From Myxococcota bacterium (GTDB lineage: Bacteria > Myxococcota_C > UBA6777), in the NCBI GenBank assembly GCA_023150835.1, contig JAKLKB010000043.1:1-64000 (forward strand): 64,000 nt of DNA, given 5' to 3'. Shown in pieces: positions 1 to 64,000 of the stretch. The first letter of the stretch is position 1. Each line of letters begins with the position of its first letter. The position numbers were made by a program, and so were the translations under genes. The notes below the pieces were generated by a model, which did not search any database, was not told the DNA's origin, and saw nothing but the letters and a program-made list of their open reading frames with translations.

Positions 1-202
1 TCCCCCGTGAACAGGGGAGGGAGCGAAAGTCGGAAGCCTCGGGGATTTTGTTTTTTCATGACGCACGCTGTATGCACCAAATGCAGACGCTGCCCGTTCC
101 AACTTCCCCCCGTTGGCCGGGGGGATTGAGGGGGGGAGAACAAAAAAAGGCGATCAAGACCGACTCTACGAGGTTTCCACCTTAACAAGGCGCGTATGGG
201 GC
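1..202 (-). repeat. Family C dispersed repeat (REP-like GC hairpins), truncated by the window edge
   Basis: Reverse complement of 60241-~60470, near-identical apart from a hairpin loop and a 28-bp duplication in the other copy. Confidence 0.9.
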
Positions 203-320
203 TTTGCCCCATGCCCCACAAGGGACTGTCGCCCCTTAACCCCTTTTTGACGAAAAGATCACGGGCTTTTGACGCCAACAACTCTGTCGCTTGAGCGGAT
301 GTGAACACGGAGTTTTTGCC
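197..320 (+). repeat. Family A ~125-bp structured repeat, copy 1
   Basis: TGGGGCTTTGCCCCA hairpin, CAAGGG...CCCCTT, then ...CGCTTGA...GAACACGG-TTTTTG. Confidence 0.8.
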
Positions 321-370
321 AAGCCTGTCACTCGTATCTATCTATACAAAGGAGCGTAGATTGTTTTAGG

Positions 371-2539
371 ATGGCGCACGCGGAACAAGGCAAACACAAG
401 GAACTCCCACTTCCCCCGACAAAACAACCCAATACACCGAAGAAAACGAGGTCGCGGATGAATGCAACACAATCCACACAAGGTTCCTCTCCCGCAAAAA
501 CGACAGAAACGCCCCCTCCCTCCCAAGTCGCAACCAAGGGTCACATCCTTGATGGCCGTTATCGCGTGGTTCGCCACCTTGGTTCGGGTGGGATCGGCGT
601 GGTCTACCAAGTCGAACACATCCTGTCCGGCAAGATGATGGCGCTCAAGGTACTCCACAACCACCTTGTACGCGGTCGCTCCGCTGCAAGAGAAACCTTC
701 CAACAAGAGGTGCGAAAGCTTGCACGGTTATCACACCCCCACACCATCGAGCTTTTCGATTGCGGTATCTTAGAAAATGCCCTATACATCGTGATGGAAT
801 ACTTGCCGGGCTTGGATCTCGAAAAACTGCTAAACACACACGTCCACATCCCTTGGACCTTGGTGCTACAGATCGGCGAACAAGCCTGCGGAGCGCTCCA
901 ACATGCCCACAGCCTCGGCTTTTTCCACCGCAACCTCAAGCCCGCCAACATCATCCTGCTGCACTACCAAGGCGAAGAAAACTTTATCAAAGTCCTTGAC
1001 TTCGGCCTCACGACGGCCATCGAAGCAGCACAGCACCAAGGCGAGGCTCGCCAATTTTTCGCAGACGCCCATTATACCGCCCCCGAAGCACGCGCTGGAG
1101 GAGAGCGTCCCGACGCACAGTCCGACCTTTACAGCCTCGCTGCGATCTTGTACGAAATCACGATCCGACGGCCTTATTGGAAAGATCAAGCAGAAGGGCG
1201 CACCTTTGTCATGGACGGCGAAGACGCCGTACTGCTCAAGCCTTTGCTCGACGCCCTACGCACCGCACTTGACGAAGATCCCACCCATCGCCCTGTTTCT
1301 GCCGAAGAATTCTTACAAAAACTTCTTCAAGTCCAAGAAGCCATCCTCCCGGGTTCTACACAGCATCCCCACGAAGAACCACGCCACAAACCCTTTCAAA
1401 TGCCCGAACCCGCCCAAGAATCTCCCTCTCCCAAAGATGTCCTCTCCCGCCAAGAATGGGAACGTGTCGAACGCGCATGGCGCTGGCGCACACGCAGCCG
1501 GTGGATCGGACTCTTTGCGGTGTTCGCTGCACTTCTCGGATGGTTCGGCTACCGCTCCCACCAAACCAAACAACAAGAAGCCAAAGAAGCGATCCTCTCC
1601 CAACAAGTCCACCACAAAGAACGCGAACCCAACGACAACGCCTTACAAGCCACCAAGATCCCTCTCAACAAATGGGTGCAAGGTAAACTCGGAACCCCCG
1701 ATAACAACGGACAGTCCGATAAAGACTGGTATCGCTTTCGACTCGACCAACCCGAACAGTTTGTATCGTTTCGCCTCGTCCCACCCCCGCTCCTTGATGT
1801 TGAATTCGGTGTCTACCAACTGATCAAAGGCCAGCCGGGACGCTTGCGCACAGAAGTCCAACATCTCGAAGTCCTCCGCAGCAACAACGCCCAACGCGGT
1901 GGCGAAGAAGCCATCCCCGCAACCCGCCTTGCTGCGGGTGATTATTATCTGCTTGTCCGTGAACTCGTGATCACGGGCGAAAAACCCCAACCCAACATCG
2001 GCCCGTACAAACTGATCGTCGAGATCAAACCACCCAAACCCCACCAAGAACGCGAACCCAACGACACCCCCGCTACCGCCACTCCCGCCACCCTCGACAA
2101 AGAACATCTCGGACTTCACGATAACACCCGTGACATCGACTTCTTTCGCATCGACCTCCCTTCCCACGCTGCCGCCGCGAAAAAATGGCAGGACTGCAAA
2201 GATTGTCCCAAACGCCCCCGCCGCTGGTCTTATTACCGCACGGTCTTCAAAGACGCCCCGATCTATCTTCTGCGCTTTTACACCGTCCCCAAAGTCCAAG
2301 CCGAAGTCACCGTCCTCAACACCAAAGTCCAACCCCTCACCGTCCTCGATCACCAATTCCAAGGACTCCCCAAAGAATACAAACCCGCCACCCCCAAAAA
2401 AGGCCAGCCCTCCGAACCCGCTTATGTGCAATACCTTTTTACGGGAGAAGGGACACATTACTTACGCATCGAAACCAAAGACGGCTATCACTACACCCAC
2501 CCCTACCGTTGGAAGATCTTTGAAGTCCCCTTACGCTAA
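371..2539 (+). CDS. Membrane Ser/Thr kinase-like protein (probable pseudokinase) with two extracellular EREPND/PPC-like domains
   Basis: LGSGGIGVVY Gly loop, ALKVL, DFG and APE are present, but the catalytic loop is HRNLKPAN. TM helix WIGLFAVFAALLGWFGY; EREPND...D(W/F)(Y/F)R occurs twice. The start could be 458. Confidence 0.9.
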   Translation: MAHAEQGKHKELPLPPTKQPNTPKKTRSRMNATQSTQGSSPAKTTETPPPSQVATKGHILDGRYRVVRHLGSGGIGVVYQVEHILSGKMMALKVLHNHLVRGRSAARETFQQEVRKLARLSHPHTIELFDCGILENALYIVMEYLPGLDLEKLLNTHVHIPWTLVLQIGEQACGALQHAHSLGFFHRNLKPANIILLHYQGEENFIKVLDFGLTTAIEAAQHQGEARQFFADAHYTAPEARAGGERPDAQSDLYSLAAILYEITIRRPYWKDQAEGRTFVMDGEDAVLLKPLLDALRTALDEDPTHRPVSAEEFLQKLLQVQEAILPGSTQHPHEEPRHKPFQMPEPAQESPSPKDVLSRQEWERVERAWRWRTRSRWIGLFAVFAALLGWFGYRSHQTKQQEAKEAILSQQVHHKEREPNDNALQATKIPLNKWVQGKLGTPDNNGQSDKDWYRFRLDQPEQFVSFRLVPPPLLDVEFGVYQLIKGQPGRLRTEVQHLEVLRSNNAQRGGEEAIPATRLAAGDYYLLVRELVITGEKPQPNIGPYKLIVEIKPPKPHQEREPNDTPATATPATLDKEHLGLHDNTRDIDFFRIDLPSHAAAAKKWQDCKDCPKRPRRWSYYRTVFKDAPIYLLRFYTVPKVQAEVTVLNTKVQPLTVLDHQFQGLPKEYKPATPKKGQPSEPAYVQYLFTGEGTHYLRIETKDGYHYTHPYRWKIFEVPLR

Positions 2540-2546
2540 TCTCGTG

Positions 2547-3488
2547 TTAGGGCTTGATGTCGACACAGACGGAGGGAGGAGGCGGGGGGCAACCGATGGC
2601 GGTGCAGGTGGCGTAATGTTCGCAGCGTTGGCCGCTTTTGCAATCGGCATCGGCTTCACAGCGGCGGGGGTCAGGTTCGACGGGCTTAGCGATACAGTAG
2701 GAGGGACCGCAGTTTTCAGCATCGCAGGGCAGGCTGTAGCAGATCTCGCCTTGAGCGCAGTCGCCGTCTTGAGCGCAAGTCTTGGGAGCGGGCGGATTGG
2801 GAACACAAGCCGAGGGGGGCGGCGGCGGACAGTTGAGTCCTGCGCAAGTCGCGTAATGTTCGCAGCGTTCGCCTTGTGCGCAATCCGCATCGCTGGTGCA
2901 GACCTTGGGTGCGGGGGGTTTGACGACGCAGCGACCTGCGGGTTGGGGCATACAAGGGAAAACTTGTGTGGTGCTATCAGAACTTGTTCCTTGCGCGGGT
3001 GCGCTACCTTCTTTTGCGCCTTGGGTGGGAGTTCCGCCGTCTTGAGTGCCCGGCATGGGATCCATCTCGCAACGCTCGTTTTGTGCGCAATCGCTGTCTT
3101 GGTAGCAAGTGACGGGCGGTGGTTCGACTTGGACAGGTGCGCAACGGCCTTGGATGCGGCGTGTTCCCGTGACGACGCCTGTGTACAAGCAGCGCTCTCC
3201 GCGTCTGCAATCGCTGTCTTTGCTACACACGCTTGGCTGAGGTGGGCGGGGCGGCGGTACGGGCTTGCTTTCGCAATAACCTTCGGCCACTCGGGTACGG
3301 ATCACACAGCCTGCCCCGTTGCACACGGCGGGTTCAGAAGGAGCAAGACGACAGACCTCTGTTCGTTTGCAATCATCATCACTGATGCACTTGATCGGAT
3401 TCACTTTTTCTTCGGGCTGTACCCCGCACCCTGCCAACCCCAAGAAACCCACGGCCATCCAGCCAACAACCCAACGATTCGACAACAT
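2547..3488 (-). CDS. Cys-rich repeat lipoprotein
   Basis: Lipobox GLAGC; six C-x2-D-x-DC-x4-C modules separated by Pro-rich linkers; AAGGA RBS. Confidence 0.85.
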   Translation of the reverse strand: MLSNRWVVGWMAVGFLGLAGCGVQPEEKVNPIKCISDDDCKRTEVCRLAPSEPAVCNGAGCVIRTRVAEGYCESKPVPPPRPPQPSVCSKDSDCRRGERCLYTGVVTGTRRIQGRCAPVQVEPPPVTCYQDSDCAQNERCEMDPMPGTQDGGTPTQGAKEGSAPAQGTSSDSTTQVFPCMPQPAGRCVVKPPAPKVCTSDADCAQGERCEHYATCAGLNCPPPPPSACVPNPPAPKTCAQDGDCAQGEICYSLPCDAENCGPSYCIAKPVEPDPRRCEADADCKSGQRCEHYATCTAIGCPPPPPSVCVDIKP

Positions 3489-3711
3489 ATCCTTTTCTCC
3501 TTGCTTGTGAGCCGACCTCGGCTCGTTTTTTCTTTCGAGAGAGCCTTAGGGCAAAAGCAAGGCCAAGTGCCGCGATCCACAAAAAACTCTTTCCTCCCAA
3601 ATCGTTGCTCGAAAGATCACACGATCTTTTTGCGCCTCCCCCCCTCCAAAAACTCTCACTCGCCTCAGTTTCTTGAGAGGAGAATTTGAGGGTGTATCTT
3701 TTTACATACAA

Positions 3712-5388
3712 TTAGATCGAGATCTTCATCTGCCCACGTCCAGCGCGTCCTGCGATCCAATGGACGGTGATCTCGCCTGTTCCATAAAGCCACCATTCGG
3801 CGAGATCGCGTTGTCCGCGAGCGGGGAGGCTCGCATAGAGCTGATGGCGTGCTTCATTGACGCGACTTTGTCCCCATCCATCGAGATGATGAAGGCTCTG
3901 TTCGAGCGGTGAGCGCAACGAACGTGCAGACTCGGGCATCTGCAAACGGACGCTGACGCCCGGGCTTGCGCCGATATCTTCGCCGCGTTGGAGCGCGGAA
4001 GTAGGCAGAAAGCCGCGATTTTCAAGGATCACTTGGAGGTGCTTGAGTTCGCCTTCGGAGTGGAGACGGGTTTCGAGATGGATCTGAGGGAGAGCTTTTC
4101 GCAAACGCTCGGCCATCCGATATCCGCGATCGCACTCGCGTTGGAGTAAGGCTTCGGGAGGATTGCGGATCGTGCGCATGTAGTCGATCCCGCCGATCTC
4201 GACGGGGCCAAGTTGAGGGTGGTCAAAAGGGTCCCAAGGACGGACGGCTTGGGGATCTTGGCTAAAGTGTTCGATCACGGGGCGCAATTTCTCGGGTTCA
4301 GGTTGGCGGAAAAAAGCAGCTGGTTGGGCGAGATCGATGCCTGCTTCTTTGAAGGGATCCCAAAATTCGACGGTGTATCCCGGGACACCAAAGATCACGG
4401 TCATCGTGTCGGACCACACCCCTGTTGTGGGCCGTTTGGGATCGTACATAAAGTCTGGATACACGCGAATCACCCGATAATCGGTGCCTTGGGTGGCATC
4501 TTTGGCGAGTTCTTCCATCAAGCGGATATCGTCTTCTTTGAGCGGAGAGTCTTGGCGGTAGGGTTGGGTCAGGATGCAGCCTGTATAGGTGTGAAAGGTC
4601 AAACCTCCGCAGATCGAGGGAAACCGAGCAAAAGTATCAACGACTGCGCGGCTTTCTTGCTCGCTCAGGGCGTAAGAGCCTGCGTCCATGCCAAACATCG
4701 ATGTCGGCATCCAATGGCCCGGGAAATTCCGATTGAGATCGATCCCGTGACGCAGCGGGGCAGCGCTCCAACAAACTCCATCCCAGTTAAGAAAGTGTCC
4801 CTCACTACAGAAGAAAAAGGCATCTTCGGGATCATCATCCAGCGTGCGATGACGCATCCACATCGGCAGCGTCGGATCGATCACAAAAGGCCCAGCAGGG
4901 TGCTTCCAACGCATCCAACGCACGACGCCATCTTTGTCGAGGTCGCTAGGTTCGAGTCCAACGCGGCTTTCGCCTTCTTTGGGAGGGCGCAAAGAAGAGC
5001 GCAAGTAGGGTGCGCCTTCGTGCAAGGCTTGGTATCCATCAGGGCTGATGCAAGGCATCACCAAGATCCGTTGATGCGCAAGCCATCGCGCCAGCGTTTC
5101 GTCGCCATCTCGGAGCCGTTCGATCCACCGAGACACCGTATACAAAGCCGCGCTAATGCCCGTCCATTCGGAGGCATGGGTTCCAGCGTCCAACCAAAGC
5201 GACGGCCCTTCGTCCGTCTGTGCTTGTTGTCCACCGATCTGCAAAAGCCAGATCGCTCGTTCTTCTCGGGTACGCCCGACTTCTTCAAGGCGAACCCACG
5301 CGGGGAATTCTTGCGCGAGTTGTCGGCACCATGCTTCGACCGCAGGATAATCAAGATATCGTTCAGCGCGATAAGGACTCCAAGACAC
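3712..5388 (-). CDS. M14 family zinc carboxypeptidase
   Basis: HASE zinc motif, ISPDG, DLNRNF, FHTY. Confidence 0.9.
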   Translation of the reverse strand: MSWSPYRAERYLDYPAVEAWCRQLAQEFPAWVRLEEVGRTREERAIWLLQIGGQQAQTDEGPSLWLDAGTHASEWTGISAALYTVSRWIERLRDGDETLARWLAHQRILVMPCISPDGYQALHEGAPYLRSSLRPPKEGESRVGLEPSDLDKDGVVRWMRWKHPAGPFVIDPTLPMWMRHRTLDDDPEDAFFFCSEGHFLNWDGVCWSAAPLRHGIDLNRNFPGHWMPTSMFGMDAGSYALSEQESRAVVDTFARFPSICGGLTFHTYTGCILTQPYRQDSPLKEDDIRLMEELAKDATQGTDYRVIRVYPDFMYDPKRPTTGVWSDTMTVIFGVPGYTVEFWDPFKEAGIDLAQPAAFFRQPEPEKLRPVIEHFSQDPQAVRPWDPFDHPQLGPVEIGGIDYMRTIRNPPEALLQRECDRGYRMAERLRKALPQIHLETRLHSEGELKHLQVILENRGFLPTSALQRGEDIGASPGVSVRLQMPESARSLRSPLEQSLHHLDGWGQSRVNEARHQLYASLPARGQRDLAEWWLYGTGEITVHWIAGRAGRGQMKISI

Positions 5389-5440
5389 GGCAGATCTCTC
5401 CTTTTCTTATTTCTCTCGGATGTATGACCCTACTCACAGA

Positions 5441-6850
5441 TCAGTCTGCTCCTCGCAAAGACGGCGCAGGTACGCCCTCAAAAGCAGGAACATCCGCAAG
5501 GATCTCAGAAAACATCTCTTGCAAGATCCGCTGAACCAGCGTGGGGTCCACGATCTCGCTACAGATCCCCGCGCTGATCGTCATTTGTTGATCATAACCG
5601 CTGATCGCGGGGGCAAAATGGGGAGCGTAGATCACACTTGCCGTCAGAAAAGCGTTGCGTACCGTAGGACCGCCCAGATCGAGTGCCGCAGGTTCGATCT
5701 GGCCCATATTGGTCATGGTCGGCGGAAGCAAAGCGTCCGCCAGTCGGAAGGTATAGCGAAATACCATGCGGCTCAGTGCGTACGGCAAATAACGCAAGAG
5801 AGGAACCATCAAAAGGATATCACCCGCCCCGATATAAGACTGTTTTTGTTCTTCGACTTGCTTGTGGATCACCGCGAGAGTTCGGGAAAAATCACTTGTG
5901 ATATCCTCGTGAGAAGGCAGCTTTGCGCCAAAGAAGTTGGAGAGGTTGCACAACGCCTCGGCTTGACGGCTTGGGAGATAACGGCGAAGATCCACCGTCG
6001 CCATCACACGCAACGGAGTTCGCGGATCAGTAGGAGCCAAGACGCGATACCAAGCCCGTAGATAGGCCGTCATCAACATATCATTCATGGTCGCATCGTG
6101 CATCCGCGCATAACGCTGAAGCACAGCCACTTCTTGCGGGCTGAAGTGGCGCAAGATGTAAGTGCGTTCGGTGTTGGGTAAACGCGCCCGAAAAGGCAGC
6201 CGCAGGTTGCGTGGGGGCCAAAAGCGTTGTGACAGATCGCGCCAAGCACGCCGAAGGCGAGGGAAAAAGTCGCGCCATCCGAATCGTTCAAGGATCTGAT
6301 CGACCTCGCGGCGACCGTGAAGATTCACAGGCAAGACAAAAGCAGGATCATCCGCCAGTTTTTTATAAGCATGCGCCAACAAGGAGGCGTATTGTTTGAG
6401 CGCACCGCCGTCTGCGTTGAGGTGATGGACTTTCAGGCAAAGAGTGTCGCCCTGATCATGTCGGAAGATCCGCGCTTGCACGATCGGATCGACGCAAGGG
6501 TCGGTGGGACGACAAAGATAGCGATCGAGATCGCCGTCGCGATCCTTGGTTTCCACAAGATCGCAAAGCTCCAACGTATCGAGATCCTCACGCCGTTCCC
6601 AGTATGGTCGCCATACACTCGCCACAAAACGGCATCCCAGCACAGGTTCCGCATCCATCGTCAAACGGATCGCACGCCGCATCCGCAACAGATCCAACGA
6701 CTCCTCCACATCCACCACACAATGGACTTGAAGATCGCCGAGAAATTCGTACATCAAAAAAACGACTTTATCGAAAGTGACCGAGGGTAGGCGCTTTGGA
6801 ATAGCCGTTGCGCTCTCTGAGGCAGAGGAAGAAAACAAAGGTCGAGTCAT
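5441..6850 (-). CDS. Stand-alone condensation-domain / acyltransferase protein
   Basis: HHLNADG (HHxxxDG) motif, TMND, VDLRRYL, TNMG. Start set at ATG 6850 because the longer ORF to 7135 runs through repeat A. Confidence 0.85.
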   Translation of the reverse strand: MTRPLFSSSASESATAIPKRLPSVTFDKVVFLMYEFLGDLQVHCVVDVEESLDLLRMRRAIRLTMDAEPVLGCRFVASVWRPYWERREDLDTLELCDLVETKDRDGDLDRYLCRPTDPCVDPIVQARIFRHDQGDTLCLKVHHLNADGGALKQYASLLAHAYKKLADDPAFVLPVNLHGRREVDQILERFGWRDFFPRLRRAWRDLSQRFWPPRNLRLPFRARLPNTERTYILRHFSPQEVAVLQRYARMHDATMNDMLMTAYLRAWYRVLAPTDPRTPLRVMATVDLRRYLPSRQAEALCNLSNFFGAKLPSHEDITSDFSRTLAVIHKQVEEQKQSYIGAGDILLMVPLLRYLPYALSRMVFRYTFRLADALLPPTMTNMGQIEPAALDLGGPTVRNAFLTASVIYAPHFAPAISGYDQQMTISAGICSEIVDPTLVQRILQEMFSEILADVPAFEGVPAPSLRGAD

Positions 6851-6959
6851 CACAAACCCCACAACGAAACGCACAAACAAGCAAGCGCCCGCAGCATAGC
6901 GCACGCCTCTACAGGCGACAAGGGCAAGACACAGAAACATCGCAAAGAAACGCTCCCGA

Positions 6960-7085
6960 CAAAACCCCCGTGTTCGCGCCCTTCCACGCGGCGCAGGCGT
7001 CTGATTGAAAAACCTGCGTTCACCCCGCCGATACGGGGTCAAGGGAGCCGCGCTAAGGCAGTGGGGTGTGGGGTGACACCCCACA
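6960..7085 (-). repeat. Family A repeat, copy 2
   Basis: GTGGGGTGTCACCCCAC hairpin, CCCTTGACCCCG, TTTTTCAA, GCGAACACGGGGGTTTTG. Confidence 0.85.
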
Positions 7086-7145
7086 AAAACAAACCCACCC
7101 ACAAAAGTCTCATCGATATGATAAAAACGTCGCAAAGAAACGCGA

Positions 7146-7174
7146 TTGACACCCCTGATGCGCCTTGGTAGGCT
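7146..7174 (+). promoter_or_regulatory. Sigma70-type promoter upstream of the OPT transporter
   Basis: TTGACA-17 bp-TAGGCT, about 125 bp upstream of ATG 7300. Confidence 0.55.
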
Positions 7175-7299
7175 ACGCGCCTCGCTTTGCAGCGACTCTT
7201 TCTACGCGGCGTGTACCGCGAACAAGGCCCGTCTACCCGATGGGATCTCTTGCGTTGCCCCCTGCTTCACCCTTTCTTCAACCTTACGGAGTCAAGTGA

Positions 7300-9201
7300 A
7301 TGGCGTTGAAACATCTAACCGACGAACAGATCCGTGATTGGACGGTCGAACAAAAAGACCGCTGGTGGCTAGAAAATGTCTATCGTGGGGATATGCCCCA
7401 ATTGACGCTGCGATCGGCCTTATCGGGCATGTTGATCGGTGGAGCGTTGTCCCTCACCAACCTCTACGTCGGGATGAAAACAGGGTGGACTTTGGGCGTG
7501 GGGATCACGTCGGTGATTATCGCATTTGCGATGTTCAAGGTCTTGGCTTCGGTCGGTATGGCCGACGAGTTTACGGTGCTAGAAAACAACTGTATGCAGT
7601 CGATCGCGACGGCTGCGGGCTATATGACTTCGCCCCTGATCGCCAGTCTTGCGGCTTATATGATCATCACCAACCGCGTGATCCCGATGGGAACGACGAT
7701 GCTGTGGATGATCTCGCTCGCTCTGCTGGGTGTACTCTTTGCGTTTCCGCTCAAGCGGCGCTTTATCAACGATGAGCAACACCCTTTCCCTGAAGGCCGT
7801 GCTGCGGGCGTTGTGATGGACGCTTTGCATACCAGCGACGCCAAAGAAGGCATCTTTAAGGCCAAGATCCTCGTCTATGGTGGCGGTCTTGCCGCGCTGC
7901 TTGAACTGCTCAAACAAGACCATCTACTCGACAAGATCAAACTGGGGTTTCTAGCGATCCCACACAGCCTTGAAGCCGGGCTTTACCGCTTGATGGGATG
8001 GACACCCAAGATCGGCGGAGTTCCGCTGCAACAGCTCACCATCACAATTGAACCCGATCACGTCATGGTCGCAGCAGGCGGACTGATGGGCATCCGCACA
8101 GGTGTATCGCTCCTGCTTGGTGCGATCTTTAACTATTTCGTCCTTGCCCCTTGGATGATCAACCACGGGGATATCCTCGGAAACGTCAACGCCAGCGGCG
8201 CAGCGGTCTTTGGCTTTCGCCCGATCACGACGTGGGCTTTGTGGTGTGGTGTCGCGATGATGACCACCGCCAGTTTGTTCGCTTTCCTTAGCAAGCCCGG
8301 GATGTTGCTGAATTCCTTTGCGAGCCTTTTTCGCAAAAAAGACGATAGCAAAGATATCCTCGGACACATCGAACTCCCGATGTCCGTCTTTCTCTTTGGT
8401 ATCCCCTTGGTCGGAAGCGTGGTCGTGTTGCTGGCGTGGTACTTTTTCCACGTGCCGATCTGGCTGGGTGCGCTGGCGATCCCGATGGTCTTTGTCTTTA
8501 CGATCATCGCGGCCCATTCGACCGCACTGACCGCGATCACACCCACAGGCGCGCTCGGAAAGCTTACCCAACTCACCTACGCTGCACTCACTCCGAGCAT
8601 CACCACCAACGTCATGACCGCAAGCATCACAGGCGAAGTCGCCGGCAATGCCTCGAACTTGTTGATGGATATCAAACCGGGCTATATGCTCGGCGGAAAG
8701 CCCCGTCATCAGGCGCTCGGACACGTCTTGGGCATCATCGCTGGTGCGATCGTCTGTGTGCCGATCTTTTACATCGCCTTTTTGCGCAACAATCCTTCGG
8801 GCCTGATCTCTTCGGAGTATCCGATGCCGGGCGCGACCATCTGGAAAGCCGTCGCCGAGATCTTGACTCGCGGCATCTCCGAACTCCCCCTGACGGCTGT
8901 CTATGCCGCTTTGATCGGTGCCATCCTCGGGATCGCCCTCGAAGCCATCAAAGTCCTCAGCAAAGGCCGCTTCCCGATCTCTGCGGTGGGCCTTGGACTT
9001 GCGTTTGTCATCCCTTTTAACACCTGCTTTGCCATGTTTCTTGGCTCTTTCCTCTTTTGGCTCGCCGAAAAATCCTTTCAACGCGAAGACTCCTTTGCAC
9101 ACCGCGTCTTTGTGCAAAACCTCGAACCTGTCGCGGCTGGCGTGATCGCTGGTGGTGCCTTGATGGGCATCTTGATCGCCGTCCTCACCGCTGCTTTCTA
9201 A
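7300..9201 (+). CDS. OPT family oligopeptide transporter
   Basis: QLTLR, NLYVGMKTG, LENNCMQSIATAAG, PFPEG, DIKPGYMLGGKPR; many TM helices. Confidence 0.95.
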   Translation: MALKHLTDEQIRDWTVEQKDRWWLENVYRGDMPQLTLRSALSGMLIGGALSLTNLYVGMKTGWTLGVGITSVIIAFAMFKVLASVGMADEFTVLENNCMQSIATAAGYMTSPLIASLAAYMIITNRVIPMGTTMLWMISLALLGVLFAFPLKRRFINDEQHPFPEGRAAGVVMDALHTSDAKEGIFKAKILVYGGGLAALLELLKQDHLLDKIKLGFLAIPHSLEAGLYRLMGWTPKIGGVPLQQLTITIEPDHVMVAAGGLMGIRTGVSLLLGAIFNYFVLAPWMINHGDILGNVNASGAAVFGFRPITTWALWCGVAMMTTASLFAFLSKPGMLLNSFASLFRKKDDSKDILGHIELPMSVFLFGIPLVGSVVVLLAWYFFHVPIWLGALAIPMVFVFTIIAAHSTALTAITPTGALGKLTQLTYAALTPSITTNVMTASITGEVAGNASNLLMDIKPGYMLGGKPRHQALGHVLGIIAGAIVCVPIFYIAFLRNNPSGLISSEYPMPGATIWKAVAEILTRGISELPLTAVYAALIGAILGIALEAIKVLSKGRFPISAVGLGLAFVIPFNTCFAMFLGSFLFWLAEKSFQREDSFAHRVFVQNLEPVAAGVIAGGALMGILIAVLTAAF

Positions 9202-9225
9202 TCCACGCTGAAAGGAACCCACACC

Positions 9226-10407
9226 ATGCACAAAAAACGCTCTGCCCCACTGTCTCTACTCTTTGCCGCCTCCGTGGCTTTCTTCACCGCTGCTTGTCGT
9301 CCGCCCTTGCCGACCACCCAAGAAGACCTCGCCGATTACATCCTCTACGGCAGCCAAGGCGGAAAAGTCCGCAAACTCGACGAAACAGCCCAAGCCTACG
9401 CCGACAAAGTCCTCCGCCTGTATTTTCAACTCAAAAACGCCCAACAACCCATGCTCGCCCTCGCCGACCCCAAAGAACTCTGGCCCCTCCAAAACAAAGA
9501 CAACGGCAACGCAACACCTCGCAAGAAAGCTCCCAAAAAGCCCACAGCATGGCAAACAAAGCAACCCCAAAAACGCCTCAAGCTGATCCAAACATGGCTC
9601 GAAGACGCTTCCTCCATCGAATCGGGCCTTGCCTTGCGCGCTGGACTCCAAAAGCTCCTTGCCTCCGCGTCCTCTCTCCCCTCCCTGCGTGAACAAGCAC
9701 AAAAACTCCTCCACCAAACCACCCAACGCGCCCAACTACGCGCCCAATTACAAACGCTCTTGACTTCCCCACCCTCCCTGCCAAGCCTCGCCAAATCTCC
9801 CCAAATCCCCCTCAGCCAACGCCTCCAACAAGCCCTGTTCCAAGAACTCGATCAGCGCGAACAATCCGCCCGTTTGATCGCAAATACTCACCTCCACATC
9901 CTCCAAAAAGCCGTCGCCAAAGCGGATTACATCAAAAGCCCTCTCGCTCAAGCCGATTGGACCCAAACCCACAACAGCCTTCTCCAACTCCAACAAACCG
10001 AGATCACCGCTCTACGAAGCACCTTGATCTCGCAAAAAACCACCCGAGACAGCGCACTCCAACGCAAAAAACAACTCCGCAGCGCTGGACTCTCCGACGA
10101 ATCCTCTTGGCGTTCTTATCTCCGACTTGAATTAGAAGTCCATTACTACGACGCTCTCATCCAAAAAGCTGAAGCTCGCCTCCAAACTTCACCCGCCTCA
10201 CCAACCAAAACCACCCCTCCAACCAAAACCACCCCTCCAACCAAAACCACCCCTCCAACCAAAACCACCCCTCCAACCAAAACCACCCCTGCGCCGATCC
10301 CTGTGCGCCCTCGGCCTGCTTCGCAACCCTCCACCGCACGCCCACAACCGGCCTCTCAACCCACACCCGCACGCCCGCAACCTGCCTCCCGCCCCACACC
10401 ACGCTAA
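9226..10407 (+). CDS. Hypothetical helical lipoprotein with Pro/Thr-rich tail
   Basis: AAGGA RBS, signal peptide ending TAAC, C-terminal PTKTTP repeats. Confidence 0.7.
   Translation: MHKKRSAPLSLLFAASVAFFTAACRPPLPTTQEDLADYILYGSQGGKVRKLDETAQAYADKVLRLYFQLKNAQQPMLALADPKELWPLQNKDNGNATPRKKAPKKPTAWQTKQPQKRLKLIQTWLEDASSIESGLALRAGLQKLLASASSLPSLREQAQKLLHQTTQRAQLRAQLQTLLTSPPSLPSLAKSPQIPLSQRLQQALFQELDQREQSARLIANTHLHILQKAVAKADYIKSPLAQADWTQTHNSLLQLQQTEITALRSTLISQKTTRDSALQRKKQLRSAGLSDESSWRSYLRLELEVHYYDALIQKAEARLQTSPASPTKTTPPTKTTPPTKTTPPTKTTPPTKTTPAPIPVRPRPASQPSTARPQPASQPTPARPQPASRPTPR
10201..10290 (+). repeat. 18-bp coding tandem repeat x5 (PTKTTP)
   Basis: CCAACCAAAACCACCCCT repeated five times. Confidence 0.95.
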
Positions 10408-10462
10408 GCCATCCTCCTCGCGAAAAAGTACTTCGATAGGACTTACACAGTCGGATGAGGTG

Positions 10463-10590
10463 GTGGGGTTTCACCCCACACCCCACAAGGGAGCGCCGCC
10501 CCCTTGACCCCGAATTGGCGGGACGAGCGATGGTGTTTCAAACAAACAGCAGTGCCGCTTGAAATGCCGCGAACACGGCTTTTTTTGGCA
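10463..10590 (+). repeat. Family A repeat, copy 3
   Basis: GTGGGGTTTCACCCCAC, CAAGGG..CCCTTG, TTTCAA-N17-TTGAAA, GCGAACACGGCTTTTTT. Confidence 0.9.
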
Positions 10591-10596
10591 ACTGCG

Positions 10597-10809
10597 TCAT
10601 ACGAGATCCGCCCGTTGAGTTATCGTAAAGATGTAGGGGAAGCCCCCTGTGGCTGCCCTATTACAGGGCGTCTACGAACGATGCTTTGTGTACTCATACG
10701 AAATCCGCAGGGAGTGTGATCGTAAAAACGTAGGGGCAGCCCCCTGTGGCTGCCCTATTACAGGGCGTCTACGAACGATGCTTTGTGTACTCACTCGGAT
10801 ATCGTATGA
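10597..10809 (+). mobile_element. Family B MITE-like element (two tandem 97-bp units) carrying a GTAG-type REP hairpin
   Basis: TIRs TCATACGAGATCCG (10597-10610) and CGGATATCGTATGA (10796-10809); internal GTAGGGG(A/C)AGCCCCCTGTGGCTGCCC twice. Confidence 0.8.
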
Positions 10810-10852
10810 GAGTGACGCAAAAGAGGAATGAAGAGAGTTGTTGTTGGAGGGG

Positions 10853-11080
10853 TTAAGAGAGTCGTTGTTGGATGGATTGGATCAATTCATCGGGGGTTGG
10901 CCAACGGCCTTCTTTGTGCTTGGAAAAGATCAGTTCACCATCGAGATGAACATCCAAGATGCCCTTGCTTCCGCGATGAAGTGAGGGATCAACACCAAAA
11001 GTTTTTTGAAGTTCTGCGGCCAAACTGGACGCACGAGGTAAATAGTTTCAAGACACGCAGTAATAGATATCGATCTTCAT
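10853..11080 (-). CDS. SelW/SelT/SelH (Rdx family) selenoprotein, 75 aa, Sec at codon 11
   Basis: MKIDIYYCVS-TGA-NYLPRASSLAAELQKTFG...GSKGILDVHLDGELIFSKHKEGRWPTPDELI. CxxU motif, GGAAGG RBS, and a hairpin 15-33 nt after the TGA. Confidence 0.9.
11015..11033 (-). promoter_or_regulatory. Candidate bacterial SECIS hairpin
   Basis: TGCG-T-CCA-GTT-TGG-C-CGCA; the apical loop starts with GU 23 nt after the TGA at 11050-11048. Confidence 0.65.
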
Positions 11081-11113
11081 GGACAAACCTTCCGTTTGTG
11101 AAAGTGACGGAAA

Positions 11114-13891
11114 CTACGCTCCATTTCCGTTGGACAAAAAGGCCGATGGATCCGCGAGGGCTTCGCGTCGAACCTGCGCAGCGATCGCAAGAGCGGCTTC
11201 TGCTGCGGCTTCTTCGTTGGCAAAGACCTGATTGGCCAGTTGTGCTTCGACACGCTCACGCGTTTCGTTGATCACACCGTTCAACAGTGCGTTGCCAAAG
11301 TCATCCCCGTTCGCATAACCGTACTGCGCAGGGTTGAGATCCAGCATATCGTTCATAAACGATTCGTTGTCGAGATGCGACTCCGCAGCGCGGTCTTGGT
11401 ACTGGGTGAGTTGATCGCCGTTCATGTAGGTGGGATCGAAGCGATCGCGGGCAAAGCCTTGGGGATCTCGCAAAAACGCCGATGGATCGGAGGCTGCCTC
11501 ACCAAAGAACGCGGTCATCTCTTGCATCGTGCGGAAGGTCATGCTTGCCGTGTGCTGTCCGTCTGGCGTTGTAAAGGTCGCAGTGATGCCGTTTTGGTCG
11601 ATCGAGACCTCGCCTGTAAACAGCGTTTGTTGTTGGGTGATGGTTCCCTCGATGCTAACGCCTCCGCCAGCACCCGCCACCGCAGGCATAATCTCGCCTT
11701 TGGCGTTGATCTGAACTTGGCTAGACAAAGAGATCGAGCCTGTCAGAGACATATTGGGCAGCACCTGTTCGAGGAAGATATCTCGCGCTCCTGCGACATC
11801 CCCTCGCCCCAAGGCATCCAACATCTCACCACGGAACTGCGGCGGGATATTTTCGCCAAGCTCGATCTTGATCTCTCCATCAAAGCCCGCACCGACCGGC
11901 CCCAAACCACCGTGAACATCCGCCCCAAGCGTAATCGCATACGTCGTTTCGCCCTTGGTTCCGTCCTCGTTGAAGTGGATGGTGCGCTCAAAACCGACTT
12001 CCATCCCACCGCCGGCCACGCTGGTCACAGCGTTAACACCACCCGCTCCAGCACCCGCCTCGATATCGATGTTTGCGCCTGCTGCGATGTTTTGCGTGAC
12101 CTCGCTGATATAAGGCCGCCCATCGGCGTTGCGATCAAAACTCACTTGTGCGCCCGCTTCAAGGTAAGCCGTCACGGTTTCACGACCTCCCACACCTTCG
12201 ATCAATCCGAGCGTTTCAGAGATGTTGGTATTCGCTCCAATCGAGATCGAAGACAGGTGATCGCGCACAAATTCGGAGGGCGTTCCCGGGGTCACATCGC
12301 GGCCAAACAGCCGATCGCCGACTTGATCCAAGACTTCGAGTCCGACACCCGCGATCGGATTTGTCGAGGCGATCCCCAACTGTACGCCAAAAGCCGCCAA
12401 CTCGGTCGCTGCCCCGGGCTTGGAAAGATCGATCTGCAACTCGATCCCGCCGTTGACACCGACCCCCACGGAACCCGTAGCTTCGGCCCCTGCGGTATCG
12501 CCCGTCACTTCTGCCGAAAGCTCCGCTCCCGCACCGAGGCCCAACGTAAACTGATCTTGATCAGGCGGAAGGCCCCGAGAGACGGACAATTCCACCGTCG
12601 CCCCTGCTTCGACGCCCAAAACAGCGGAAAGCTCGCCTTCGACTTTGACTTCAAAGGTGGTGCTGCCGCCCGGGGGGATATTGTCGAGTCCCAACACATT
12701 CAACGCGGCTTTGTCTGTTGCGGTGATCTGATCGCGATTGACTGCGTACGGGCTGTTGGCTCCGGGATCATCGAGCAACAAGCGTTTGGCATCTGCCGCC
12801 AGATCACCCAAGCTTTGAACCGCACCAAACACGTCTACGCCCGTCGCACGGGCGATCTCATCGTTGACGCTTTGTGCAGCCGATCCCAACGGCTCAAGGA
12901 TATGATCGTTGATCGCCTGTCCTGCGGGCTGGATCACGTTGTCATTGAGGGGATTGGCGATATTCTCTTCAAACCATCCCTTCAATCCGCCATCCGCAAG
13001 GCGCATCCCTTGGATCGGTTCGGGAATTCCCGCAGCGTCGAGGGCTGCTTCGCGTCGATCAGGAGGCAAGCTCATCGCACGTTGAAAGTCTTGTGCGGGT
13101 AGTCGATACGCCTCCGCAGGATCCCCCACAGGACGGCCTTGGGCATCGACAGGCGCATAACCTTGCGCTTGCAATTGCTCCATACTGACGGGTTCTTGTG
13201 GTCGATTTGGATCGATATACGTCCCGTCTGGGCGCTCGATCACCACATGTCCTGCGTTGTTTCCGTCCGTGTTTCGGGTATCTTGCAAAAAGACGACGTT
13301 TCCTTGTGCTGCAAGCTTCGGATCTTTCGAGAGGATGGCTTGCGCGTTGTCAATGCAGTTGACGTTGCTGTCGCGAGTGGCTTCGCTTTCCAAGGTTCCG
13401 GGGTTGGCTTGGGCAGTCGTGGATCCGCCGATCCCAGCGGAGCTTCGAGCGGATGGAGCATTCCATTGGCGTTGGAAAAAAGCGCTTTGCAAGCCGTCAC
13501 TGCCCAACGGACGCGAAGGCTGTGCTCCCGCTTGGGCCGATAACGTCCCTTGGTTCGGCGAGTTAGAAGGGAGGCTTGCGCCGCCGAGTTGACGGTGCAA
13601 TTGGCTCTGAAGCTGATGACCGCTAATCCCTGCGAGTCCTGCGCGTGATCCTGCCGAAGAAGGCGGGGTTTTCGAGAGGGCGCTTTGGCTTGCTTGTTGG
13701 GCGGCTTTTTGTTGCGCTTGTTGGGCGGCTTTTTGTTGCGCTTGTTGGGCGGCTTTTTGTTGCGCTTGTTGCGCCGCTTTTTGGCGGGCTTCTTCAGCGG
13801 CCTTTTGACGGGCCTCTTCGGCGGCTTTTCGCTGTGCTTCTTCGGCTGCACGTCGTGCGCTGTCATCTCCACCTGTTCTTTGGATCGACAT
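11114..13891 (-). CDS. Large effector/toxin-like protein (925 aa) with a papain-like Cys-His-Asp region and a Gly-rich beta domain
   Basis: GGAGG RBS; low-complexity N-terminus (AAEEARQK and AAQQAQQK repeats); NCIDN...GHVVI...YIDPN; no signal peptide. Function is inferred. Confidence 0.75.
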   Translation of the reverse strand: MSIQRTGGDDSARRAAEEAQRKAAEEARQKAAEEARQKAAQQAQQKAAQQAQQKAAQQAQQKAAQQASQSALSKTPPSSAGSRAGLAGISGHQLQSQLHRQLGGASLPSNSPNQGTLSAQAGAQPSRPLGSDGLQSAFFQRQWNAPSARSSAGIGGSTTAQANPGTLESEATRDSNVNCIDNAQAILSKDPKLAAQGNVVFLQDTRNTDGNNAGHVVIERPDGTYIDPNRPQEPVSMEQLQAQGYAPVDAQGRPVGDPAEAYRLPAQDFQRAMSLPPDRREAALDAAGIPEPIQGMRLADGGLKGWFEENIANPLNDNVIQPAGQAINDHILEPLGSAAQSVNDEIARATGVDVFGAVQSLGDLAADAKRLLLDDPGANSPYAVNRDQITATDKAALNVLGLDNIPPGGSTTFEVKVEGELSAVLGVEAGATVELSVSRGLPPDQDQFTLGLGAGAELSAEVTGDTAGAEATGSVGVGVNGGIELQIDLSKPGAATELAAFGVQLGIASTNPIAGVGLEVLDQVGDRLFGRDVTPGTPSEFVRDHLSSISIGANTNISETLGLIEGVGGRETVTAYLEAGAQVSFDRNADGRPYISEVTQNIAAGANIDIEAGAGAGGVNAVTSVAGGGMEVGFERTIHFNEDGTKGETTYAITLGADVHGGLGPVGAGFDGEIKIELGENIPPQFRGEMLDALGRGDVAGARDIFLEQVLPNMSLTGSISLSSQVQINAKGEIMPAVAGAGGGVSIEGTITQQQTLFTGEVSIDQNGITATFTTPDGQHTASMTFRTMQEMTAFFGEAASDPSAFLRDPQGFARDRFDPTYMNGDQLTQYQDRAAESHLDNESFMNDMLDLNPAQYGYANGDDFGNALLNGVINETRERVEAQLANQVFANEEAAAEAALAIAAQVRREALADPSAFLSNGNGA

Positions 13892-13947
13892 CCCTCATCC
13901 TCCTTGTGCCCCTTATGGTTGGGGGCATGGCTGTTTTGGAGCGGTTA

Positions 13948-14063
13948 CACGATATCCGAGCAATGCGCACACAAAGGATAGTGCGTAGACGCCCTGTGGT
14001 TGGGCAGCCACGGGGGGCTGCCCCTACGTCTTTACGATCACACAACGAGCGGATTTCGTATGA
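13948..14063 (-). mobile_element. Family B MITE-like element
   Basis: CACGATATCCG ... GGGCAGCCACGGGGGGCTGCCCCTAC ... CGGATTTCGTATGA. Confidence 0.8.
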
Positions 14064-14133
14064 CGCCTTCTCGCCCTGCTGCGTCTGTCTTTGTACTCGG
14101 TGATCCCTGTCCGTTGTAAGAGTCGCGCAGTTC

Positions 14134-14260
14134 CCAAAATCCCCGTGTTCCCTATATCTCAAGCGACAGAGTCGTCTGGTTGAAAAACCTGTGCTCTGTT
14201 CGCCGATACGGATTCAAGGGGCCTGCGGTCCCTTGCGGGGTGTGGGGTTGAAACCCCACA
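14134..14260 (-). repeat. Family A repeat, copy 4
   Basis: Same motif order and length as copy 3, on the minus strand. Confidence 0.85.
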
Positions 14261-14387
14261 AACACCACCCAACTGCACAACTCCTCTCGTTGAATGAAAA
14301 AGGCACGTGATCTTCGGTACATCCTCAAAGAAAGTTGCGTTGCCCCCCCCTTCGCCACACCGCTGCGCTTTCCTCACCGCCCTCCGT

Positions 14388-15575
14388 TTAATGCTTGGGG
14401 GTGGGCGGTGGCTCTTGGGCAGAGGGCGGCAATCGCTCGATCATCATCATGTACGCTTGTTCCAAGATATCTCGGCGCTTTTGCAAGATCTCTTCGATCT
14501 TGTCCCCAAATGCCGCTCCATGACGAACTCCCAAAAAGTCCTGCAATAAACGCCGATGCGCTTGTTCGATCTCTGCGCGTGTCGCCTCTTCGGAAACGCC
14601 CAACAGATGGGCTGCACGCGCCAGATCCATCTGCTCGATCCGCATCCGCATCTGGCGCATAATCCTCTCGAATTGTTCGGGTTCATATCCCAGAAGATCG
14701 CTGATCTCTCGCAACAAGCGCACTTCTCCAAGCGCGATCACGCCGTCTGCCTCCACCACCGCCAACGATGCCGCAAGCAACGAATGACGCGGATGAAGCC
14801 CCGCGACTTTTTTCGCTGCTTTGAGATAACCTTTCACCAGATCTCCAAGCGGATACTCTTGCTCCCGCTGCGCACGATGAGCCAAATAGTCGTGCTCGTA
14901 CACCGTGATGTCCACAGGATCGCAGATCTCCTTGATCCGCTGTAGCTCCCGCCGATCCACATCCCCTTCTGCCGTCATCAAACGCACCAAGATCGGCACC
15001 AGATGATGATAACACTCGACTTTCGGATCAGGCGGCTTTTGTGACTCTGTATGCTCCAACACCCGTTCCAACGCCCCCAGCCCCACCCACACCAAACCCC
15101 ACCCCACAACATCCACCCCCACCCACCAAAAGCGCCCACCCAACACAGACACTAACGCCCCTCCCGCCAACCCAAACAGCCCCATCCGCAACACCTGACG
15201 ATCCGCCTTTTGCCCTCCCCATGCCGCCCACAACAACACCACCGCCAACAAAAGCTCCAACACCCCCAATATACCGAGAGATGTCCGAACGGTTCCCTCC
15301 GCCAACGAAATAACGCCCATCACAAAGTGCCATCCTGTCGCAAGAATCAACGCCCACGAAGCATATTTCACTTGCGTTTGATCTTGACTGATCCGCGCCG
15401 CCACTCGTGCGGATATCTCTGCGCGTTCGCCTTTCGCCATCGCCACGTCCACCGAATCCTTCGGCGTCCCAACTCCTTCTAGCTCGTCGTCCAACTCCAA
15501 TTCTTCGAGCGCTTTTGCGATCTCTGGCTGTTCCAAACCACTCCGCTTCTCTAAACCACTCTGCTCTTGCGACAT
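14388..15575 (-). CDS. Membrane protein with TerB-like and degenerate J-like domains (DjlA-like)
   Basis: GGAGG RBS; four TM helices; AEGDVDRRE and ADGVIALGE TerB motifs; LLGVSEEATRAEIEQAHRRL J-like start without HPD. Confidence 0.75.
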   Translation of the reverse strand: MSQEQSGLEKRSGLEQPEIAKALEELELDDELEGVGTPKDSVDVAMAKGERAEISARVAARISQDQTQVKYASWALILATGWHFVMGVISLAEGTVRTSLGILGVLELLLAVVLLWAAWGGQKADRQVLRMGLFGLAGGALVSVLGGRFWWVGVDVVGWGLVWVGLGALERVLEHTESQKPPDPKVECYHHLVPILVRLMTAEGDVDRRELQRIKEICDPVDITVYEHDYLAHRAQREQEYPLGDLVKGYLKAAKKVAGLHPRHSLLAASLAVVEADGVIALGEVRLLREISDLLGYEPEQFERIMRQMRMRIEQMDLARAAHLLGVSEEATRAEIEQAHRRLLQDFLGVRHGAAFGDKIEEILQKRRDILEQAYMMMIERLPPSAQEPPPTPKH

Positions 15576-15811
15576 CTCACACCTCCATCCCTATCTTCCA
15601 CAAACGCCCAATCCACAAACAAAACGCTCACCCGACACAAAACGACGAAAACAAGTCACTCCTACCATAATTCACACCTATCGGGGGGGAACACTCCCAT
15701 CCATCGCACAACAAACGCTCTCCCCAAAGCCCCTTCTGTTTTTGCCAAAACAACGCTACAACCATCCCCGCTTTTGTGACGCGATCCCCCACCCAACCGA
15801 AAGGAGACATC

Positions 15812-17910
15812 ATGCGATATCCTCGCTCCTACGCACTTTTTTCTCTTCCTGTCTGGCTTGGCGCACTCGCTGCGCTCGCCCTTTTCCCCGATCATCCGGC
15901 ACAAGCCGATCTACTTCCCCCTCGACCCATCCCCCCCAAACAACGCTCGAAGCTGGCCGCTCCAAAGAAGTCCAAGCGTGGAACCACGCACAACACCAAC
16001 GCACCCTCCGCCTCCTTCGACAGATCCCCGCCCGACAAACCATCCTTCACGAACTCAAAAAACTCTACAACAACCAGTCCAGCACAAGCCCTCAACGCTA
16101 CGGACATCGCTACTTTTTCTTCCGCCGCGAAGGACTTAAAAACCAACCCATCCTCTACACCGCCGAAGGACGCTACAACGCCCCTCCCCGCCTCCTCCTC
16201 GATCCCAACACCCTCAGCAAAGACGGCACCATCGCCCTCCAACAAACCTCACCCTCTCCGAGCGGACGCTTCCTTGCCTACGCTCTCTCCGCCAAAGGCA
16301 GTGACTGGTCACAGATCCGCGTCCTCGATGTCTCCACAAAAACCCATCTCCCCGACCGCATCGACCAAACCCGCTGGCCCTCGATGGTTTGGGATCGCTA
16401 CGGACTCGGCTTTTTTTACGTCTCCTATCCTCCCTCTGGCACCGTCCCCGCACGGGACAAAAACTACTACCGACGGATCTTTTACCATCGCCTCGGTACT
16501 TCCGCCACAGACGACCGCTTGATCTTTGGCGAAGGACTCAAAAAAGAAACTTGGCTCGATCCTGCCGTCTCTTCCGACCGCAGCATGCTTTACGTCTCCA
16601 CCAGCGTCGACTGGTCCTACAACGACCTTTATTACCGACCCATCGCCTCCAAAGGCCCCTTCCTCACCCTCGCCAAAGGACTCCAAGGGCAGTTCAGCGC
16701 CAACGTCATGGACGGAAAGATGCTGATCACCACCACCTACCAAGCCCCCCGTGGTCGCGTCTTGATCGCCCCTCTTCACAACCCCACCCAAAAACATTGG
16801 AAAACCCTCATCCCTCAACAAAAAGGCGTCCTTCAAGAAGTCTTCCTTATCAAAGGACACCTGCTGATCCACACGATGGAAGATGTCGTCTCTCGCTTGC
16901 TGTTGTTTTCTCGCCAAGGCCAACTCCTGCGCGAGATCCCTCTCCCCACCAAAGGCAGCGTCAGCGATATCAGCGCACGCTCCCAAAGCAACGAGATCTT
17001 CTTTCGCTTCACTTCGTGGATCTACCCTTCCGTCGGATACCGCTACGATCTCGCCACCCAATCCCTCGAACGCATCGAAAAGATCAGCATCCCCGTCGAC
17101 CTCAGCCGCTATCAAACCGAACAGATCTTCTACTCCTCCAAAGATGGCACACGCATCCCGATGTTTCTCGTCTATCGCAAAGGACTACAACGCAACGGAA
17201 ACAACCCCACCGAACTCTACGGCTACGGCGGCTTCGAAGTCTCTCTCAAGCCTTCCTTTATGCCCGCCCTCTTCCCTTGGCTCGATCGCGGTGGTGTCTT
17301 TGCCCTTGCCAACCTTCGCGGCGGCGGAGAATACGGCACTTCTTGGCACAAAGCAGGACGACGCGACAAAAAACAGAATGTCTTCGACGACTTTATCGCT
17401 GCCGCCGAATGGCTGATCGCCAACCGCATCACCCAACCCAAGCGACTCGCCATACGTGGCGGAAGCAACGGCGGTTTGCTCGTCGCCGCAGCCATGACCC
17501 AACGCCCCGATCTCTTTGGAGCCGTCACCTGCCAAGTCCCCCTCACCGATATGATCCGCTTCCCGATCTCCACCGTCGCCCGACTCTGGATCCCTGAGTA
17601 CGGTAATCCACAAGATTCAAAAGAATTCCGTTGGCTTTGGGCATATTCTCCCTATCACAAACTCAAAAAATCCACGCCCTACCCCATCACCCTTGTCATG
17701 ACCGCCGATCACGACGACCGTGTCGATCCCTTCCACGCAAGAAAGTTCGCTGCACGCCTCCAAGCCAGCACCACCCCCAACCGCCCCGTCCTCCTTCGCA
17801 TCGAATCCAAAGCCGGACACGGCGCAGGAACCCCCCTCAACAAGTTGCTCGTTTCCATCGCCGACCGCTACGCTTTCCTTCTCTTTGCTCTCCGTATGGA
17901 TCTCCGCTAA
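15812..17910 (+). CDS. Prolyl oligopeptidase (S9A), secreted; frameshifted at the C7 tract 15931-15937 in this sequence
   Basis: AAGGAG RBS and signal peptide from ATG 15812 in one frame; catalytic body (GYGGF, NLRGGGEYG, GGSNGG, DDRV, GHG) in the -1 frame. One extra C joins them. Confidence 0.85.
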
Positions 17911-17924
17911 TTCGCATAGAACTT

Positions 17925-18037
17925 ATACGAAATCCGCCTATTGTGTGATCGTAAAATGTAGGGGCAGCCCCCTGTGCTGCCCAACCACAGGGCGTCTTCG
18001 CGCTCTCCTTTGTGTACGCATCGCTCGGATATCGTAT
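17925..18037 (+). mobile_element. Family B MITE-like element
   Basis: ATACGAAATCCG ... GTAGGGGCAGCCCCCTGTGCTGCCC ... CGGATATCGTAT. Confidence 0.8.
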
Positions 18038-18056
18038 CGCGCCGTGGGAGGGTGTT

Positions 18057-18184
18057 TGTGGGGTTTCACCCCACACCCCACAAGGGAGCACCGCTCCCTT
18101 GACCCTGTATCGGCGGAACAAGCAAAGGTCTTTCAAAACCAACAGCCCTGCCGCTTGAACAGGTGCGAACACGGGGGTTTTGGC
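18057..18184 (+). repeat. Family A repeat, copy 5
   Basis: GTGGGGTTTCACCCCAC, AAGGGAGC-ACC-GCTCCCTT, GCTTGAA, GCGAACACGGGGGTTTTGG. Confidence 0.9.
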
Positions 18185-18227
18185 TACGGGTCGCTCCGAT
18201 ACAGAGCGAGGGGGAGATGTCGTGTCC

Positions 18228-18346
18228 TACGATATCTGGGAGATGTGTACACGAAACATCGTTGCGTTCGCTGTGATGGCCCTGTTTTTGGGCAGCCACG
18301 GGGGGCTGCCCCTACAGATGCCGATCGTACAACGGGTAGATGTCGT
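18228..18346 (-). mobile_element. Family B element, diverged copy
   Basis: TACGATATCTG end and intact REP hairpin GGGCAGCCACGGGGGGCTGCCCCTAC. Confidence 0.65.
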
Positions 18347-18367
18347 GTCCGTCCTTTTCACTAATAC

Positions 18368-19171
18368 TTACGCCGCCCGTAGTACCGTAAACTCCGCCGA
18401 TGGCGTCTCTTCCAACACCACCTCTGTCGAACCCGCTGCTGTTGTCTGCTCGCGTTGGGCCTCCGACGCTGCCGCCAGATGTTCGCGTTCGGCCTCGAAC
18501 ACCGCTCGCAACAGCAGATGCGCCGCTTGTTGGCTGTCCTCCACACCCTCTTCGAGCATCATCTTTGCCAATCGTTCTTTGTTCTCTTTTTTCTCCAGCC
18601 AAGACACCAAATAACCATGCGATTTTTCTACCTTCTCCAACAAGGCCGCAAGACGCATCCGCAACCACAACCGCTCTTGTGACATCGCCCCCCCTTCTTC
18701 GGCTTTCCAAGGCGCAACCTTCCACCCCGACACTTCGCGCAAGATCGCCAGCGCAGACTCTTTCGGACACACAAACGTCCCCGCCCACGCAAGCCGCAAA
18801 CACGGATGCACCTTGTACCTCATCACCTTTTGCTCCAACACCTTGTGCAGCTGACTCAACTCCACAGGTGCTTCGCCGCTTTGCAACATCTCCTGACGCA
18901 AAGCGATCGTCTTGCGCAACGCATACGTCGGGGCTTGCGCGTCCTCTGCCAAACGAAGCTTGATCACACAGCGAAACATATAATCGTACACCAGCTTGTT
19001 CAACAATTTGTCCGAAACCTTCGACAACGAGATCATCTCTTCGATCGAATTGTCCTCACCACGCAAACGCATCGCCAATCTTGTCATCCACATGACCTTG
19101 CTCCATATAGATATTTTCTCTACAAAAAATAGATAAGATGCCATGATTTCTTCTGTTGCTTCTGTCTTCAT
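18368..19171 (-). CDS. Hypothetical helical protein (267 aa)
   Basis: Open frame with AGAGGGGG RBS before ATG 19171; divergent from the 19357 gene; no motif recognised. Confidence 0.6.
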   Translation of the reverse strand: MKTEATEEIMASYLFFVEKISIWSKVMWMTRLAMRLRGEDNSIEEMISLSKVSDKLLNKLVYDYMFRCVIKLRLAEDAQAPTYALRKTIALRQEMLQSGEAPVELSQLHKVLEQKVMRYKVHPCLRLAWAGTFVCPKESALAILREVSGWKVAPWKAEEGGAMSQERLWLRMRLAALLEKVEKSHGYLVSWLEKKENKERLAKMMLEEGVEDSQQAAHLLLRAVFEAEREHLAAASEAQREQTTAAGSTEVVLEETPSAEFTVLRAA

Positions 19172-19356
19172 TTTAGCGCCCCCTCTTGTCGAAAAGCAAA
19201 AAATCACCTCACTTCCCCTGCGAACCCCTGAAAACAAAAGCGATTTGTCCTCGATCAACCACCTCCTTGATCTTTCGCCTTTCCTTTTTCTTCCTACGGT
19301 GATTAGCTTCTTTGGGCTGCTGTTCCATGACCCTTCGTGTTGCAAAGGGACTTTTC

Positions 19357-21822
19357 ATGAGCCAACCGACTTCTTCTTCGGGATCTTCGGTGCATTCGGA
19401 ATCTTCGGTGCATTCGGAATCTTCGGTGCATTCGGAATCTTCGGTGCATTCGGGATCTTCGGTGCATTGCGTTGCATCGGCTCCATCACGACGCATCCAT
19501 CGGCGCGTGGGTGGGATGCTGTTCCTGCTCGGATTATGGGGAATCTTGTATCTCTTTGGTTCGCCGGGATGCCACATCTGGCACTCTCCCCCCGATCAAC
19601 AAAGCTGCGATCCGCTGCATGATCCGACCATTGCACAAGAGTGGAAACACCTGACCAGCCAACAATACACACAACTTGCCTGCCTCCAAGTCGCTTGGGG
19701 CGATGCCTTCCAACAAGCCGCAGGGGTCTTGGTGCGCGTCGACGCTTCGGGCCAATTGCTCGGTCGCGAAGGGCAAAGCCAGCGCTTTTCCTCCAAGCAG
19801 CCGATCCAACTGCCAAGCCAGATCACAGGCGAACAACGGCGCTTTCGCTTGTTTGTCTTCACCGCCGCCTTCGCCAACCAACAGCCCTTCGAGGAAGTCG
19901 AGCAACAATGCAACATCGAGATGGCACGCCCTCTCTACGATTGCCTTTCCCAACAAGAACAAGCCACCTGCTGGTTTTTCTTTGCCTTTCGACCCGAAGC
20001 CAACTTCCCAGCCATCACCCCATCTCTCAACGGCGATCCCGCCCAAACCTGCAAGATCGTCACACGCACCGTCCCCTCCGAACCTGAACCCACCACCGAT
20101 AAAGAGTCCACATCTCCCGAAGAGACCACATCTCCCGAAGAGACCGCACTTCCCGAAGAGACCGCACTTCCCGAAGAGACCGCACTTCCCGAAGAGACCG
20201 CACTTCCCGAAGAAACCGCACTTCCCGAAGAAACCACATCTCCCGAAGAGGCGGCTCCTCCTGAAGAGCCAAGCCTTCCCGAACCACAACCCGAACCACA
20301 ACCCGAACCACAACCCGAACCCAGTTGTGCATCCGACCCAAGTATCGGGCAACCTTGTGTTGTTCCACGAAAACTTGGCGTATGCAGCGAAGGGACATGG
20401 ACTTGTGTCAAAGAGGTCAAGACCTGTGTTTCCCCCTACACACCGACCCCTGAGATATGTGATCGCCGAGACAACGATTGTGACGGTCAGATCGACGAAG
20501 GCTTCTTCCAAGTCCTCCCAAGTACGGGAAACGCCAACCGACTGTTTTCTTCCGTAGCCATCGGCCCCAACGGGGATCTGTTTGTGGCTGGAAACTTTTT
20601 CGACACCTTCCAACTCGGCTCCGTCACTCTGCAAGCTTTAGGGGGAGCCGATATCGTGATCGCACGAATCAGCCCCGAAGGCACCGTCCGATGGGCGATC
20701 CGCACAGGCGGATCAAGCTACGAAAATGTCTCGCGCCTTGCCATCGACCCGAACGGCCAGATCTACATACTCGGGATGTTTTATGGCACCACCACCCTCG
20801 GAACAACGACATTGCGCGGTAGTGGCAACCAAGGCTTCTTTTTTGCGAAGCTCGACGATCAGGGAAATATCTTGTGGGCGCGTACCACCAGCGGCACAGG
20901 ACTGGTGATCGGAAAAGCGCTCTCCATCCCATCCCAAGGGCAGATCCTCATCGCGGGTGACCTCTCTGGCGACGCTTCTTTTGATCAACACACATTGAAC
21001 ACACAAGGCGCAAACAACGGCTTTTTGGTCAGCTACAACGCCCAAGGCCAAGCACAATGGGCCAGACGCTTTAGCAGCCCCACCGCTCTCTCCGTCAGCG
21101 ACCTCACCCTCGGAAACAACGCAGCTTTTGTGGTCGGTGGCTTCAACGACAGCGCAACCTTTGACACACACGCCCTTCAATCGGCAGGAAACGAAGATAT
21201 CTTCGTCGCCTCTTACAGCCTCAACGGCAACGCACAATGGGCTGTTCGTGCAGGAACCGAGCAAAACGAACGCGCCACCACAGCGGCGTTTTCCTCCCAA
21301 GGCGAAGTCGTGATCGCAGGTTCCTTCCAACAAAAGCTGCAACTCGGCACCCACACCTTAAACCACACAGGCCGCGCACTTTTTGTCACAGCCCTCGAAC
21401 CTTCGCGTCATGCCTTCCTTTGGGCCGCAAAGCTCGGCGATCAAAGTACCCCCGAAGCAAAGCGCCTTGGCATCGGCCCCACAGGCGATATCCATCTCAC
21501 AGGCAGTTTCAACGGCTCACTCACCGTCGGTCCCTCCAAGCTCAACGGCCTGTTTGAAGCCTCGGCCTTTCTTGCACGTCTCCAACGCTCGACAGGTCGC
21601 TGGTTATGGGGCATTCAGATCCAACACCAAACCACCAGCAGCACAGGCTATGAAAGCGCATACGCCTTCGATCTTGCGGTCGATCCGAGCGGACACAACT
21701 ACTTCGTCGGTTCTTTTAGCGGCACCGCCATCTTTGGAACAAAGATCATCCCCACTCCGCCGATGATCCAAGGTGCATACCTCGCCAAAGTCAGCGCAGA
21801 TGGCTATTGGGCCTGCCCCTGA
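19357..21822 (+). CDS. Surface (lipo)protein with Cys-rich metal-binding motif (MopE-related type) and beta-propeller repeats
   Basis: Hydrophobic segment ending SPGC; PEET linker; EICDRRDNDCDGQIDEG; repeated G.F...F.A..D..G...WA blades. Start is uncertain. Confidence 0.8.
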   Translation: MSQPTSSSGSSVHSESSVHSESSVHSESSVHSGSSVHCVASAPSRRIHRRVGGMLFLLGLWGILYLFGSPGCHIWHSPPDQQSCDPLHDPTIAQEWKHLTSQQYTQLACLQVAWGDAFQQAAGVLVRVDASGQLLGREGQSQRFSSKQPIQLPSQITGEQRRFRLFVFTAAFANQQPFEEVEQQCNIEMARPLYDCLSQQEQATCWFFFAFRPEANFPAITPSLNGDPAQTCKIVTRTVPSEPEPTTDKESTSPEETTSPEETALPEETALPEETALPEETALPEETALPEETTSPEEAAPPEEPSLPEPQPEPQPEPQPEPSCASDPSIGQPCVVPRKLGVCSEGTWTCVKEVKTCVSPYTPTPEICDRRDNDCDGQIDEGFFQVLPSTGNANRLFSSVAIGPNGDLFVAGNFFDTFQLGSVTLQALGGADIVIARISPEGTVRWAIRTGGSSYENVSRLAIDPNGQIYILGMFYGTTTLGTTTLRGSGNQGFFFAKLDDQGNILWARTTSGTGLVIGKALSIPSQGQILIAGDLSGDASFDQHTLNTQGANNGFLVSYNAQGQAQWARRFSSPTALSVSDLTLGNNAAFVVGGFNDSATFDTHALQSAGNEDIFVASYSLNGNAQWAVRAGTEQNERATTAAFSSQGEVVIAGSFQQKLQLGTHTLNHTGRALFVTALEPSRHAFLWAAKLGDQSTPEAKRLGIGPTGDIHLTGSFNGSLTVGPSKLNGLFEASAFLARLQRSTGRWLWGIQIQHQTTSSTGYESAYAFDLAVDPSGHNYFVGSFSGTAIFGTKIIPTPPMIQGAYLAKVSADGYWACP
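19376..19468 (+). repeat. 18-bp coding tandem repeat x5 (SSVHSE)
   Basis: TCTTCGGTGCATTCGGAA units. Confidence 0.9.
20110..20320 (+). repeat. 18-bp (PEETAL/PEETTS, ~8 copies) and 12-bp (PEPQ x3) coding tandem repeats
   Basis: CCCGAAGAGACCGCACTT units, then CCCGAACCACAA units. Confidence 0.9.
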
Positions 21823-21953
21823 GCTTCGTCTTGACAAAAAAGGTTTCGTTCAACCCTCACCCCGCCGCTACGCGGCTCCCTGCGACGCTCGCAAAGCCTC
21901 GCTGCAAGGCGAGGGGAAAGATCTTCTTCCATTCGCTTTTTGTACCCCTGTAA

Positions 21954-22143
21954 TAAGAAATCTGCTCGTTGTGTGATCGTAAAAATGTAGGGGCAGCCCC
22001 CTGTGGCTGCCCCAGAACAGGGCGTTCAAATACGAAATCTGCTCGTTGTGTGATCGTAAAAATGTAGGGGCAGCCCCCTGTGGCTGCCCCAGAACAGGGC
22101 GTCTACATACTCCTTTTTGTGTACGCATCGCTCGGATATCGTA
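21954..22143 (+). mobile_element. Family B element, two tandem units
   Basis: GAAATCTGCTCGTTGTGTGATCGTAAAAATGTAGGGGCAGCCCCCTGTGGCTGCCCCAGAACAGGGCGT twice; ends CGGATATCGTA. Confidence 0.85.
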
Positions 22144-22206
22144 CAAGCCCCACGATATCAAACCCAAACACACGAGTCCGACTCGAAACAAACAGGACAC
22201 TCACCC

Positions 22207-23178
22207 ATGTTCACTCACAAACACTCTCCTTGGTGGAGCCTTCTGGGTCTGGGATGCTTTTTCTGGGCCTTTTCCTCGATGGCTCTTGCTCGACCGCTCC
22301 CCAAAGAGCCGCTGCTTCGGCGTTATCTGTATGCAGTGCAAATGTACTATAAAAATCAAAGTAATGATTCCCGCATGATTTTCCTTTCTGTCCAACAATC
22401 TCTCCAACAATCTCTTTTTTTTGAAAAGGACACTTCTGCTTTTCCTCTTTACAGACTTTTGCGCCTTGACGTGGATCACTTTCTTGCCCGCATCGACTGG
22501 GAAAGCAAAGCCTACGTCGACGCTTGCCGACAACTGGGTCGATTGCTCGGGCAGATCAACGCCTTCCCTCCGCAACGCTGGCTCGAACTACGACGCATTT
22601 CTGCTCAATCTTGGGAAAAACACGGACTCGAAGCTGGGCTGATCGAACGCCTTGATGCGGCCAGTCGCACCTATCACGAAGAATGTCCAAAGATCCCGAC
22701 GCGCCTACACTTCCAGATCATCCCCCCTCACGCCGTCGTGCATCTGCGCGATCAAAGCGGACGCTGGCAAAGGTTACGCACCCGACAAGCAGAAGTACGC
22801 GGGCGGATCATCGTCATTCGCACACGCGCTCAAGGCCACCAAAGCGATCTGCGCACCCTTGCGATCACCCCGGGCGTGCGTCAATTTGTCTCCATTCAAC
22901 TCCGAAAAAGAGACTCCAAAACAGACTCCAAAGACGATCCAACACCGACCAACGACCCCACAAAACGCCCCGCCGATCCCACCACACAACAACTCACCCA
23001 ACGAACCAAACCTCCCACCAAGCCCCTAGCCATCTATCAACAATGGTGGTTTTGGACCGCTATCGGCGTTGCCGTCGTCACCGCCGCAGTGACAACCTCC
23101 GTCGCCGTCGTCCTCAGTCAACCCAACGAGCAATTGCGCGGAAAAAACGACACCCCCTTCCGCCTCTGGGATCGCTGA
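22207..23178 (+). CDS. Secreted TPR-like/PEGA-like protein with C-terminal membrane anchor
   Basis: Signal peptide; IIPPHAVV...RAQGH PEGA-like segment; QQWWFWTAIGVAVV anchor typical of myxobacterial proteins. Confidence 0.7.
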   Translation: MFTHKHSPWWSLLGLGCFFWAFSSMALARPLPKEPLLRRYLYAVQMYYKNQSNDSRMIFLSVQQSLQQSLFFEKDTSAFPLYRLLRLDVDHFLARIDWESKAYVDACRQLGRLLGQINAFPPQRWLELRRISAQSWEKHGLEAGLIERLDAASRTYHEECPKIPTRLHFQIIPPHAVVHLRDQSGRWQRLRTRQAEVRGRIIVIRTRAQGHQSDLRTLAITPGVRQFVSIQLRKRDSKTDSKDDPTPTNDPTKRPADPTTQQLTQRTKPPTKPLAIYQQWWFWTAIGVAVVTAAVTTSVAVVLSQPNEQLRGKNDTPFRLWDR

Positions 23179-23179
23179 G

Positions 23180-25846
23180 CTAACGCAAAGACCAACGACG
23201 CCGTCTCTCAGCAAAGCGCACCAACATCCATAGGATCAAAAAGCACAGCCCCACCCACAGATCGCCCACACCATCCCCAACCAAACACCCTGCGCAACCA
23301 CCCGTTTTTCCATCGGACTCCAGCGACAAGACACCCTCTGTCGGCTCGCTGGCTGTTTCAGGGATCACAGCCGTCTCAGCAAGCCCCCCCTCTTCGGCCT
23401 TTTCGGCCCCGCCATCTTGCTCTGCCTTTTCAACACTCGGTTCAGAAACAACAGGCTCAAACGAAGCTTCGCTCGCTGCTTCGGGGGTAGGCTCAACAGA
23501 GACTTCGGGTGTAGGCTCGGGCGTAGGCTCAGGTGTAGGCTCGGAAGCAACAGGCAGATCCAACACGACATCCAGAGACAGATCGAACGAAACATCCGAC
23601 GAACTCGCGCTGCTTTGCTTGACCATCACAGCGATCACGTTTTCTCCGACACGCAGGGCGGCCCTCGCCGTCGCATCCAAGGCCACGCTGCTGCGCTCGT
23701 TGTCTTGAGAGCTACTGGACGCCCAAGCGGCGTAGCCATCGCCATTGTCCGCATACTTGGAAAACGCCCGCACACCGTTGATCCACACGATCACACCATC
23801 ATCATGGAGCACCTGTAGCTGCCCGGACTTCGCAGAAAACGGCAGCGAAAAGCGTTTGCGAAAATACACCGACGGCGGTGTGGGCGAAGGATGCGGGATC
23901 TCCGTCGCCTCGTCTCCGTCGCCATAACCAAGCTGCGCTTTCCCGCGACTCCAGCCGCTATCATCAAACAGCGGTGTCATCCAAGCCGCCCCCTGATCTT
24001 GCCCTGAGGCGTGGTATCGCCACTCTTCCCCCCAACGGATCGCTTGGATCTCGGCGGTAATCTTGCTGTATCCGTGTGTTTCGTCATGGACCTTGGCATC
24101 GACAGCGCTCTCCACACGCAACAGCACGCGCTCGCTTGGCGTGTGCGGTATCTGCCAGTCATACGACCCGTTATTCGGCCAGTTGCGTACGATATCTTTC
24201 CATGTCGCCCCACCATCTAACGAATAACGCAGCGTCACTTGCGAAAGCGGCGAACCCACCCGACGCCATAGCAACTTGACGGTCTGCCCCGGGATCCAAG
24301 ACTCCCCACCCATCGGCGATATCCAAAAAAGCCCTTCCCCCTTTACCAACGTAAAACGATCCGAGACCACCCCATCTCTTCGGATATTCGTCAATGTCAG
24401 TGCTGTCCCCGAGATATCCAACAAGCACGAACCATACGCTTTTTCCGTTATGTACATCACAGGATGGGGGCGTGGCCCTTGGCTCAACGAAGCGCCCCCA
24501 TGACCCGCCACCACATACACCGCTCCCTTCGTCCCTGCCACGATCTTTTGATAAGGCCCCGTCCCATCGAGCTTTCCATCTCCGTTATCGACGATCTTTC
24601 CCGTCGCGGTCGTCGGTGTATCGTAGGCCCCATGCAACAGGTACGAGCGTTCGTAGATGTGCGAATGTCCCGCCATCACCAGATCCACCCCTGCGGCCTC
24701 CAAGATCGGCAACGCCCGTTCCCGCATCTCGCGCAACTGGCTTTCCGTATCCGAATCATGACTCCCTTTGCTGTATGGCGGATGATGCCAATACGCCACC
24801 AACCAAGGCTGCTTTGTCGCCGCAAGATCCGCCTTCAACCATGTCAGCATCGGACCTGTCACCGTTCGAGAAGAATCATGCGAGTCCAGTACGATAAAAT
24901 GAACATGACCGTAATCAAAAGAATAATACGCCTCTGTCCCCGAAGCCACACCGCCCGCCTCTGCGCCTTTTGGCAACACATAAGCATCGTAATACGGACC
25001 CGTCTGCGTCCCCGAATCGGAATTCTGCCCCTCATGGTTCCCCAGCGTCGGCCAACACGGTGTCATACGCAAGATATCCCGATAGATATCAAAGAAATGG
25101 CGCTGAAACTCGTCATCCGTACCGCTGTTGTAAGCGATATCGCCCATGTGCAAAAACAGATCAGGTGGACGCTGCCCCACATAACGCAACATCGCATCCC
25201 GAACCTCTAGTTGCGCGCTGCCTCCTGTTCCCGAATCCCCAACCACCCACAATCGCATCTTCTTGACTTGCCCATGCGTCGGCGATGTCCGAAAAAAGTG
25301 TTGCGCATCCCCTCCCACCAACACCCGATCTGCCGTACCCACCGCATAATAATACAGCGTATCGGGCCGCAGCCCCGTCAAGCGCACTTCGTGCTGTGTC
25401 TTCGCAACATTCGAGGACACCACCGAACCCAACACTTGGGGACTCAGACCATAACGCACTTGGGCCGTCGACGCCTGTGCTGTGCGCCAAACGATGATCA
25501 CGCCCTCTGGCGTATTTTGTTGAAGATACGGCCCTCGCGAGATCGTCTGCGCACAGACCGTTCCTCCCCAACTACCCATCCACATCACACCCAAACACAC
25601 CCACATAAAGCCCCAAAACACCGAGACCTTCGCGCTTTTTCTTTTCCCACGCGCCTTCTCGTTGACAAAGAAACCCCACGCCCGAGATGTTTCAAGCGGC
25701 TGCGCCACCGGCTTGAAAAAAATCTGTTCGCCCCGCCAACATGGGGTCAAGGGGCCATCGGTCCCTTGCGGGGCTTGGGGCGGAGCCCCATCCAACAAAC
25801 CAACTGCCTCTCTTCTCTGCGCAATCACCGTTTTTTTATCGTACAC
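23180..25846 (-). CDS. Purple acid phosphatase-type metallophosphoesterase with FN3-like domain and MYXO-CTERM-like sorting signal
   Basis: RGPYLQ, GDSG, GDIAY, GNHE, HHPPY, GHSH; C-terminal GGCAGC-TM-RRRR. GTG 25846 has a GGAGGA RBS. Confidence 0.9.
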   Translation of the reverse strand: MYDKKTVIAQRREAVGLLDGAPPQAPQGTDGPLTPCWRGEQIFFKPVAQPLETSRAWGFFVNEKARGKRKSAKVSVFWGFMWVCLGVMWMGSWGGTVCAQTISRGPYLQQNTPEGVIIVWRTAQASTAQVRYGLSPQVLGSVVSSNVAKTQHEVRLTGLRPDTLYYYAVGTADRVLVGGDAQHFFRTSPTHGQVKKMRLWVVGDSGTGGSAQLEVRDAMLRYVGQRPPDLFLHMGDIAYNSGTDDEFQRHFFDIYRDILRMTPCWPTLGNHEGQNSDSGTQTGPYYDAYVLPKGAEAGGVASGTEAYYSFDYGHVHFIVLDSHDSSRTVTGPMLTWLKADLAATKQPWLVAYWHHPPYSKGSHDSDTESQLREMRERALPILEAAGVDLVMAGHSHIYERSYLLHGAYDTPTTATGKIVDNGDGKLDGTGPYQKIVAGTKGAVYVVAGHGGASLSQGPRPHPVMYITEKAYGSCLLDISGTALTLTNIRRDGVVSDRFTLVKGEGLFWISPMGGESWIPGQTVKLLWRRVGSPLSQVTLRYSLDGGATWKDIVRNWPNNGSYDWQIPHTPSERVLLRVESAVDAKVHDETHGYSKITAEIQAIRWGEEWRYHASGQDQGAAWMTPLFDDSGWSRGKAQLGYGDGDEATEIPHPSPTPPSVYFRKRFSLPFSAKSGQLQVLHDDGVIVWINGVRAFSKYADNGDGYAAWASSSSQDNERSSVALDATARAALRVGENVIAVMVKQSSASSSDVSFDLSLDVVLDLPVASEPTPEPTPEPTPEVSVEPTPEAASEASFEPVVSEPSVEKAEQDGGAEKAEEGGLAETAVIPETASEPTEGVLSLESDGKTGGCAGCLVGDGVGDLWVGLCFLILWMLVRFAERRRRWSLR
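25666..25791 (-). repeat. Family A repeat, copy 6 (inside the 5' end of the phosphatase ORF)
   Basis: TGGGGCTCCGCCCCA, CAAGGGACC..GGCCCCTTG, TTTTTCAA, CCGCTTGAA. Confidence 0.85.
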
Positions 25847-25904
25847 AGATCTTCCTCCATCTCGCTTCTAAAAAAAGACTCCACCGATCTTTTCTCTCAA
25901 AAAC

Positions 25905-26867
25905 TCAACGATTTTCTCCCTTCAAACGCGCCTGCCATCGCAACGCTTCCGCATCTTTGGGATATACACGCAACCAACGCCCCACACAACGGCGTGCCTC
26001 TTCCACTCGCCCCAAAGACCACAAGATCCGCACTTCACGCCCGCGATTCAGCGAAGAAGGCCGCCCACGCAACAACCCCCTGACTTCTTCCAACGCACGC
26101 AACCGATCCTTCTTTGCGCTATCTTTCTTTCCCATCCGTTCGTACAGATCCGCCCGACGCATCCACCCATCCGCTCGCACAGGTAGCCTCAACATCCCCT
26201 CTTCCACCACGCGGATCGCCTCTTCCCATCGCCCTTGTCTGCGCAACACACGCAACAACGCCAGCCGCAACACCATCGCTCCCTTTAAAACACCCACTCC
26301 CTCTCGATACCATCGCACCGCCTCTTCCCACCGCCCTTTCTGTTCCATGATCCGACCCGCAGCAAGATACAGATGCGGCTGCGGGCGCAAACGCACCGAT
26401 GCCTTGTACGCTCCCAAAGCCTCTTCCCATCGCTGTTTCCGCTGCCAAAGCTGCGCAAGCAACGCATACACCTCCCACGAAACCACCTTCGCTCGCTTCG
26501 CTTCTCCCAACGCTGTTTCCGCTTCTTCCCACCGGCCCGCCGAAAACCACAGCCGCCCCCAATACAACAATCGCTGCGGATGCTTCGGAGACAATCGATC
26601 CACACGCAGCAGATCTGCTACCGCAAGTTCGATATCTCCGTGACGACGATACAGATCACTTCGACGCAACAACAAACCCACATCCCCTGGCGCTTTCCTC
26701 AACCGCACACTCAACCGTGCGATCTCTTCATGCAGCCCCAAATGCGCCGTCGCTACGCCCTCCCATAGACCACACCACGCCACACTTACCAACCAAACCA
26801 ACACCACATCGGAACACCGCATCTCAAACACTCCTCCACATCTCCGTGAACCTTCTCTTGGCTTCAC
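25905..26867 (-). CDS. Secreted tetratricopeptide repeat protein
   Basis: Signal peptide ending ATA-H; repeated GRWEEA TPR helices; upstream of the phosphatase on the same strand. Start may be 26822. Confidence 0.85.
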   Translation of the reverse strand: MKPREGSRRCGGVFEMRCSDVVLVWLVSVAWCGLWEGVATAHLGLHEEIARLSVRLRKAPGDVGLLLRRSDLYRRHGDIELAVADLLRVDRLSPKHPQRLLYWGRLWFSAGRWEEAETALGEAKRAKVVSWEVYALLAQLWQRKQRWEEALGAYKASVRLRPQPHLYLAAGRIMEQKGRWEEAVRWYREGVGVLKGAMVLRLALLRVLRRQGRWEEAIRVVEEGMLRLPVRADGWMRRADLYERMGKKDSAKKDRLRALEEVRGLLRGRPSSLNRGREVRILWSLGRVEEARRCVGRWLRVYPKDAEALRWQARLKGENR

Positions 26868-26915
26868 AACCCTCTGCCCACCATCGCAAGCATACCACGA
26901 TTGTTTTTTCTTTTT

Positions 26916-27044
26916 TGTGGGGTTTCACCCCACGCCCCACAAGGGAGCTTTGCCCCCTTGACCCCATGTTGGCGGGACAACTATTTATTTTTCAAACAAA
27001 CGCCTGCGCCGCTTGGACATCTGCGGATACGAGTTTTCTTTTTT
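26916..27044 (+). repeat. Family A repeat, copy 7
   Basis: GTGGGGTTTCACCCCAC, CAAGGG..CCCTTGACCCC, TTTTTCAAAC. Confidence 0.85.
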
Positions 27045-27074
27045 CCGAAATGTAAACATCATACATTTTCTCCG

Positions 27075-27103
27075 TTGACAACGATTGAGGCGGATGTTAA
27101 GTT
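27075..27103 (+). promoter_or_regulatory. Sigma70-type promoter
   Basis: TTGACA-17 bp-TAAGTT with an extended TG, 75 bp upstream of ATG 27178. Confidence 0.55.
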
Positions 27104-27177
27104 CGCACCGTTTTCAACTCAACATTGGTTGTGCATACGATTCAAGAAATTCGTTCTCTTTGTTCTTAGGAGGTCAG

Positions 27178-27597
27178 ATGAGAAAGCCTTTCGGTGTTTT
27201 CAGCCTTTTCTTTTTGTTTTTCCTTTTGCAAGGGTGCCATTATTCCTTGATTGGAAAAGAAATTGCGTTTTCACCAACACTTGATCCATCACACCAGCGA
27301 AAACGAGTCGACGAGTATCGAGCATGGATGCTGCGTTACCTTGTAAAAAAAGGATGGCACGGCGCACCGCCCACTTCAAAAAAATCCGAGATCACGATCT
27401 ACCCATTCCCAGTAACGCACTTAAACAACGAACGCACTATTTTTTTGATGGTGCATTGTCGAAAAAACAAAAGAAAAGAAGCCTTGGCTTTTCTTGACGA
27501 GATGGTGACACACTCGCGCTCTCTTTTCCCAGACGTTGCTCTTCTTCACACCGTGCAGGTGTGGACGCCCCCGTCCGCTCGCGCTCGATCTCAATGA
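27178..27597 (+). CDS. Hypothetical lipoprotein (139 aa)
   Basis: AGGAGG RBS; lipobox LLQGC. Confidence 0.7.
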   Translation: MRKPFGVFSLFFLFFLLQGCHYSLIGKEIAFSPTLDPSHQRKRVDEYRAWMLRYLVKKGWHGAPPTSKKSEITIYPFPVTHLNNERTIFLMVHCRKNKRKEALAFLDEMVTHSRSLFPDVALLHTVQVWTPPSARARSQ

Positions 27598-27874
27598 CTC
27601 GTTCACATTCCCGCCCTTCCGTGCCTCCCGCTCTGTTTCGTCCTCTCTTCCGCTCCTTCCGCTCTGTTTCGTCCTCTCTTCCGCTCCTTCCGCTGCTTTT
27701 TCGTCTTCCCTTCCGTGCCTTCCGTGTTTTACGAAGCGTGAGACTCCCTCTGGTCGTCTTCCGTGTACGGTGTTGGGTGCCATGTTGTTTTGCATCACAA
27801 GATCGCGTAGCCTTGCGATGTTTTTGTTTGTGTGCTGGTTTTGCGTACACCTTGAGCCGCTTGGAGGCCGTACA

Positions 27875-28096
27875 ATGCCCAAAAAACTGCTTTTTTTATT
27901 CTTCGTTGTTTGTTCTGGTCTGTTGTTTTCTGCGAACCTTCCTGCCCCGTCAGCCCCTTGTCAACAAAAAAACATTGGTGACACCTGTACTTATGGCTAT
28001 GGTTGCAGCAACAACGGAACTTGCCAACTGGATCCCAAGTGCAAAGAAGATCCGAACAGCAAGGTGCGGCGTTGCGTGATCTGCAAGACTCGGTAG
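27875..28096 (+). CDS. Small secreted Cys-rich protein (73 aa)
   Basis: GGAGG RBS; signal peptide; 7 Cys in the ~53-aa mature part. Confidence 0.75.
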   Translation: MPKKLLFLFFVVCSGLLFSANLPAPSAPCQQKNIGDTCTYGYGCSNNGTCQLDPKCKEDPNSKVRRCVICKTR

Positions 28097-28139
28097 TCGT
28101 TTGTATCCGACTAAATGAGAAAATAGAAAGGTTTTTTTG

Positions 28140-29198
28140 ATGAGTTCATCTGCATGGGGTGATGTTGAAACCCAATACTTTGTCTCGTTAACACCCGACC
28201 GTATCCTTGATGCTGTCGAAGCTTCGGGACTGCGTTGCACAGGCCGTTGCCTGCAACTCAACAGCATGGAAAACCGCGTCTATGAGATCGAGATCGTCCT
28301 TGATGATGATGTCGTGGTGAAGAGTCCTTCGGATCGTTTTCGCGTGGTGAAGTTCTATCGGCCCGGGCGTTGGAGCAAAGAACAGATCCTTGACGAGCAT
28401 CAATTTTTGCTTGACCTCCAAACCGAGGATCTGCCTGTGGCTGCACCCGAACGCTTTCCTGACGGCCAAACCCTCCATTGCCTCGGCGATCTCTCGATCT
28501 ACTACTGTGTCTTTCCGAAGTTTGGGGGCAGAAATCCCGACGAATTGAGCGTCGATCAGCTCGAACAGTTGGGGCGTTTGTATGCCCGTGTCCACAACGT
28601 CGGTGCGCTTCGCCCTGCCACCCATCGCTTGACCTTAAACCCCACTACCTACGGCCTCGACAATCTTCGCTATATCCTCGAAGAAAAGCTCTTGCCTCCC
28701 GAACACCAACGCCCTTATCGCGATCTTGTCGAAGCTCTTTGCAAGCACACCGAGCCTTGGTTTGCGAAAACGCCGATACAGCGCGTTCATGGCGATGCGC
28801 ACCTTGGGAACTTGCTCTGGCATCCTGACCGTGGCCCCCGTCTTGTGGACTTCGACGATATGGTCATGGGTCCGCCTGTCCAAGATATCTGGCTCGCCAC
28901 ACCCGGGCGCGATGCGTGGTCTCTACAAGAACGCGAGATCTTGCTCGAAGGCTACGAGCAGATGCGCGACTTTGATCGCCAAAGCCTCCGATTGATCGAA
29001 CCTTTGCGCGCCTTGCGATTTGTCCACTTTCACGCATGGATCGGCAAACGCTGGAAAGATCAAGCCTTCCCTCGTGCCTTCCCACAATACGGAACCCCCA
29101 ACTATTGGGCCGAAGCTGTCAACGATCTCCGCGAACAACTCCGCCTGATCCAAGAAACCTCCACCAGCCATCCCATGCACCACACGATATCTGAGTGA
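28140..29198 (+). CDS. srkA: SrkA/RdoA (YihE) family Ser/Thr kinase
   Basis: LNSMENRVY, VKFYRPGRWS..QI.DEH.FL, HGDAHLGN, DFDD..GP.VQDIW, RW.D.AFP.AFP. Confidence 0.9.
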   Translation: MSSSAWGDVETQYFVSLTPDRILDAVEASGLRCTGRCLQLNSMENRVYEIEIVLDDDVVVKSPSDRFRVVKFYRPGRWSKEQILDEHQFLLDLQTEDLPVAAPERFPDGQTLHCLGDLSIYYCVFPKFGGRNPDELSVDQLEQLGRLYARVHNVGALRPATHRLTLNPTTYGLDNLRYILEEKLLPPEHQRPYRDLVEALCKHTEPWFAKTPIQRVHGDAHLGNLLWHPDRGPRLVDFDDMVMGPPVQDIWLATPGRDAWSLQEREILLEGYEQMRDFDRQSLRLIEPLRALRFVHFHAWIGKRWKDQAFPRAFPQYGTPNYWAEAVNDLREQLRLIQETSTSHPMHHTISE

Positions 29199-29435
29199 AG
29201 TGTGATCGCCATGTCGATGCGATCCGCTGTAATTGCCCTATTCTTGGGCAGCCACAGGGGGCTGCCCCTACGTTTCACAATCACGCACCAAACTTTGAGG
29301 CCGTCGCTAAACAACAAAAAGCACGGGCTGCCCCTACGTTTCACGATCACGCACCGAACTTTGAGGCCATCGCTAAACAACAAAAAGCACGGGCTGCCCC
29401 TACGTTTCACGATCACGCACCCTGCGGATCTCGCA
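29183..29435 (-). mobile_element. Family B element with an internal 66-bp triplication
   Basis: CACGATATCTG ... CGGATCTCGCA ends; GGGCTGCCCCTACGTTTCAC units at 29259, 29325 and 29391. Confidence 0.75.
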
Positions 29436-29599
29436 CCACCTGTCCAATATCTGAACACCTCTGCCAGCGACTGCTCAATCGCTGCACACTAATCTGTTCA
29501 GATCGCAAACAGATCGCGTGTGCTTTTTACAGCGGGCCTCTTTGCAGTTTGGGCGGATCTCCCTTGTTGCGCTGCATCGCAAGCCCCGCAACATACGTA

Positions 29600-29615
29600 T
29601 GGCACGATCTTTGTT
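29600..29615 (+). promoter_or_regulatory. Candidate sigma54 promoter upstream of the kinase operon
   Basis: TGGCAC-GATCT-TTGTT versus consensus TGGCAC-N5-TTGCW; the -12 C is replaced by T. Confidence 0.4.
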
Positions 29616-29818
29616 GAAGCGGCCCGAGCGCTGAAACAGCCGATGCCCACCCACAAAGGATGTCAGATACTTGCAAGCACTTTCCTCTTGCGCTATGAAG
29701 AGGCATCCCTTGGTGGTCTCTCGACACGGCATGGCTTCACAAGTACGACCCCACAAACGATATCTCATTCAACTCCCTAGACAATCGAGGGTTTGGATTC
29801 TTTTGCAAGGAGAGGTGT

Positions 29819-32800
29819 GTGGTGATCTTCCCAGAAATCAAAGCAGGGATGCGCATCGGTCGCGACCCCGACGAGCAGAAGAAACAGTATGTCCTTGAAA
29901 AACCTTTGGGGGACGGTGGACAAGCCCAAGTCTGGCGAGCCAAAAAGTACGGAGATCGGGGGTTTTATACCGAAGTCGCTCTCAAGCTGCTCGATCCTTC
30001 CCCTGCACCCGGCTACACCCCCGAAAAGATGGAAAGCCTCTTCTTCTCCGAGGCGATGGTCACCAGCCGCCTCCAAAACTCTGAATTCTTCGTCAAAGTC
30101 CACGATGCTTTCCGCGATCCCACCCGCAATCTCTTTGGCATCGAGATGGAGATCTTGTACGGCCTCGATTTCCAAAAACTTGCCGAATTTTACGCCACCT
30201 CTGGCCTTCCTCTCGTCCCCTTGCATCATCCGCCCTCTCTGCGCAAAAAGCCCTCTCACAAAGCTGCCTTGCCTTGGCAGGTCGTCTTCTCTCTTTTTTC
30301 TCAAGTCTTTCAAGGTCTTGCCTATGCGCACACCGCAAAAGACTCCGATGGCAAGCCCCTCAATCTGATCCACCGCGATATCAAGCCACCCAACCTCATG
30401 CTCTGTCACAATGGCCGCATCAAGATCATCGATCTCGGTATCGCCCGATGGGATCAGCGCGATGAAGCGATCGCTACCCATGACTCCTCTAGCAAAGGCA
30501 CCGTCGGCTATCTCGCTCCCGAGATCATCCTCGCCAACGACGGCAAATCCACCCCTTCTTCCCAAGCCTCTCCTCAAAGCGACTTATTCTCCGCAGGCGT
30601 CGTTCTTTACGAACTGCTCACGTCCTTTCCTGCCCTCACCAAAGGGTATCTCTGGGAATATCTGATGGATATCGGCCAACTCGACACCCATCCGCCCGTC
30701 CATCCCTGCGAGATCGTTCCCTCTCTTCCTCGTGACGCTGGCCTGCTCGTTCTCCAACTCCTCAAAAAGAATCCTCGCGAACGCCCCGTCAGCGCCCACG
30801 AAACCTTCTCCATGATCAATCACATCCTCCGCCACCACAAAGCCTACATGAGCAGCGATGACCTTCAACATTGGTTTGCTCAAGTCCGTGGCGAACACAC
30901 CACGCCTCCTCCTCGCACCGCCCATTACGACGCCTCCACCCTACAAGCCGCCGCTCGACTCGCACAACAACACGATGCCCCCATCCCTCCCCTACACCCT
31001 CTTGCTTCCTCTTCTTCCCTTTCCTCCGAACACCCTCTTGCTTCCTCTTCTTCCCTTTCCTCCGAACACTCTCTTGCTTCCTCTTCTTCTCTTTCTACCG
31101 AACAGGCTCGCATCGAGACCGCTCATCTCGATGATCACTCCCTTTCTTTTCTGCGCAAAGATCTCTCCGCACCTTCTCCTTCTTCTGAGCGCCTCCCTTC
31201 CCCCCGTCCTTCCGACTCTTCCCTTGCCCTCTCTCCTCTCTCCGTCGATGATTCCTTGCTCGATCCCGCTTACTTCGATGAGCCTTCTCGCTCTCTCCTT
31301 CGCAAAAATCCCCCTGCTGCGGCTTCTTCCACTTCTTCCCGTCCTTCCACTTCGCCTTCTTCAGCCACTTCCTCCGCTCCATCCGCACAGCCCACCTCGC
31401 CTACCTCGCCCACAAGCGTTGCTTCCGCTACATCTTCCGCCACTTCGACGCTTTCCGCTCCTTCTTCTCCCACTCCTTCCTCCCAAGACGCCGCCTATTA
31501 CGCGCCCACTGTCTTGCGCATCCCTTCTCCTTTGCTTGATGCTCCCACTGACCTCCTTGTCCAAGAGCGCCATCTCCTCGCCACCGACGCCTCTTTTGAC
31601 CACGACGCTCCTTTGCTTTCCCATCCCGATCTCAAGCCTTATACGCCCAAAACTCCCAAGTCTTCCCCCGATCCTCGACTTAAGACTTTTTCTCAACCGC
31701 TCCCCGACGAACTTTCCGCTGCTTCCAGCCAAGACGCCCTCGATGCTTTGTCTATGCGCCCCCCCACCGGCATCCTCGTCGGTGTCGAGGGCCGCGAGTT
31801 GCTCCTTCAAGCCATCGAAGAAGCCAACCTCCGTATGCCCACACAACAGGACATCCGCCTCCCTTCTTCTCACCTACCTGCTTTTCCCGATAATTCCGCC
31901 CTTCCCAACGCCCTCTCCTCTTCCCAATCCGCAAATGCCCTTCCCAACGCCCTCTCCTCTTCCCAATCCGCAAATGCCCGTCCCAACGCCATCTCCTCTT
32001 CCGTCGCCGAACCGACCGCACACACCAAGACTTCCCACGAGAACACCTCCGTTGGCTCTTCTTCCCATCCTCTCGAAGCGACCGCCTCTTCCGATGCTTC
32101 CACTCCCACTCTTCCTACCTTTGTTTGGGTCGGCGGGCTTCTTCTCGCTTTCCTCGGCGTTGCCTTGGGCTGGATGGTCGTTCGGCAGCTTCTCCACAAA
32201 TCGACGCTCCTCCCCGATGATGCTGGCCTTCACGCTTCTGTTGCTCCCCATCCGCTCCGCGCTTCCCCCAACGCTCCCTCCCTACGCACCGAACCTTCTC
32301 AACGCACCGAGCCTTCCCTACGCACCGAGCCTTCCCTACGCACCGAACCTTCCCTACAGGCCGATCTGCGTACCGAACCACCTGCGCTCCGTCGCCGCGC
32401 CGCTGCTCGCCGCCCCTTTCTCCGGCGCAAACGCCCACAACATCGGCCTGTTCACGCTCTTTCCGCTCCATCCCTGCTTTCCCTGCCTCCCCGCACTCCG
32501 CCTACTCCGCCCACCACGCCCGAACCCCGCATCGCTATCCTTACCGTCCCTCAAACACCGCCCAAGCTTGTCTTGCGTGTTTTCGGCAACACTTGTTCAC
32601 TCTTTAACCAAGAACAAGGTTTCGGCCAGCGCTCCATTTACCGACTTACTCTCCACGAAGGCACGCATCACTTCCGCTGTATCAATCGAAAAAAAAACAT
32701 CCAGTGGCGTTTTCAGGCCCATCTCCGACTCGGCAAAACTTTCGAGATTCAAAAAGATCTCTCCACCGGCAAAATCTTTTTACTTTCCAACCCTTGGTCT

Positions 32801-32971
32801 GAGATCCTTCTTCAAGGCATCGGTGTTCTCGGGCAAAGCGGAGAACCTATTGAGCTTCCTGTTGGCCGCCATCGACTGCTTCTCAAAAAGCAAGGTAAAG
32901 ATCACCCTATCCAAAGCATTGTTGTGACTGTCCGCCCCAACGACGTCCTTCGGACCGTCGTTCGTTGGTAA
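29819..32971 (+). CDS. Membrane Ser/Thr protein kinase with Ser/Pro-rich linker and C-terminal PEGA-like domains
   Basis: LGDGGQAQVW, VALK, HRDIKPPN, DLG, GTVGYLAPE, SDLFSAG; TM helix; SNPWSEI...LPVGRH. Tandem repeats of 33, 39 and 18 bp. Confidence 0.92.
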   Translation: MVIFPEIKAGMRIGRDPDEQKKQYVLEKPLGDGGQAQVWRAKKYGDRGFYTEVALKLLDPSPAPGYTPEKMESLFFSEAMVTSRLQNSEFFVKVHDAFRDPTRNLFGIEMEILYGLDFQKLAEFYATSGLPLVPLHHPPSLRKKPSHKAALPWQVVFSLFSQVFQGLAYAHTAKDSDGKPLNLIHRDIKPPNLMLCHNGRIKIIDLGIARWDQRDEAIATHDSSSKGTVGYLAPEIILANDGKSTPSSQASPQSDLFSAGVVLYELLTSFPALTKGYLWEYLMDIGQLDTHPPVHPCEIVPSLPRDAGLLVLQLLKKNPRERPVSAHETFSMINHILRHHKAYMSSDDLQHWFAQVRGEHTTPPPRTAHYDASTLQAAARLAQQHDAPIPPLHPLASSSSLSSEHPLASSSSLSSEHSLASSSSLSTEQARIETAHLDDHSLSFLRKDLSAPSPSSERLPSPRPSDSSLALSPLSVDDSLLDPAYFDEPSRSLLRKNPPAAASSTSSRPSTSPSSATSSAPSAQPTSPTSPTSVASATSSATSTLSAPSSPTPSSQDAAYYAPTVLRIPSPLLDAPTDLLVQERHLLATDASFDHDAPLLSHPDLKPYTPKTPKSSPDPRLKTFSQPLPDELSAASSQDALDALSMRPPTGILVGVEGRELLLQAIEEANLRMPTQQDIRLPSSHLPAFPDNSALPNALSSSQSANALPNALSSSQSANARPNAISSSVAEPTAHTKTSHENTSVGSSSHPLEATASSDASTPTLPTFVWVGGLLLAFLGVALGWMVVRQLLHKSTLLPDDAGLHASVAPHPLRASPNAPSLRTEPSQRTEPSLRTEPSLRTEPSLQADLRTEPPALRRRAAARRPFLRRKRPQHRPVHALSAPSLLSLPPRTPPTPPTTPEPRIAILTVPQTPPKLVLRVFGNTCSLFNQEQGFGQRSIYRLTLHEGTHHFRCINRKKNIQWRFQAHLRLGKTFEIQKDLSTGKIFLLSNPWSEILLQGIGVLGQSGEPIELPVGRHRLLLKKQGKDHPIQSIVVTVRPNDVLRTVVRW

Positions 32972-32988
32972 GAGATGGAGGTTTTTTC

Positions 32989-33714
32989 ATGTTTTTCTTC
33001 AGGCTTTTTTGCCTGTTTTGCCTTCTTGTTTCCTGTACGCCTGTTTGGGCGGATGCTCCACTCAAAGCACTCGTTGAAAAAGTCGATAACCTCGATCCCA
33101 AGGCCATGACACAGATTGAACGCCATCTCCAAGACAGCGCACTCACACCGCAAAAACGCGCACAACTCTTACAACTCAAATCTGTCGTCCATCTCAACAA
33201 CCTCCGTATGACCGAAGCTCGCGCTGTTTTTGAACAAGCACTCGCTGCCGATCCCAAGCTTTCCTTGCTCGGCAACCTCAGCCCAAACAACCGTGCAAAG
33301 TATGAAGCATGGCGTACTGATTTCTTACAAAAACAAATTTCTCCGCTCCGCCGCCTTCCCCCTCCCAATACAGAACCCCGTACAATGGGCCGCGTCTTGT
33401 ACGGTGTCCTTTTGGGTCTTGGTGTTGCGGCTGCCGTTGCGGGCGGAATTACCAGCGGCCTTGCCAGCGCAAATATCGACGAATACAACAAATTACAAGG
33501 CGACCCGAACAACGCTAGAAAAAAGCTCGAATTGCACAACAGCGCTCAAACAATGGGCATTCTTGGGATTGCTTCGTTTGTAGCGGGCGGCGTTCTGGTT
33601 GTGGCGGGTGTTATCGTTGCTGTTCTCGTTGAAACTTCCCCCTCTTCTCGTCCTCCATCTACGCCTTTTCTTACAAAAAACGAGACCCGCGCTTTGTTTT
33701 TGGAGTCTTTTTAA
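32989..33714 (+). CDS. Secreted TPR-like protein with C-terminal hydrophobic helices
   Basis: GGAGG RBS; signal peptide; EARAVFEQALAADP; two Gly/Ala-rich hydrophobic segments. Confidence 0.75.
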   Translation: MFFFRLFCLFCLLVSCTPVWADAPLKALVEKVDNLDPKAMTQIERHLQDSALTPQKRAQLLQLKSVVHLNNLRMTEARAVFEQALAADPKLSLLGNLSPNNRAKYEAWRTDFLQKQISPLRRLPPPNTEPRTMGRVLYGVLLGLGVAAAVAGGITSGLASANIDEYNKLQGDPNNARKKLELHNSAQTMGILGIASFVAGGVLVVAGVIVAVLVETSPSSRPPSTPFLTKNETRALFLESF

Positions 33715-33761
33715 GTGCCTTTCTTTTTCCCCAGAGGCCACATACCAAAAAGGAGGTTTGT

Positions 33762-35594
33762 GTGATGACTTTTCCCTTTTCTGGGAAGCCTCGGGTCACA
33801 AGAATATCTCTTGCCGTTTTTGTTTTTGGGTTCTTACTTTTGCACCAAACGGCCTGTTTACCTCCTCCGCTCAGTCTCGATTGCGATTTCTGTTTCGACG
33901 GAACCTGCGGAGTCAACACGGGCTTTGTATGCAAAGACGGCTATTGTGTCCCTGAGAGCGACCCCAATCCCGCTCGCTGCAAAACTGAACTCCCTGACGG
34001 CGGTTTGGAAAAGACCGAACCCCTCGACGAGACCTCTCCCGAAGAGGCCACCAACCCCGAAGAGGCCGCAAATCCCGAAGAACCCACCTCTCCCGAACCT
34101 GAGCCTTACATCGAAACTGAACCCGAACGCCCTGAAACCCCCGACACTCAACACGTCCTCATCACCCTGCTTGAAGGCGATGATGATCGAGAGCAACCTC
34201 TCTCCTACCCCACCGGCACTTCCGCGCCTCCAAACGCCAAAGAAGCCAAATTCCGATTCCGCACTTCATGGCGTGTCTTCGGTGCAAACCTGCGCCGCAT
34301 CGACTCTTGGAAACTTCAATCCAAAGACAAATCTCAGACTTTTACTCTCAATGCTACCGACATAAAGGATACCGACATGAAACTCACTCTCCCTGCTGCC
34401 CTCACTGCGGGCTTTTTTACTCTCCTCGGACTCATTGGTACCACACCCACCGTTCAAGCCGAAGTTTACGTTCTCCAAGGCAAAGACGGCAAAGACGGCA
34501 AAGACGGCGCACAAGGCCCCAAAGGCGACACCGGCACGCAAGGCCCCGCTGGGAAAGACGGCCTCGGCTTCGATCCGACCACCGTCACCTTCGTCAACGC
34601 CCTCAAATCCGCTGTCTCCATCCAAGGCAGCACCCTCACCTTCAAAGCCGACACCATCACCGTCGACACAAAAACCTTCACCGTCAAAGGCGATACCAAA
34701 CAAACCACCCTCACACTCGACGACTCCGCCCAAACCATCACCCTCAAAAACGCCAACCTTCACATCCAAAGCGGTTCTGGCTCCACCGACGGCACCGTCA
34801 ACGGCTTTGGTAACCTGATCCTCGGCTACAACGAAGACGGTGGCACCGCAAAAACACGTACCGGTTCTCACAATCTCATCCTTGGTAGGGAACACAGTTA
34901 CACCGAACATTCGTCCATCCTTTCTGGCACCAAGCACACCGTCAACGCCCCCTACGCTTCCGCCATCGGTGGCTCTTCCAATACCATCACCAGCAATGCC
35001 CCCCACGCCGTTGCCATCGCTGGAGCGAACAATACCTTCGCTTCCTCTCGCACTGCTCTTTACGCAGCCTCTCTTGGCGGGGAAGATAATCAAATAAATT
35101 CCAACTACGCCGCCGCTGTCGCTGGACAAAATAACAGTAATACAGGGACGCATGCCGCCGCTGTCGCTGGACAAAATAACAGCATCACAGCGACCCATGC
35201 CGCCACTCTCGCCGGCGGTGGAACGGACGCGAACAACGACAAAAACACCGTTTCTCAGTCTCACGCGGCTGCTGTCGCTGGGCAAAAGAATACTGTCAAC
35301 GGTAAGAATGCCGCCGCTGTCGCTGGACAAAATAACACCGTTGACGGAACCCATGCCGCCGCTGTCGCTGGACAAAATAACAGTATCATAGGAACCCATG
35401 CCGCCACTCTCGCTGGCGGTGGAACGGACGCGAACAACCACAAAAACACCGTTTCTCAATCTCACTCGGCCATTCTAGGGGGGCAAAAAAACAACATCAA
35501 CGTGAGTTCAAAGGCTGCCGTCGCTGTCTGCGGTTCTTTTGGCGTCAACTCCACTCTTTCCACCTCTTCCTGCTGTGTTGGTACACCTCCATAA
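33762..35594 (+). CDS. Fibre-like surface lipoprotein 1 (Cys-rich N-terminus, collagen-like Gly-X-Y, beta-helical repeat tip)
   Basis: AGGAGG RBS; lipobox QTAC; GKDGKDGKDGAQGPKGDTGTQGPAGKDG; GNLILGYNE...GSHNLILG; 14-aa AAAVAGQNN repeats. Confidence 0.85.
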   Translation: MMTFPFSGKPRVTRISLAVFVFGFLLLHQTACLPPPLSLDCDFCFDGTCGVNTGFVCKDGYCVPESDPNPARCKTELPDGGLEKTEPLDETSPEEATNPEEAANPEEPTSPEPEPYIETEPERPETPDTQHVLITLLEGDDDREQPLSYPTGTSAPPNAKEAKFRFRTSWRVFGANLRRIDSWKLQSKDKSQTFTLNATDIKDTDMKLTLPAALTAGFFTLLGLIGTTPTVQAEVYVLQGKDGKDGKDGAQGPKGDTGTQGPAGKDGLGFDPTTVTFVNALKSAVSIQGSTLTFKADTITVDTKTFTVKGDTKQTTLTLDDSAQTITLKNANLHIQSGSGSTDGTVNGFGNLILGYNEDGGTAKTRTGSHNLILGREHSYTEHSSILSGTKHTVNAPYASAIGGSSNTITSNAPHAVAIAGANNTFASSRTALYAASLGGEDNQINSNYAAAVAGQNNSNTGTHAAAVAGQNNSITATHAATLAGGGTDANNDKNTVSQSHAAAVAGQKNTVNGKNAAAVAGQNNTVDGTHAAAVAGQNNSIIGTHAATLAGGGTDANNHKNTVSQSHSAILGGQKNNINVSSKAAVAVCGSFGVNSTLSTSSCCVGTPP

Positions 35595-35716
35595 CCCCTC
35601 CTCTCAAATAAAACACCGACCGCTCTTGACACCTGCCGTTGCCTCTGCCATCTCTCTCCACAGCGTCTGCTTTTTCTACCGCCCTTCACTTTTTTTCTTG
35701 ACATCACGGAGGCCCC

Positions 35717-37342
35717 ATGCCACCGCCCTTTTTCACGCACGCTCCTCCTTCCAAACCTGCAAACCACCGATACTTCGCCCTTTTCATCTCGACTCTCTTT
35801 GCACTCTCTCTTCTTCCCCTTCACTCCGCTTGTTTGCCTCCTGCTCCTCTCGACTGCAATCCTTGTCAAACCGACGGAACCTGCGGAGTGAACACGGGCT
35901 TTGTATGCAAAGACGGCTATTGTGTCTCTGAGAGCGACCCCAACCCTGCTCGCTGCAAAACCGAGCGCCCTGACGGCGGTTTGGAAAAGACCGAACCCCT
36001 TGACGAAACCTCTCCCGAAGAGACCACCAACCCCGAAGAGGCCACCAACCCCGAAGAGTCCGTCCACCCCGAGGATGGCGCTCCTCTTGATAACGAGCCT
36101 CTGCGCGAACAAGAACCTGAACTTGTGATCAAGGAAACCGACAAGCCTTACATTGCGCGAGTCAACGGCAATGGCACCCAACTCGATGTCAACGCCAAAG
36201 ATTCGCCTTTCAAACCCGACAAACCTCCCACCGCGCCTTCACCAAATCGCATCAAAGATGCCCTTGTCATCGAAGGCGCTCTGCTCGACCAGATCACACG
36301 ATGGACACTCACTCCCGCAGATCCCCAATCTTCCCATCCCACCCTTACATGGACAAACAACGAAATCACAAAGGGCCAAAACATGCTCACTCTTTCTTTT
36401 TCCAAAACAAAAACCATTCTGGCTGCTGGCTTGTTTCTTCTCACCGGCCTCTATGCACAAGGCAACGTTCAAGCACAAATCTTTGTTCTTCAAGGCGAAA
36501 AAGGCGAATCAGGGGCCAAAGGCGACAAAGGCGAGAAGGGCGACCCCGGACTCACCTCCTCCGAACAAACTCAACTCCAAGCCTTGTTGCCCAAGCTCAA
36601 AGCCAGTGGCAACAAACTGATCCTCACCGCCGACGAGATCAGCTTTGAATCCGCCGCTGGCAACGAAGCTGCCAAGCTCGTCATCGACAGCGCTAAAAAA
36701 GAACTCTCTTTTTCGAGCGGAACCACCATTTTTTCTTTCAACAGCACACAACTCACCGCCACCGCAAACCAAGTCAACGTCAACACCCCAAACTTCGAGA
36801 TCAAGGGAGCCAACGCGACCTCTCTCAAACTCGATGACTCTGCTCGTTCTATCTCCTTACGTGTCACACAGAAAAATGCGACCACTCAGGCCACCTTTTC
36901 TCTTGAAGGCGGCGATGCGAACGCCAATCCTGTTCCCCTGACCAAATACCCTCTCGCCACCTTTGATCGCACCAACGTCCAAGTCCAAAGTGGCGCTGGA
37001 AAAACGGACGCAGCCGTCAACGGACTTGGAAATTTGATTGTCGGGTACAATGAAAAGCGCTCTCTAGGAAACGTGGTCAAAACGGGTTCTCATAACGCCA
37101 TCATCGGCATGGAACATCACTATTCAAGTTACGGCGGCTTTGTTCAAGGCAAAACGAATTCCATCACCGATACGTTCGCGGGGGTCTTTGGGGGGTCAGG
37201 GAACACGGCGAGTTCCTCAGGAGCGGGGGTCTTTGGGGGGTCAGGGAACACGGCTTCGGGGGTTTTTCCGGCGGTTCTCGGTGGTGTTGGAGAGCTTGTT
37301 CAATGTGGGGGTGGCTCCACCGTTGCTGTTTGCCAGAAATAG
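35717..37342 (+). CDS. Fibre-like surface lipoprotein 2, paralog of 33762-35594
   Basis: GGAGG RBS; lipobox HSAC; near-identical N-terminal DNA; GEKGESGAKGDKGEKGDPG; GNLIVGYNE...GSHNAIIG; AGVFGGSGNTAS repeats. Confidence 0.85.
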   Translation: MPPPFFTHAPPSKPANHRYFALFISTLFALSLLPLHSACLPPAPLDCNPCQTDGTCGVNTGFVCKDGYCVSESDPNPARCKTERPDGGLEKTEPLDETSPEETTNPEEATNPEESVHPEDGAPLDNEPLREQEPELVIKETDKPYIARVNGNGTQLDVNAKDSPFKPDKPPTAPSPNRIKDALVIEGALLDQITRWTLTPADPQSSHPTLTWTNNEITKGQNMLTLSFSKTKTILAAGLFLLTGLYAQGNVQAQIFVLQGEKGESGAKGDKGEKGDPGLTSSEQTQLQALLPKLKASGNKLILTADEISFESAAGNEAAKLVIDSAKKELSFSSGTTIFSFNSTQLTATANQVNVNTPNFEIKGANATSLKLDDSARSISLRVTQKNATTQATFSLEGGDANANPVPLTKYPLATFDRTNVQVQSGAGKTDAAVNGLGNLIVGYNEKRSLGNVVKTGSHNAIIGMEHHYSSYGGFVQGKTNSITDTFAGVFGGSGNTASSSGAGVFGGSGNTASGVFPAVLGGVGELVQCGGGSTVAVCQK

Positions 37343-37538
37343 CCTACTCAACCACAAGCATTTCTCCTTCATTTTCAGTCCCAGACAACGAACTGCTTGA
37401 CGCTTTTTAGAAGGCGTGCCATAAAGACGAACGTCGCGCTTTTTTCCAATGTTCCAAAGGAACGCTCGTGTTTGCCTGTGCGCTGCCCTCTTCTACTGTC
37501 CACAGTTCCCCTTGTGTACGTCGTTTCAAAAAGTACGA

Positions 37539-37837
37539 CAAAGGGTATCTCTGGGAATATCTGATGGATATCGGCCAACTCGACACCCATCCTCCCGTCC
37601 ATCCCTGCGAGATCGTTCCCTCTCTTCCTCGTGACGCTGGCCTGCTCGTTCTCCAACTCCTCAAAAAGAATCCTCGCGAACGCCCCGTCAGCGCTCACGA
37701 AACCTTCTCCATGATCAGCCACATCCTCCGATCCATCCGCACAGTCCACCTCGCCCGTTTCAACCACGAACGTTTCGTCCTCTACACCTTCCGCCCTTTC
37801 CGCTCCTGCTCCTCCCACGCCTTCCTCCCAAGACGCC
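37539..37837 (+). pseudogene. Remnant copy of the 29819 kinase gene with an internal deletion
   Basis: 37539-37730 matches 30640-30831 (4 mismatches seen in 192 bp), then continues as a more diverged match to 31377-31492. Confidence 0.85.
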
Positions 37838-37845
37838 CGCCCCTG

Positions 37846-37966
37846 CGAAAGCCGTGTTCGCGGCACTCCAAGCGGCGCGGTCGTTGGTTTGAAAAACGCC
37901 TGCTCTTTCCGCCGATACGGGGTCAAGGGGCGCAAGTCCCTTGCGGGGCGTGGGGCAGCGCCCCAC
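37846..37966 (-). repeat. Family A repeat, copy 8
   Basis: GTGGGGCGCTGCCCCAC, CAAGGG..CCCTTGACCCCG, TTTTTCAAACC, GCGAACACGGC. Confidence 0.9.
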
Positions 37967-37981
37967 ACAACCGTCCGACAA

Positions 37982-38203
37982 CTATGCCTGTTTGTTTTGG
38001 AGGTTTTTGAGGGGGGGTGTTTCTTGTTGGACGACGACATGAGCACTCCGAGGCTCACGTGCAGGAAAAGACACCAATTTCTTGCCTGAAACACGTTGTC
38101 TTCGCAGAATGTCTTGAAACATAGCGTCTGCATCGTGGCCGAATTGGCTGGCGTATTCTTCTCTTAATGCGCGTGTCTCAGCGACAATAGGATCTTGCCA
38201 CAT
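37982..38203 (-). CDS. Small partner (putative antitoxin) of the PIN-domain protein
   Basis: MWQDPIVAETRALREEYASQF is the small protein type commonly found right after this class of PIN gene; it starts 3 bp after the PIN stop. Confidence 0.75.
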   Translation of the reverse strand: MWQDPIVAETRALREEYASQFGHDADAMFQDILRRQRVSGKKLVSFPAREPRSAHVVVQQETPPLKNLQNKQA

Positions 38204-38206
38204 CGC

Positions 38207-38545
38207 TTAACTCTCCGTTAATTCGTCTGGTGTGCAGATAATAGGGGGTTCATAACCCAAAGCCCGACAGGCATTTTCAATTTTGGGTCGGACGTGGGCA
38301 TTGGCAATGTGCGTGCAATTCCAAGTCAGCAGGTATTCGATGCCATGAACCGCTGCAATAGCCACATGAAATGCGTCCATTTCCGCTTTTTCTGGTAAGG
38401 CTCCACAACGAATTAGAGATTTTCCGAGAATTCGAACCTGCTCAGTTGCTTGCAATTCCATGATACCTTCCATCGCATCAAGGCGGCGCTTTGCTGCGTC
38501 GGGATGACCTAAGCTGGCTTCGGCAATAACAAACTCAGAGATAAC
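38207..38545 (-). pseudogene. vapC: PIN/VapC toxin gene, 3' fragment (codons 46-157)
   Basis: VISEFVIAEAS...DAFHVAIAAVHGIEYLLTWNCTHIAN...PIICTPDEL; no native start, begins at the attC crossover GTT. Confidence 0.85.
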
Positions 38546-38672
38546 GCTTGAACTGAGCGGCACCAAAGGCGAAACGACATCTCCAGCAAAGGATCAGGCA
38601 TCCAACCTGCCCGGAAATCGGTAGTACTCAAGCAACTTCGCCTTTGGTGTCCGCTCCAGTGATTTGTTCGCC
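38539..38672 (-). mobile_element. attC: Integron attC recombination site (134 bp)
   Basis: R'' GGCGAAC, 5-bp spacer, L'' ACTGGAGC ... L' GCTCAGT, 6-bp spacer, R' GTTATCT. 22-bp stem (38552-38573 with 38637-38660) has two extrahelical bases, T38650 and C38657 on the + strand. Confidence 0.9.
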
Positions 38673-39596
38673 ATTTATATGTATCCCTGTAAATAAACCC
38701 TCATCTAATCGTTTTTGAATAACATCAATGTAATTTTTTTCAATTTCAATGCCAATAGCCTTATAGCCGAGTTCAAGAGCAGCTACTAAAGTTGTTCCAG
38801 TGCCAGCAAATGGATCAAGCACTACATGATTATTATCGTTAGGTAAAAACAGATCAATAAGTTTTCTTATAAGAGAAATCGGTTTTATCGTGCAATGCTC
38901 ATCAAATTTCTCATCTCGCCCTTTCGCAAAGCCTTCCAATATATTAGATTGAAAGGAACCATCAGAAAGTATAGCTTTAAACGGACCCAATCCAGTTTCT
39001 TGTATCGTATTGATGTAGTTATCTATTAGAGGCTTTTGGACAACAACAATCGCTTCCCACTCATTTCTCAGACAGGTATGCCATCCATTCCATTCGTGAG
39101 CGTCTGAATCTCCGAGTTTAGCTAGTTTTTTCTCTATATTTAGGCCCTTTGGGATCCCAGCATGGCGTCTATAAACAAGAACGTCTCTCGCATAGAAGCC
39201 AGCATCCTCAAGGGCAATTTGAATATGAGCTAATGTTCTTGTACTACTAAAAACAGCAACGATTGCTCCATTTTTACACACGCGCAGAAGTTCATTTGAC
39301 CAATCTTTCGCCCACTCGATATACTGAACGACATTCTCCCTATTACGTTGATACCACCTTTCATTCCGAACACCACCAGCCAACCCACTTCCATAGGGAA
39401 TGTTTTTTACTAAAGTCGAACTATCTTGAATACGTTCTATTCGTCTCTGTATCTCGTCGTGATCCCAATTTCTGCCGATAAATTCGTAATTATAGGGAGG
39501 ATCTGTGATAACACAGGAAATACTATTCTCTTGGAGTAAACCTAAAAGCTCTCGACAATCACCATGCATAAGTTGCAATTGTTTTTTTGTACTCAT
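38628..39596 (-). CDS. Site-specific N6-adenine/N4-cytosine DNA methyltransferase, beta class
   Basis: TDPPY near the N-terminus; HCTIKP and LDPFAGTGTT near the C-terminus; ATGA overlap with the upstream gene. Confidence 0.93.
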   Translation of the reverse strand: MSTKKQLQLMHGDCRELLGLLQENSISCVITDPPYNYEFIGRNWDHDEIQRRIERIQDSSTLVKNIPYGSGLAGGVRNERWYQRNRENVVQYIEWAKDWSNELLRVCKNGAIVAVFSSTRTLAHIQIALEDAGFYARDVLVYRRHAGIPKGLNIEKKLAKLGDSDAHEWNGWHTCLRNEWEAIVVVQKPLIDNYINTIQETGLGPFKAILSDGSFQSNILEGFAKGRDEKFDEHCTIKPISLIRKLIDLFLPNDNNHVVLDPFAGTGTTLVAALELGYKAIGIEIEKNYIDVIQKRLDEGLFTGIHINGEQITGADTKGEVA

Positions 39597-40210
39597 CGTG
39601 TTATATAAAACTCCTTCGTATCTGCAAAGTTGGTAAGTGTTGAAAGCAAGTCAAATCCGCTTTTTTCATAAATATAATTAAAACTTTCCTCTCCTGTTCG
39701 TACATCCCACCCACCTGTTTTGCAGGCAGTAAGAGCAGCAGGAAGATTGTCCTCTCGCACGATCAGTAAAACAGGGCTAAATCCTCTTTCAGACAGTAAT
39801 GTTCCGTATTGTTTAAATTTCTTTAATGTTCCCGAATCTCCTGAACCGATTCTATATTTGGTATCAATAGCATCAGACCCGACAATACAATCACAAGGTT
39901 CATCCCTGTTTATTTGCAAAGCAGGTTGATAATCAGGGCAGTTAGCTTGAAAAACCTCCGTAACAAGCCGTTGCCAACACATTCCAAGTTCTCTTCCCCA
40001 ATATTGACGATTTTCTCTCTTTAGATCGGGAGTAATCCCAAAAATATCCATAAGAGGATCGCGGTCATCATTATCGTCTCCATAGGATTTATCACTGAAA
40101 GAGTTTTGGTAATGCTCCAAGATTCCTCTCAATAAACTTTCTATTTGTTCTGGTGGCATAAATTTTACTCCATTCTGTACAATAAATTCGCGGTTGAAAA
40201 GGATGCTCAA
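39593..40210 (-). CDS. Putative type II restriction endonuclease (PD-(D/E)xK-like)
   Basis: EPCD...AIDTKYR motif; translationally coupled to the methyltransferase; AT-rich. Specificity unknown. Confidence 0.75.
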   Translation of the reverse strand: MSILFNREFIVQNGVKFMPPEQIESLLRGILEHYQNSFSDKSYGDDNDDRDPLMDIFGITPDLKRENRQYWGRELGMCWQRLVTEVFQANCPDYQPALQINRDEPCDCIVGSDAIDTKYRIGSGDSGTLKKFKQYGTLLSERGFSPVLLIVREDNLPAALTACKTGGWDVRTGEESFNYIYEKSGFDLLSTLTNFADTKEFYITR

Positions 40211-40273
40211 TCAACCACAAAAAGTCAATCACTTTTCCGAGAATGCCGCATTTTTCTTGGCAACATGGCGAAT

Positions 40274-40408
40274 GAGATCGTACTTGAAACGTTGCGTATC
40301 CCACCACTCAACTGTAGCATTTTGGTTCGCCATCGCTGGCAGGTCGTTGTTTGGGCGTGCGGTCAAATAGCTGATCACCGAGGTTTCGATATAAACTTTA
40401 GGCTTCAA
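40274..40408 (-). pseudogene. vapC: PIN/VapC toxin gene, 5' fragment (codons 1-45)
   Basis: TTG start after an AGGTG RBS; MKPKVYIETSVISYLTARPNNDLPAMANQNATVEWWDTQRFKYDL. It now reads on into the cassette and stops at 40229 (59 aa, below the ORF-track cutoff). Confidence 0.85.
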
Positions 40409-40604
40409 TCAATCACCTGCTATTTTATGGGTTTGCGTGTCGGGGAGTTACATCCCAAGTTCCCTCGGTCCAAAAACTGTCATGGCAACGTTCATCACAA
40501 AGAAAATTCGTTGTCAAGCTTATTTTTTATGAGTTGTTTTGTGGCGTCTGGGAATGTTCGCCTTGAGACAGTCGGGCTTGTATCGACAAGATTTGCACAG
40601 CCGA

Positions 40605-40728
40605 AAAAGAAAAGCCGAGTTCGCGCCGTATCAAGCGGCAGGGCTGTTGGTTTGAAAAAGTCAGATCACCCCGCCGATATGGGGTCAAGGGGCGCAAGTC
40701 CCTTGCGGGGCGTGGGGCCGCGCCCCCC
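40605..40728 (-). repeat. Family A repeat, copy 9
   Basis: Shares GGGGTCAAGGGGCGCAAGTCCCTTGCGGGGCGTGGGGC exactly with copy 8. Confidence 0.9.
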
Positions 40729-40774
40729 AAAAACCAAAACGCCCCACAAAACCGCCCGACAGCGCAAGCCCTCT

Positions 40775-41254
40775 CTAAAGAGAGGTTGGATTGGATTCGG
40801 AGGCGACGGTCTGTTGCATAACGTCAGCAAGGTGGTAATGGCGGAGATCGAGCAAGATGGGGTAGCCTTCTTCGTTGAAGACCTCGAACAGGCCGTCAGG
40901 CGATTCTGTTTGGGAAATCGAGGCTTTTTGTGCTGGGGTCAGGTTGTTTTGCGATAAATCGAGACGCACTTCAACCGATTGTTTAAGAGAAAAAGAAACG
41001 GGTTTTTCTGTCGCACATTTTGCAAGAAAAAACTTTTTTGCTTCTTCGGCAGAAAAGACCAAGCAAAGCGAGATATACTCGATGGAGTGTTGTTCAGCAG
41101 AAAAAGCGCCACGCAACGCTCCGCTCTCTGCTTTAAGCCATTGTTCGGGTGATAATTCGACCAAAAAAGGCTCGTCAAAATCGACTTCCATCCATTCCGT
41201 ACCAAGGCTCAACTCAGAGCCGTCTTGTTCAAGAAGATCAAATCCGATACGCAT
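40775..41254 (-). CDS. Hypothetical acidic protein (159 aa), possible partner of the upstream effector-like protein
   Basis: AAGGA RBS; starts 34 bp after the stop of 41289-43556; no motif recognised. Confidence 0.7.
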   Translation of the reverse strand: MRIGFDLLEQDGSELSLGTEWMEVDFDEPFLVELSPEQWLKAESGALRGAFSAEQHSIEYISLCLVFSAEEAKKFFLAKCATEKPVSFSLKQSVEVRLDLSQNNLTPAQKASISQTESPDGLFEVFNEEGYPILLDLRHYHLADVMQQTVASESNPTSL

Positions 41255-41288
41255 AATTCGTGTCCTTTCTTTTTAGAGAATTTTTGTT

Positions 41289-43556
41289 TTAGGGAATGTT
41301 TGTGCCAGCAAGTCTGATGTAAGCGTTGCTATCCGATCCGTATCTGAGCAAAGCGTTTTGCAAAACCGTCAAGTTTTTATGGCCCTCACCAAAATGTTGC
41401 ACCAAGAGGGCTTTGAGAGCGGGTAGATATCCGTTCTGTGCTGCATAGTGGACGGCTTTTTCGATTTGCTGTTTTTCTTCTTCGCTGAGTGAGCCGCTTT
41501 TGATTTTGGGGGCCAGCGCGATGATGCCGTCCGCAGCGATTTTTGCTTGCCCGTCATTGTTTCCTTGAAAAGTGGCGGACGGAGAGAGAATTCGGAAAGC
41601 AGGCCCATCGCTAAAGCTCGGATAAAACCAAGATCCTGTTTTTTGTTGCAAGGCCAATTGCACGTTTTTGAGGCTGCTCTCACCGAGCCATTGCGTCAAC
41701 TGGTTTTTCAACTCAGCCATCATCTCGGGCTTGTCTTTGTATTTCAGGATGAGATTTTCGATAGCCTCTTGGTCGCTCTTGGACACAGGGAAGCTTTTCC
41801 ACTTGATCTCGCCGTTGAGGTTTCTTCCTTTGGAGATTCGATTAAAAATCGTGCAAGCATCTTTTTCGATCTCTGGCTTAGCATTGTAAGTGTCTGTCCA
41901 AACTTTTTTCAATGCTTCGAGCGCGGCTTGGTTTGCTTTGTTGGGATCTTTTGTGCGTGCAAGCGCTTCCTTGTAAGCCGTTTGCACAGCACCACGCGGA
42001 TAGAGCTTTTGGTGGTTTTTGAGTACAGCGAGAAGCGCAGGCTTGTTGCGTTCTTCGAATTGCGCCCACTCTTGTTTGGAGATAGCCCCCGTGTAGACCT
42101 GAGAGAGGTAGGCTTCCGAGCGGCCATACACCGTTTCCATGAGAAGTTGCGCTTTCGAAGCCCCTGCTTTCACGGATGCCTCGACCTTTCCGGCCTTGAC
42201 ATTGATCTCCAATTTGCCTTCTTTTTCGATTCCAACGTTCAAGAAAACGCGCCGATTCAATGGGCGAAATTCTCCATTTTCTTTCACGTCATTCCACTCC
42301 AAAGACACACCAACGTGCGCTGCATTGCCAAGTCGCCCTGCCAATTTTGAAAAACGCTCGTAAAGTTGATTCATGCCCTGCGCGGAAAGAGCAGGAAACC
42401 CCGCCTGTTTCACCAACCCTGCAAGCACAGCCATCGCTTTGTCTTTATGGCCTTTGAACAAAGCAACAGGTACTTTCGCGGACCATTTGATTTGTCGATA
42501 AGTTCCGTTGTTGGTAAAGACAGGGTCGCCCTGTTGTGTGTACTCCGTCTTTTCTCTTTGAAACTCGAGTTTGTGCTCACCGATGTTGAATTCGCCTTTG
42601 ATGTGGCTTTTTGTGGTTGTTCTTACACCCGGGACCTGTTGGCCGCTTGGCAAGGTGAAGGTTTGGCGCATTGTTTCAGCGGTGGCCTTTCCTTCGATGC
42701 TGACGGAATCGCCCGCTTTGGTTTTTCCTTCGACAGGAAGTCGCTTACCCGCGTTGGCTTTTGCTTCGACAAAGACAGAGGCTCCGTATTCCGTGATGAG
42801 CGTGGGAGGTTGATGGGGCAAAGAGACGGAAGCGGCCTTGAAGAGAGGTACGGGCAGGTGGCCGACGGCATTTGCAATCCATGCGGCAGCGTCTTTTGCC
42901 GAATCAAAGCGCAGCGTGATCTTGCCATTGGCTCCGACTCCTCCGCTAATCTTGAGAAAGTCCCCGAAACTAACTCCTGCTCTTGCGGCGGCTTCGGCGC
43001 TAAACTGGATCTGCACGTGTCCGGAATCTTCTTTAGAGAAAGAAAGGCCCAATGCAACAAAAACTCCCACGTGTCGTTTCAGAATTGTGCCTTTTTCGAT
43101 ACTCGCATCTGCCGAGACTTCAAATTTCACGAATTCGCCGCGTTTGTGAGCGGCTTGGTTCATCATCAATTCGAGTCCCTTGGCGGTGATGACTTGCCCG
43201 GGAACGAGCAGGATCTTGTTGGCTTCGTAAGCTTCGCGGATGGCTGCGGCGTTGTTGCGGGCAGGAGTTTCTGAAGCAGCCGTCTTTTTTTCTGAGCCTT
43301 TCGGCATTTTAGAAAATTGGTTTTCAGAAGAAGCCGACGAGGCTCGTACCTCTTTTGCTGAAGCTTGTTGGGATTCTTTGGATGATGTGGGGACTTCTTT
43401 AGAGGAAGCTTGCTGGGATTCTTTGGACTGTGGGGGGGCTATTTCGGCGTGGGTAGTGTTTTGGGGAGTGGCAGACGGACTCGAATGGGAAGGCATACGA
43501 GAGAACGATGGGCTGGGGGGATTGGAACTATTTGTTGGGTTCAAACGGGCGCTCAT
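41289..43556 (-). CDS. Large effector-like protein (755 aa) with Gly-rich beta domain
   Basis: AAGGAG RBS before ATG 43556; Ser-rich disordered N-terminus (SKESQQAS x2); no signal peptide; a segment aligns with 11114-13891. Confidence 0.75.
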   Translation of the reverse strand: MSARLNPTNSSNPPSPSFSRMPSHSSPSATPQNTTHAEIAPPQSKESQQASSKEVPTSSKESQQASAKEVRASSASSENQFSKMPKGSEKKTAASETPARNNAAAIREAYEANKILLVPGQVITAKGLELMMNQAAHKRGEFVKFEVSADASIEKGTILKRHVGVFVALGLSFSKEDSGHVQIQFSAEAAARAGVSFGDFLKISGGVGANGKITLRFDSAKDAAAWIANAVGHLPVPLFKAASVSLPHQPPTLITEYGASVFVEAKANAGKRLPVEGKTKAGDSVSIEGKATAETMRQTFTLPSGQQVPGVRTTTKSHIKGEFNIGEHKLEFQREKTEYTQQGDPVFTNNGTYRQIKWSAKVPVALFKGHKDKAMAVLAGLVKQAGFPALSAQGMNQLYERFSKLAGRLGNAAHVGVSLEWNDVKENGEFRPLNRRVFLNVGIEKEGKLEINVKAGKVEASVKAGASKAQLLMETVYGRSEAYLSQVYTGAISKQEWAQFEERNKPALLAVLKNHQKLYPRGAVQTAYKEALARTKDPNKANQAALEALKKVWTDTYNAKPEIEKDACTIFNRISKGRNLNGEIKWKSFPVSKSDQEAIENLILKYKDKPEMMAELKNQLTQWLGESSLKNVQLALQQKTGSWFYPSFSDGPAFRILSPSATFQGNNDGQAKIAADGIIALAPKIKSGSLSEEEKQQIEKAVHYAAQNGYLPALKALLVQHFGEGHKNLTVLQNALLRYGSDSNAYIRLAGTNIP

Positions 43557-43781
43557 GGGTGACTCCTTGAAAAGAAAGACGTGGGTCGTCTTGTGTTGTT
43601 GGCGTGTCGCCCCATGAACACAACGCATACCGATCTTCTGCTATTTCATTTTTTGCTTTATTTTCAACGACATTGATTTTTCCTTGAGAAAAGCAACGCA
43701 TCGAAGCGTTGTTGTTGTGCGGAGAACTGGACAGGACAGATGTCCAAGATCCGAACAGCGTGGACGCGACTCGCGAAGAAG

Positions 43782-46700
43782 TTAGGGTTGGAGGGATTCG
43801 CGTTGGAGGATGGAGATCACAGCGGGTCGAAGGAGCGCAGGCGCGATCACTTGGTCGAGCGAGCCGACGCGCACAGCGCGCTCAACGGAGTGGACTTGAT
43901 CGAACTCACGGGCGACATCCCCTTGTTTTTCAAGCAAGACTTCTTCGATGATACGGTCTAACTCTTCGCGCAGCCGGGGCTTGCGTTCTTCGGGGGCGAG
44001 TTGAAGTTGTTTGCGTGCAGCCGCGACACGGGCATCGGCTTCGGCGCGTTTTCGGACTTCGTGGGGGAAAACGACCGCTGCTGCGGGGGCACCGCCGATC
44101 ACCGAAGCGTAAGTGCCTTCCAAGGCGAGGGCCGTCATACGGGGATTCAGTGATTTGGAAAACACGACGTACGCGCCGCCGTGATAACGTCCGATCACCA
44201 CAAAGACCAGAGGGCCTTCAAAGTTGACGACGGCTCGTCCGATCTCGGCCCCCATCTCGAGTTGAAGTTTGCGCAAGGATTCGGGGCTTCCGTCAAAGCC
44301 GCTGAGGTTGGCGAGGACGACGACAGGGCGGTTTGCGCTTGCGGCGTTGATGGCGGACGCGACTTTTTTGGAGCTTTGGGGAAAGAGCGTACCACCCGTC
44401 CAAGTATCGGGACCATCAAGCGGGATGCGACCGCGTCGGGGCAGCGGGCGAGACTCAAAGCCGACAAGACAAACAGGAAAGCCACCGATGGATGCGTCCC
44501 AAACGACGGAAGTATCGGCATGGCGCATATTGCGATAACGTTCAAGAAAGCCGTTGTCTTGGTCGATCACAGCGCTCATCACAGCGCGGATCGCAAAAGG
44601 CTTTTTTCGGCCCGGGTTGGTGTGTTCTTGGAAGATCTCGCCAACCGTGACGAAGCCGTCGGCGGCGCTACCTTGGTAGGGCATCTGCATGATCGAGCGT
44701 TCGGCGGGATCGAGGGTGGGAAGAAGTCGGATCTGCGGTTCATTGCGCATCCGATAGCCATAGCGATAAAAGCGGAACAACAAAGCGTAAGCCTCGCCCA
44801 GATCGGCAGCGAAGTATTGGGCTTGTCCGTTGGGTCCCATGATCCGCTCGAATCCACCGATGCCGCGTTCATCTTCGGCAGCGACACCGCCGGAGTATTC
44901 GAGGGCTTTTTTGCCCGTCAAGACCATCGAAGAATCGGGCAGCATAATCAAGACACCGCGTGCGTGCATGAGCATGGTGGCTTCGGCGTTCCAGTAGGAC
45001 TGCGCGCCCACGTTGACGCCAGCGACGATGATGTGGATGTGACCGCCTGCTTGGGTAAAGTGGACAATACGCCGCAAGACTTTTGCGGTCCAATCGAGGT
45101 TTTCGGTTCCGCTGTCCATGGCGATCCGCGCTCCTGCGGAGATCGGCAACCATTCGACAGAGACGCCGAGTTCATCGGCGAGATCCAAAGCAGCGATGAC
45201 ACGGCGGCATTCGGGTTCGGCGAGGGCTCCCATCGCCATCGTCGGATCCGAAGCGATCCAGACACGGCGCATACCTTCGGGATAGCGGTCTGTTTCGTGG
45301 CTGATCACGCCCACCACAACACCTGAGCGATTTTCGCCATAAGGTCGGTGGACAGGCAACAATCGCGATCGCGAAGCATCGAGGTCGTATTCGACAAAGC
45401 GGCCATGCTTCATATCGGGGTGAGGAGCGGAAGCGGTCGCGGTTTCGCCTTGGAGCATACGGATGGTTTCGTAGGGATAGATCGCGCCGAGTCGACGGGC
45501 GCTGACGACTTTGATCTCGTAGGGTTTCATGGCGCGGATCGGCAACCAAGAGGGCGGATACTCCTTGACTTCGAGGCGGTGTCGTCCCGGCTTGTGGATC
45601 ACAAACACTCGGGTGCGCACTTCGCCTTCGACGTCGGCCCAACGTGCGCGGATCACGACTTTTTCGATCCCAAGGCCACGCGTGGAAGCTTCGAAGCGAT
45701 GGGACAATCGAGCGAGATCTCGGGCAGAGAAACGCACCACAGGTCGGACATACAACAAGATACGATTCCAATGAAGACGTCTTCGGACATCTTGGCGGGA
45801 CTGGATCTCACGGATCACGCGAAGGGCTTCAAAGTAGATCTGCTCGAACTCCCAGAGGTGTTCGTCGTGGGGATCTTCGGGAAGCTCGGAGGGGAGGTTG
45901 CGGACTTCACCGAGAACGAAGATGCGTACATCTTGGGGGTTGGCTTTGGCGGTGGCACGGAAAGCATAGATCTTTTCGGGGGCTTCGAGGCGTTCGAGGG
46001 TGAATTCTTGGAGGCGCCAGAGTTCGAGCCGAGAAGCCGCTTCGGGATGGATATCGCGCAGCAAAGGATCTTCGGTGATGCGCTCTTCGTGGAGGCGGTA
46101 GGTGCGGTGTCGGACGCGTTCAAGTCCATCGCACCAGTTGAGGTTCCATTGTAAAACGCCCGTCTGTTCGAGTTTTGCATCGCCCAAAAGAGCCTCGGCT
46201 TCGTTGCCCCATTGTCCGTGAGTGATGCGCCCGACGATCAATATCTCGACCATGCTCAAAGGTACGGTGGCAAGGGACGGATGATATTCTTTCCATGCAG
46301 AAAGTGCCGTCGCAAGGGTTTCAGGCGTACAGACGATCACACCAAGCTGTGAGCGCTCATGATGCGGAGCGATCTCGACACGGGCGACCCCCACCGGGCC
46401 GAGGTGTTGGATCTGTTTGACTTCGATACGTTGTTCGAGATACAGCCGCCCAAGCAAAAGAGGGATCAAGCGAGGAAGGAGTTCGTCTTGTCCGATGGAT
46501 CGTTGCAACAACGATGGAAACAGTGAAGCACGGGAGGCAAACAAGGCCCGCGAAAGATCTTCTTCGTCGTGGCTTCCTTTGGAGCAAGCGCGGAGGCGAG
46601 AAAACAGCGTATCAAGGTGGGCTTCGATCTCTTGGCGCCGTTGTACGTATTGCGAGCGTTCAAACAGCACATACAAGGCTTGACGGGCGTTGTCAGCGAC

Positions 46701-49424
46701 AAAGGCAAAGCGTTCGGAGGCGACGCGGGCGACTTGTTCGAGGGTAGCGCGCAGATCGTCGTGTGGGCCGTCCCATTGTGCGCCTGCGGAGTAAAGGTCG
46801 ATGGCAAGGCGCAAAAGCGAGGAACACAAGCGATGCCGCAAGGCGCTGTGGGTGTGTGCGATGGCAAGACGCCAGAGGGCTTCGCGCAAGGCTTCGGAGG
46901 GTTCGAGCTGATGCACGCCATACCAGCGCAGGGCGCGCTGTAGCAAGGGCCGAAAGATCTCTTGTGCGCCTTGTGGGCCTTCGTGGTGACGGCGGCAATA
47001 GTCGTAGAAGTCGAGTTCTGCGCTCAAGGCAGCGGCTTCGTGGGCGAGCGGAAGCAGGTTGCGATCAAACAACGACTCGCTCTCTGCAAAAGCCGCCAAC
47101 AAGCGCAGCAACGGAAGCCAGCGCGTAGGAAAATGCAAGCCACCAAAGTCCACATCATCGCGCAGCAAGCGTTCAAGCGACTGCGCGTACATCGGTGGGA
47201 CATCAAAGCCCAACATCACCGACTCGGCAAGATGCGTCAAAGAGTCCATCACCTCGGCAGCCTCGACCTCGCCCAAGGCATCAAGGTAAGAAGGATCAGG
47301 GAAGCCATCGGCATCAAAGAGCGCTTGCCAAGGTTGTCTCGGCGGGATCATCCATCCTGCCCCGCTGTGGCTTGGTGCGGAGACGACGGCTTCTTGTGCG
47401 GAAGGTTCGATCACCAGAAGCGACTGCCCAGCATGGACTTGTTGGTTAGGTCGGCAGAGGATAGAGCGCACGACGCCCGATTCTTGGGCATAAACGGGCA
47501 TCTCCATTTTCATAGCTTCCAAGATGCACAACAGATCGCCAACTTGGACGTTCTGGCCTTCTTCGACAGCGATATGCACGACGAGCGCGGGCGAAGGGGC
47601 TTTGACCGTACCGCTTTGCAAGCGCTCCATCGCGTGCATGTGTCCGTCGACTTCGACCATCATCCCGGAACGACCGTTGGCGTACAACACATCGTGACTG
47701 GCATCGCCAACGTACAAGATCGATGTGTGCGGTCCAGTCTCTTCGATCTTGACCGACCACAGGGCATCTTGGCTCATCCCGACCAAGTATCGTCCCTGTC
47801 CCAGAGCATAGACATCCAAGGTATAGGACTTTCCGCGCAGGCGAAGACCGATGCTACGCCCCAAAGGTTCGGGGAGCTTTTGCGGGATGCCGTTTTGAAC
47901 CTGTGCGAAAAACATCTGTTCTTGGGCGTATTCTTGGACTTTGAACTCGATCACAGCCCCGACGATCAGGGCTTCGAGGGCGTGAGCGGGGGTGGCGATG
48001 GTTCCGCCTTGTGCCATGACGCGATCCAACCAGCCTGTATCGGCGCTTGCTTCGATCACTTGGGGGTGTTGCAAGAGTGCCAGTAAAAAGGCTTTGTTGG
48101 TGGCTCCGTCTTCGACGACGATCTGCATCTCCGCCAATGCCCGAAGCAATCGGGCTCGTGCTTGTTCGCGGGTTTGGCCCCATGCCATGACTTTCGCGAT
48201 CATCGAATCAAAAGCCGCAGGGATGGTCATGCCTTCTCGGATACCGCTATCGACGCGAACGCCCGGACCTGCGGGCGGTTGAAACAAGCGCACGCGGCCC
48301 GGACTAGGCAAAAAGCCGCGTTCGGGATCTTCGGCATTGAGACGGACTTCGATGGCGTGCCCGCGCCCCCCTGCGATCGGGCGTTCCCACGCCAACCCGC
48401 GTGCGATATCGATCTGCGCCTTCACCAGATCGCAACCTGCGACCAGTTCGGTGATCGTGTGTTCGACTTGGAGGCGCGAGTTGACTTCCAAAAAGGAGGC
48501 GATCTGTGTGGTGGGGTTGTACAAAAACTCTGCCGTCCCAACGCCCCGATAGCCCGCCATCTTGGCGAGCCGACAAGAGGACTCGCACAACAAAGACTCG
48601 ATCTCAGGCGGCAAGATCGGGCAAGGAGATTCTTCGATGATCTTTTGGTGGCGGCGTTGGATGCTACAATCGCGCACCCCCAAGGCCACCACATCGCCCG
48701 CAGCATCGGCCACAAGCTGCACCTCGACATGCCGCGCCCCTTCGACACACGCTTCAAAAAACACCCCTCCTGCCCCAAAAGATCGCGCAGCTTCTTGTTG
48801 GACCGCACGCAAGGCCCCCAGCAGATCCGCCACCCGATCCACCCGCCGGATTCCTCGACCTCCCCCCCCCGCCGAAGCCTTGACCATCAACGGAAACCCC
48901 ACACTTTCCGCCATCTCCAACGACTTCGATTCGGACTGCCCCTCTTCGATCAGGCACCACGCAGCCAGCGGAACCTCGCAAGCCTCGGCCAGTCGCTTCG
49001 CTTCGATCTTGTCCCCAAGCCGCACCATCGCCTCCGAAGACGGACCCAAAAACAAGATCCCTGCTCGCTCTAATTTTTCCACAAATGCCGCATCTTCGGA
49101 AACGAAGCCCCATCCCGGCCACACCGCATCGCAGCCCGTGTCTCGCAAGATCCCCATGATCCGATCATGGGCGCAATACACACTCTTCATCCCACCCAAA
49201 CCATCCGAAACCAAGGGATGACCCAAAGCCACCGTATGATCGGCCAAACGCACAAAGGGAGCTTCTTGATCGGGTTCGGTGTACAACGCGACCACTTCGA
49301 TCTGTGTACGGCGCTCGATATTGTACTCCCGCAAGGCGCGCAAAAACCGCATCGCGGCTTCCCCGCGATTTAATAACGCGATGCGTTTGATCTCCAACAG
49401 ACTCGGTGGCTTCTCGGCTTTCAT
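43782..49424 (-). CDS. Single-chain biotin-dependent acyl-CoA carboxylase (biotin carboxylase + biotin carrier + carboxyltransferase)
   Basis: NRGEAA, PGWGFVSE, KASAGGGGRGIR, RDCSIQRRHQK, EVNSRLQVEH, EAMKME biotin site, ANLSGFDGSPES. Confidence 0.95.
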   Translation of the reverse strand: MKAEKPPSLLEIKRIALLNRGEAAMRFLRALREYNIERRTQIEVVALYTEPDQEAPFVRLADHTVALGHPLVSDGLGGMKSVYCAHDRIMGILRDTGCDAVWPGWGFVSEDAAFVEKLERAGILFLGPSSEAMVRLGDKIEAKRLAEACEVPLAAWCLIEEGQSESKSLEMAESVGFPLMVKASAGGGGRGIRRVDRVADLLGALRAVQQEAARSFGAGGVFFEACVEGARHVEVQLVADAAGDVVALGVRDCSIQRRHQKIIEESPCPILPPEIESLLCESSCRLAKMAGYRGVGTAEFLYNPTTQIASFLEVNSRLQVEHTITELVAGCDLVKAQIDIARGLAWERPIAGGRGHAIEVRLNAEDPERGFLPSPGRVRLFQPPAGPGVRVDSGIREGMTIPAAFDSMIAKVMAWGQTREQARARLLRALAEMQIVVEDGATNKAFLLALLQHPQVIEASADTGWLDRVMAQGGTIATPAHALEALIVGAVIEFKVQEYAQEQMFFAQVQNGIPQKLPEPLGRSIGLRLRGKSYTLDVYALGQGRYLVGMSQDALWSVKIEETGPHTSILYVGDASHDVLYANGRSGMMVEVDGHMHAMERLQSGTVKAPSPALVVHIAVEEGQNVQVGDLLCILEAMKMEMPVYAQESGVVRSILCRPNQQVHAGQSLLVIEPSAQEAVVSAPSHSGAGWMIPPRQPWQALFDADGFPDPSYLDALGEVEAAEVMDSLTHLAESVMLGFDVPPMYAQSLERLLRDDVDFGGLHFPTRWLPLLRLLAAFAESESLFDRNLLPLAHEAAALSAELDFYDYCRRHHEGPQGAQEIFRPLLQRALRWYGVHQLEPSEALREALWRLAIAHTHSALRHRLCSSLLRLAIDLYSAGAQWDGPHDDLRATLEQVARVASERFAFVADNARQALYVLFERSQYVQRRQEIEAHLDTLFSRLRACSKGSHDEEDLSRALFASRASLFPSLLQRSIGQDELLPRLIPLLLGRLYLEQRIEVKQIQHLGPVGVARVEIAPHHERSQLGVIVCTPETLATALSAWKEYHPSLATVPLSMVEILIVGRITHGQWGNEAEALLGDAKLEQTGVLQWNLNWCDGLERVRHRTYRLHEERITEDPLLRDIHPEAASRLELWRLQEFTLERLEAPEKIYAFRATAKANPQDVRIFVLGEVRNLPSELPEDPHDEHLWEFEQIYFEALRVIREIQSRQDVRRRLHWNRILLYVRPVVRFSARDLARLSHRFEASTRGLGIEKVVIRARWADVEGEVRTRVFVIHKPGRHRLEVKEYPPSWLPIRAMKPYEIKVVSARRLGAIYPYETIRMLQGETATASAPHPDMKHGRFVEYDLDASRSRLLPVHRPYGENRSGVVVGVISHETDRYPEGMRRVWIASDPTMAMGALAEPECRRVIAALDLADELGVSVEWLPISAGARIAMDSGTENLDWTAKVLRRIVHFTQAGGHIHIIVAGVNVGAQSYWNAEATMLMHARGVLIMLPDSSMVLTGKKALEYSGGVAAEDERGIGGFERIMGPNGQAQYFAADLGEAYALLFRFYRYGYRMRNEPQIRLLPTLDPAERSIMQMPYQGSAADGFVTVGEIFQEHTNPGRKKPFAIRAVMSAVIDQDNGFLERYRNMRHADTSVVWDASIGGFPVCLVGFESRPLPRRGRIPLDGPDTWTGGTLFPQSSKKVASAINAASANRPVVVLANLSGFDGSPESLRKLQLEMGAEIGRAVVNFEGPLVFVVIGRYHGGAYVVFSKSLNPRMTALALEGTYASVIGGAPAAAVVFPHEVRKRAEADARVAAARKQLQLAPEERKPRLREELDRIIEEVLLEKQGDVAREFDQVHSVERAVRVGSLDQVIAPALLRPAVISILQRESLQP

Positions 49425-49625
49425 CGCACACTCTCCATAGGGATGGTGGGGCGGTTGGTTTGGTATGAAGTACGTTGCAGCGATCTCCATCAAGACTCGT
49501 CTGCGATCAAGCCCCCAAAACATGATGCCGCGCTTCCCATACGCGAAAGTCTGATCAGAATCAAGGCGACAACCTCGCCCCGCACCCCTTTGCGCGTCCC
49601 CAAAAACACTTGCAACCGACTGATG

Positions 49626-49751
49626 AGTCGGTTTTGAATTATATCGGGCTGTTGTACACGACGCGCTCGCGGCTCATCTACATCGCGATCAGTCGGTTTT
49701 GAATTATATCGAGCTGTTGTACACGACGTGTTCGCGGCCCATCTGCATCGC
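49626..49751. repeat. 65-bp-period tandem duplication of the rhodanese gene 3' end
   Basis: AGTCGGTTTTGAATTATATCG(G/A)GCTGTTGTACACGACG at 49626 and 49691, extending about 23 bp further with mismatches. Confidence 0.85.
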
Positions 49752-50027
49752 AGCCAACGTTCCGCCTTCGATATTGACGCCTTCTGGATAGCCTTCAGCT
49801 TCGAGCTGCATACAAGCCAAGGCGCTCCGACGGCCAGAACGGCAGATATAAGCAATCGGCCGCCCGTCGGGTTCAAAGCGCACACCACGTTCAAGATCGG
49901 TCAAGGGTAGGTTTTCAGCGCCCTTGACATGGACTTCTTCGAATTCATCGGACTCACGCACATCAATCAATCGATAATTTTGCTGTTCACGGATCTGCGC
50001 AAACTCAACGTAATGAAGTGATCTCAT
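49704..50027 (-). CDS. Rhodanese-like sulfurtransferase
   Basis: LIDVRE..EF...HVKGA, CRSGRRS active-site loop, NIEGG; AAGGAGG RBS. Confidence 0.92.
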   Translation of the reverse strand: MRSLHYVEFAQIREQQNYRLIDVRESDEFEEVHVKGAENLPLTDLERGVRFEPDGRPIAYICRSGRRSALACMQLEAEGYPEGVNIEGGTLAAMQMGREHVVYNSSI

Positions 50028-50065
50028 CGAAACCTCCTTGTTTTGTTATAGGACGGATACCGTTG

Positions 50066-50152
50066 GCCAAAAAAGCCGTGTTTGCGGCACTTGGAGCGAC
50101 AGGGCTGTTTGTGTCAAAAAGGCCTGTGAACCTCGGCGGGTCGGGGTCGAGG
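50066..50152 (-). repeat. Family A repeat, copy 10 (5' hairpins missing, replaced by a family B element)
   Basis: CGACCCCGA...TTTTTGACAC...GCAAACACGGCTTTTTTGG. Confidence 0.65.
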
Positions 50153-50154
50153 AC

Positions 50155-50262
50155 TCATACGATATCTGAGATCATAGGAGAGTGCGTAGACGCCCTGTGT
50201 TGGGCAGCCACAGGGGGCTGCCCCTACCTCTTTACGATCAGACCACGGGCGGCTCGCGTATA
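50155..50262 (-). mobile_element. Family B element
   Basis: TCATACGATATCTG end; GGGCAGCCACAGGGGGCTGCCCCTAC; other end degenerate. Confidence 0.7.
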
Positions 50263-50513
50263 AGGCTCTATGGCGTGGGTCAGAGTCCCATGCTTCTGCT
50301 TGAGATGCGGCAAAGGAGCAAATGATGCAAGACCTGCTTGGAGTGGGCTGCAAGTCAGTATCGCTTGATTTTTGTAACTTTGGTGCTTGAGCAGCAAGGT
50401 TCTTCGGGTGCGAAAGTTGAAGAAACTTAGTGATACTTACTTAGACGAGCAGACTTGGAAAGAAGGGGGTGTTGTGTTAGACAGGGGCGGCGGAAGAGAG
50501 GAGAGCAAGACGG

Positions 50514-51170
50514 ATGGAGCAGAGAGAACCAGCGCAAAGCACCCCGCAAGAAGGGAAGCGAGCACAAACACGGCGAAAACGGATCGAAGCTTTACAAGAA
50601 GCGGGATTGTCGTTGTTTTTGAGCAAAGGTATCGAAAGCGTGACGATCGACGATATCGTGCAGGGAGCGGGGGTCGCAAAAGGCAGCTTTTACCGCTATT
50701 TTCGGGACAAAGGGGATCTCGTCGAATCGCTGTTTGTGGATCTGGTGCGCCAGATGGAAGCGGTGTTCGATGCGTGCGAAGCGCATTTGGAGGCGGCCCG
50801 TTCGCCCGAGGCGTTGCGAGAGAGCTATGCGACGCTTGCGGGGGCGTTGGGACCGATGTTGTTGGAGCAGGCGGGTCGGGTGTTGCTGTATTTGCAAGAG
50901 AGCCGAGCGCCAGCGGTGGGGGCGAGAGAGAGCATCCATCGTCTGACAGCGTTGTTGAGCGAACGTGCGCTGCGCTTGACACGAGCGGCCCATGCCCAAG
51001 GCTTGATGCGGCCTTTTCCGCACAAGATCAGTGCGTATGCAACGCTGGGGGCGATCGAGCGGCTGTTGTTTGCGTTTTTGAGCGGAGAGGATCTGGGGGA
51101 TTTGTTGCAGTTGCCGGGGGATCTGACGAGCTTGCTGTTGGATGGGTTGCGGATGCGCGTGTCCGTATGA
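50514..51170 (+). CDS. TetR/AcrR family transcriptional regulator
   Basis: AGLSLFLSKGIESVTIDDIVQGAGVAKGSFYRYFRDK helix-turn-helix. Confidence 0.95.
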   Translation: MEQREPAQSTPQEGKRAQTRRKRIEALQEAGLSLFLSKGIESVTIDDIVQGAGVAKGSFYRYFRDKGDLVESLFVDLVRQMEAVFDACEAHLEAARSPEALRESYATLAGALGPMLLEQAGRVLLYLQESRAPAVGARESIHRLTALLSERALRLTRAAHAQGLMRPFPHKISAYATLGAIERLLFAFLSGEDLGDLLQLPGDLTSLLLDGLRMRVSV

Positions 51171-51177
51171 TCTGGTT

Positions 51178-52518
51178 TTAGATCTCGTCCATCCAAGGCC
51201 AGCGGGGCATCGGATCGCGTTGAAAAGCAAGGCTCCCAGCGATGTAGGTCGCGGCGATCATCTCGTCCTCAGCGACGGTCATGGCGCGAAATAGGCGCTG
51301 ATCGAGGGGTGCTTGTGCGCTATGTTCGAGTGATCCGAGATAGGTGTGAGGCCGGGGGTGAAGAACCACCAGATCCGCCCATGCCCCCGAACCGATCCAT
51401 CCCATCTCGTCCTGCATGCCCATGACACGGGCTCCATCGCGGGTCATAGCGCGCAACAAGGCTTCGCCATCCAAAGGCAAGCGTTCGGTTTCTGCGAGGC
51501 GCATCTGTGTCAAAAAGGCATGGCCGGCCTCACGCCACATCGAAAAAGAGACCCCCGCAGCCACGTCCGTGGCAAGGCCGACATGGACCCCTGCTTGTTG
51601 ATGGCGTCGGTATGGGAAGACACCACTGCCCAAAAAGGCGTTGGAGCTTGGGCAATGGGCGACGTGAGCGCCGTGATCAGCCAAGCAGCGCAGTTCGTCG
51701 TCGTTGCTGTAGACAGAATGCGCAAGGACGGTGCGAGGTGTGAGTAAGCCATAGCGTGCGAAGATCCCGATGGGATGGGGAGCATCCGTCACACCTTGCA
51801 TGGTTCGTTCGACTTCCATCCGCGTTTCGTTGACGTGGCTTTGTACGAACAGATCGGGCTGTTCGCGCAAGATCGCACCGCAGCGGTCGAGCATCTGGCG
51901 GGAGCATGACGGCACAAAACGCGGAGACAACGTATAACGCAAGCGATCTCGATTGTGCCACAGCGCGATCTGCTGTTCGACGCTTTTCCAAAGCACAGCG
52001 TCCTCTTGCAACAATCCTGACGGAGAGTCCGTATCTTGTAAGGTTTCCCCCAAACAAAGCGCCATCCCCAATTGGAGCGCCAGATCAAAGAGATGCGCGT
52101 TGGCATACGCAAACTGCGATCCAAAGACAACAGCGCTGGTGGTGCCTTGGCGAAGCATCTGGCGCACAAAAACCCGCGCCACTTCTTCGGCAAAGACAGG
52201 CTCGCGCAACAAGGCTTCTTCGGGCCAGATATGACCCGACAACCACGCAAACAACTCGACAGCGGAGGTTCCCACCATCCGCGTTTGTGGGTAATGGATG
52301 TGTGTGTCCACCAGACCCGGCAAGATCATCGCGCTGTGTGGCAGGCGTTGAAAGATGGCTTGGGGATAGTGTTGTGTGGCTTGTTCTTGCGGCAAGACGT
52401 CCACGATCCGCCCCGTCGACTCATCCCAAACGACGGCGCTTTCCGTACGAGAACGCAGACGCCCCTTGTCATCGATATCCACAAGATGCCCACACAAACC
52501 ACGCATTTGCTCTGTCAT
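51178..52518 (-). CDS. guaD: Guanine deaminase (amidohydrolase family)
   Basis: PGLVDTHIHYPQ, SPRFVPSCS, QSHVNE, HCPSSNAFLGSG, GLATDVAAG. Confidence 0.85.
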   Translation of the reverse strand: MTEQMRGLCGHLVDIDDKGRLRSRTESAVVWDESTGRIVDVLPQEQATQHYPQAIFQRLPHSAMILPGLVDTHIHYPQTRMVGTSAVELFAWLSGHIWPEEALLREPVFAEEVARVFVRQMLRQGTTSAVVFGSQFAYANAHLFDLALQLGMALCLGETLQDTDSPSGLLQEDAVLWKSVEQQIALWHNRDRLRYTLSPRFVPSCSRQMLDRCGAILREQPDLFVQSHVNETRMEVERTMQGVTDAPHPIGIFARYGLLTPRTVLAHSVYSNDDELRCLADHGAHVAHCPSSNAFLGSGVFPYRRHQQAGVHVGLATDVAAGVSFSMWREAGHAFLTQMRLAETERLPLDGEALLRAMTRDGARVMGMQDEMGWIGSGAWADLVVLHPRPHTYLGSLEHSAQAPLDQRLFRAMTVAEDEMIAATYIAGSLAFQRDPMPRWPWMDEI

Positions 52519-52624
52519 CAACCAACCTCCCAAACCAACAAAGAGCGCCGCCCCCTACTGCAATCGACGGGCCGCTCCTTGCGAACGCTGTTTTTTTGTG
52601 AGACACCGCCAAGAACAGAGGCCG

Positions 52625-52713
52625 CACGATTTGCTGTAGCAGCCCTGTTTTTGGGCAGCCACACCTGTCTGCCCCGACCTCTTTCGACCGCGCAATGGAC
52701 GGATCTCGTATGA
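52625..52713 (-). mobile_element. Family B element, degenerate
   Basis: GCCCTGTTTTTGGGCAGCCAC...TGCCCC and intact CGGATCTCGTATGA end. Confidence 0.6.
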
Positions 52714-52820
52714 GCCGATGGAGCCGAACACCTCCCGAACCTTTCGAGGCGGGGGAAGCAAGCCCCTTCGCATCGTTTGAAACTCACAGAGCAGATCGCC
52801 TGCTCCGAAACGTACAGCGC

Positions 52821-53669
52821 ATGAAACAAACTGCATTTCAAGACTCGCCTACGCTGCGAAACATACCGTCCATCGGTGTTTTTCGCGCACAACCTTCCCG
52901 TCAAAGAAGGTCGCCTCTCTTCCAACACAAGCGACTGCGTTGGCTGTGTGTTTTGGCTTGTTTTGTGTGGGGGTGTCAACCCTCTTGGAAACTGCGCAAG
53001 ACGGCTCCTGAGGGCGTCTTTTCACCGCAAAGCCGATTCCAACTGGACGCGCTACGTTATAGCCCATCGCTTCGGATCGACGATATCCCTGCGGGGGACT
53101 TCTTTCGAAAACAGCGCAAGTTTCGCCGCGATCGTTGGCGGATCTTGGTGCGTTGGCTCAACTACGACTTCCAACGCGCTCTACTTCAACACAGCAAGAT
53201 GCCGATCTCACCGCTTCCACTTCCTCCCGAAGCGCATCCGCCCTCTTCTGCTACGCAGACACCCCCTCACCCATTTTCATCCAAAACACCGATGCTTCCG
53301 CCTACTTCGTCGGTGCGCCCAACGTCGCACGCACAAGCAGCGGTCACCACAGCCTCTGCCTCGCCCTCGTCCGCAGCGGTCACCTCGGCCTCTGCGCCTG
53401 CCCTGCTCTTGCGCCCTGTGGTGACGGCTTTTCGCCTCGGCCAGACCCATATCCAACTGTCCCTTCCAAGCCAGATCACGCTCCGCCTCCAAGTCCTCCA
53501 ACACAACCGCGTGATCGAAGAAGCCGAGTTCAAGCATCAAAGCTCCGCAGAAATTATTGTGAACCCCGAAGTGCGCTTGCGTAAAGATGCGTACGGACTA
53601 GGGAAACTGATCGCAAGCTACCTTGATCGGCGTATGCGCGGGCTGGGTCCCCCCGATGACGAGACTTGA
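52821..53669 (+). CDS. Hypothetical lipoprotein
   Basis: Hydrophobic segment ending FVWGC; Pro/Ser/Ala-rich insert; start uncertain (52695-52821 or later). Confidence 0.55.
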   Translation: MKQTAFQDSPTLRNIPSIGVFRAQPSRQRRSPLFQHKRLRWLCVLACFVWGCQPSWKLRKTAPEGVFSPQSRFQLDALRYSPSLRIDDIPAGDFFRKQRKFRRDRWRILVRWLNYDFQRALLQHSKMPISPLPLPPEAHPPSSATQTPPHPFSSKTPMLPPTSSVRPTSHAQAAVTTASASPSSAAVTSASAPALLLRPVVTAFRLGQTHIQLSLPSQITLRLQVLQHNRVIEEAEFKHQSSAEIIVNPEVRLRKDAYGLGKLIASYLDRRMRGLGPPDDET

Positions 53670-53796
53670 CGCGAACGCAGATCTAGGCGTTTCATGGAAA
53701 AAGCATCAAAAGATCGCAGCCCTGTCATCAGATCGTCACACCCCCACACGATATCTCGCTGCGTTTGTATCTTGTGCAACAAAGGAGCGTTCACGC

Positions 53797-54342
53797 ATGG
53801 CTCACCCCCCTCCCCCCCAAAGCATCGGTCTGTGGCAACGTGTTGTGTTGATGGATCGTGCGATCTTACGGCGTGTTCGCACATGGGAGCGCGATTGGGT
53901 CACTCCGTTGATGCGCCTTGCAACCCGCGCAGGCGACGCCTCCAGTTGGATCCTCCTCACGCTGCTGATCTTTGCGATGGGCGAAAACATGCGCCATTAC
54001 TTTTGGTTGTTGACCTACGCCACACTCTGTTCGACCTGCATCGCACACGCACTCAAACGGATCTTCCGCCGCAAACGCCCTTGCCTTGAGCACATCGGCG
54101 TCGAAGCATTGGTCGTCTACCCTGACCAATACTCCTTTCCCTCAGGTCACACCACCACCGCTTTTGCCGTCGCTGCGATCCTCCTTCACGAAGGCTCGTA
54201 CCTTGGCGCAGGCAGCACCATCGCCGCCCTTTGGATCGCCTCTTCGCGGATCTATCTCGGAGCCCACTATCCCCTCGATGTCTTTCTCGGCGCGGCCATC
54301 GGCTCCACCGTCGGTCTGACCCTCCGCATCCTTTTCTTTTAA
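53797..54342 (+). CDS. PAP2 family membrane phosphatase
   Basis: K-x6-RP, SFPSGH, SRIYLGAHYPLD; AAGGAG RBS. Confidence 0.92.
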   Translation: MAHPPPPQSIGLWQRVVLMDRAILRRVRTWERDWVTPLMRLATRAGDASSWILLTLLIFAMGENMRHYFWLLTYATLCSTCIAHALKRIFRRKRPCLEHIGVEALVVYPDQYSFPSGHTTTAFAVAAILLHEGSYLGAGSTIAALWIASSRIYLGAHYPLDVFLGAAIGSTVGLTLRILFF

Positions 54343-54443
54343 TTTTGCTCGTATCGCCCCTTCCTTCCGCCCTCTCTCAAAACAAACTCGTCAGTCGGTT
54401 TTTTACAAAGAAGGTTTCTGCGATCGGTGTTTGTGGGGTATTA

Positions 54444-54651
54444 CCCCCCCACAAGATCGATGCGATCTGTTGTAGACGCCCTGTTTTTGGGCAGCCACGG
54501 GGGGCTGCCCCTACGTTTTGCGCACACACTACAGGCGGATTTCGTATTCCCCCCCCACAAACACCGATGCGATCTGTTGTAGACGCCCTGTTTTTGGGCA
54601 GCCACGGGGGGCTGCCCCTACGTTTTGCGCACACACTCTACGGATTTCGTA
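54444..54651 (-). mobile_element. Family B element, two tandem ~105-bp units
   Basis: CGATGCGATCTGTTGTAGACGCCCTGTTTTTGGGCAGCCACGGGGGGCTGCCCCTACG...CGGATTTCGTA twice. Confidence 0.8.
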
Positions 54652-54662
54652 CGACGTAGTGG

Positions 54663-54789
54663 CCCAAAAAAGCCGTGTTCGCGACGCTTCAAGCGAGAGA
54701 GCCGTCTGTGTGAAAAGCTTGCGATCTTTTCGCCGATACGGGGTCAAGGGGGCCGCGCTAAGGGTGTGGGGTGTGGGGTGAAACCCCAC
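54663..54789 (-). repeat. Family A repeat, copy 11
   Basis: GTGGGGTTTCACCCCAC, CCCTTGACCCCG, CGCTTGAA, GCGAACACGGCTTTTTTGG. Confidence 0.9.
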
Positions 54790-54817
54790 CAAACCATTCA
54801 ACTGCGGAAGTCCTGCC

Positions 54818-56440
54818 CTACACAGATTTGGTTTTCCACAGGTAATAGTCGTAATCGCCTTCGTAGACGCGGAGTTCGTGGCGGTCGATCTCGAAGACGC
54901 GGGTAGCGAGGGAGCGCAAGAAGTGGCGGTCGTGGCTGACGAGGATCACAGTGCCAGTGAAGTGCTTGAGTGCTCCAAGCAGGATATCGCGGGACTGGAT
55001 ATCGAGGTGGTTGGTGGGTTCGTCGAGGATCAGAAAGTTCAGGGGTTTGGCCAAGAGGATCGCCAGAGCAACTCGACTTTTTTCACCGCCCGACAAGATC
55101 GAGATATTCTTTTCCACCTCGTCGCCTTGAAACAAAAAGGCGGCAGCAAGGTTGCGTACAACGCCGACATTCATCTCGGGCATGGCTTCTTGAAGCGTGT
55201 CGACGATGCTTTTGTTGGGGGAGAGCGTTTCCATCGCGTGTTGGCTAAAGTAGCCGACGTTAACGCCCGTCCCAAGGGTAAAGACGCCACTTGTCGCTTC
55301 AGTTTGGCCAGCGAGGATCTTGAGGAAAGTAGACTTTCCTGCGCCGTTGACACCGACCACAGCGATCTTGTCGCCGCGTCGGATCATGCCGCTTGCACCG
55401 CGAAAGACGAGTTTTTCGCCACCTTGCATCAGCGGCCAGACCTTGGAGAGGTGGTCGAATTTGACGACTTCATCGCCGCTGCGCGGGGGGGGATTGAACT
55501 GAAAGCGCACAGTGCGTTGTTCTGCGGGGATCTCGATCCGTTCGATCTTGTCGATCTTTTTGATGCGGGATTGCACTTGGGCAGCATGAGAGGCTCGCGC
55601 CTTAAATCGCGCAATGAAGGCTTCCTCTTTGGCCAGTTTTTCTTGTTGGCGATTGAAGCTGGCGACCAAGTTTTCTTTGCGGATCTCGCGCTCACGTTCG
55701 TAAAAGTCGTAGTTTCCCGTGTAAGAAGTGACCGTCTGGTTTTCGATGGCGACGATGGTCTTGATCAGGCGATTCATAAATTCGCGGTCGTGGCTGGTCA
55801 TCACCAACGCACCTTCGTAGGTATTGAGCAGCCAGTCTTCGAGCCAGATGATCGACTCGACATCCAAGTGGTTGGTGGGTTCATCCAAAAGCAACACATC
55901 GGGATTTTGAAGCAGCACCCGCGCCAAAGCGATGCGCATCTTCCATCCGCCGCTGAAAGACTCGACAGGTCGGTGATAATCGTCAGGGCCGATCCCCAGC
56001 CCTGTAAGAATCGTCTGTGCGCGCACTTCAAGGTCGTAGCCACCGCGCTTTTCGAATTGCTCCATCGCTTCGCCATAACGCTCCAACAATTTTTCCATCG
56101 CATCGGCATCCATCGGCTTGCTCATCGCGGCTTCCATCTGCGCGATCTCTTGGCCGAGGCGCACCACATCAGCAGAGACTGCCTTGACCTCTTCGAGCGC
56201 CGAACGACCGGCCATATCGCCCACGCTTTGCGAAAAGTAGCCGATCACAGTCTGTTTGGCGATGCTGACTTCGCCCTCATCGGGCGCTTCTTGTCCCACG
56301 ATCAAGCGAAAGATCGTACTTTTTCCTGCGCCATTGGGTCCCACCAGACCGATCCGACTGTGCGGCAAGATCTGAAAGTTGGCCCCAGAAAACAACACTT
56401 GCGCCCCATGACGCACCGTCACTTGATTGATGTGGATCAT
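54818..56440 (-). CDS. ABC-F family ATP-binding protein
   Basis: Two NBDs (GPNGAGKST/FSGGW/LDEPTNHLD and GVNGAGKST/LSGGE/LDEPTNHLD), YTGNY linker, no TM helices. Confidence 0.95.
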   Translation of the reverse strand: MIHINQVTVRHGAQVLFSGANFQILPHSRIGLVGPNGAGKSTIFRLIVGQEAPDEGEVSIAKQTVIGYFSQSVGDMAGRSALEEVKAVSADVVRLGQEIAQMEAAMSKPMDADAMEKLLERYGEAMEQFEKRGGYDLEVRAQTILTGLGIGPDDYHRPVESFSGGWKMRIALARVLLQNPDVLLLDEPTNHLDVESIIWLEDWLLNTYEGALVMTSHDREFMNRLIKTIVAIENQTVTSYTGNYDFYEREREIRKENLVASFNRQQEKLAKEEAFIARFKARASHAAQVQSRIKKIDKIERIEIPAEQRTVRFQFNPPPRSGDEVVKFDHLSKVWPLMQGGEKLVFRGASGMIRRGDKIAVVGVNGAGKSTFLKILAGQTEATSGVFTLGTGVNVGYFSQHAMETLSPNKSIVDTLQEAMPEMNVGVVRNLAAAFLFQGDEVEKNISILSGGEKSRVALAILLAKPLNFLILDEPTNHLDIQSRDILLGALKHFTGTVILVSHDRHFLRSLATRVFEIDRHELRVYEGDYDYYLWKTKSV

Positions 56441-56593
56441 CGAAATACTCCATCCATACGGCAAGATCGCGTTTCAACAACAACGCTTGTTCCCCAAAAT
56501 CGCCGCATCATACAAATGCCCCCCCTGTATGACAAGCACAAAACGCCTTGGGTGCTTTTGATGGCGCGTAGGAGTTACGCAGTCGGATGATCT

Positions 56594-56718
56594 TGTGGGG
56601 CGAGGTACCATACCCCGCCATAGAACCCCCTTGACCCCGTGATGGGCGAAAAGCTCACCGTTTTTCAAGCCAACGACTCTGTCACTTGGACGGCCGCGAG
56701 CACGGGGGTTTTTTGGCC
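56594..56718 (+). repeat. Family A repeat, copy 12 (hairpins eroded)
   Basis: CCCTTGACCCCG, TTTTTCAAGCC, GCGAGCACGGGGGTTTTTTGG. Confidence 0.75.
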
Positions 56719-56741
56719 GACTGCGCAAATCCTCTCCGCGT

Positions 56742-58691
56742 TTAGGGCGTTTCGATACCGGTGAAATCGCGGCAGATCCCCATCGCTTCGGTCACGATGT
56801 CATGTTGTTCGCGTGTCAGCGTGCGATAAAATCCATCGGAGGCGACACGATAGGCTTCTTCGGGAGTCATACCGATGGCTTCAAGCCGCGCAGCATCTTC
56901 GCGGATGGTCTGCTGGACGTGTTCGCGTAGCTGGGCTTTGGCGTGTTCACGATCGGATTGGCTGTCAAAGATGTTGCCGATAAAAGAAGCGATGGTTCCG
57001 CCGATCACAAGGGCCACTCCAAATGGAGCGCCCACGCCCGTTGCGATCATCGCGGCCCCCACAAGCGCCGCGCCATTGCCGATCACTTCGGCTGCGGCTC
57101 CTGCGTTGGGGTTGCTTTGATAATCGCCGATGCTCATCGCAAAGCCCAAGCCAGCACCGAGCGGGCCAAGAACCTTGCTTGCGGTACTCGCAAACCCCGC
57201 AACAGTAGCGGCTGAGTTCACAAACCGCCCAGAGTTGGCCAGATACGTCGCTGCGGCTCCCACGATATCTGCACCAGAAGCCGCTGTTTGGACCATGCTG
57301 GTGATCGCAGCGTCCCACTGGCCTTTTCCAACAGAGTCGATGGTTCCGGCGATGCCAAACACAAGGCCCGCAGACGCAAGCCCCACCCCCAGAGGCGTAT
57401 TGCCGAGTTCACCAAGCGCCGCCGTCATCTCCGAAGGACTCAAGAACTGGCCTTGCGCCATCGGCGCAAAGATCGCATGGGCTTGTTGCAACGCCACCCC
57501 AAGACTGGTCGCCGCTGAGCCTGTTCCTGAGACAGTCTCCAACAACGACGGATTTTGCTGGAGTTGCTCGATCAGCGTCGTCATCTGTGCAGCCGCTGCG
57601 GCAGGATCTCCGCTCGCTAATTGGAGATATTCGTTGGCCGCCGTCCCAAGGGCAGAACCAAGGATCTCCCCGTTGATCGAGGAAAGCTGATCGCGAAACA
57701 CTTCGCGAAGGCGAGGATCGGCGTTGACGCTGTTGACCCATTGTGCTGTTTGTGCGCCAAAGCCGGGGGTCGAAGCAAGAGTCCGATATCCGTCCGCAAT
57801 AAACGAAGCCATCTGTGGTTGAAACGTTGAATCCGACAGCATCGCTGTTTGGGCTTCGGAGAGCTCGCGTTGCAGGTTTCGGGCAGCTTGTTGTTGTGCA
57901 TCGTAGAGAGGCTGATGTTCGCGACGGTATTGTTCGATATAGGCTTGTTGTTGGGTCGGCGTCAGATTGTTGCCAAACGAAGCGATATCACGGGCAAGAT
58001 CAGCTTCTGCCTGTTTCACAGCGTCGTTGGCTGATTCGTAGCTCCGTTGCGCATTTTGCAATTCGTTGATGTGCTGCACATTCGCCGGAGGGCCCGGGAC
58101 AACTGGCGTTGGTGGCGTGTTTGGTGGTGTGGTCGCAGGCGGTGTTGCCGTCGGCGGCGTAGTCGTCGTGGGTGGCGTCGTGGGTGGAGCTGTCGGTGTG
58201 GGTGGAGCTGTCGGTGTGGGTGGAGCCGTTGGTGTGGGTGGAGCCGTCGGTGTGGGTGGAGCCGTCGGTGTGGCCGTCGGTGTCGCGGTTGGTGTCGCGG
58301 TTGGTGTCGCGGTTGGTGTCGCGGTCGGTGTCGCGGTTGGTGTCGCGGTCGGTGTCGCGGTCGGTGTCGCGGTTGGTGTCGCGGTTGGTGTGGCCGTACT
58401 GGGTGCAGAAGTTTGGCGGGATTGAAGGCTTTGGGAGAGCTGCTTCGAGAAAAATTGAGCGGTGTTTCGCACGTCACCAAGGCTGTGTTGTGCGGCTTTG
58501 CGCAGCCCACCGATCTGCTCGGAAGACAGGCTTTGGGACGAAGATGGGGGGGGATTTTGTTTGGCTTGTTGAGTGGCTTTCTGAGCTTCGGCAGCTTTTT
58601 GGGCTTCCGCAGCACGGCGAGCTTCGGCAGCTTTTTGGGCTTCCGCAGCACGGCGAGCTTCATCGGATCGAGAAGAAGAAACTTTTGACAT
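56742..58691 (-). CDS. Large effector-like protein (649 aa) with Pro/Thr linker and C-terminal Gly/Ala-rich hydrophobic helices
   Basis: GGAGG RBS before ATG 58691; EARRAAEAQKAA repeats; TATP and TAPPTP repeats; LVGAAMIATGVGAPFGVALVIGG. Confidence 0.78.
   Translation of the reverse strand: MSKVSSSRSDEARRAAEAQKAAEARRAAEAQKAAEAQKATQQAKQNPPPSSSQSLSSEQIGGLRKAAQHSLGDVRNTAQFFSKQLSQSLQSRQTSAPSTATPTATPTATPTATPTATPTATPTATPTATPTATPTATPTATPTAPPTPTAPPTPTAPPTPTAPPTPTAPPTTPPTTTTPPTATPPATTPPNTPPTPVVPGPPANVQHINELQNAQRSYESANDAVKQAEADLARDIASFGNNLTPTQQQAYIEQYRREHQPLYDAQQQAARNLQRELSEAQTAMLSDSTFQPQMASFIADGYRTLASTPGFGAQTAQWVNSVNADPRLREVFRDQLSSINGEILGSALGTAANEYLQLASGDPAAAAAQMTTLIEQLQQNPSLLETVSGTGSAATSLGVALQQAHAIFAPMAQGQFLSPSEMTAALGELGNTPLGVGLASAGLVFGIAGTIDSVGKGQWDAAITSMVQTAASGADIVGAAATYLANSGRFVNSAATVAGFASTASKVLGPLGAGLGFAMSIGDYQSNPNAGAAAEVIGNGAALVGAAMIATGVGAPFGVALVIGGTIASFIGNIFDSQSDREHAKAQLREHVQQTIREDAARLEAIGMTPEEAYRVASDGFYRTLTREQHDIVTEAMGICRDFTGIETP
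58182..58396 (-). repeat. 12-bp (TATP, ~11 copies) and 18-bp (TAPPTP, ~5 copies) coding tandem repeats
   Basis: GGTGTCGCGGT(T/C) and GGTGTGGGTGGAGC units. Confidence 0.9.
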
Positions 58692-58895
58692 AGCGAACCT
58701 CCAAAGAACGCAAAGAACCTGCCCGATATCGACAAGTTTTGCTTTGTTAGCGAAGCGATCATCAACACCAAAAAGGCGAATTGAACGAGCTTTGGATGAG
58801 AAGCTATCACGCCAAAAAGATATCAAACACACCTTTCGTTCAAGGCCAAAGCGACACCGAATCAAGAGAGAAGTAAATACAAGTTGACTTGTTAA

Positions 58896-59020
58896 CAAAA
58901 AACCCCGTGTTCGCGCCACTTCAAGCGGCAGCGCTATCGGTTTGAAAAACGCCTGTTCGCCCCGCCAATGCAGGGTCAAGGGAGCGCGCTCCCTTGTGGG
59001 GTGTGGGGTAAAACCCCACA
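58896..59020 (-). repeat. Family A repeat, copy 13
   Basis: GTGGGGTTTTACCCCAC, CAAGGGAGCGCGCTCCCTTG, TTCAA-N17-TTGAA, GCGAACACGGGG. Confidence 0.9.
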
Positions 59021-59063
59021 AAAACCATCGAACTGTGCAAGCCGTATCGGCTCCAAGAGCCGA

Positions 59064-60203
59064 TCACCCGATCCCAAAAGAGCGCATCAGCACCCAATAG
59101 AGGGCGATAGCAAGAACAACAGCGTTGAGGAAGCGTTGCCAGCGCCGTCCATCTTTGGCGAGCAGTAGGCGTTGCAACAGCGGAAAGGCGACCACTACGA
59201 TCGCGATCTGGCCGATCTCGACGCCTAGATTGAAAGAGAACAGGGCAGGCAAAAGCCCTTGGGCTTGGGGATGGATCTTGTCTCGCAGGACATAAGAAAA
59301 ACCGAAGCCGTGGATCAAGCCGAACACAGCAGCCATCCACGCTCGAAGTTTCATGGAAGGCGCATCGCGCCAGATATTTTCTGCGGCGATTAGGGCGATA
59401 GAAAGAGCGATCACCACTTCGACAGGGCGTTCGGGTAGTGCGAGGATTTGAAGGGCACTCAAGATCAACGTGACGCTGTGGCCAAGTGTAAAGGCCGTAA
59501 TAATCCAGAGCAATTGACCAAGGCGAGCCACCGCAAACAACAAGACGATCAAAAACAAGACGTGATCGTAGCCGATCCAGATATGCCATATGCCTTCCCA
59601 AAGAAAGGCCCCGATCAAGGCATGGCCTTGTGGAAGCGTGGATTTCGTCGGTGGGTGGGGCGATGTGGAGGTCGGAGTAGTTGTGGGCGGATCAAAGTGC
59701 AGCGTGTATGTTGGGAAAAACTGGGAGATGACGGTGCGGCGGGCAGGTTTTCCATCGATCTCGATCTGGACGTAATGGCGATGGCCGCCCTGATCCTCAA
59801 GCAAGATCTTGTTTTCGATCAAGACCGAACCAAGGGGCTTTGTGCAAGCGCGCTTTTGGAAGAACAAGATCCGCCGCCCACCTTGTCCCCAACGCATCTG
59901 TTGTTCGTACACGCGGCACAAAGCGTCGTTGTTACTGATCAAGAGGCGACTTGCGAGATAACGCTCGATCGGATCACGCGCCGCCTCAAGCGATCGCAGC
60001 GGGACGCGCTTGGTTTGGGGATCTTCGAGTTTGAGATAAGAGCCGACATCTTGGGCGCTCACCGAAAGTCCTACCGAGATATCCGCCTGAGCGGTGTCGA
60101 TCTTGAGGCGCATCTGCCCGGGAGAAGTCATGTGTGCTTGCGCATCAGCGGCCCCTCCAAAGAAGACGAGCGCCCCGAGGACAAAAGAAAAAATCTTGAT
60201 CAT
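59064..60203 (-). CDS. HupE/UreJ family membrane protein with N-terminal periplasmic domain
   Basis: EGIWHIWIGYDHVLF, TAFTLGHSVTL, FGLIHGFGF, FNLGVEIGQ; signal peptide AQA-H. Confidence 0.92.
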   Translation of the reverse strand: MIKIFSFVLGALVFFGGAADAQAHMTSPGQMRLKIDTAQADISVGLSVSAQDVGSYLKLEDPQTKRVPLRSLEAARDPIERYLASRLLISNNDALCRVYEQQMRWGQGGRRILFFQKRACTKPLGSVLIENKILLEDQGGHRHYVQIEIDGKPARRTVISQFFPTYTLHFDPPTTTPTSTSPHPPTKSTLPQGHALIGAFLWEGIWHIWIGYDHVLFLIVLLFAVARLGQLLWIITAFTLGHSVTLILSALQILALPERPVEVVIALSIALIAAENIWRDAPSMKLRAWMAAVFGLIHGFGFSYVLRDKIHPQAQGLLPALFSFNLGVEIGQIAIVVVAFPLLQRLLLAKDGRRWQRFLNAVVLAIALYWVLMRSFGIG

Positions 60204-60240
60204 GTAGAACTCACGCAATTGGTTTGTTGGATGGGGCGCT

Positions 60241-60510
60241 GCCCCATACGCGCCTTGTTAAGGTGGAAACCTCGTAGAGTCGGTCTTGATCGCCTTTTTT
60301 TTTGTTCTCCCCCCCTCAATCCCCCCGTGAACGGGGGGAAGTTGGAACGGGCAGCGTCTGCATTTCGTGCATACAGCGTGCGTCATGAAAAAACAAAATC
60401 CCCGATGCTTCCGACTTTCGCTCCCTCCCCTGTTCACGGCGACTTTCGCTCCCTCCCCTGTTCACGGGGGAGGGCGGGGTGGGGGGCTTTCCTCCGCTTC
60501 ACCCAACGCC
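60241..60510 (+). repeat. Family C dispersed repeat, with an internal 28-bp tandem duplication
   Basis: Matches 1-202 inverted; hairpins CCCCCCG-TGAA-CGGGGGG and CTCCCC..GGGGAG; CGACTTTCGCTCCCTCCCCTGTTCACGG twice. Confidence 0.85.
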
Positions 60511-60511
60511 T

Positions 60512-60638
60512 ATGGGGCGCTGCCCCAAACCCCGCAAGGGAGCGCGGCTCCCTTAACCCCGTGTTGGCGAAGAGAACACTGTTTTTCACACCAACGACTC
60601 TCTCGCTTGATGCCACACGAACGCGGGTCTTTTTTTGC
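60512..60638 (+). repeat. Family A repeat, copy 14
   Basis: TGGGGCGCTGCCCCA, AAGGGAGC-GCG-GCTCCCTT, CGCTTGA, CGAACGCGGG. Confidence 0.85.
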
Positions 60639-60654
60639 AACGGCGTCACTCAAT

Positions 60655-61980
60655 TCACGGATGCCTTGGGAGGTAGGAGCGCGGGTTGATGGGGTGCTTG
60701 TGCAAAAAGAGTCCGAAGTGCAAGTGAGGCCCCGTGGAGCGGCCCGTCGATCCGATGCTGCCGATACGTTGTCCCGAAGAGACAGGATCTTTGGGCGTTG
60801 CAAGGATCTGCGAAAGATGGCAATACAACGTGCGATAACCACGCGCATGTTCGAGAAGAACCCCCATTCCACACGATCCCATCCATCCTGCGTGCAAGAC
60901 GACTCCCTCCGCTGCCGCAAAGACCGGACTTCCAAACGGTGCCACGATATCGATGCCCTGATGAAAGCGCTGTTTCCGATGAAAAGGATCGCTGCGCAAA
61001 CCAAAACCACTGCTGATCGCGCCACGTGCAGGCCAACGCAAAAACGAAGTCGGTTCTCGAAAGCGATCGAGGTCTCGCTCCGTAAAGACCAACGGTGGGC
61101 GTGTATCGCTGTCCAACGCATCTCCTTTGGGCGCGTTGTGCATCGAAGAAGTCGTGGGCGCTGAAGATATCGCAGAGGCCGATGATGTCGATGGTTCAGG
61201 GGAGTTCATACGGTAGGTTTGGGTCAACAGCAAGGAGTTAGGGGGGGGGTGAGTTTGCGCGGTACGGGAGGGCGAGATCGTGCGAGAAGGCGTGAGCCTT
61301 GGAGGCGATGGGTGGTATCGAAGATCAAGAAGCATGATTGTGCGGACGATCCGCAACGAAAGAGATTCGGGGAAGCCTGAGAAGCGGTTGCGATCGCGAT
61401 CTCCTTCGATCTCAAGCAGATGTCGATAGGCTTGCCAAGCGGCTGCCGTCAGACAACGGCTCGGCTGTCCAAGGCTGTTAAGCAAAGAGAACCAGCGTTG
61501 TTGTCGCGCAGAAGGCGTATCGACGGCCAATAACGCACACACCCGCCGCTGAAGCCCAAGTAAAGCTGCTTTACAGATCTTCTCGTGTGCGTGGGCCTTC
61601 AAAACGATGCTCTTATCGGTTGTGTGGGTCTTATCGGTTGTATGGGTCTTATCGGTTGTGTGGATCTTGTCGGTTGTATGGGTCTTGTCGTTTGTGTGGA
61701 TCTTGTCGTTTGTGTGGATCTTGTCGTTTGTGTGGGTCTTCAAAACCATGCGGCGACAGACAGCCGAAAGAGGATGAGCAGGAGACAGCGTTTGAGACGG
61801 AATAACCGAGGAAGAACGAGCGGCGGTGTGAGCGGATCGATCATGGGGATAGGCTTTTGTGGAGAGAAGCGGAGCGTTGGGGTGGATGGTGTGCGAAGGC
61901 GTACAAGCGGAAGATATCAACGCGAAGAAGGCAAGGAAAAGAAAGGCAGGGGAGTTGAAAGAAAGGTGTGACACAAACAT
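60655..61980 (-). CDS. M23 family metallopeptidase lipoprotein
   Basis: Lipobox SSAC; ISSGFGLR, HQGID, YCHLS, GSTGRSTGPHLHF; K(T/I)HT(T/N)D x7 18-bp repeat at 61613-61740. Confidence 0.88.
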   Translation of the reverse strand: MFVSHLSFNSPAFLFLAFFALISSACTPSHTIHPNAPLLSTKAYPHDRSAHTAARSSSVIPSQTLSPAHPLSAVCRRMVLKTHTNDKIHTNDKIHTNDKTHTTDKIHTTDKTHTTDKTHTTDKSIVLKAHAHEKICKAALLGLQRRVCALLAVDTPSARQQRWFSLLNSLGQPSRCLTAAAWQAYRHLLEIEGDRDRNRFSGFPESLSLRIVRTIMLLDLRYHPSPPRLTPSRTISPSRTAQTHPPPNSLLLTQTYRMNSPEPSTSSASAISSAPTTSSMHNAPKGDALDSDTRPPLVFTERDLDRFREPTSFLRWPARGAISSGFGLRSDPFHRKQRFHQGIDIVAPFGSPVFAAAEGVVLHAGWMGSCGMGVLLEHARGYRTLYCHLSQILATPKDPVSSGQRIGSIGSTGRSTGPHLHFGLFLHKHPINPRSYLPRHP

Positions 61981-62067
61981 GGTGTATCCGTGTATGTTTG
62001 AAGAAACGCCAAGATGCAGAGTGTATCCGAGGGCAAAAGCGAAGACAAGAGAGGCAGAGAGGCAGAA

Positions 62068-63504
62068 ATGCAGGAGAGATCCAAGCAGAGCGGTTGGAAA
62101 CTGTTATTTGATGGGGGGACGGTGATCTTGGAAGCCCCCAAGGATCTAGGGGGATCGCCACCACCGCCTGAGCTGCGGTACGACGAGCGGATCGGGTATT
62201 ATCGGGCGCGGGGGATGGATTATCGGCGGGTTCGGACATGGGTGCATCGGCTTGGCGTCGATTACACCGATGAAGCCGAACAATACAACCGATTGGAGTT
62301 AAAGCCACATTACAAGCGAGAGGCTCGGCCCTATCAGGCCGAAGGTATCGCTGCATGGAAGGCCGCAGGAAAGCGGGGATTGATCTTGTTGCCGACGGGG
62401 ACAGGGAAATCCTTTGTGGCGGAGTTGGCGATGATGGAGACCCAACGTTCGACGTTGGTGGTGGCACCCACGATCGACTTAATGAACCAATGGTACGAGA
62501 TCTTGTCCTCTTCTTTTCAGCGGAGTGTCGGGCTTTTGGGGGGAGGTTATCACGAGATCGAAGATATCACGGTGAGTACATACGACTCGGCTTATCTGCA
62601 CATGGAACGGCTCGGAGGGCGTTTTGGGCTGTTGATCTTTGATGAAGTGCATCACTTGCCGGGGCCGAGTTATCTGTACGCAGCGGAATGTTGTATTGCG
62701 CCGTTTCGGCTCGGACTGACGGCGACACTCGAACGCCCCGATGGTCGGCATCAATTGTTGGATGAGGTCGTGGGTCCGATCGTGTATCATCGCTCGATTC
62801 GAGAGTTGGCGGGTGAGTACCTTGCGGAGTACGATGTGGAACAGATCACGGTGGAGCTCGATCCTGACGAGTTTATCGAGTACACCGAAGCGCGTGAAGT
62901 GTACCGAAGCTTCGTGAGAGAAAAAGGGATCCGATTTGGTGGTCCGCAAGGATGGGGACAGTTTGTGTTGGTGAGCAGCCGAAGCGCAGTGGGTCGGCGG
63001 GCAATGAAAGCCTACCAAACCGCCCGTCGATTGGCGCTTTCAGCGCCATCCAAGCTGCGCGATCTGGAGGGCTTGTTGCGGCGGCACAAAAAAGACCGTG
63101 TGATCATCTTTACAAATGACAACGACTCGGTCTATCGGATTAGTCGGCGTTTTTTGATTCCTGCGATCACGCATCAAACCGATGCGAAGGAGCGCAAAGA
63201 GATCCTCAGCCGCTTTAATGAAGGGATCTACCCTTGCTTGGTGACTTCTCGCGTGTTGAACGAAGGCGTGAACGTGCCAGACGTGAACGTCGGGATCATC
63301 TTGAGCGGGACAGGAAGCGTGCGCGAACATGTGCAGCGGTTGGGGCGGATCTTGCGAAAGCAGCCCGACAAACGCGCAACCCTCTACGAGATCGTCACCG
63401 CCAACACCGTCGAGCAGTACGTCAGCGAACGGCGGCGCGAACACGACGCCTACCGCCGAGACGAAGAACAAGATCCCGAGCCTGAACCTGATATGCAGGA
63501 CTGA
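62068..63504 (+). CDS. XPB/Rad25 (SSL2)-like superfamily 2 helicase
   Basis: LPTGTGKS, DEVHH, LGLTAT, LNEGVNVPD, QRLGRILR. Confidence 0.92.
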   Translation: MQERSKQSGWKLLFDGGTVILEAPKDLGGSPPPPELRYDERIGYYRARGMDYRRVRTWVHRLGVDYTDEAEQYNRLELKPHYKREARPYQAEGIAAWKAAGKRGLILLPTGTGKSFVAELAMMETQRSTLVVAPTIDLMNQWYEILSSSFQRSVGLLGGGYHEIEDITVSTYDSAYLHMERLGGRFGLLIFDEVHHLPGPSYLYAAECCIAPFRLGLTATLERPDGRHQLLDEVVGPIVYHRSIRELAGEYLAEYDVEQITVELDPDEFIEYTEAREVYRSFVREKGIRFGGPQGWGQFVLVSSRSAVGRRAMKAYQTARRLALSAPSKLRDLEGLLRRHKKDRVIIFTNDNDSVYRISRRFLIPAITHQTDAKERKEILSRFNEGIYPCLVTSRVLNEGVNVPDVNVGIILSGTGSVREHVQRLGRILRKQPDKRATLYEIVTANTVEQYVSERRREHDAYRRDEEQDPEPEPDMQD

Positions 63505-63604
63505 GTGCAGATGCCGCAAAGAGCGAAGCACCGCCATTCGAAAGAGGTGAACAAGCCGATGGGAACGAAGCGAACAAGCCGATGAGATGGAGGAGAAAGA
63601 GCGG

Positions 63605-64000
63605 ATGTTGACAACGGATCTGATCCGCGTGAGCGAAAAAGGCGAGAGCATCGAGCCGCGCTACATCAAGATAGAGAAGTTAAAGTCCTTTGAAAAAGTC
63701 GAACGGCTGATCGAGGCATACCGCGCACACGTCGGCAAGCCGAGGGGCGCGTTGGAAGAAGAGCTGAAAGATATCATTGGGGACGGAACGGACTTTCTCA
63801 TGCAACGTGGCCTCGCCAAACTGCTTGCGGATCGCTCAGAGTTTGTCGTGGTTTCCCCGCTTTCTCCGATCGAGTTGCGCCGAAAGATCTTTGAGACGGT
63901 TGCTCAGGTGCATCCTGTGACGCAAACCCCCGATCTGCACCACCCGACCACACGCGAAGGGATCTTGGGCCAAGTAGCCGAAGAGTTGGGCGTGACCGAA
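63605..64000 (+). CDS. DUF790 (Bax1-like) nuclease family protein, N-terminal part, truncated by the window end
   Basis: MLTTDLIR...IEPRYI...RGLAKLLADRSEF; GGAGG RBS; lies directly after the XPB-like helicase, its usual partner. Confidence 0.8.
   Translation, partial: MLTTDLIRVSEKGESIEPRYIKIEKLKSFEKVERLIEAYRAHVGKPRGALEEELKDIIGDGTDFLMQRGLAKLLADRSEFVVVSPLSPIELRRKIFETVAQVHPVTQTPDLHHPTTREGILGQVAEELGVTE

Follow-up and report, generated by a model that had tools for sequence, protein, structure and literature searches.

In the genome of an activated-sludge bacterium, an integron-type gene cassette carrying restriction-modification (R-M) genes sits with base-exact boundaries in the middle of a PIN/VapC-like gene. 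We consider it very likely that an integron integrase inserted this lone R-M cassette off-array, as a SALIN, into the chromosomal PIN/VapC-like gene. A natural off-array cassette insertion had been claimed in an earlier note on this DNA, and the identity of the attC site, the integrases of the genome, the colinear intact homologues and the junctions found in other studies all agree with it. The process itself has already been described, and the locus is a clean natural example of it. In the following, the window denotes the whole 64-kb stretch of DNA that was analysed.

The interrupted gene, its cargo and the insertion boundaries

The features of the locus are collected in Table 1, and both sequence and coordinates match the original description of an AT-rich insert of endonuclease and methyltransferase genes that splits a PIN/VapC gene. 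The cassette is present as a single copy in the genome, has the same orientation as the split gene and a G+C content of 39.9%, as against 50.6% in the flanks of about 3.3 kb and 55.2% in the genome. The A at 40273 is the first base of codon 46, which is split by the insertion. The present 5' frame reads through into the cassette and stops after 59 aa, while the frame of the 3' part remains open and a TTG at 38566, within the attC site, could start a 119-aa fragment. The start of the methyltransferase gene overlaps the stop of the endonuclease gene by 4 nt (ATGA), and its final 14 codons and stop fall within the attC site. Inspection of the sequence, open reading frames and repeats revealed no inverted ends, transposase or target duplication at the insertion, and a scan for consensus promoters returned 4 sites versus 3.9 expected, with none in the cassette leader or before the PIN gene. 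The repeats of about 125 bp on either side of the locus were rejected as attC sites, since the genome contains over 570 copies of them and the attC models gave no hit there.

Table 1 Features of the interrupted locus and its immediate context (positions in the window).
Feature	Position	Strand	Details
PIN/VapC-like gene, 5' part	40274..40408	-	codons 1-45, TTG start, ends ...WWDTQRFKYDL
Integron gene cassette	38545..40272	-	1,728 bp, first bases TTCGCCAT, last bases ...AAGCG
Cassette leader, non-coding	40160..40272	-	113 nt; GGAG 8 nt upstream of the endonuclease start codon (ATG)
Restriction endonuclease-like gene	39593..40159	-	188 aa, PD-(D/E)XK type
N6/N4 DNA methyltransferase gene	38628..39596	-	322 aa
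attC site	38539..38674	-	136-nt hairpin
PIN/VapC-like gene, 3' part	38207..38544	-	TT of codon 46 (38544-38543), codons 47-157, stop
Presumed antitoxin partner gene, intact	37982..38203	-	73 aa; starts 4 nt past the PIN stop
Genome-wide repeat of ~125 bp, copy upstream of the PIN gene	40611..40735		context, outside the cassette; 572 blastn hits in the genome
Genome-wide repeat, second copy, downstream of the partner gene	37848..37975		context; 654 blastn hits in the genome

Both parts of the PIN gene can be aligned over their entire length with 12 full-length homologues (157-158 aa), the 5' part with residues 1-45 and the 3' part at 73-85% identity, and all 12 aligned homologues are colinear across the DL/IISE junction, where ...KYDL^(V)ISEF... 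shows neither a gap nor an overlap (here and below, ^ marks the point of exchange). Among 80 related metagenome loci, 71 have the halves directly joined, with 0 intervening nt. As the halves are colinear and adjacent in relatives, the insertion involved neither duplication nor deletion of target bases, and the homologues and loci together back the statement that excising 40272-38545 restores a PIN gene of 157 codons with no target duplication.

The left junction reads A^TT today, with the A at 40273, and the right junction G^TT, with a G that is derived from the cassette. According to the cited part of Loot et al. (10.1101/2022.09.11.507474), genomic attG sites have the consensus 5'-GWT-3' at the cleavage point. 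The four loci with identical flanking bases have GTT at the insertion point, the sequence of the closest uninterrupted relatives is C GTT A, and just one of the 71 intact relatives has an Ile codon there. The G^WT expected of a secondary site is seen in the closest relatives and not at the present left junction. We regard two explanations for the A at 40273 as evenly balanced: a target allele with ATT (Ile), which would make it a non-consensus A^TT site, or a GTT, as in the closest relatives, that mutated after insertion. In the last case, the mutation would have weakened the left recombination core and helped the fixation of the cassette. No DNA match to the cassette or the locus was found in 40 other genomes, nor in the phylum sample (5 other genomes); the five family members compared had a completeness of 64-94%. 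In a genome of the same genus (G001), the neighbouring 779-aa gene is 91% identical and the contig stops short of the locus.

The assignment of the interrupted gene to the PIN/VapC type, also made in the earlier note, is supported by the VapC fold predicted for an intact homologue (P0002; model pLDDT 92). This model matched 17 PDB chains at E <= 0.001, mostly VapC toxins or PIN-domain proteins, and its ten best Foldseek matches include VapC20, VapBC15, VapBC2 and VapBC11 (E 6e-5 to 4e-4). Residues E8, E49, E54 and D102 are invariant among 30 PIN homologues, and two relatives of the gene bear the NCBI label 'VapC family toxin'. The Pfam PIN family (PF01850) scored over the cut-off in one of four intact homologues, neither half of the gene alone matched Pfam or NCBIfam, and a PDB sequence search with the PIN profile gave no match. 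A homologue of the partner gene follows the PIN gene by 2-16 nt in 77 of the 80 related loci, and the 73-aa partner itself matched no family of Pfam, NCBIfam or PADLOC. The locus therefore resembles VapBC-type PIN modules in the VapC-like fold of the intact homologue and in the conserved two-gene module with a small partner. It differs from them in that the toxin gene comes first and the partner second, the partner falls outside known antitoxin families, and the Pfam PIN score is at or under the cut-off, and the role as a toxin is putative.

Regarding the cargo, the methyltransferase matched Pfam PF01555 (N6_N4_Mtase) with 106.7 bits (cut-off 26.7; E 2.3e-30) and PADLOC MTase_II with E 4.6e-41. 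In the endonuclease-like protein, D86, D99 and K101 (D...D-x-K motif) are invariant among 30 homologues, and the NCBI name of its homologues is 'restriction endonuclease'. The protein gave a weak match to PADLOC REase_II (E 0.0018) and none to Pfam, where RE_ApaLI was found below the cut-off in three of five proteins. Its AF2 model (pLDDT 84.6) had PspGI, Card1 and Ecl18kI as best Foldseek matches (E 4e-3 to 1e-2) with none at E <= 0.001, and a search of PDB sequences gave no match. These scores are weak but in agreement, and suggest that the gene may encode the cognate type II restriction enzyme. At least 12 of 80 loci contain the pair as a conserved unit, at a nucleotide identity of 64-77%. 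A PF01555 methyltransferase, a putative endonuclease and the conservation of the pair support the view of the insert as a restriction-modification unit. Nucleotide homology to R-M relatives that are not cassettes starts at 40159-40169 and ends at 38687-38707, just ahead of R''.

The attC site and the integrons of the genome

The R'' core of the attC site, ATGGCGAAC, lies at 38674-38666, and R' reads G^TTATCT, placing the crossover between 38545 and 38544. The 5' stem arm (38660-38637), which has two extra bases, and the 3' stem arm (38573-38552) form a stem of 22 pairs with two extrahelical bases on the R''/L'' arm and the spacers AAATC and TCAAGC. Folded as DNA, the hairpin 38674-38539 reaches -30.0 kcal/mol, as compared with -18.7 +/- 2.8 for shuffled sequences (z -4.1), and none of 200 shuffles was as good. 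The complementarity between R'' and the start of the insert that the earlier note had pointed out is complete over the cassette's first bases, with TTCGCCAT matching ATGGCGAA of the cassette's own R'' at 8 of 8 positions. ATGGCGAAC is the complement of G+TTCGCCAT, and with the actual preceding base, A, 8 of 9 positions match today. The same relation between start and R'' is found in four other cassettes of the genome, namely cassettes 1 and 2 of contig C47 and both cassettes of contig C121. Further, the boxes AACAAATC... and ...TCARGCGTT are common to the window attC and the two attC sites adjoining the integrase gene on C47.

For searching attC sites we used two in-house covariance models, R1 and R2, made from the attC sites of this genome. 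Since MAFFT misplaced attC sites that were short or long, we built the models on an alignment (A2) with a hand-set structure and subsequently on model-fitted alignments. The training set of R2 consisted of six attC sites on contigs C47, C121, C72 and C48, with the window site left out. The window hairpin, for which an attC covariance model had been suggested as a check, was recovered by R2, our own model and not that of IntegronFinder, with 49.6 bits (E 1.2e-10 for the 64-kb window and 1.5e-8 for the genome), the alignment behind R2 having been fitted with R1, whose making had included the window site. With R1 the site scored 144.6 bits. The next-best R2 match within the window reached 11 bits, and across the genome R2 returned the six training sites and the window site and nothing else, with no other attC on the contig of the window (C199). 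Over the seven attC sites, 97.6% of the stem cells pair, versus 23-40% when the partners are slid, six of nine stem pairs covary with changes on both sides, and the AAC/GTT pairs are invariant (7/7).

The genome is a 239-contig assembly in which integron regions end at contig breaks. It contains two integron integrases, matching TIGR02249 with 444.7 bits (C47) and 340.1 bits (C51) at a cut-off of 265. Both genes lack internal stops and encode the C-terminal HxxR...Y motifs. No TIGR02249 match was found on C199, in line with the claim that there is no integrase nearby, and the genome-wide search for intI and further attC sites yielded two integrases on other contigs and six other attC sites. 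A second R-M cassette resides within an array, as cassette 2 of C47, and contains HNH, an Eco29kI endonuclease and a C5 methyltransferase. As a separate observation, one of the attI-like sites of the same genome is occupied by a clinical carbapenemase cassette, which bears on the meeting of environmental integrons and clinical cassettes in sludge.

Proposed insertion and alternative explanations

In the proposed insertion, an integron integrase would act on a circular cassette of 1,728 bp, made up of the leader, the genes for a type II endonuclease-like protein and an N6/N4 methyltransferase, and the attC. In its folded form, the attC would recombine with a double-stranded secondary site at codon 46 of the chromosomal PIN/VapC-like gene. 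Because the exchange would take place at x^TT, the cassette would enter with target bases neither duplicated nor deleted. The toxin gene would be left as pieces of 45 and 111 codons, and the R-M system would take the place of the toxin. As the orientation is the same and no promoter is recognisable in the cassette, transcription of its genes most likely starts at the toxin operon's promoter. The identity of the acting integrase, this expression from the host promoter, the enzymatic activity of R and M and the toxicity of the intact PIN protein are inferred. Some observations argue against an integron insertion. The A at 40273 departs from the G of the attG consensus, and the extra stem bases on the recombined strand would be C and T, as opposed to G and T in the aadA-type site of C121. 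In addition, when 80 loci from many phyla that contain R-gene relatives were searched with R1, which is specific to the attC type of this genome, no attC turned up downstream of the methyltransferase gene. The search gave two weak matches only, about 1.3 kb upstream on the opposite strand, and therefore no donor array is known for the cassette.

The possibility that the insert arrived by other means, by moving itself, through a different recombinase or by illegitimate recombination, with the hairpin being a terminator or chance palindrome, would fit the occurrence of its R-M relatives in those 80 loci without this attC type and the missing consensus G at the left junction. Type II systems are also reported to be mobile as whole units (Furuta and Kobayashi, NAR 2010). 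We nevertheless find such an entry very improbable, as the hairpin scores 49.6 bits with the genome's attC model against at most 11 bits for the rest of the 64 kb, the insert begins with 8 bases complementary to R'', precisely the relation shown by four bona fide cassettes of the genome, and the right junction is G^TT, with no target duplication, transposase or inverted ends. An assembly or binning artefact, in which unrelated metagenome pieces were joined and the interruption exists in no cell, might be suspected from the number of contigs and the breaks of integron regions at contig ends. However, independently assembled contigs from the four runs examined, which belong to four other studies, bridge the right junction in all four runs and the left junction in three of them, with at least 31 letters on each side; not one letter differs in the six shorter bridging pieces, and four differ in a 1,337-nt piece. 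Since contigs of four other studies span the junctions, there is no assembly error, and 20 runs of 8 studies contain half or more of the words sampled from the locus stretch. We consider the chance of an artefact negligible. The form seen in metagenomes of several studies, from sludge, wastewater and soil, is the inserted one, which is stable and not a rare variant.

The earlier note had also envisaged a switch between R-M on and toxin off. In this reading the cassette still excises usefully and the line toggles between an R-M state and a toxin-antitoxin state, with excision restoring the intact 157-codon toxin gene and freeing a 1,728-bp circle. The open, undecayed state of both gene halves and the partner gene, the intact attC and the two intact integrase genes are compatible with this, and excision of genome-inserted cassettes at the insertion point has been shown in E. 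coli, as stated in part of the account of Loot et al. (10.1101/2022.09.11.507474). Against it, the left core is A^TT and not G^TT, for which lower cleavage would be expected from the GWT consensus, and the inserted form is what the assemblies of several studies hold. Type II R-M systems are moreover units whose loss is counter-selected by post-segregational killing, and the same would be expected here. Neither excision product was directly seen in the data, which were contigs only: no rejoined empty site or circle joint was found in the contigs of the four runs over 37976-40610, where contigs drop rare variants and several bins are uncovered. With neither the empty site nor the circle in the contigs, the proposed switch is without support, and we consider it improbable. 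We hold the same low expectation for a two-state device in which an integrase would excise the cassette at low frequency, the R-M circle may re-enter an array or another site, and the A in place of G would set the rate.

Relation to known systems and biological meaning

An early parallel is reportedly the aadB cassette that Recchia and Hall described in 1995 at a secondary site of the IncQ plasmid RSF1010 (pIE723). The present locus would share with it the precise insertion of a single cassette outside attI and attC and the use of a resident promoter, here a presumed one, whereas the target and cargo there were a plasmid and a resistance gene and here are a chromosomal toxin gene and a defence system. 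More recent work by Loot et al. is said to have been published later in Nat Microbiol. Cassette insertion at genomic attG sites and SALINs are already described in it (10.1101/2022.09.11.507474). As far as the cited sections of that source go, the likeness extends to a single cassette with one attC and with no integrase or other attC nearby, a short genomic site and exchange at x^TT, as well as to the disruption of a gene and the placement of the cassette where a host promoter can read it. The differences from the same sections are the A at the left junction in place of the reported G, the two-gene R-M cargo with a toxin gene as its target, and the natural character of the event, in an uncultured sludge bacterium with integrases of its own that are not of class 1-3. 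Type II R-M systems have likewise been described as cassettes of sedentary chromosomal integrons (Darracq et al., 10.1101/2024.07.02.601686). On the basis of the part of that study cited here, the resemblance lies in the combination of an attC with a compact type II R-M pair, of which the Eco29kI-type and C5 methyltransferase cassette on C47 is an in-array example in the same genome, in contrast to the window cassette, which stands alone, off-array and inside another gene.

The locus provides a base-resolved natural case of the off-array spread of cassettes that had earlier been shown in the laboratory, and for which the cassette, its target, the integrases of the host and numerous uninterrupted relatives of the target gene are all available. 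If the insertion took place as proposed, defence cargo, besides resistance genes, would spread off-array in wastewater bacteria, and a toxin gene would be a tolerated landing site for a cassette. The A^TT left core, finally, bears on how such cassettes may become fixed.

The inserted block and its junctions

As the earlier note had described, the two halves of the PIN/VapC-like gene are split by an AT-rich block with the boundaries tabulated below, whose G+C content of 39.9% is below that of the flanks (50.6%) and of the genome (55.2%), and which is present as a single copy in the 7.56-Mb assembly. A search with the 3' part of the gene retained 2,007 of 2,009 candidates as relatives (E <= 1e-3), and those among the 120 matches listed are mostly 157-158 aa long. 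Both halves aligned colinearly and end to end with 12 of 12 full-length relatives, with neither gap nor overlap at KYDL/(V)ISEF, and they are contiguous (0 nt apart) in 71 of 80 related metagenome loci, bearing out both the colinearity across the DL/IISE junction and the insertion without target duplication that had been proposed. Among the remaining nine loci, seven have no match to the 5' half, five of these starting too near to show it, and two have truncated alignments. Inspection of sequence and repeats found neither a duplicated target nor a transposase or terminal inverted repeats at the block.

The junctions were also recovered in independent data. Half or more of the words sampled from the stretch are present in each of 20 runs of eight studies (activated sludge, wastewater, sludge and soil). 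Contigs from four runs, drawn from four studies, bridge the right junction in every run and the left one in three, extending 31 letters or more to either side; six shorter bridging pieces had no differing letters and a 1,337-nt piece had four. The A at 40273 was identical in all three contigs bridging the left junction.

Features of the split gene, its surroundings and other integron pieces of the genome (G000), with attC-like matches in related metagenome loci
Feature	Location	Strand	Remarks
PIN/VapC-like gene, 5' part	40408-40274	minus	TTG start, 45 codons, end ...WWDTQRFKYDL
Base A between 5' part and block	40273	minus	
Inserted block, 1,728 bp	40272-38545	minus	
Block leader, 113 nt	start of block	minus	
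First block gene, 188 codons	40159-39593	minus	
Second block gene, 322 codons	39596-38628	minus	ATGA overlap with first gene
Long imperfect hairpin	38674-38539	minus	end of second gene inside hairpin
PIN/VapC-like gene, 3' part	TT at 38544-38543, then 111 codons, stop at 38207	minus	
Two direct copies of ~125-bp G+C-rich repeat	37848-37975, 40611-40735		bracket toxin module; 80-86% alike
192-nt direct repeat	30640-30831, 37539-37730		98% identity, copies 6.9 kb apart
Two paralogous secreted proteins	33762-37342		collagen-like GKD repeats; just upstream of locus
Complete integron platform	L009 (G000:C47) 2587-8609		322-aa integrase facing attI
Integrase-less attI-like stretch and cassettes	L012 (G000:C121) 9157-10847		92% identical to C47 attI region
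Cassette at contig start	L173 (G000:C72) 317-1123		AF2212-like antitoxin, PIN toxin, attC
Cassette at contig start	L174 (G000:C48) 755-1456		MerC mercury-transport protein, attC
attC-like R1 matches near PIN module	L139 760-829; L132 1347-1489; L125 521-586; L158 147-218; L150 450-515		

The hairpin as attC and the integrons of the genome

The hairpin at the end of the block is an attC, with a folding energy of -30 kcal/mol (z -4.1). Its ends, AACAAATC... on the 5' side and ...TCAGGCGTT on the 3' side, recur in two sites adjoining an integron integrase on contig C47. A first covariance model (R1), built from the window hairpin and these two sites, found three further sites, on contigs C72, C48 and C121. 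The attC check proposed earlier was made with an in-house second model (R2), trained on six sites of this genome outside the window in an alignment fitted with the first model; it gave the window site 49.6 bits (E 1.2e-10), the runner-up within 64 kb scoring 11 bits, and genome-wide it returned only the six training sites and the window site (150 of 1,221 first-look candidates scored). Over the seven sites, in an alignment fitted to the structure, 97.6% of stem cells are paired versus 23-40% with partners slid, and six of nine stem pairs are altered on both sides. The block starts with TTCGCCAT and R'' is ATGGCGAA-C; the claimed complementarity of the two holds, so that closing a circle at G/TT would regenerate R' without mismatch. 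Such complementarity is also seen in C47 cassette 2 (TTGGGCAT / ATGCCCAA), in C47 cassette 1 and in both C121 cassettes. The ~125-bp repeat, which has > 570 blastn matches genome-wide, was rejected as an attC, being matched by neither model; it may be a REP- or MITE-like element.

The TIGR02249 search found no integron integrase on the window's contig, in agreement with the earlier note, and two in the genome above the curated cut-off, on C47 (444.7 bits) and C51 (340.1 bits). The latter (G000:C51:1745-2668) lies within a 598-codon open frame whose ~280 N-terminal residues are unrelated to IntI, representing either a long upstream open frame or a fusion, and only 1.7 kb of contig remains on its attI side. 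The C47 attI has its crossover at GATATCG/TTCGGCA; cassette 1 carries a number of small ORFs plus an AAA ATPase, while in cassette 2 an HNH protein is accompanied by an Eco29kI-type restriction endonuclease and a C5 methyltransferase. In both cassettes the last gene extends into attC. No integrase gene lies beside the C121 attI-like stretch. Exactly at its G/TT point is the cassette of a metallo-beta-lactamase, blaIMP-1, which shares 99.8% identity with cassettes of clinical Pseudomonas and Acinetobacter plasmids; next come a cassette for a 113-aa membrane protein, bearing an aadA-type attC, and the contig end. This position therefore indicates either that a clinical carbapenemase cassette has docked at an attI in a sludge bacterium from the environment or that the contig is mis-binned. 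The integron arrays of the genome appear to be broken across several contigs.

The predicted restriction-modification cargo and the PIN toxin module

Of the REase and MTase unit read from the sequence, the second gene encodes an N6/N4 DNA methyltransferase (PF01555, 106.7 bits; PADLOC MTase_II, E 4.6e-41), whose tail ...NGEQITGADTKGEVA is encoded by the attC, an ending shared by two C47 cassette genes. The first gene, without a Pfam match of its own, is a predicted endonuclease: among the 120 relatives listed, four carry the NCBI name 'restriction endonuclease' and 11 the precomputed RE_ApaLI label, PADLOC REase_II matches weakly (E 0.0018), the fold matches to its model (pLDDT 84.6) are led by PspGI, Card1 and Ecl18kI (E 4e-3 to 1e-2), no match reaching E <= 0.001, and D86, D99 and K101 are invariant in 30 homologues. 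The pair is kept as a unit: in at least 12 of 80 loci, Microcystis and Thiomargarita among them, a single alignment covers the two genes with 64-77% nucleotide identity. Homology spans 40159-40169 to 38687-38707, ending just before R'', and model R1 found no attC of the window type behind the methyltransferase gene in the 80 loci.

Neither PIN gene half alone matched a Pfam family, and one of four intact relatives reached the Pfam PIN cut-off. For the AlphaFold model of an intact homologue, P0002 (pLDDT 92), the PDB matches include VapC toxins (VapC20, VapBC15, VapBC2 and VapBC11 at E 6e-5 to 4e-4; 17 chains at E <= 0.001). Residues E8, E49, E54 and D102 are invariant in 30 relatives and, because the insertion parts E8 from the other three, the toxin of the split gene is predicted from sequence to be necessarily inactive. 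A 73-aa gene, matching no named family in Pfam, NCBIfam or PADLOC, follows after 4 nt, and since 77 of 80 loci have its homologue behind the PIN gene, the two form a conserved module. In five of 80 metagenome loci this module adjoins an attC-like R1 match (E 2e-5 to 5e-3), immediately 3' of the partner gene in L139 and L132; judged by these matches, the module is sometimes itself a putative integron cassette.

Published cases and the base at the left junction

Cassettes have been described to insert at genomic sites, to be expressed from nearby promoters and to excise, and 3,400 lone cassettes (SALINs) were counted in RefSeq (Loot et al., bioRxiv 10.1101/2022.09.11.507474); the window cassette likewise lies at a genomic site. 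It also carries a predicted restriction-modification pair; integron cassettes with type II restriction systems have been described (Darracq et al., bioRxiv 10.1101/2024.07.02.601686). Both features being published, the locus is therefore a well-documented further case. Our literature search found no cassette inside the toxin gene of a toxin-antitoxin system, which does not prove absence.

In the accepted mechanism it is the target that supplies the base preceding the crossover at the left junction, and here that base is A. As to the GWT-type secondary site that had been suggested, the left base departs from the genomic-site consensus 5'-GWT-3' (bioRxiv 10.1101/2022.09.11.507474), whereas four loci with matching flanks read TACGATCTC/GTT/ATTTC.GAG. 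The split codon begins with G in 17 of 71 intact relatives and is an Ile codon in only one of the 71. The A would stem either from a target allele ATT or from a GTT mutated after insertion. The further idea of an RM-on/toxin-off switch has no support so far; against it speak the off-consensus left core and, presumably, the penalty that usually follows loss of a restriction-modification unit, and neither the rejoined gene nor the excised circle was seen in the contigs searched. A GTT mutated after insertion, if that is the origin of the A, would have left a weaker left core and favoured fixation.
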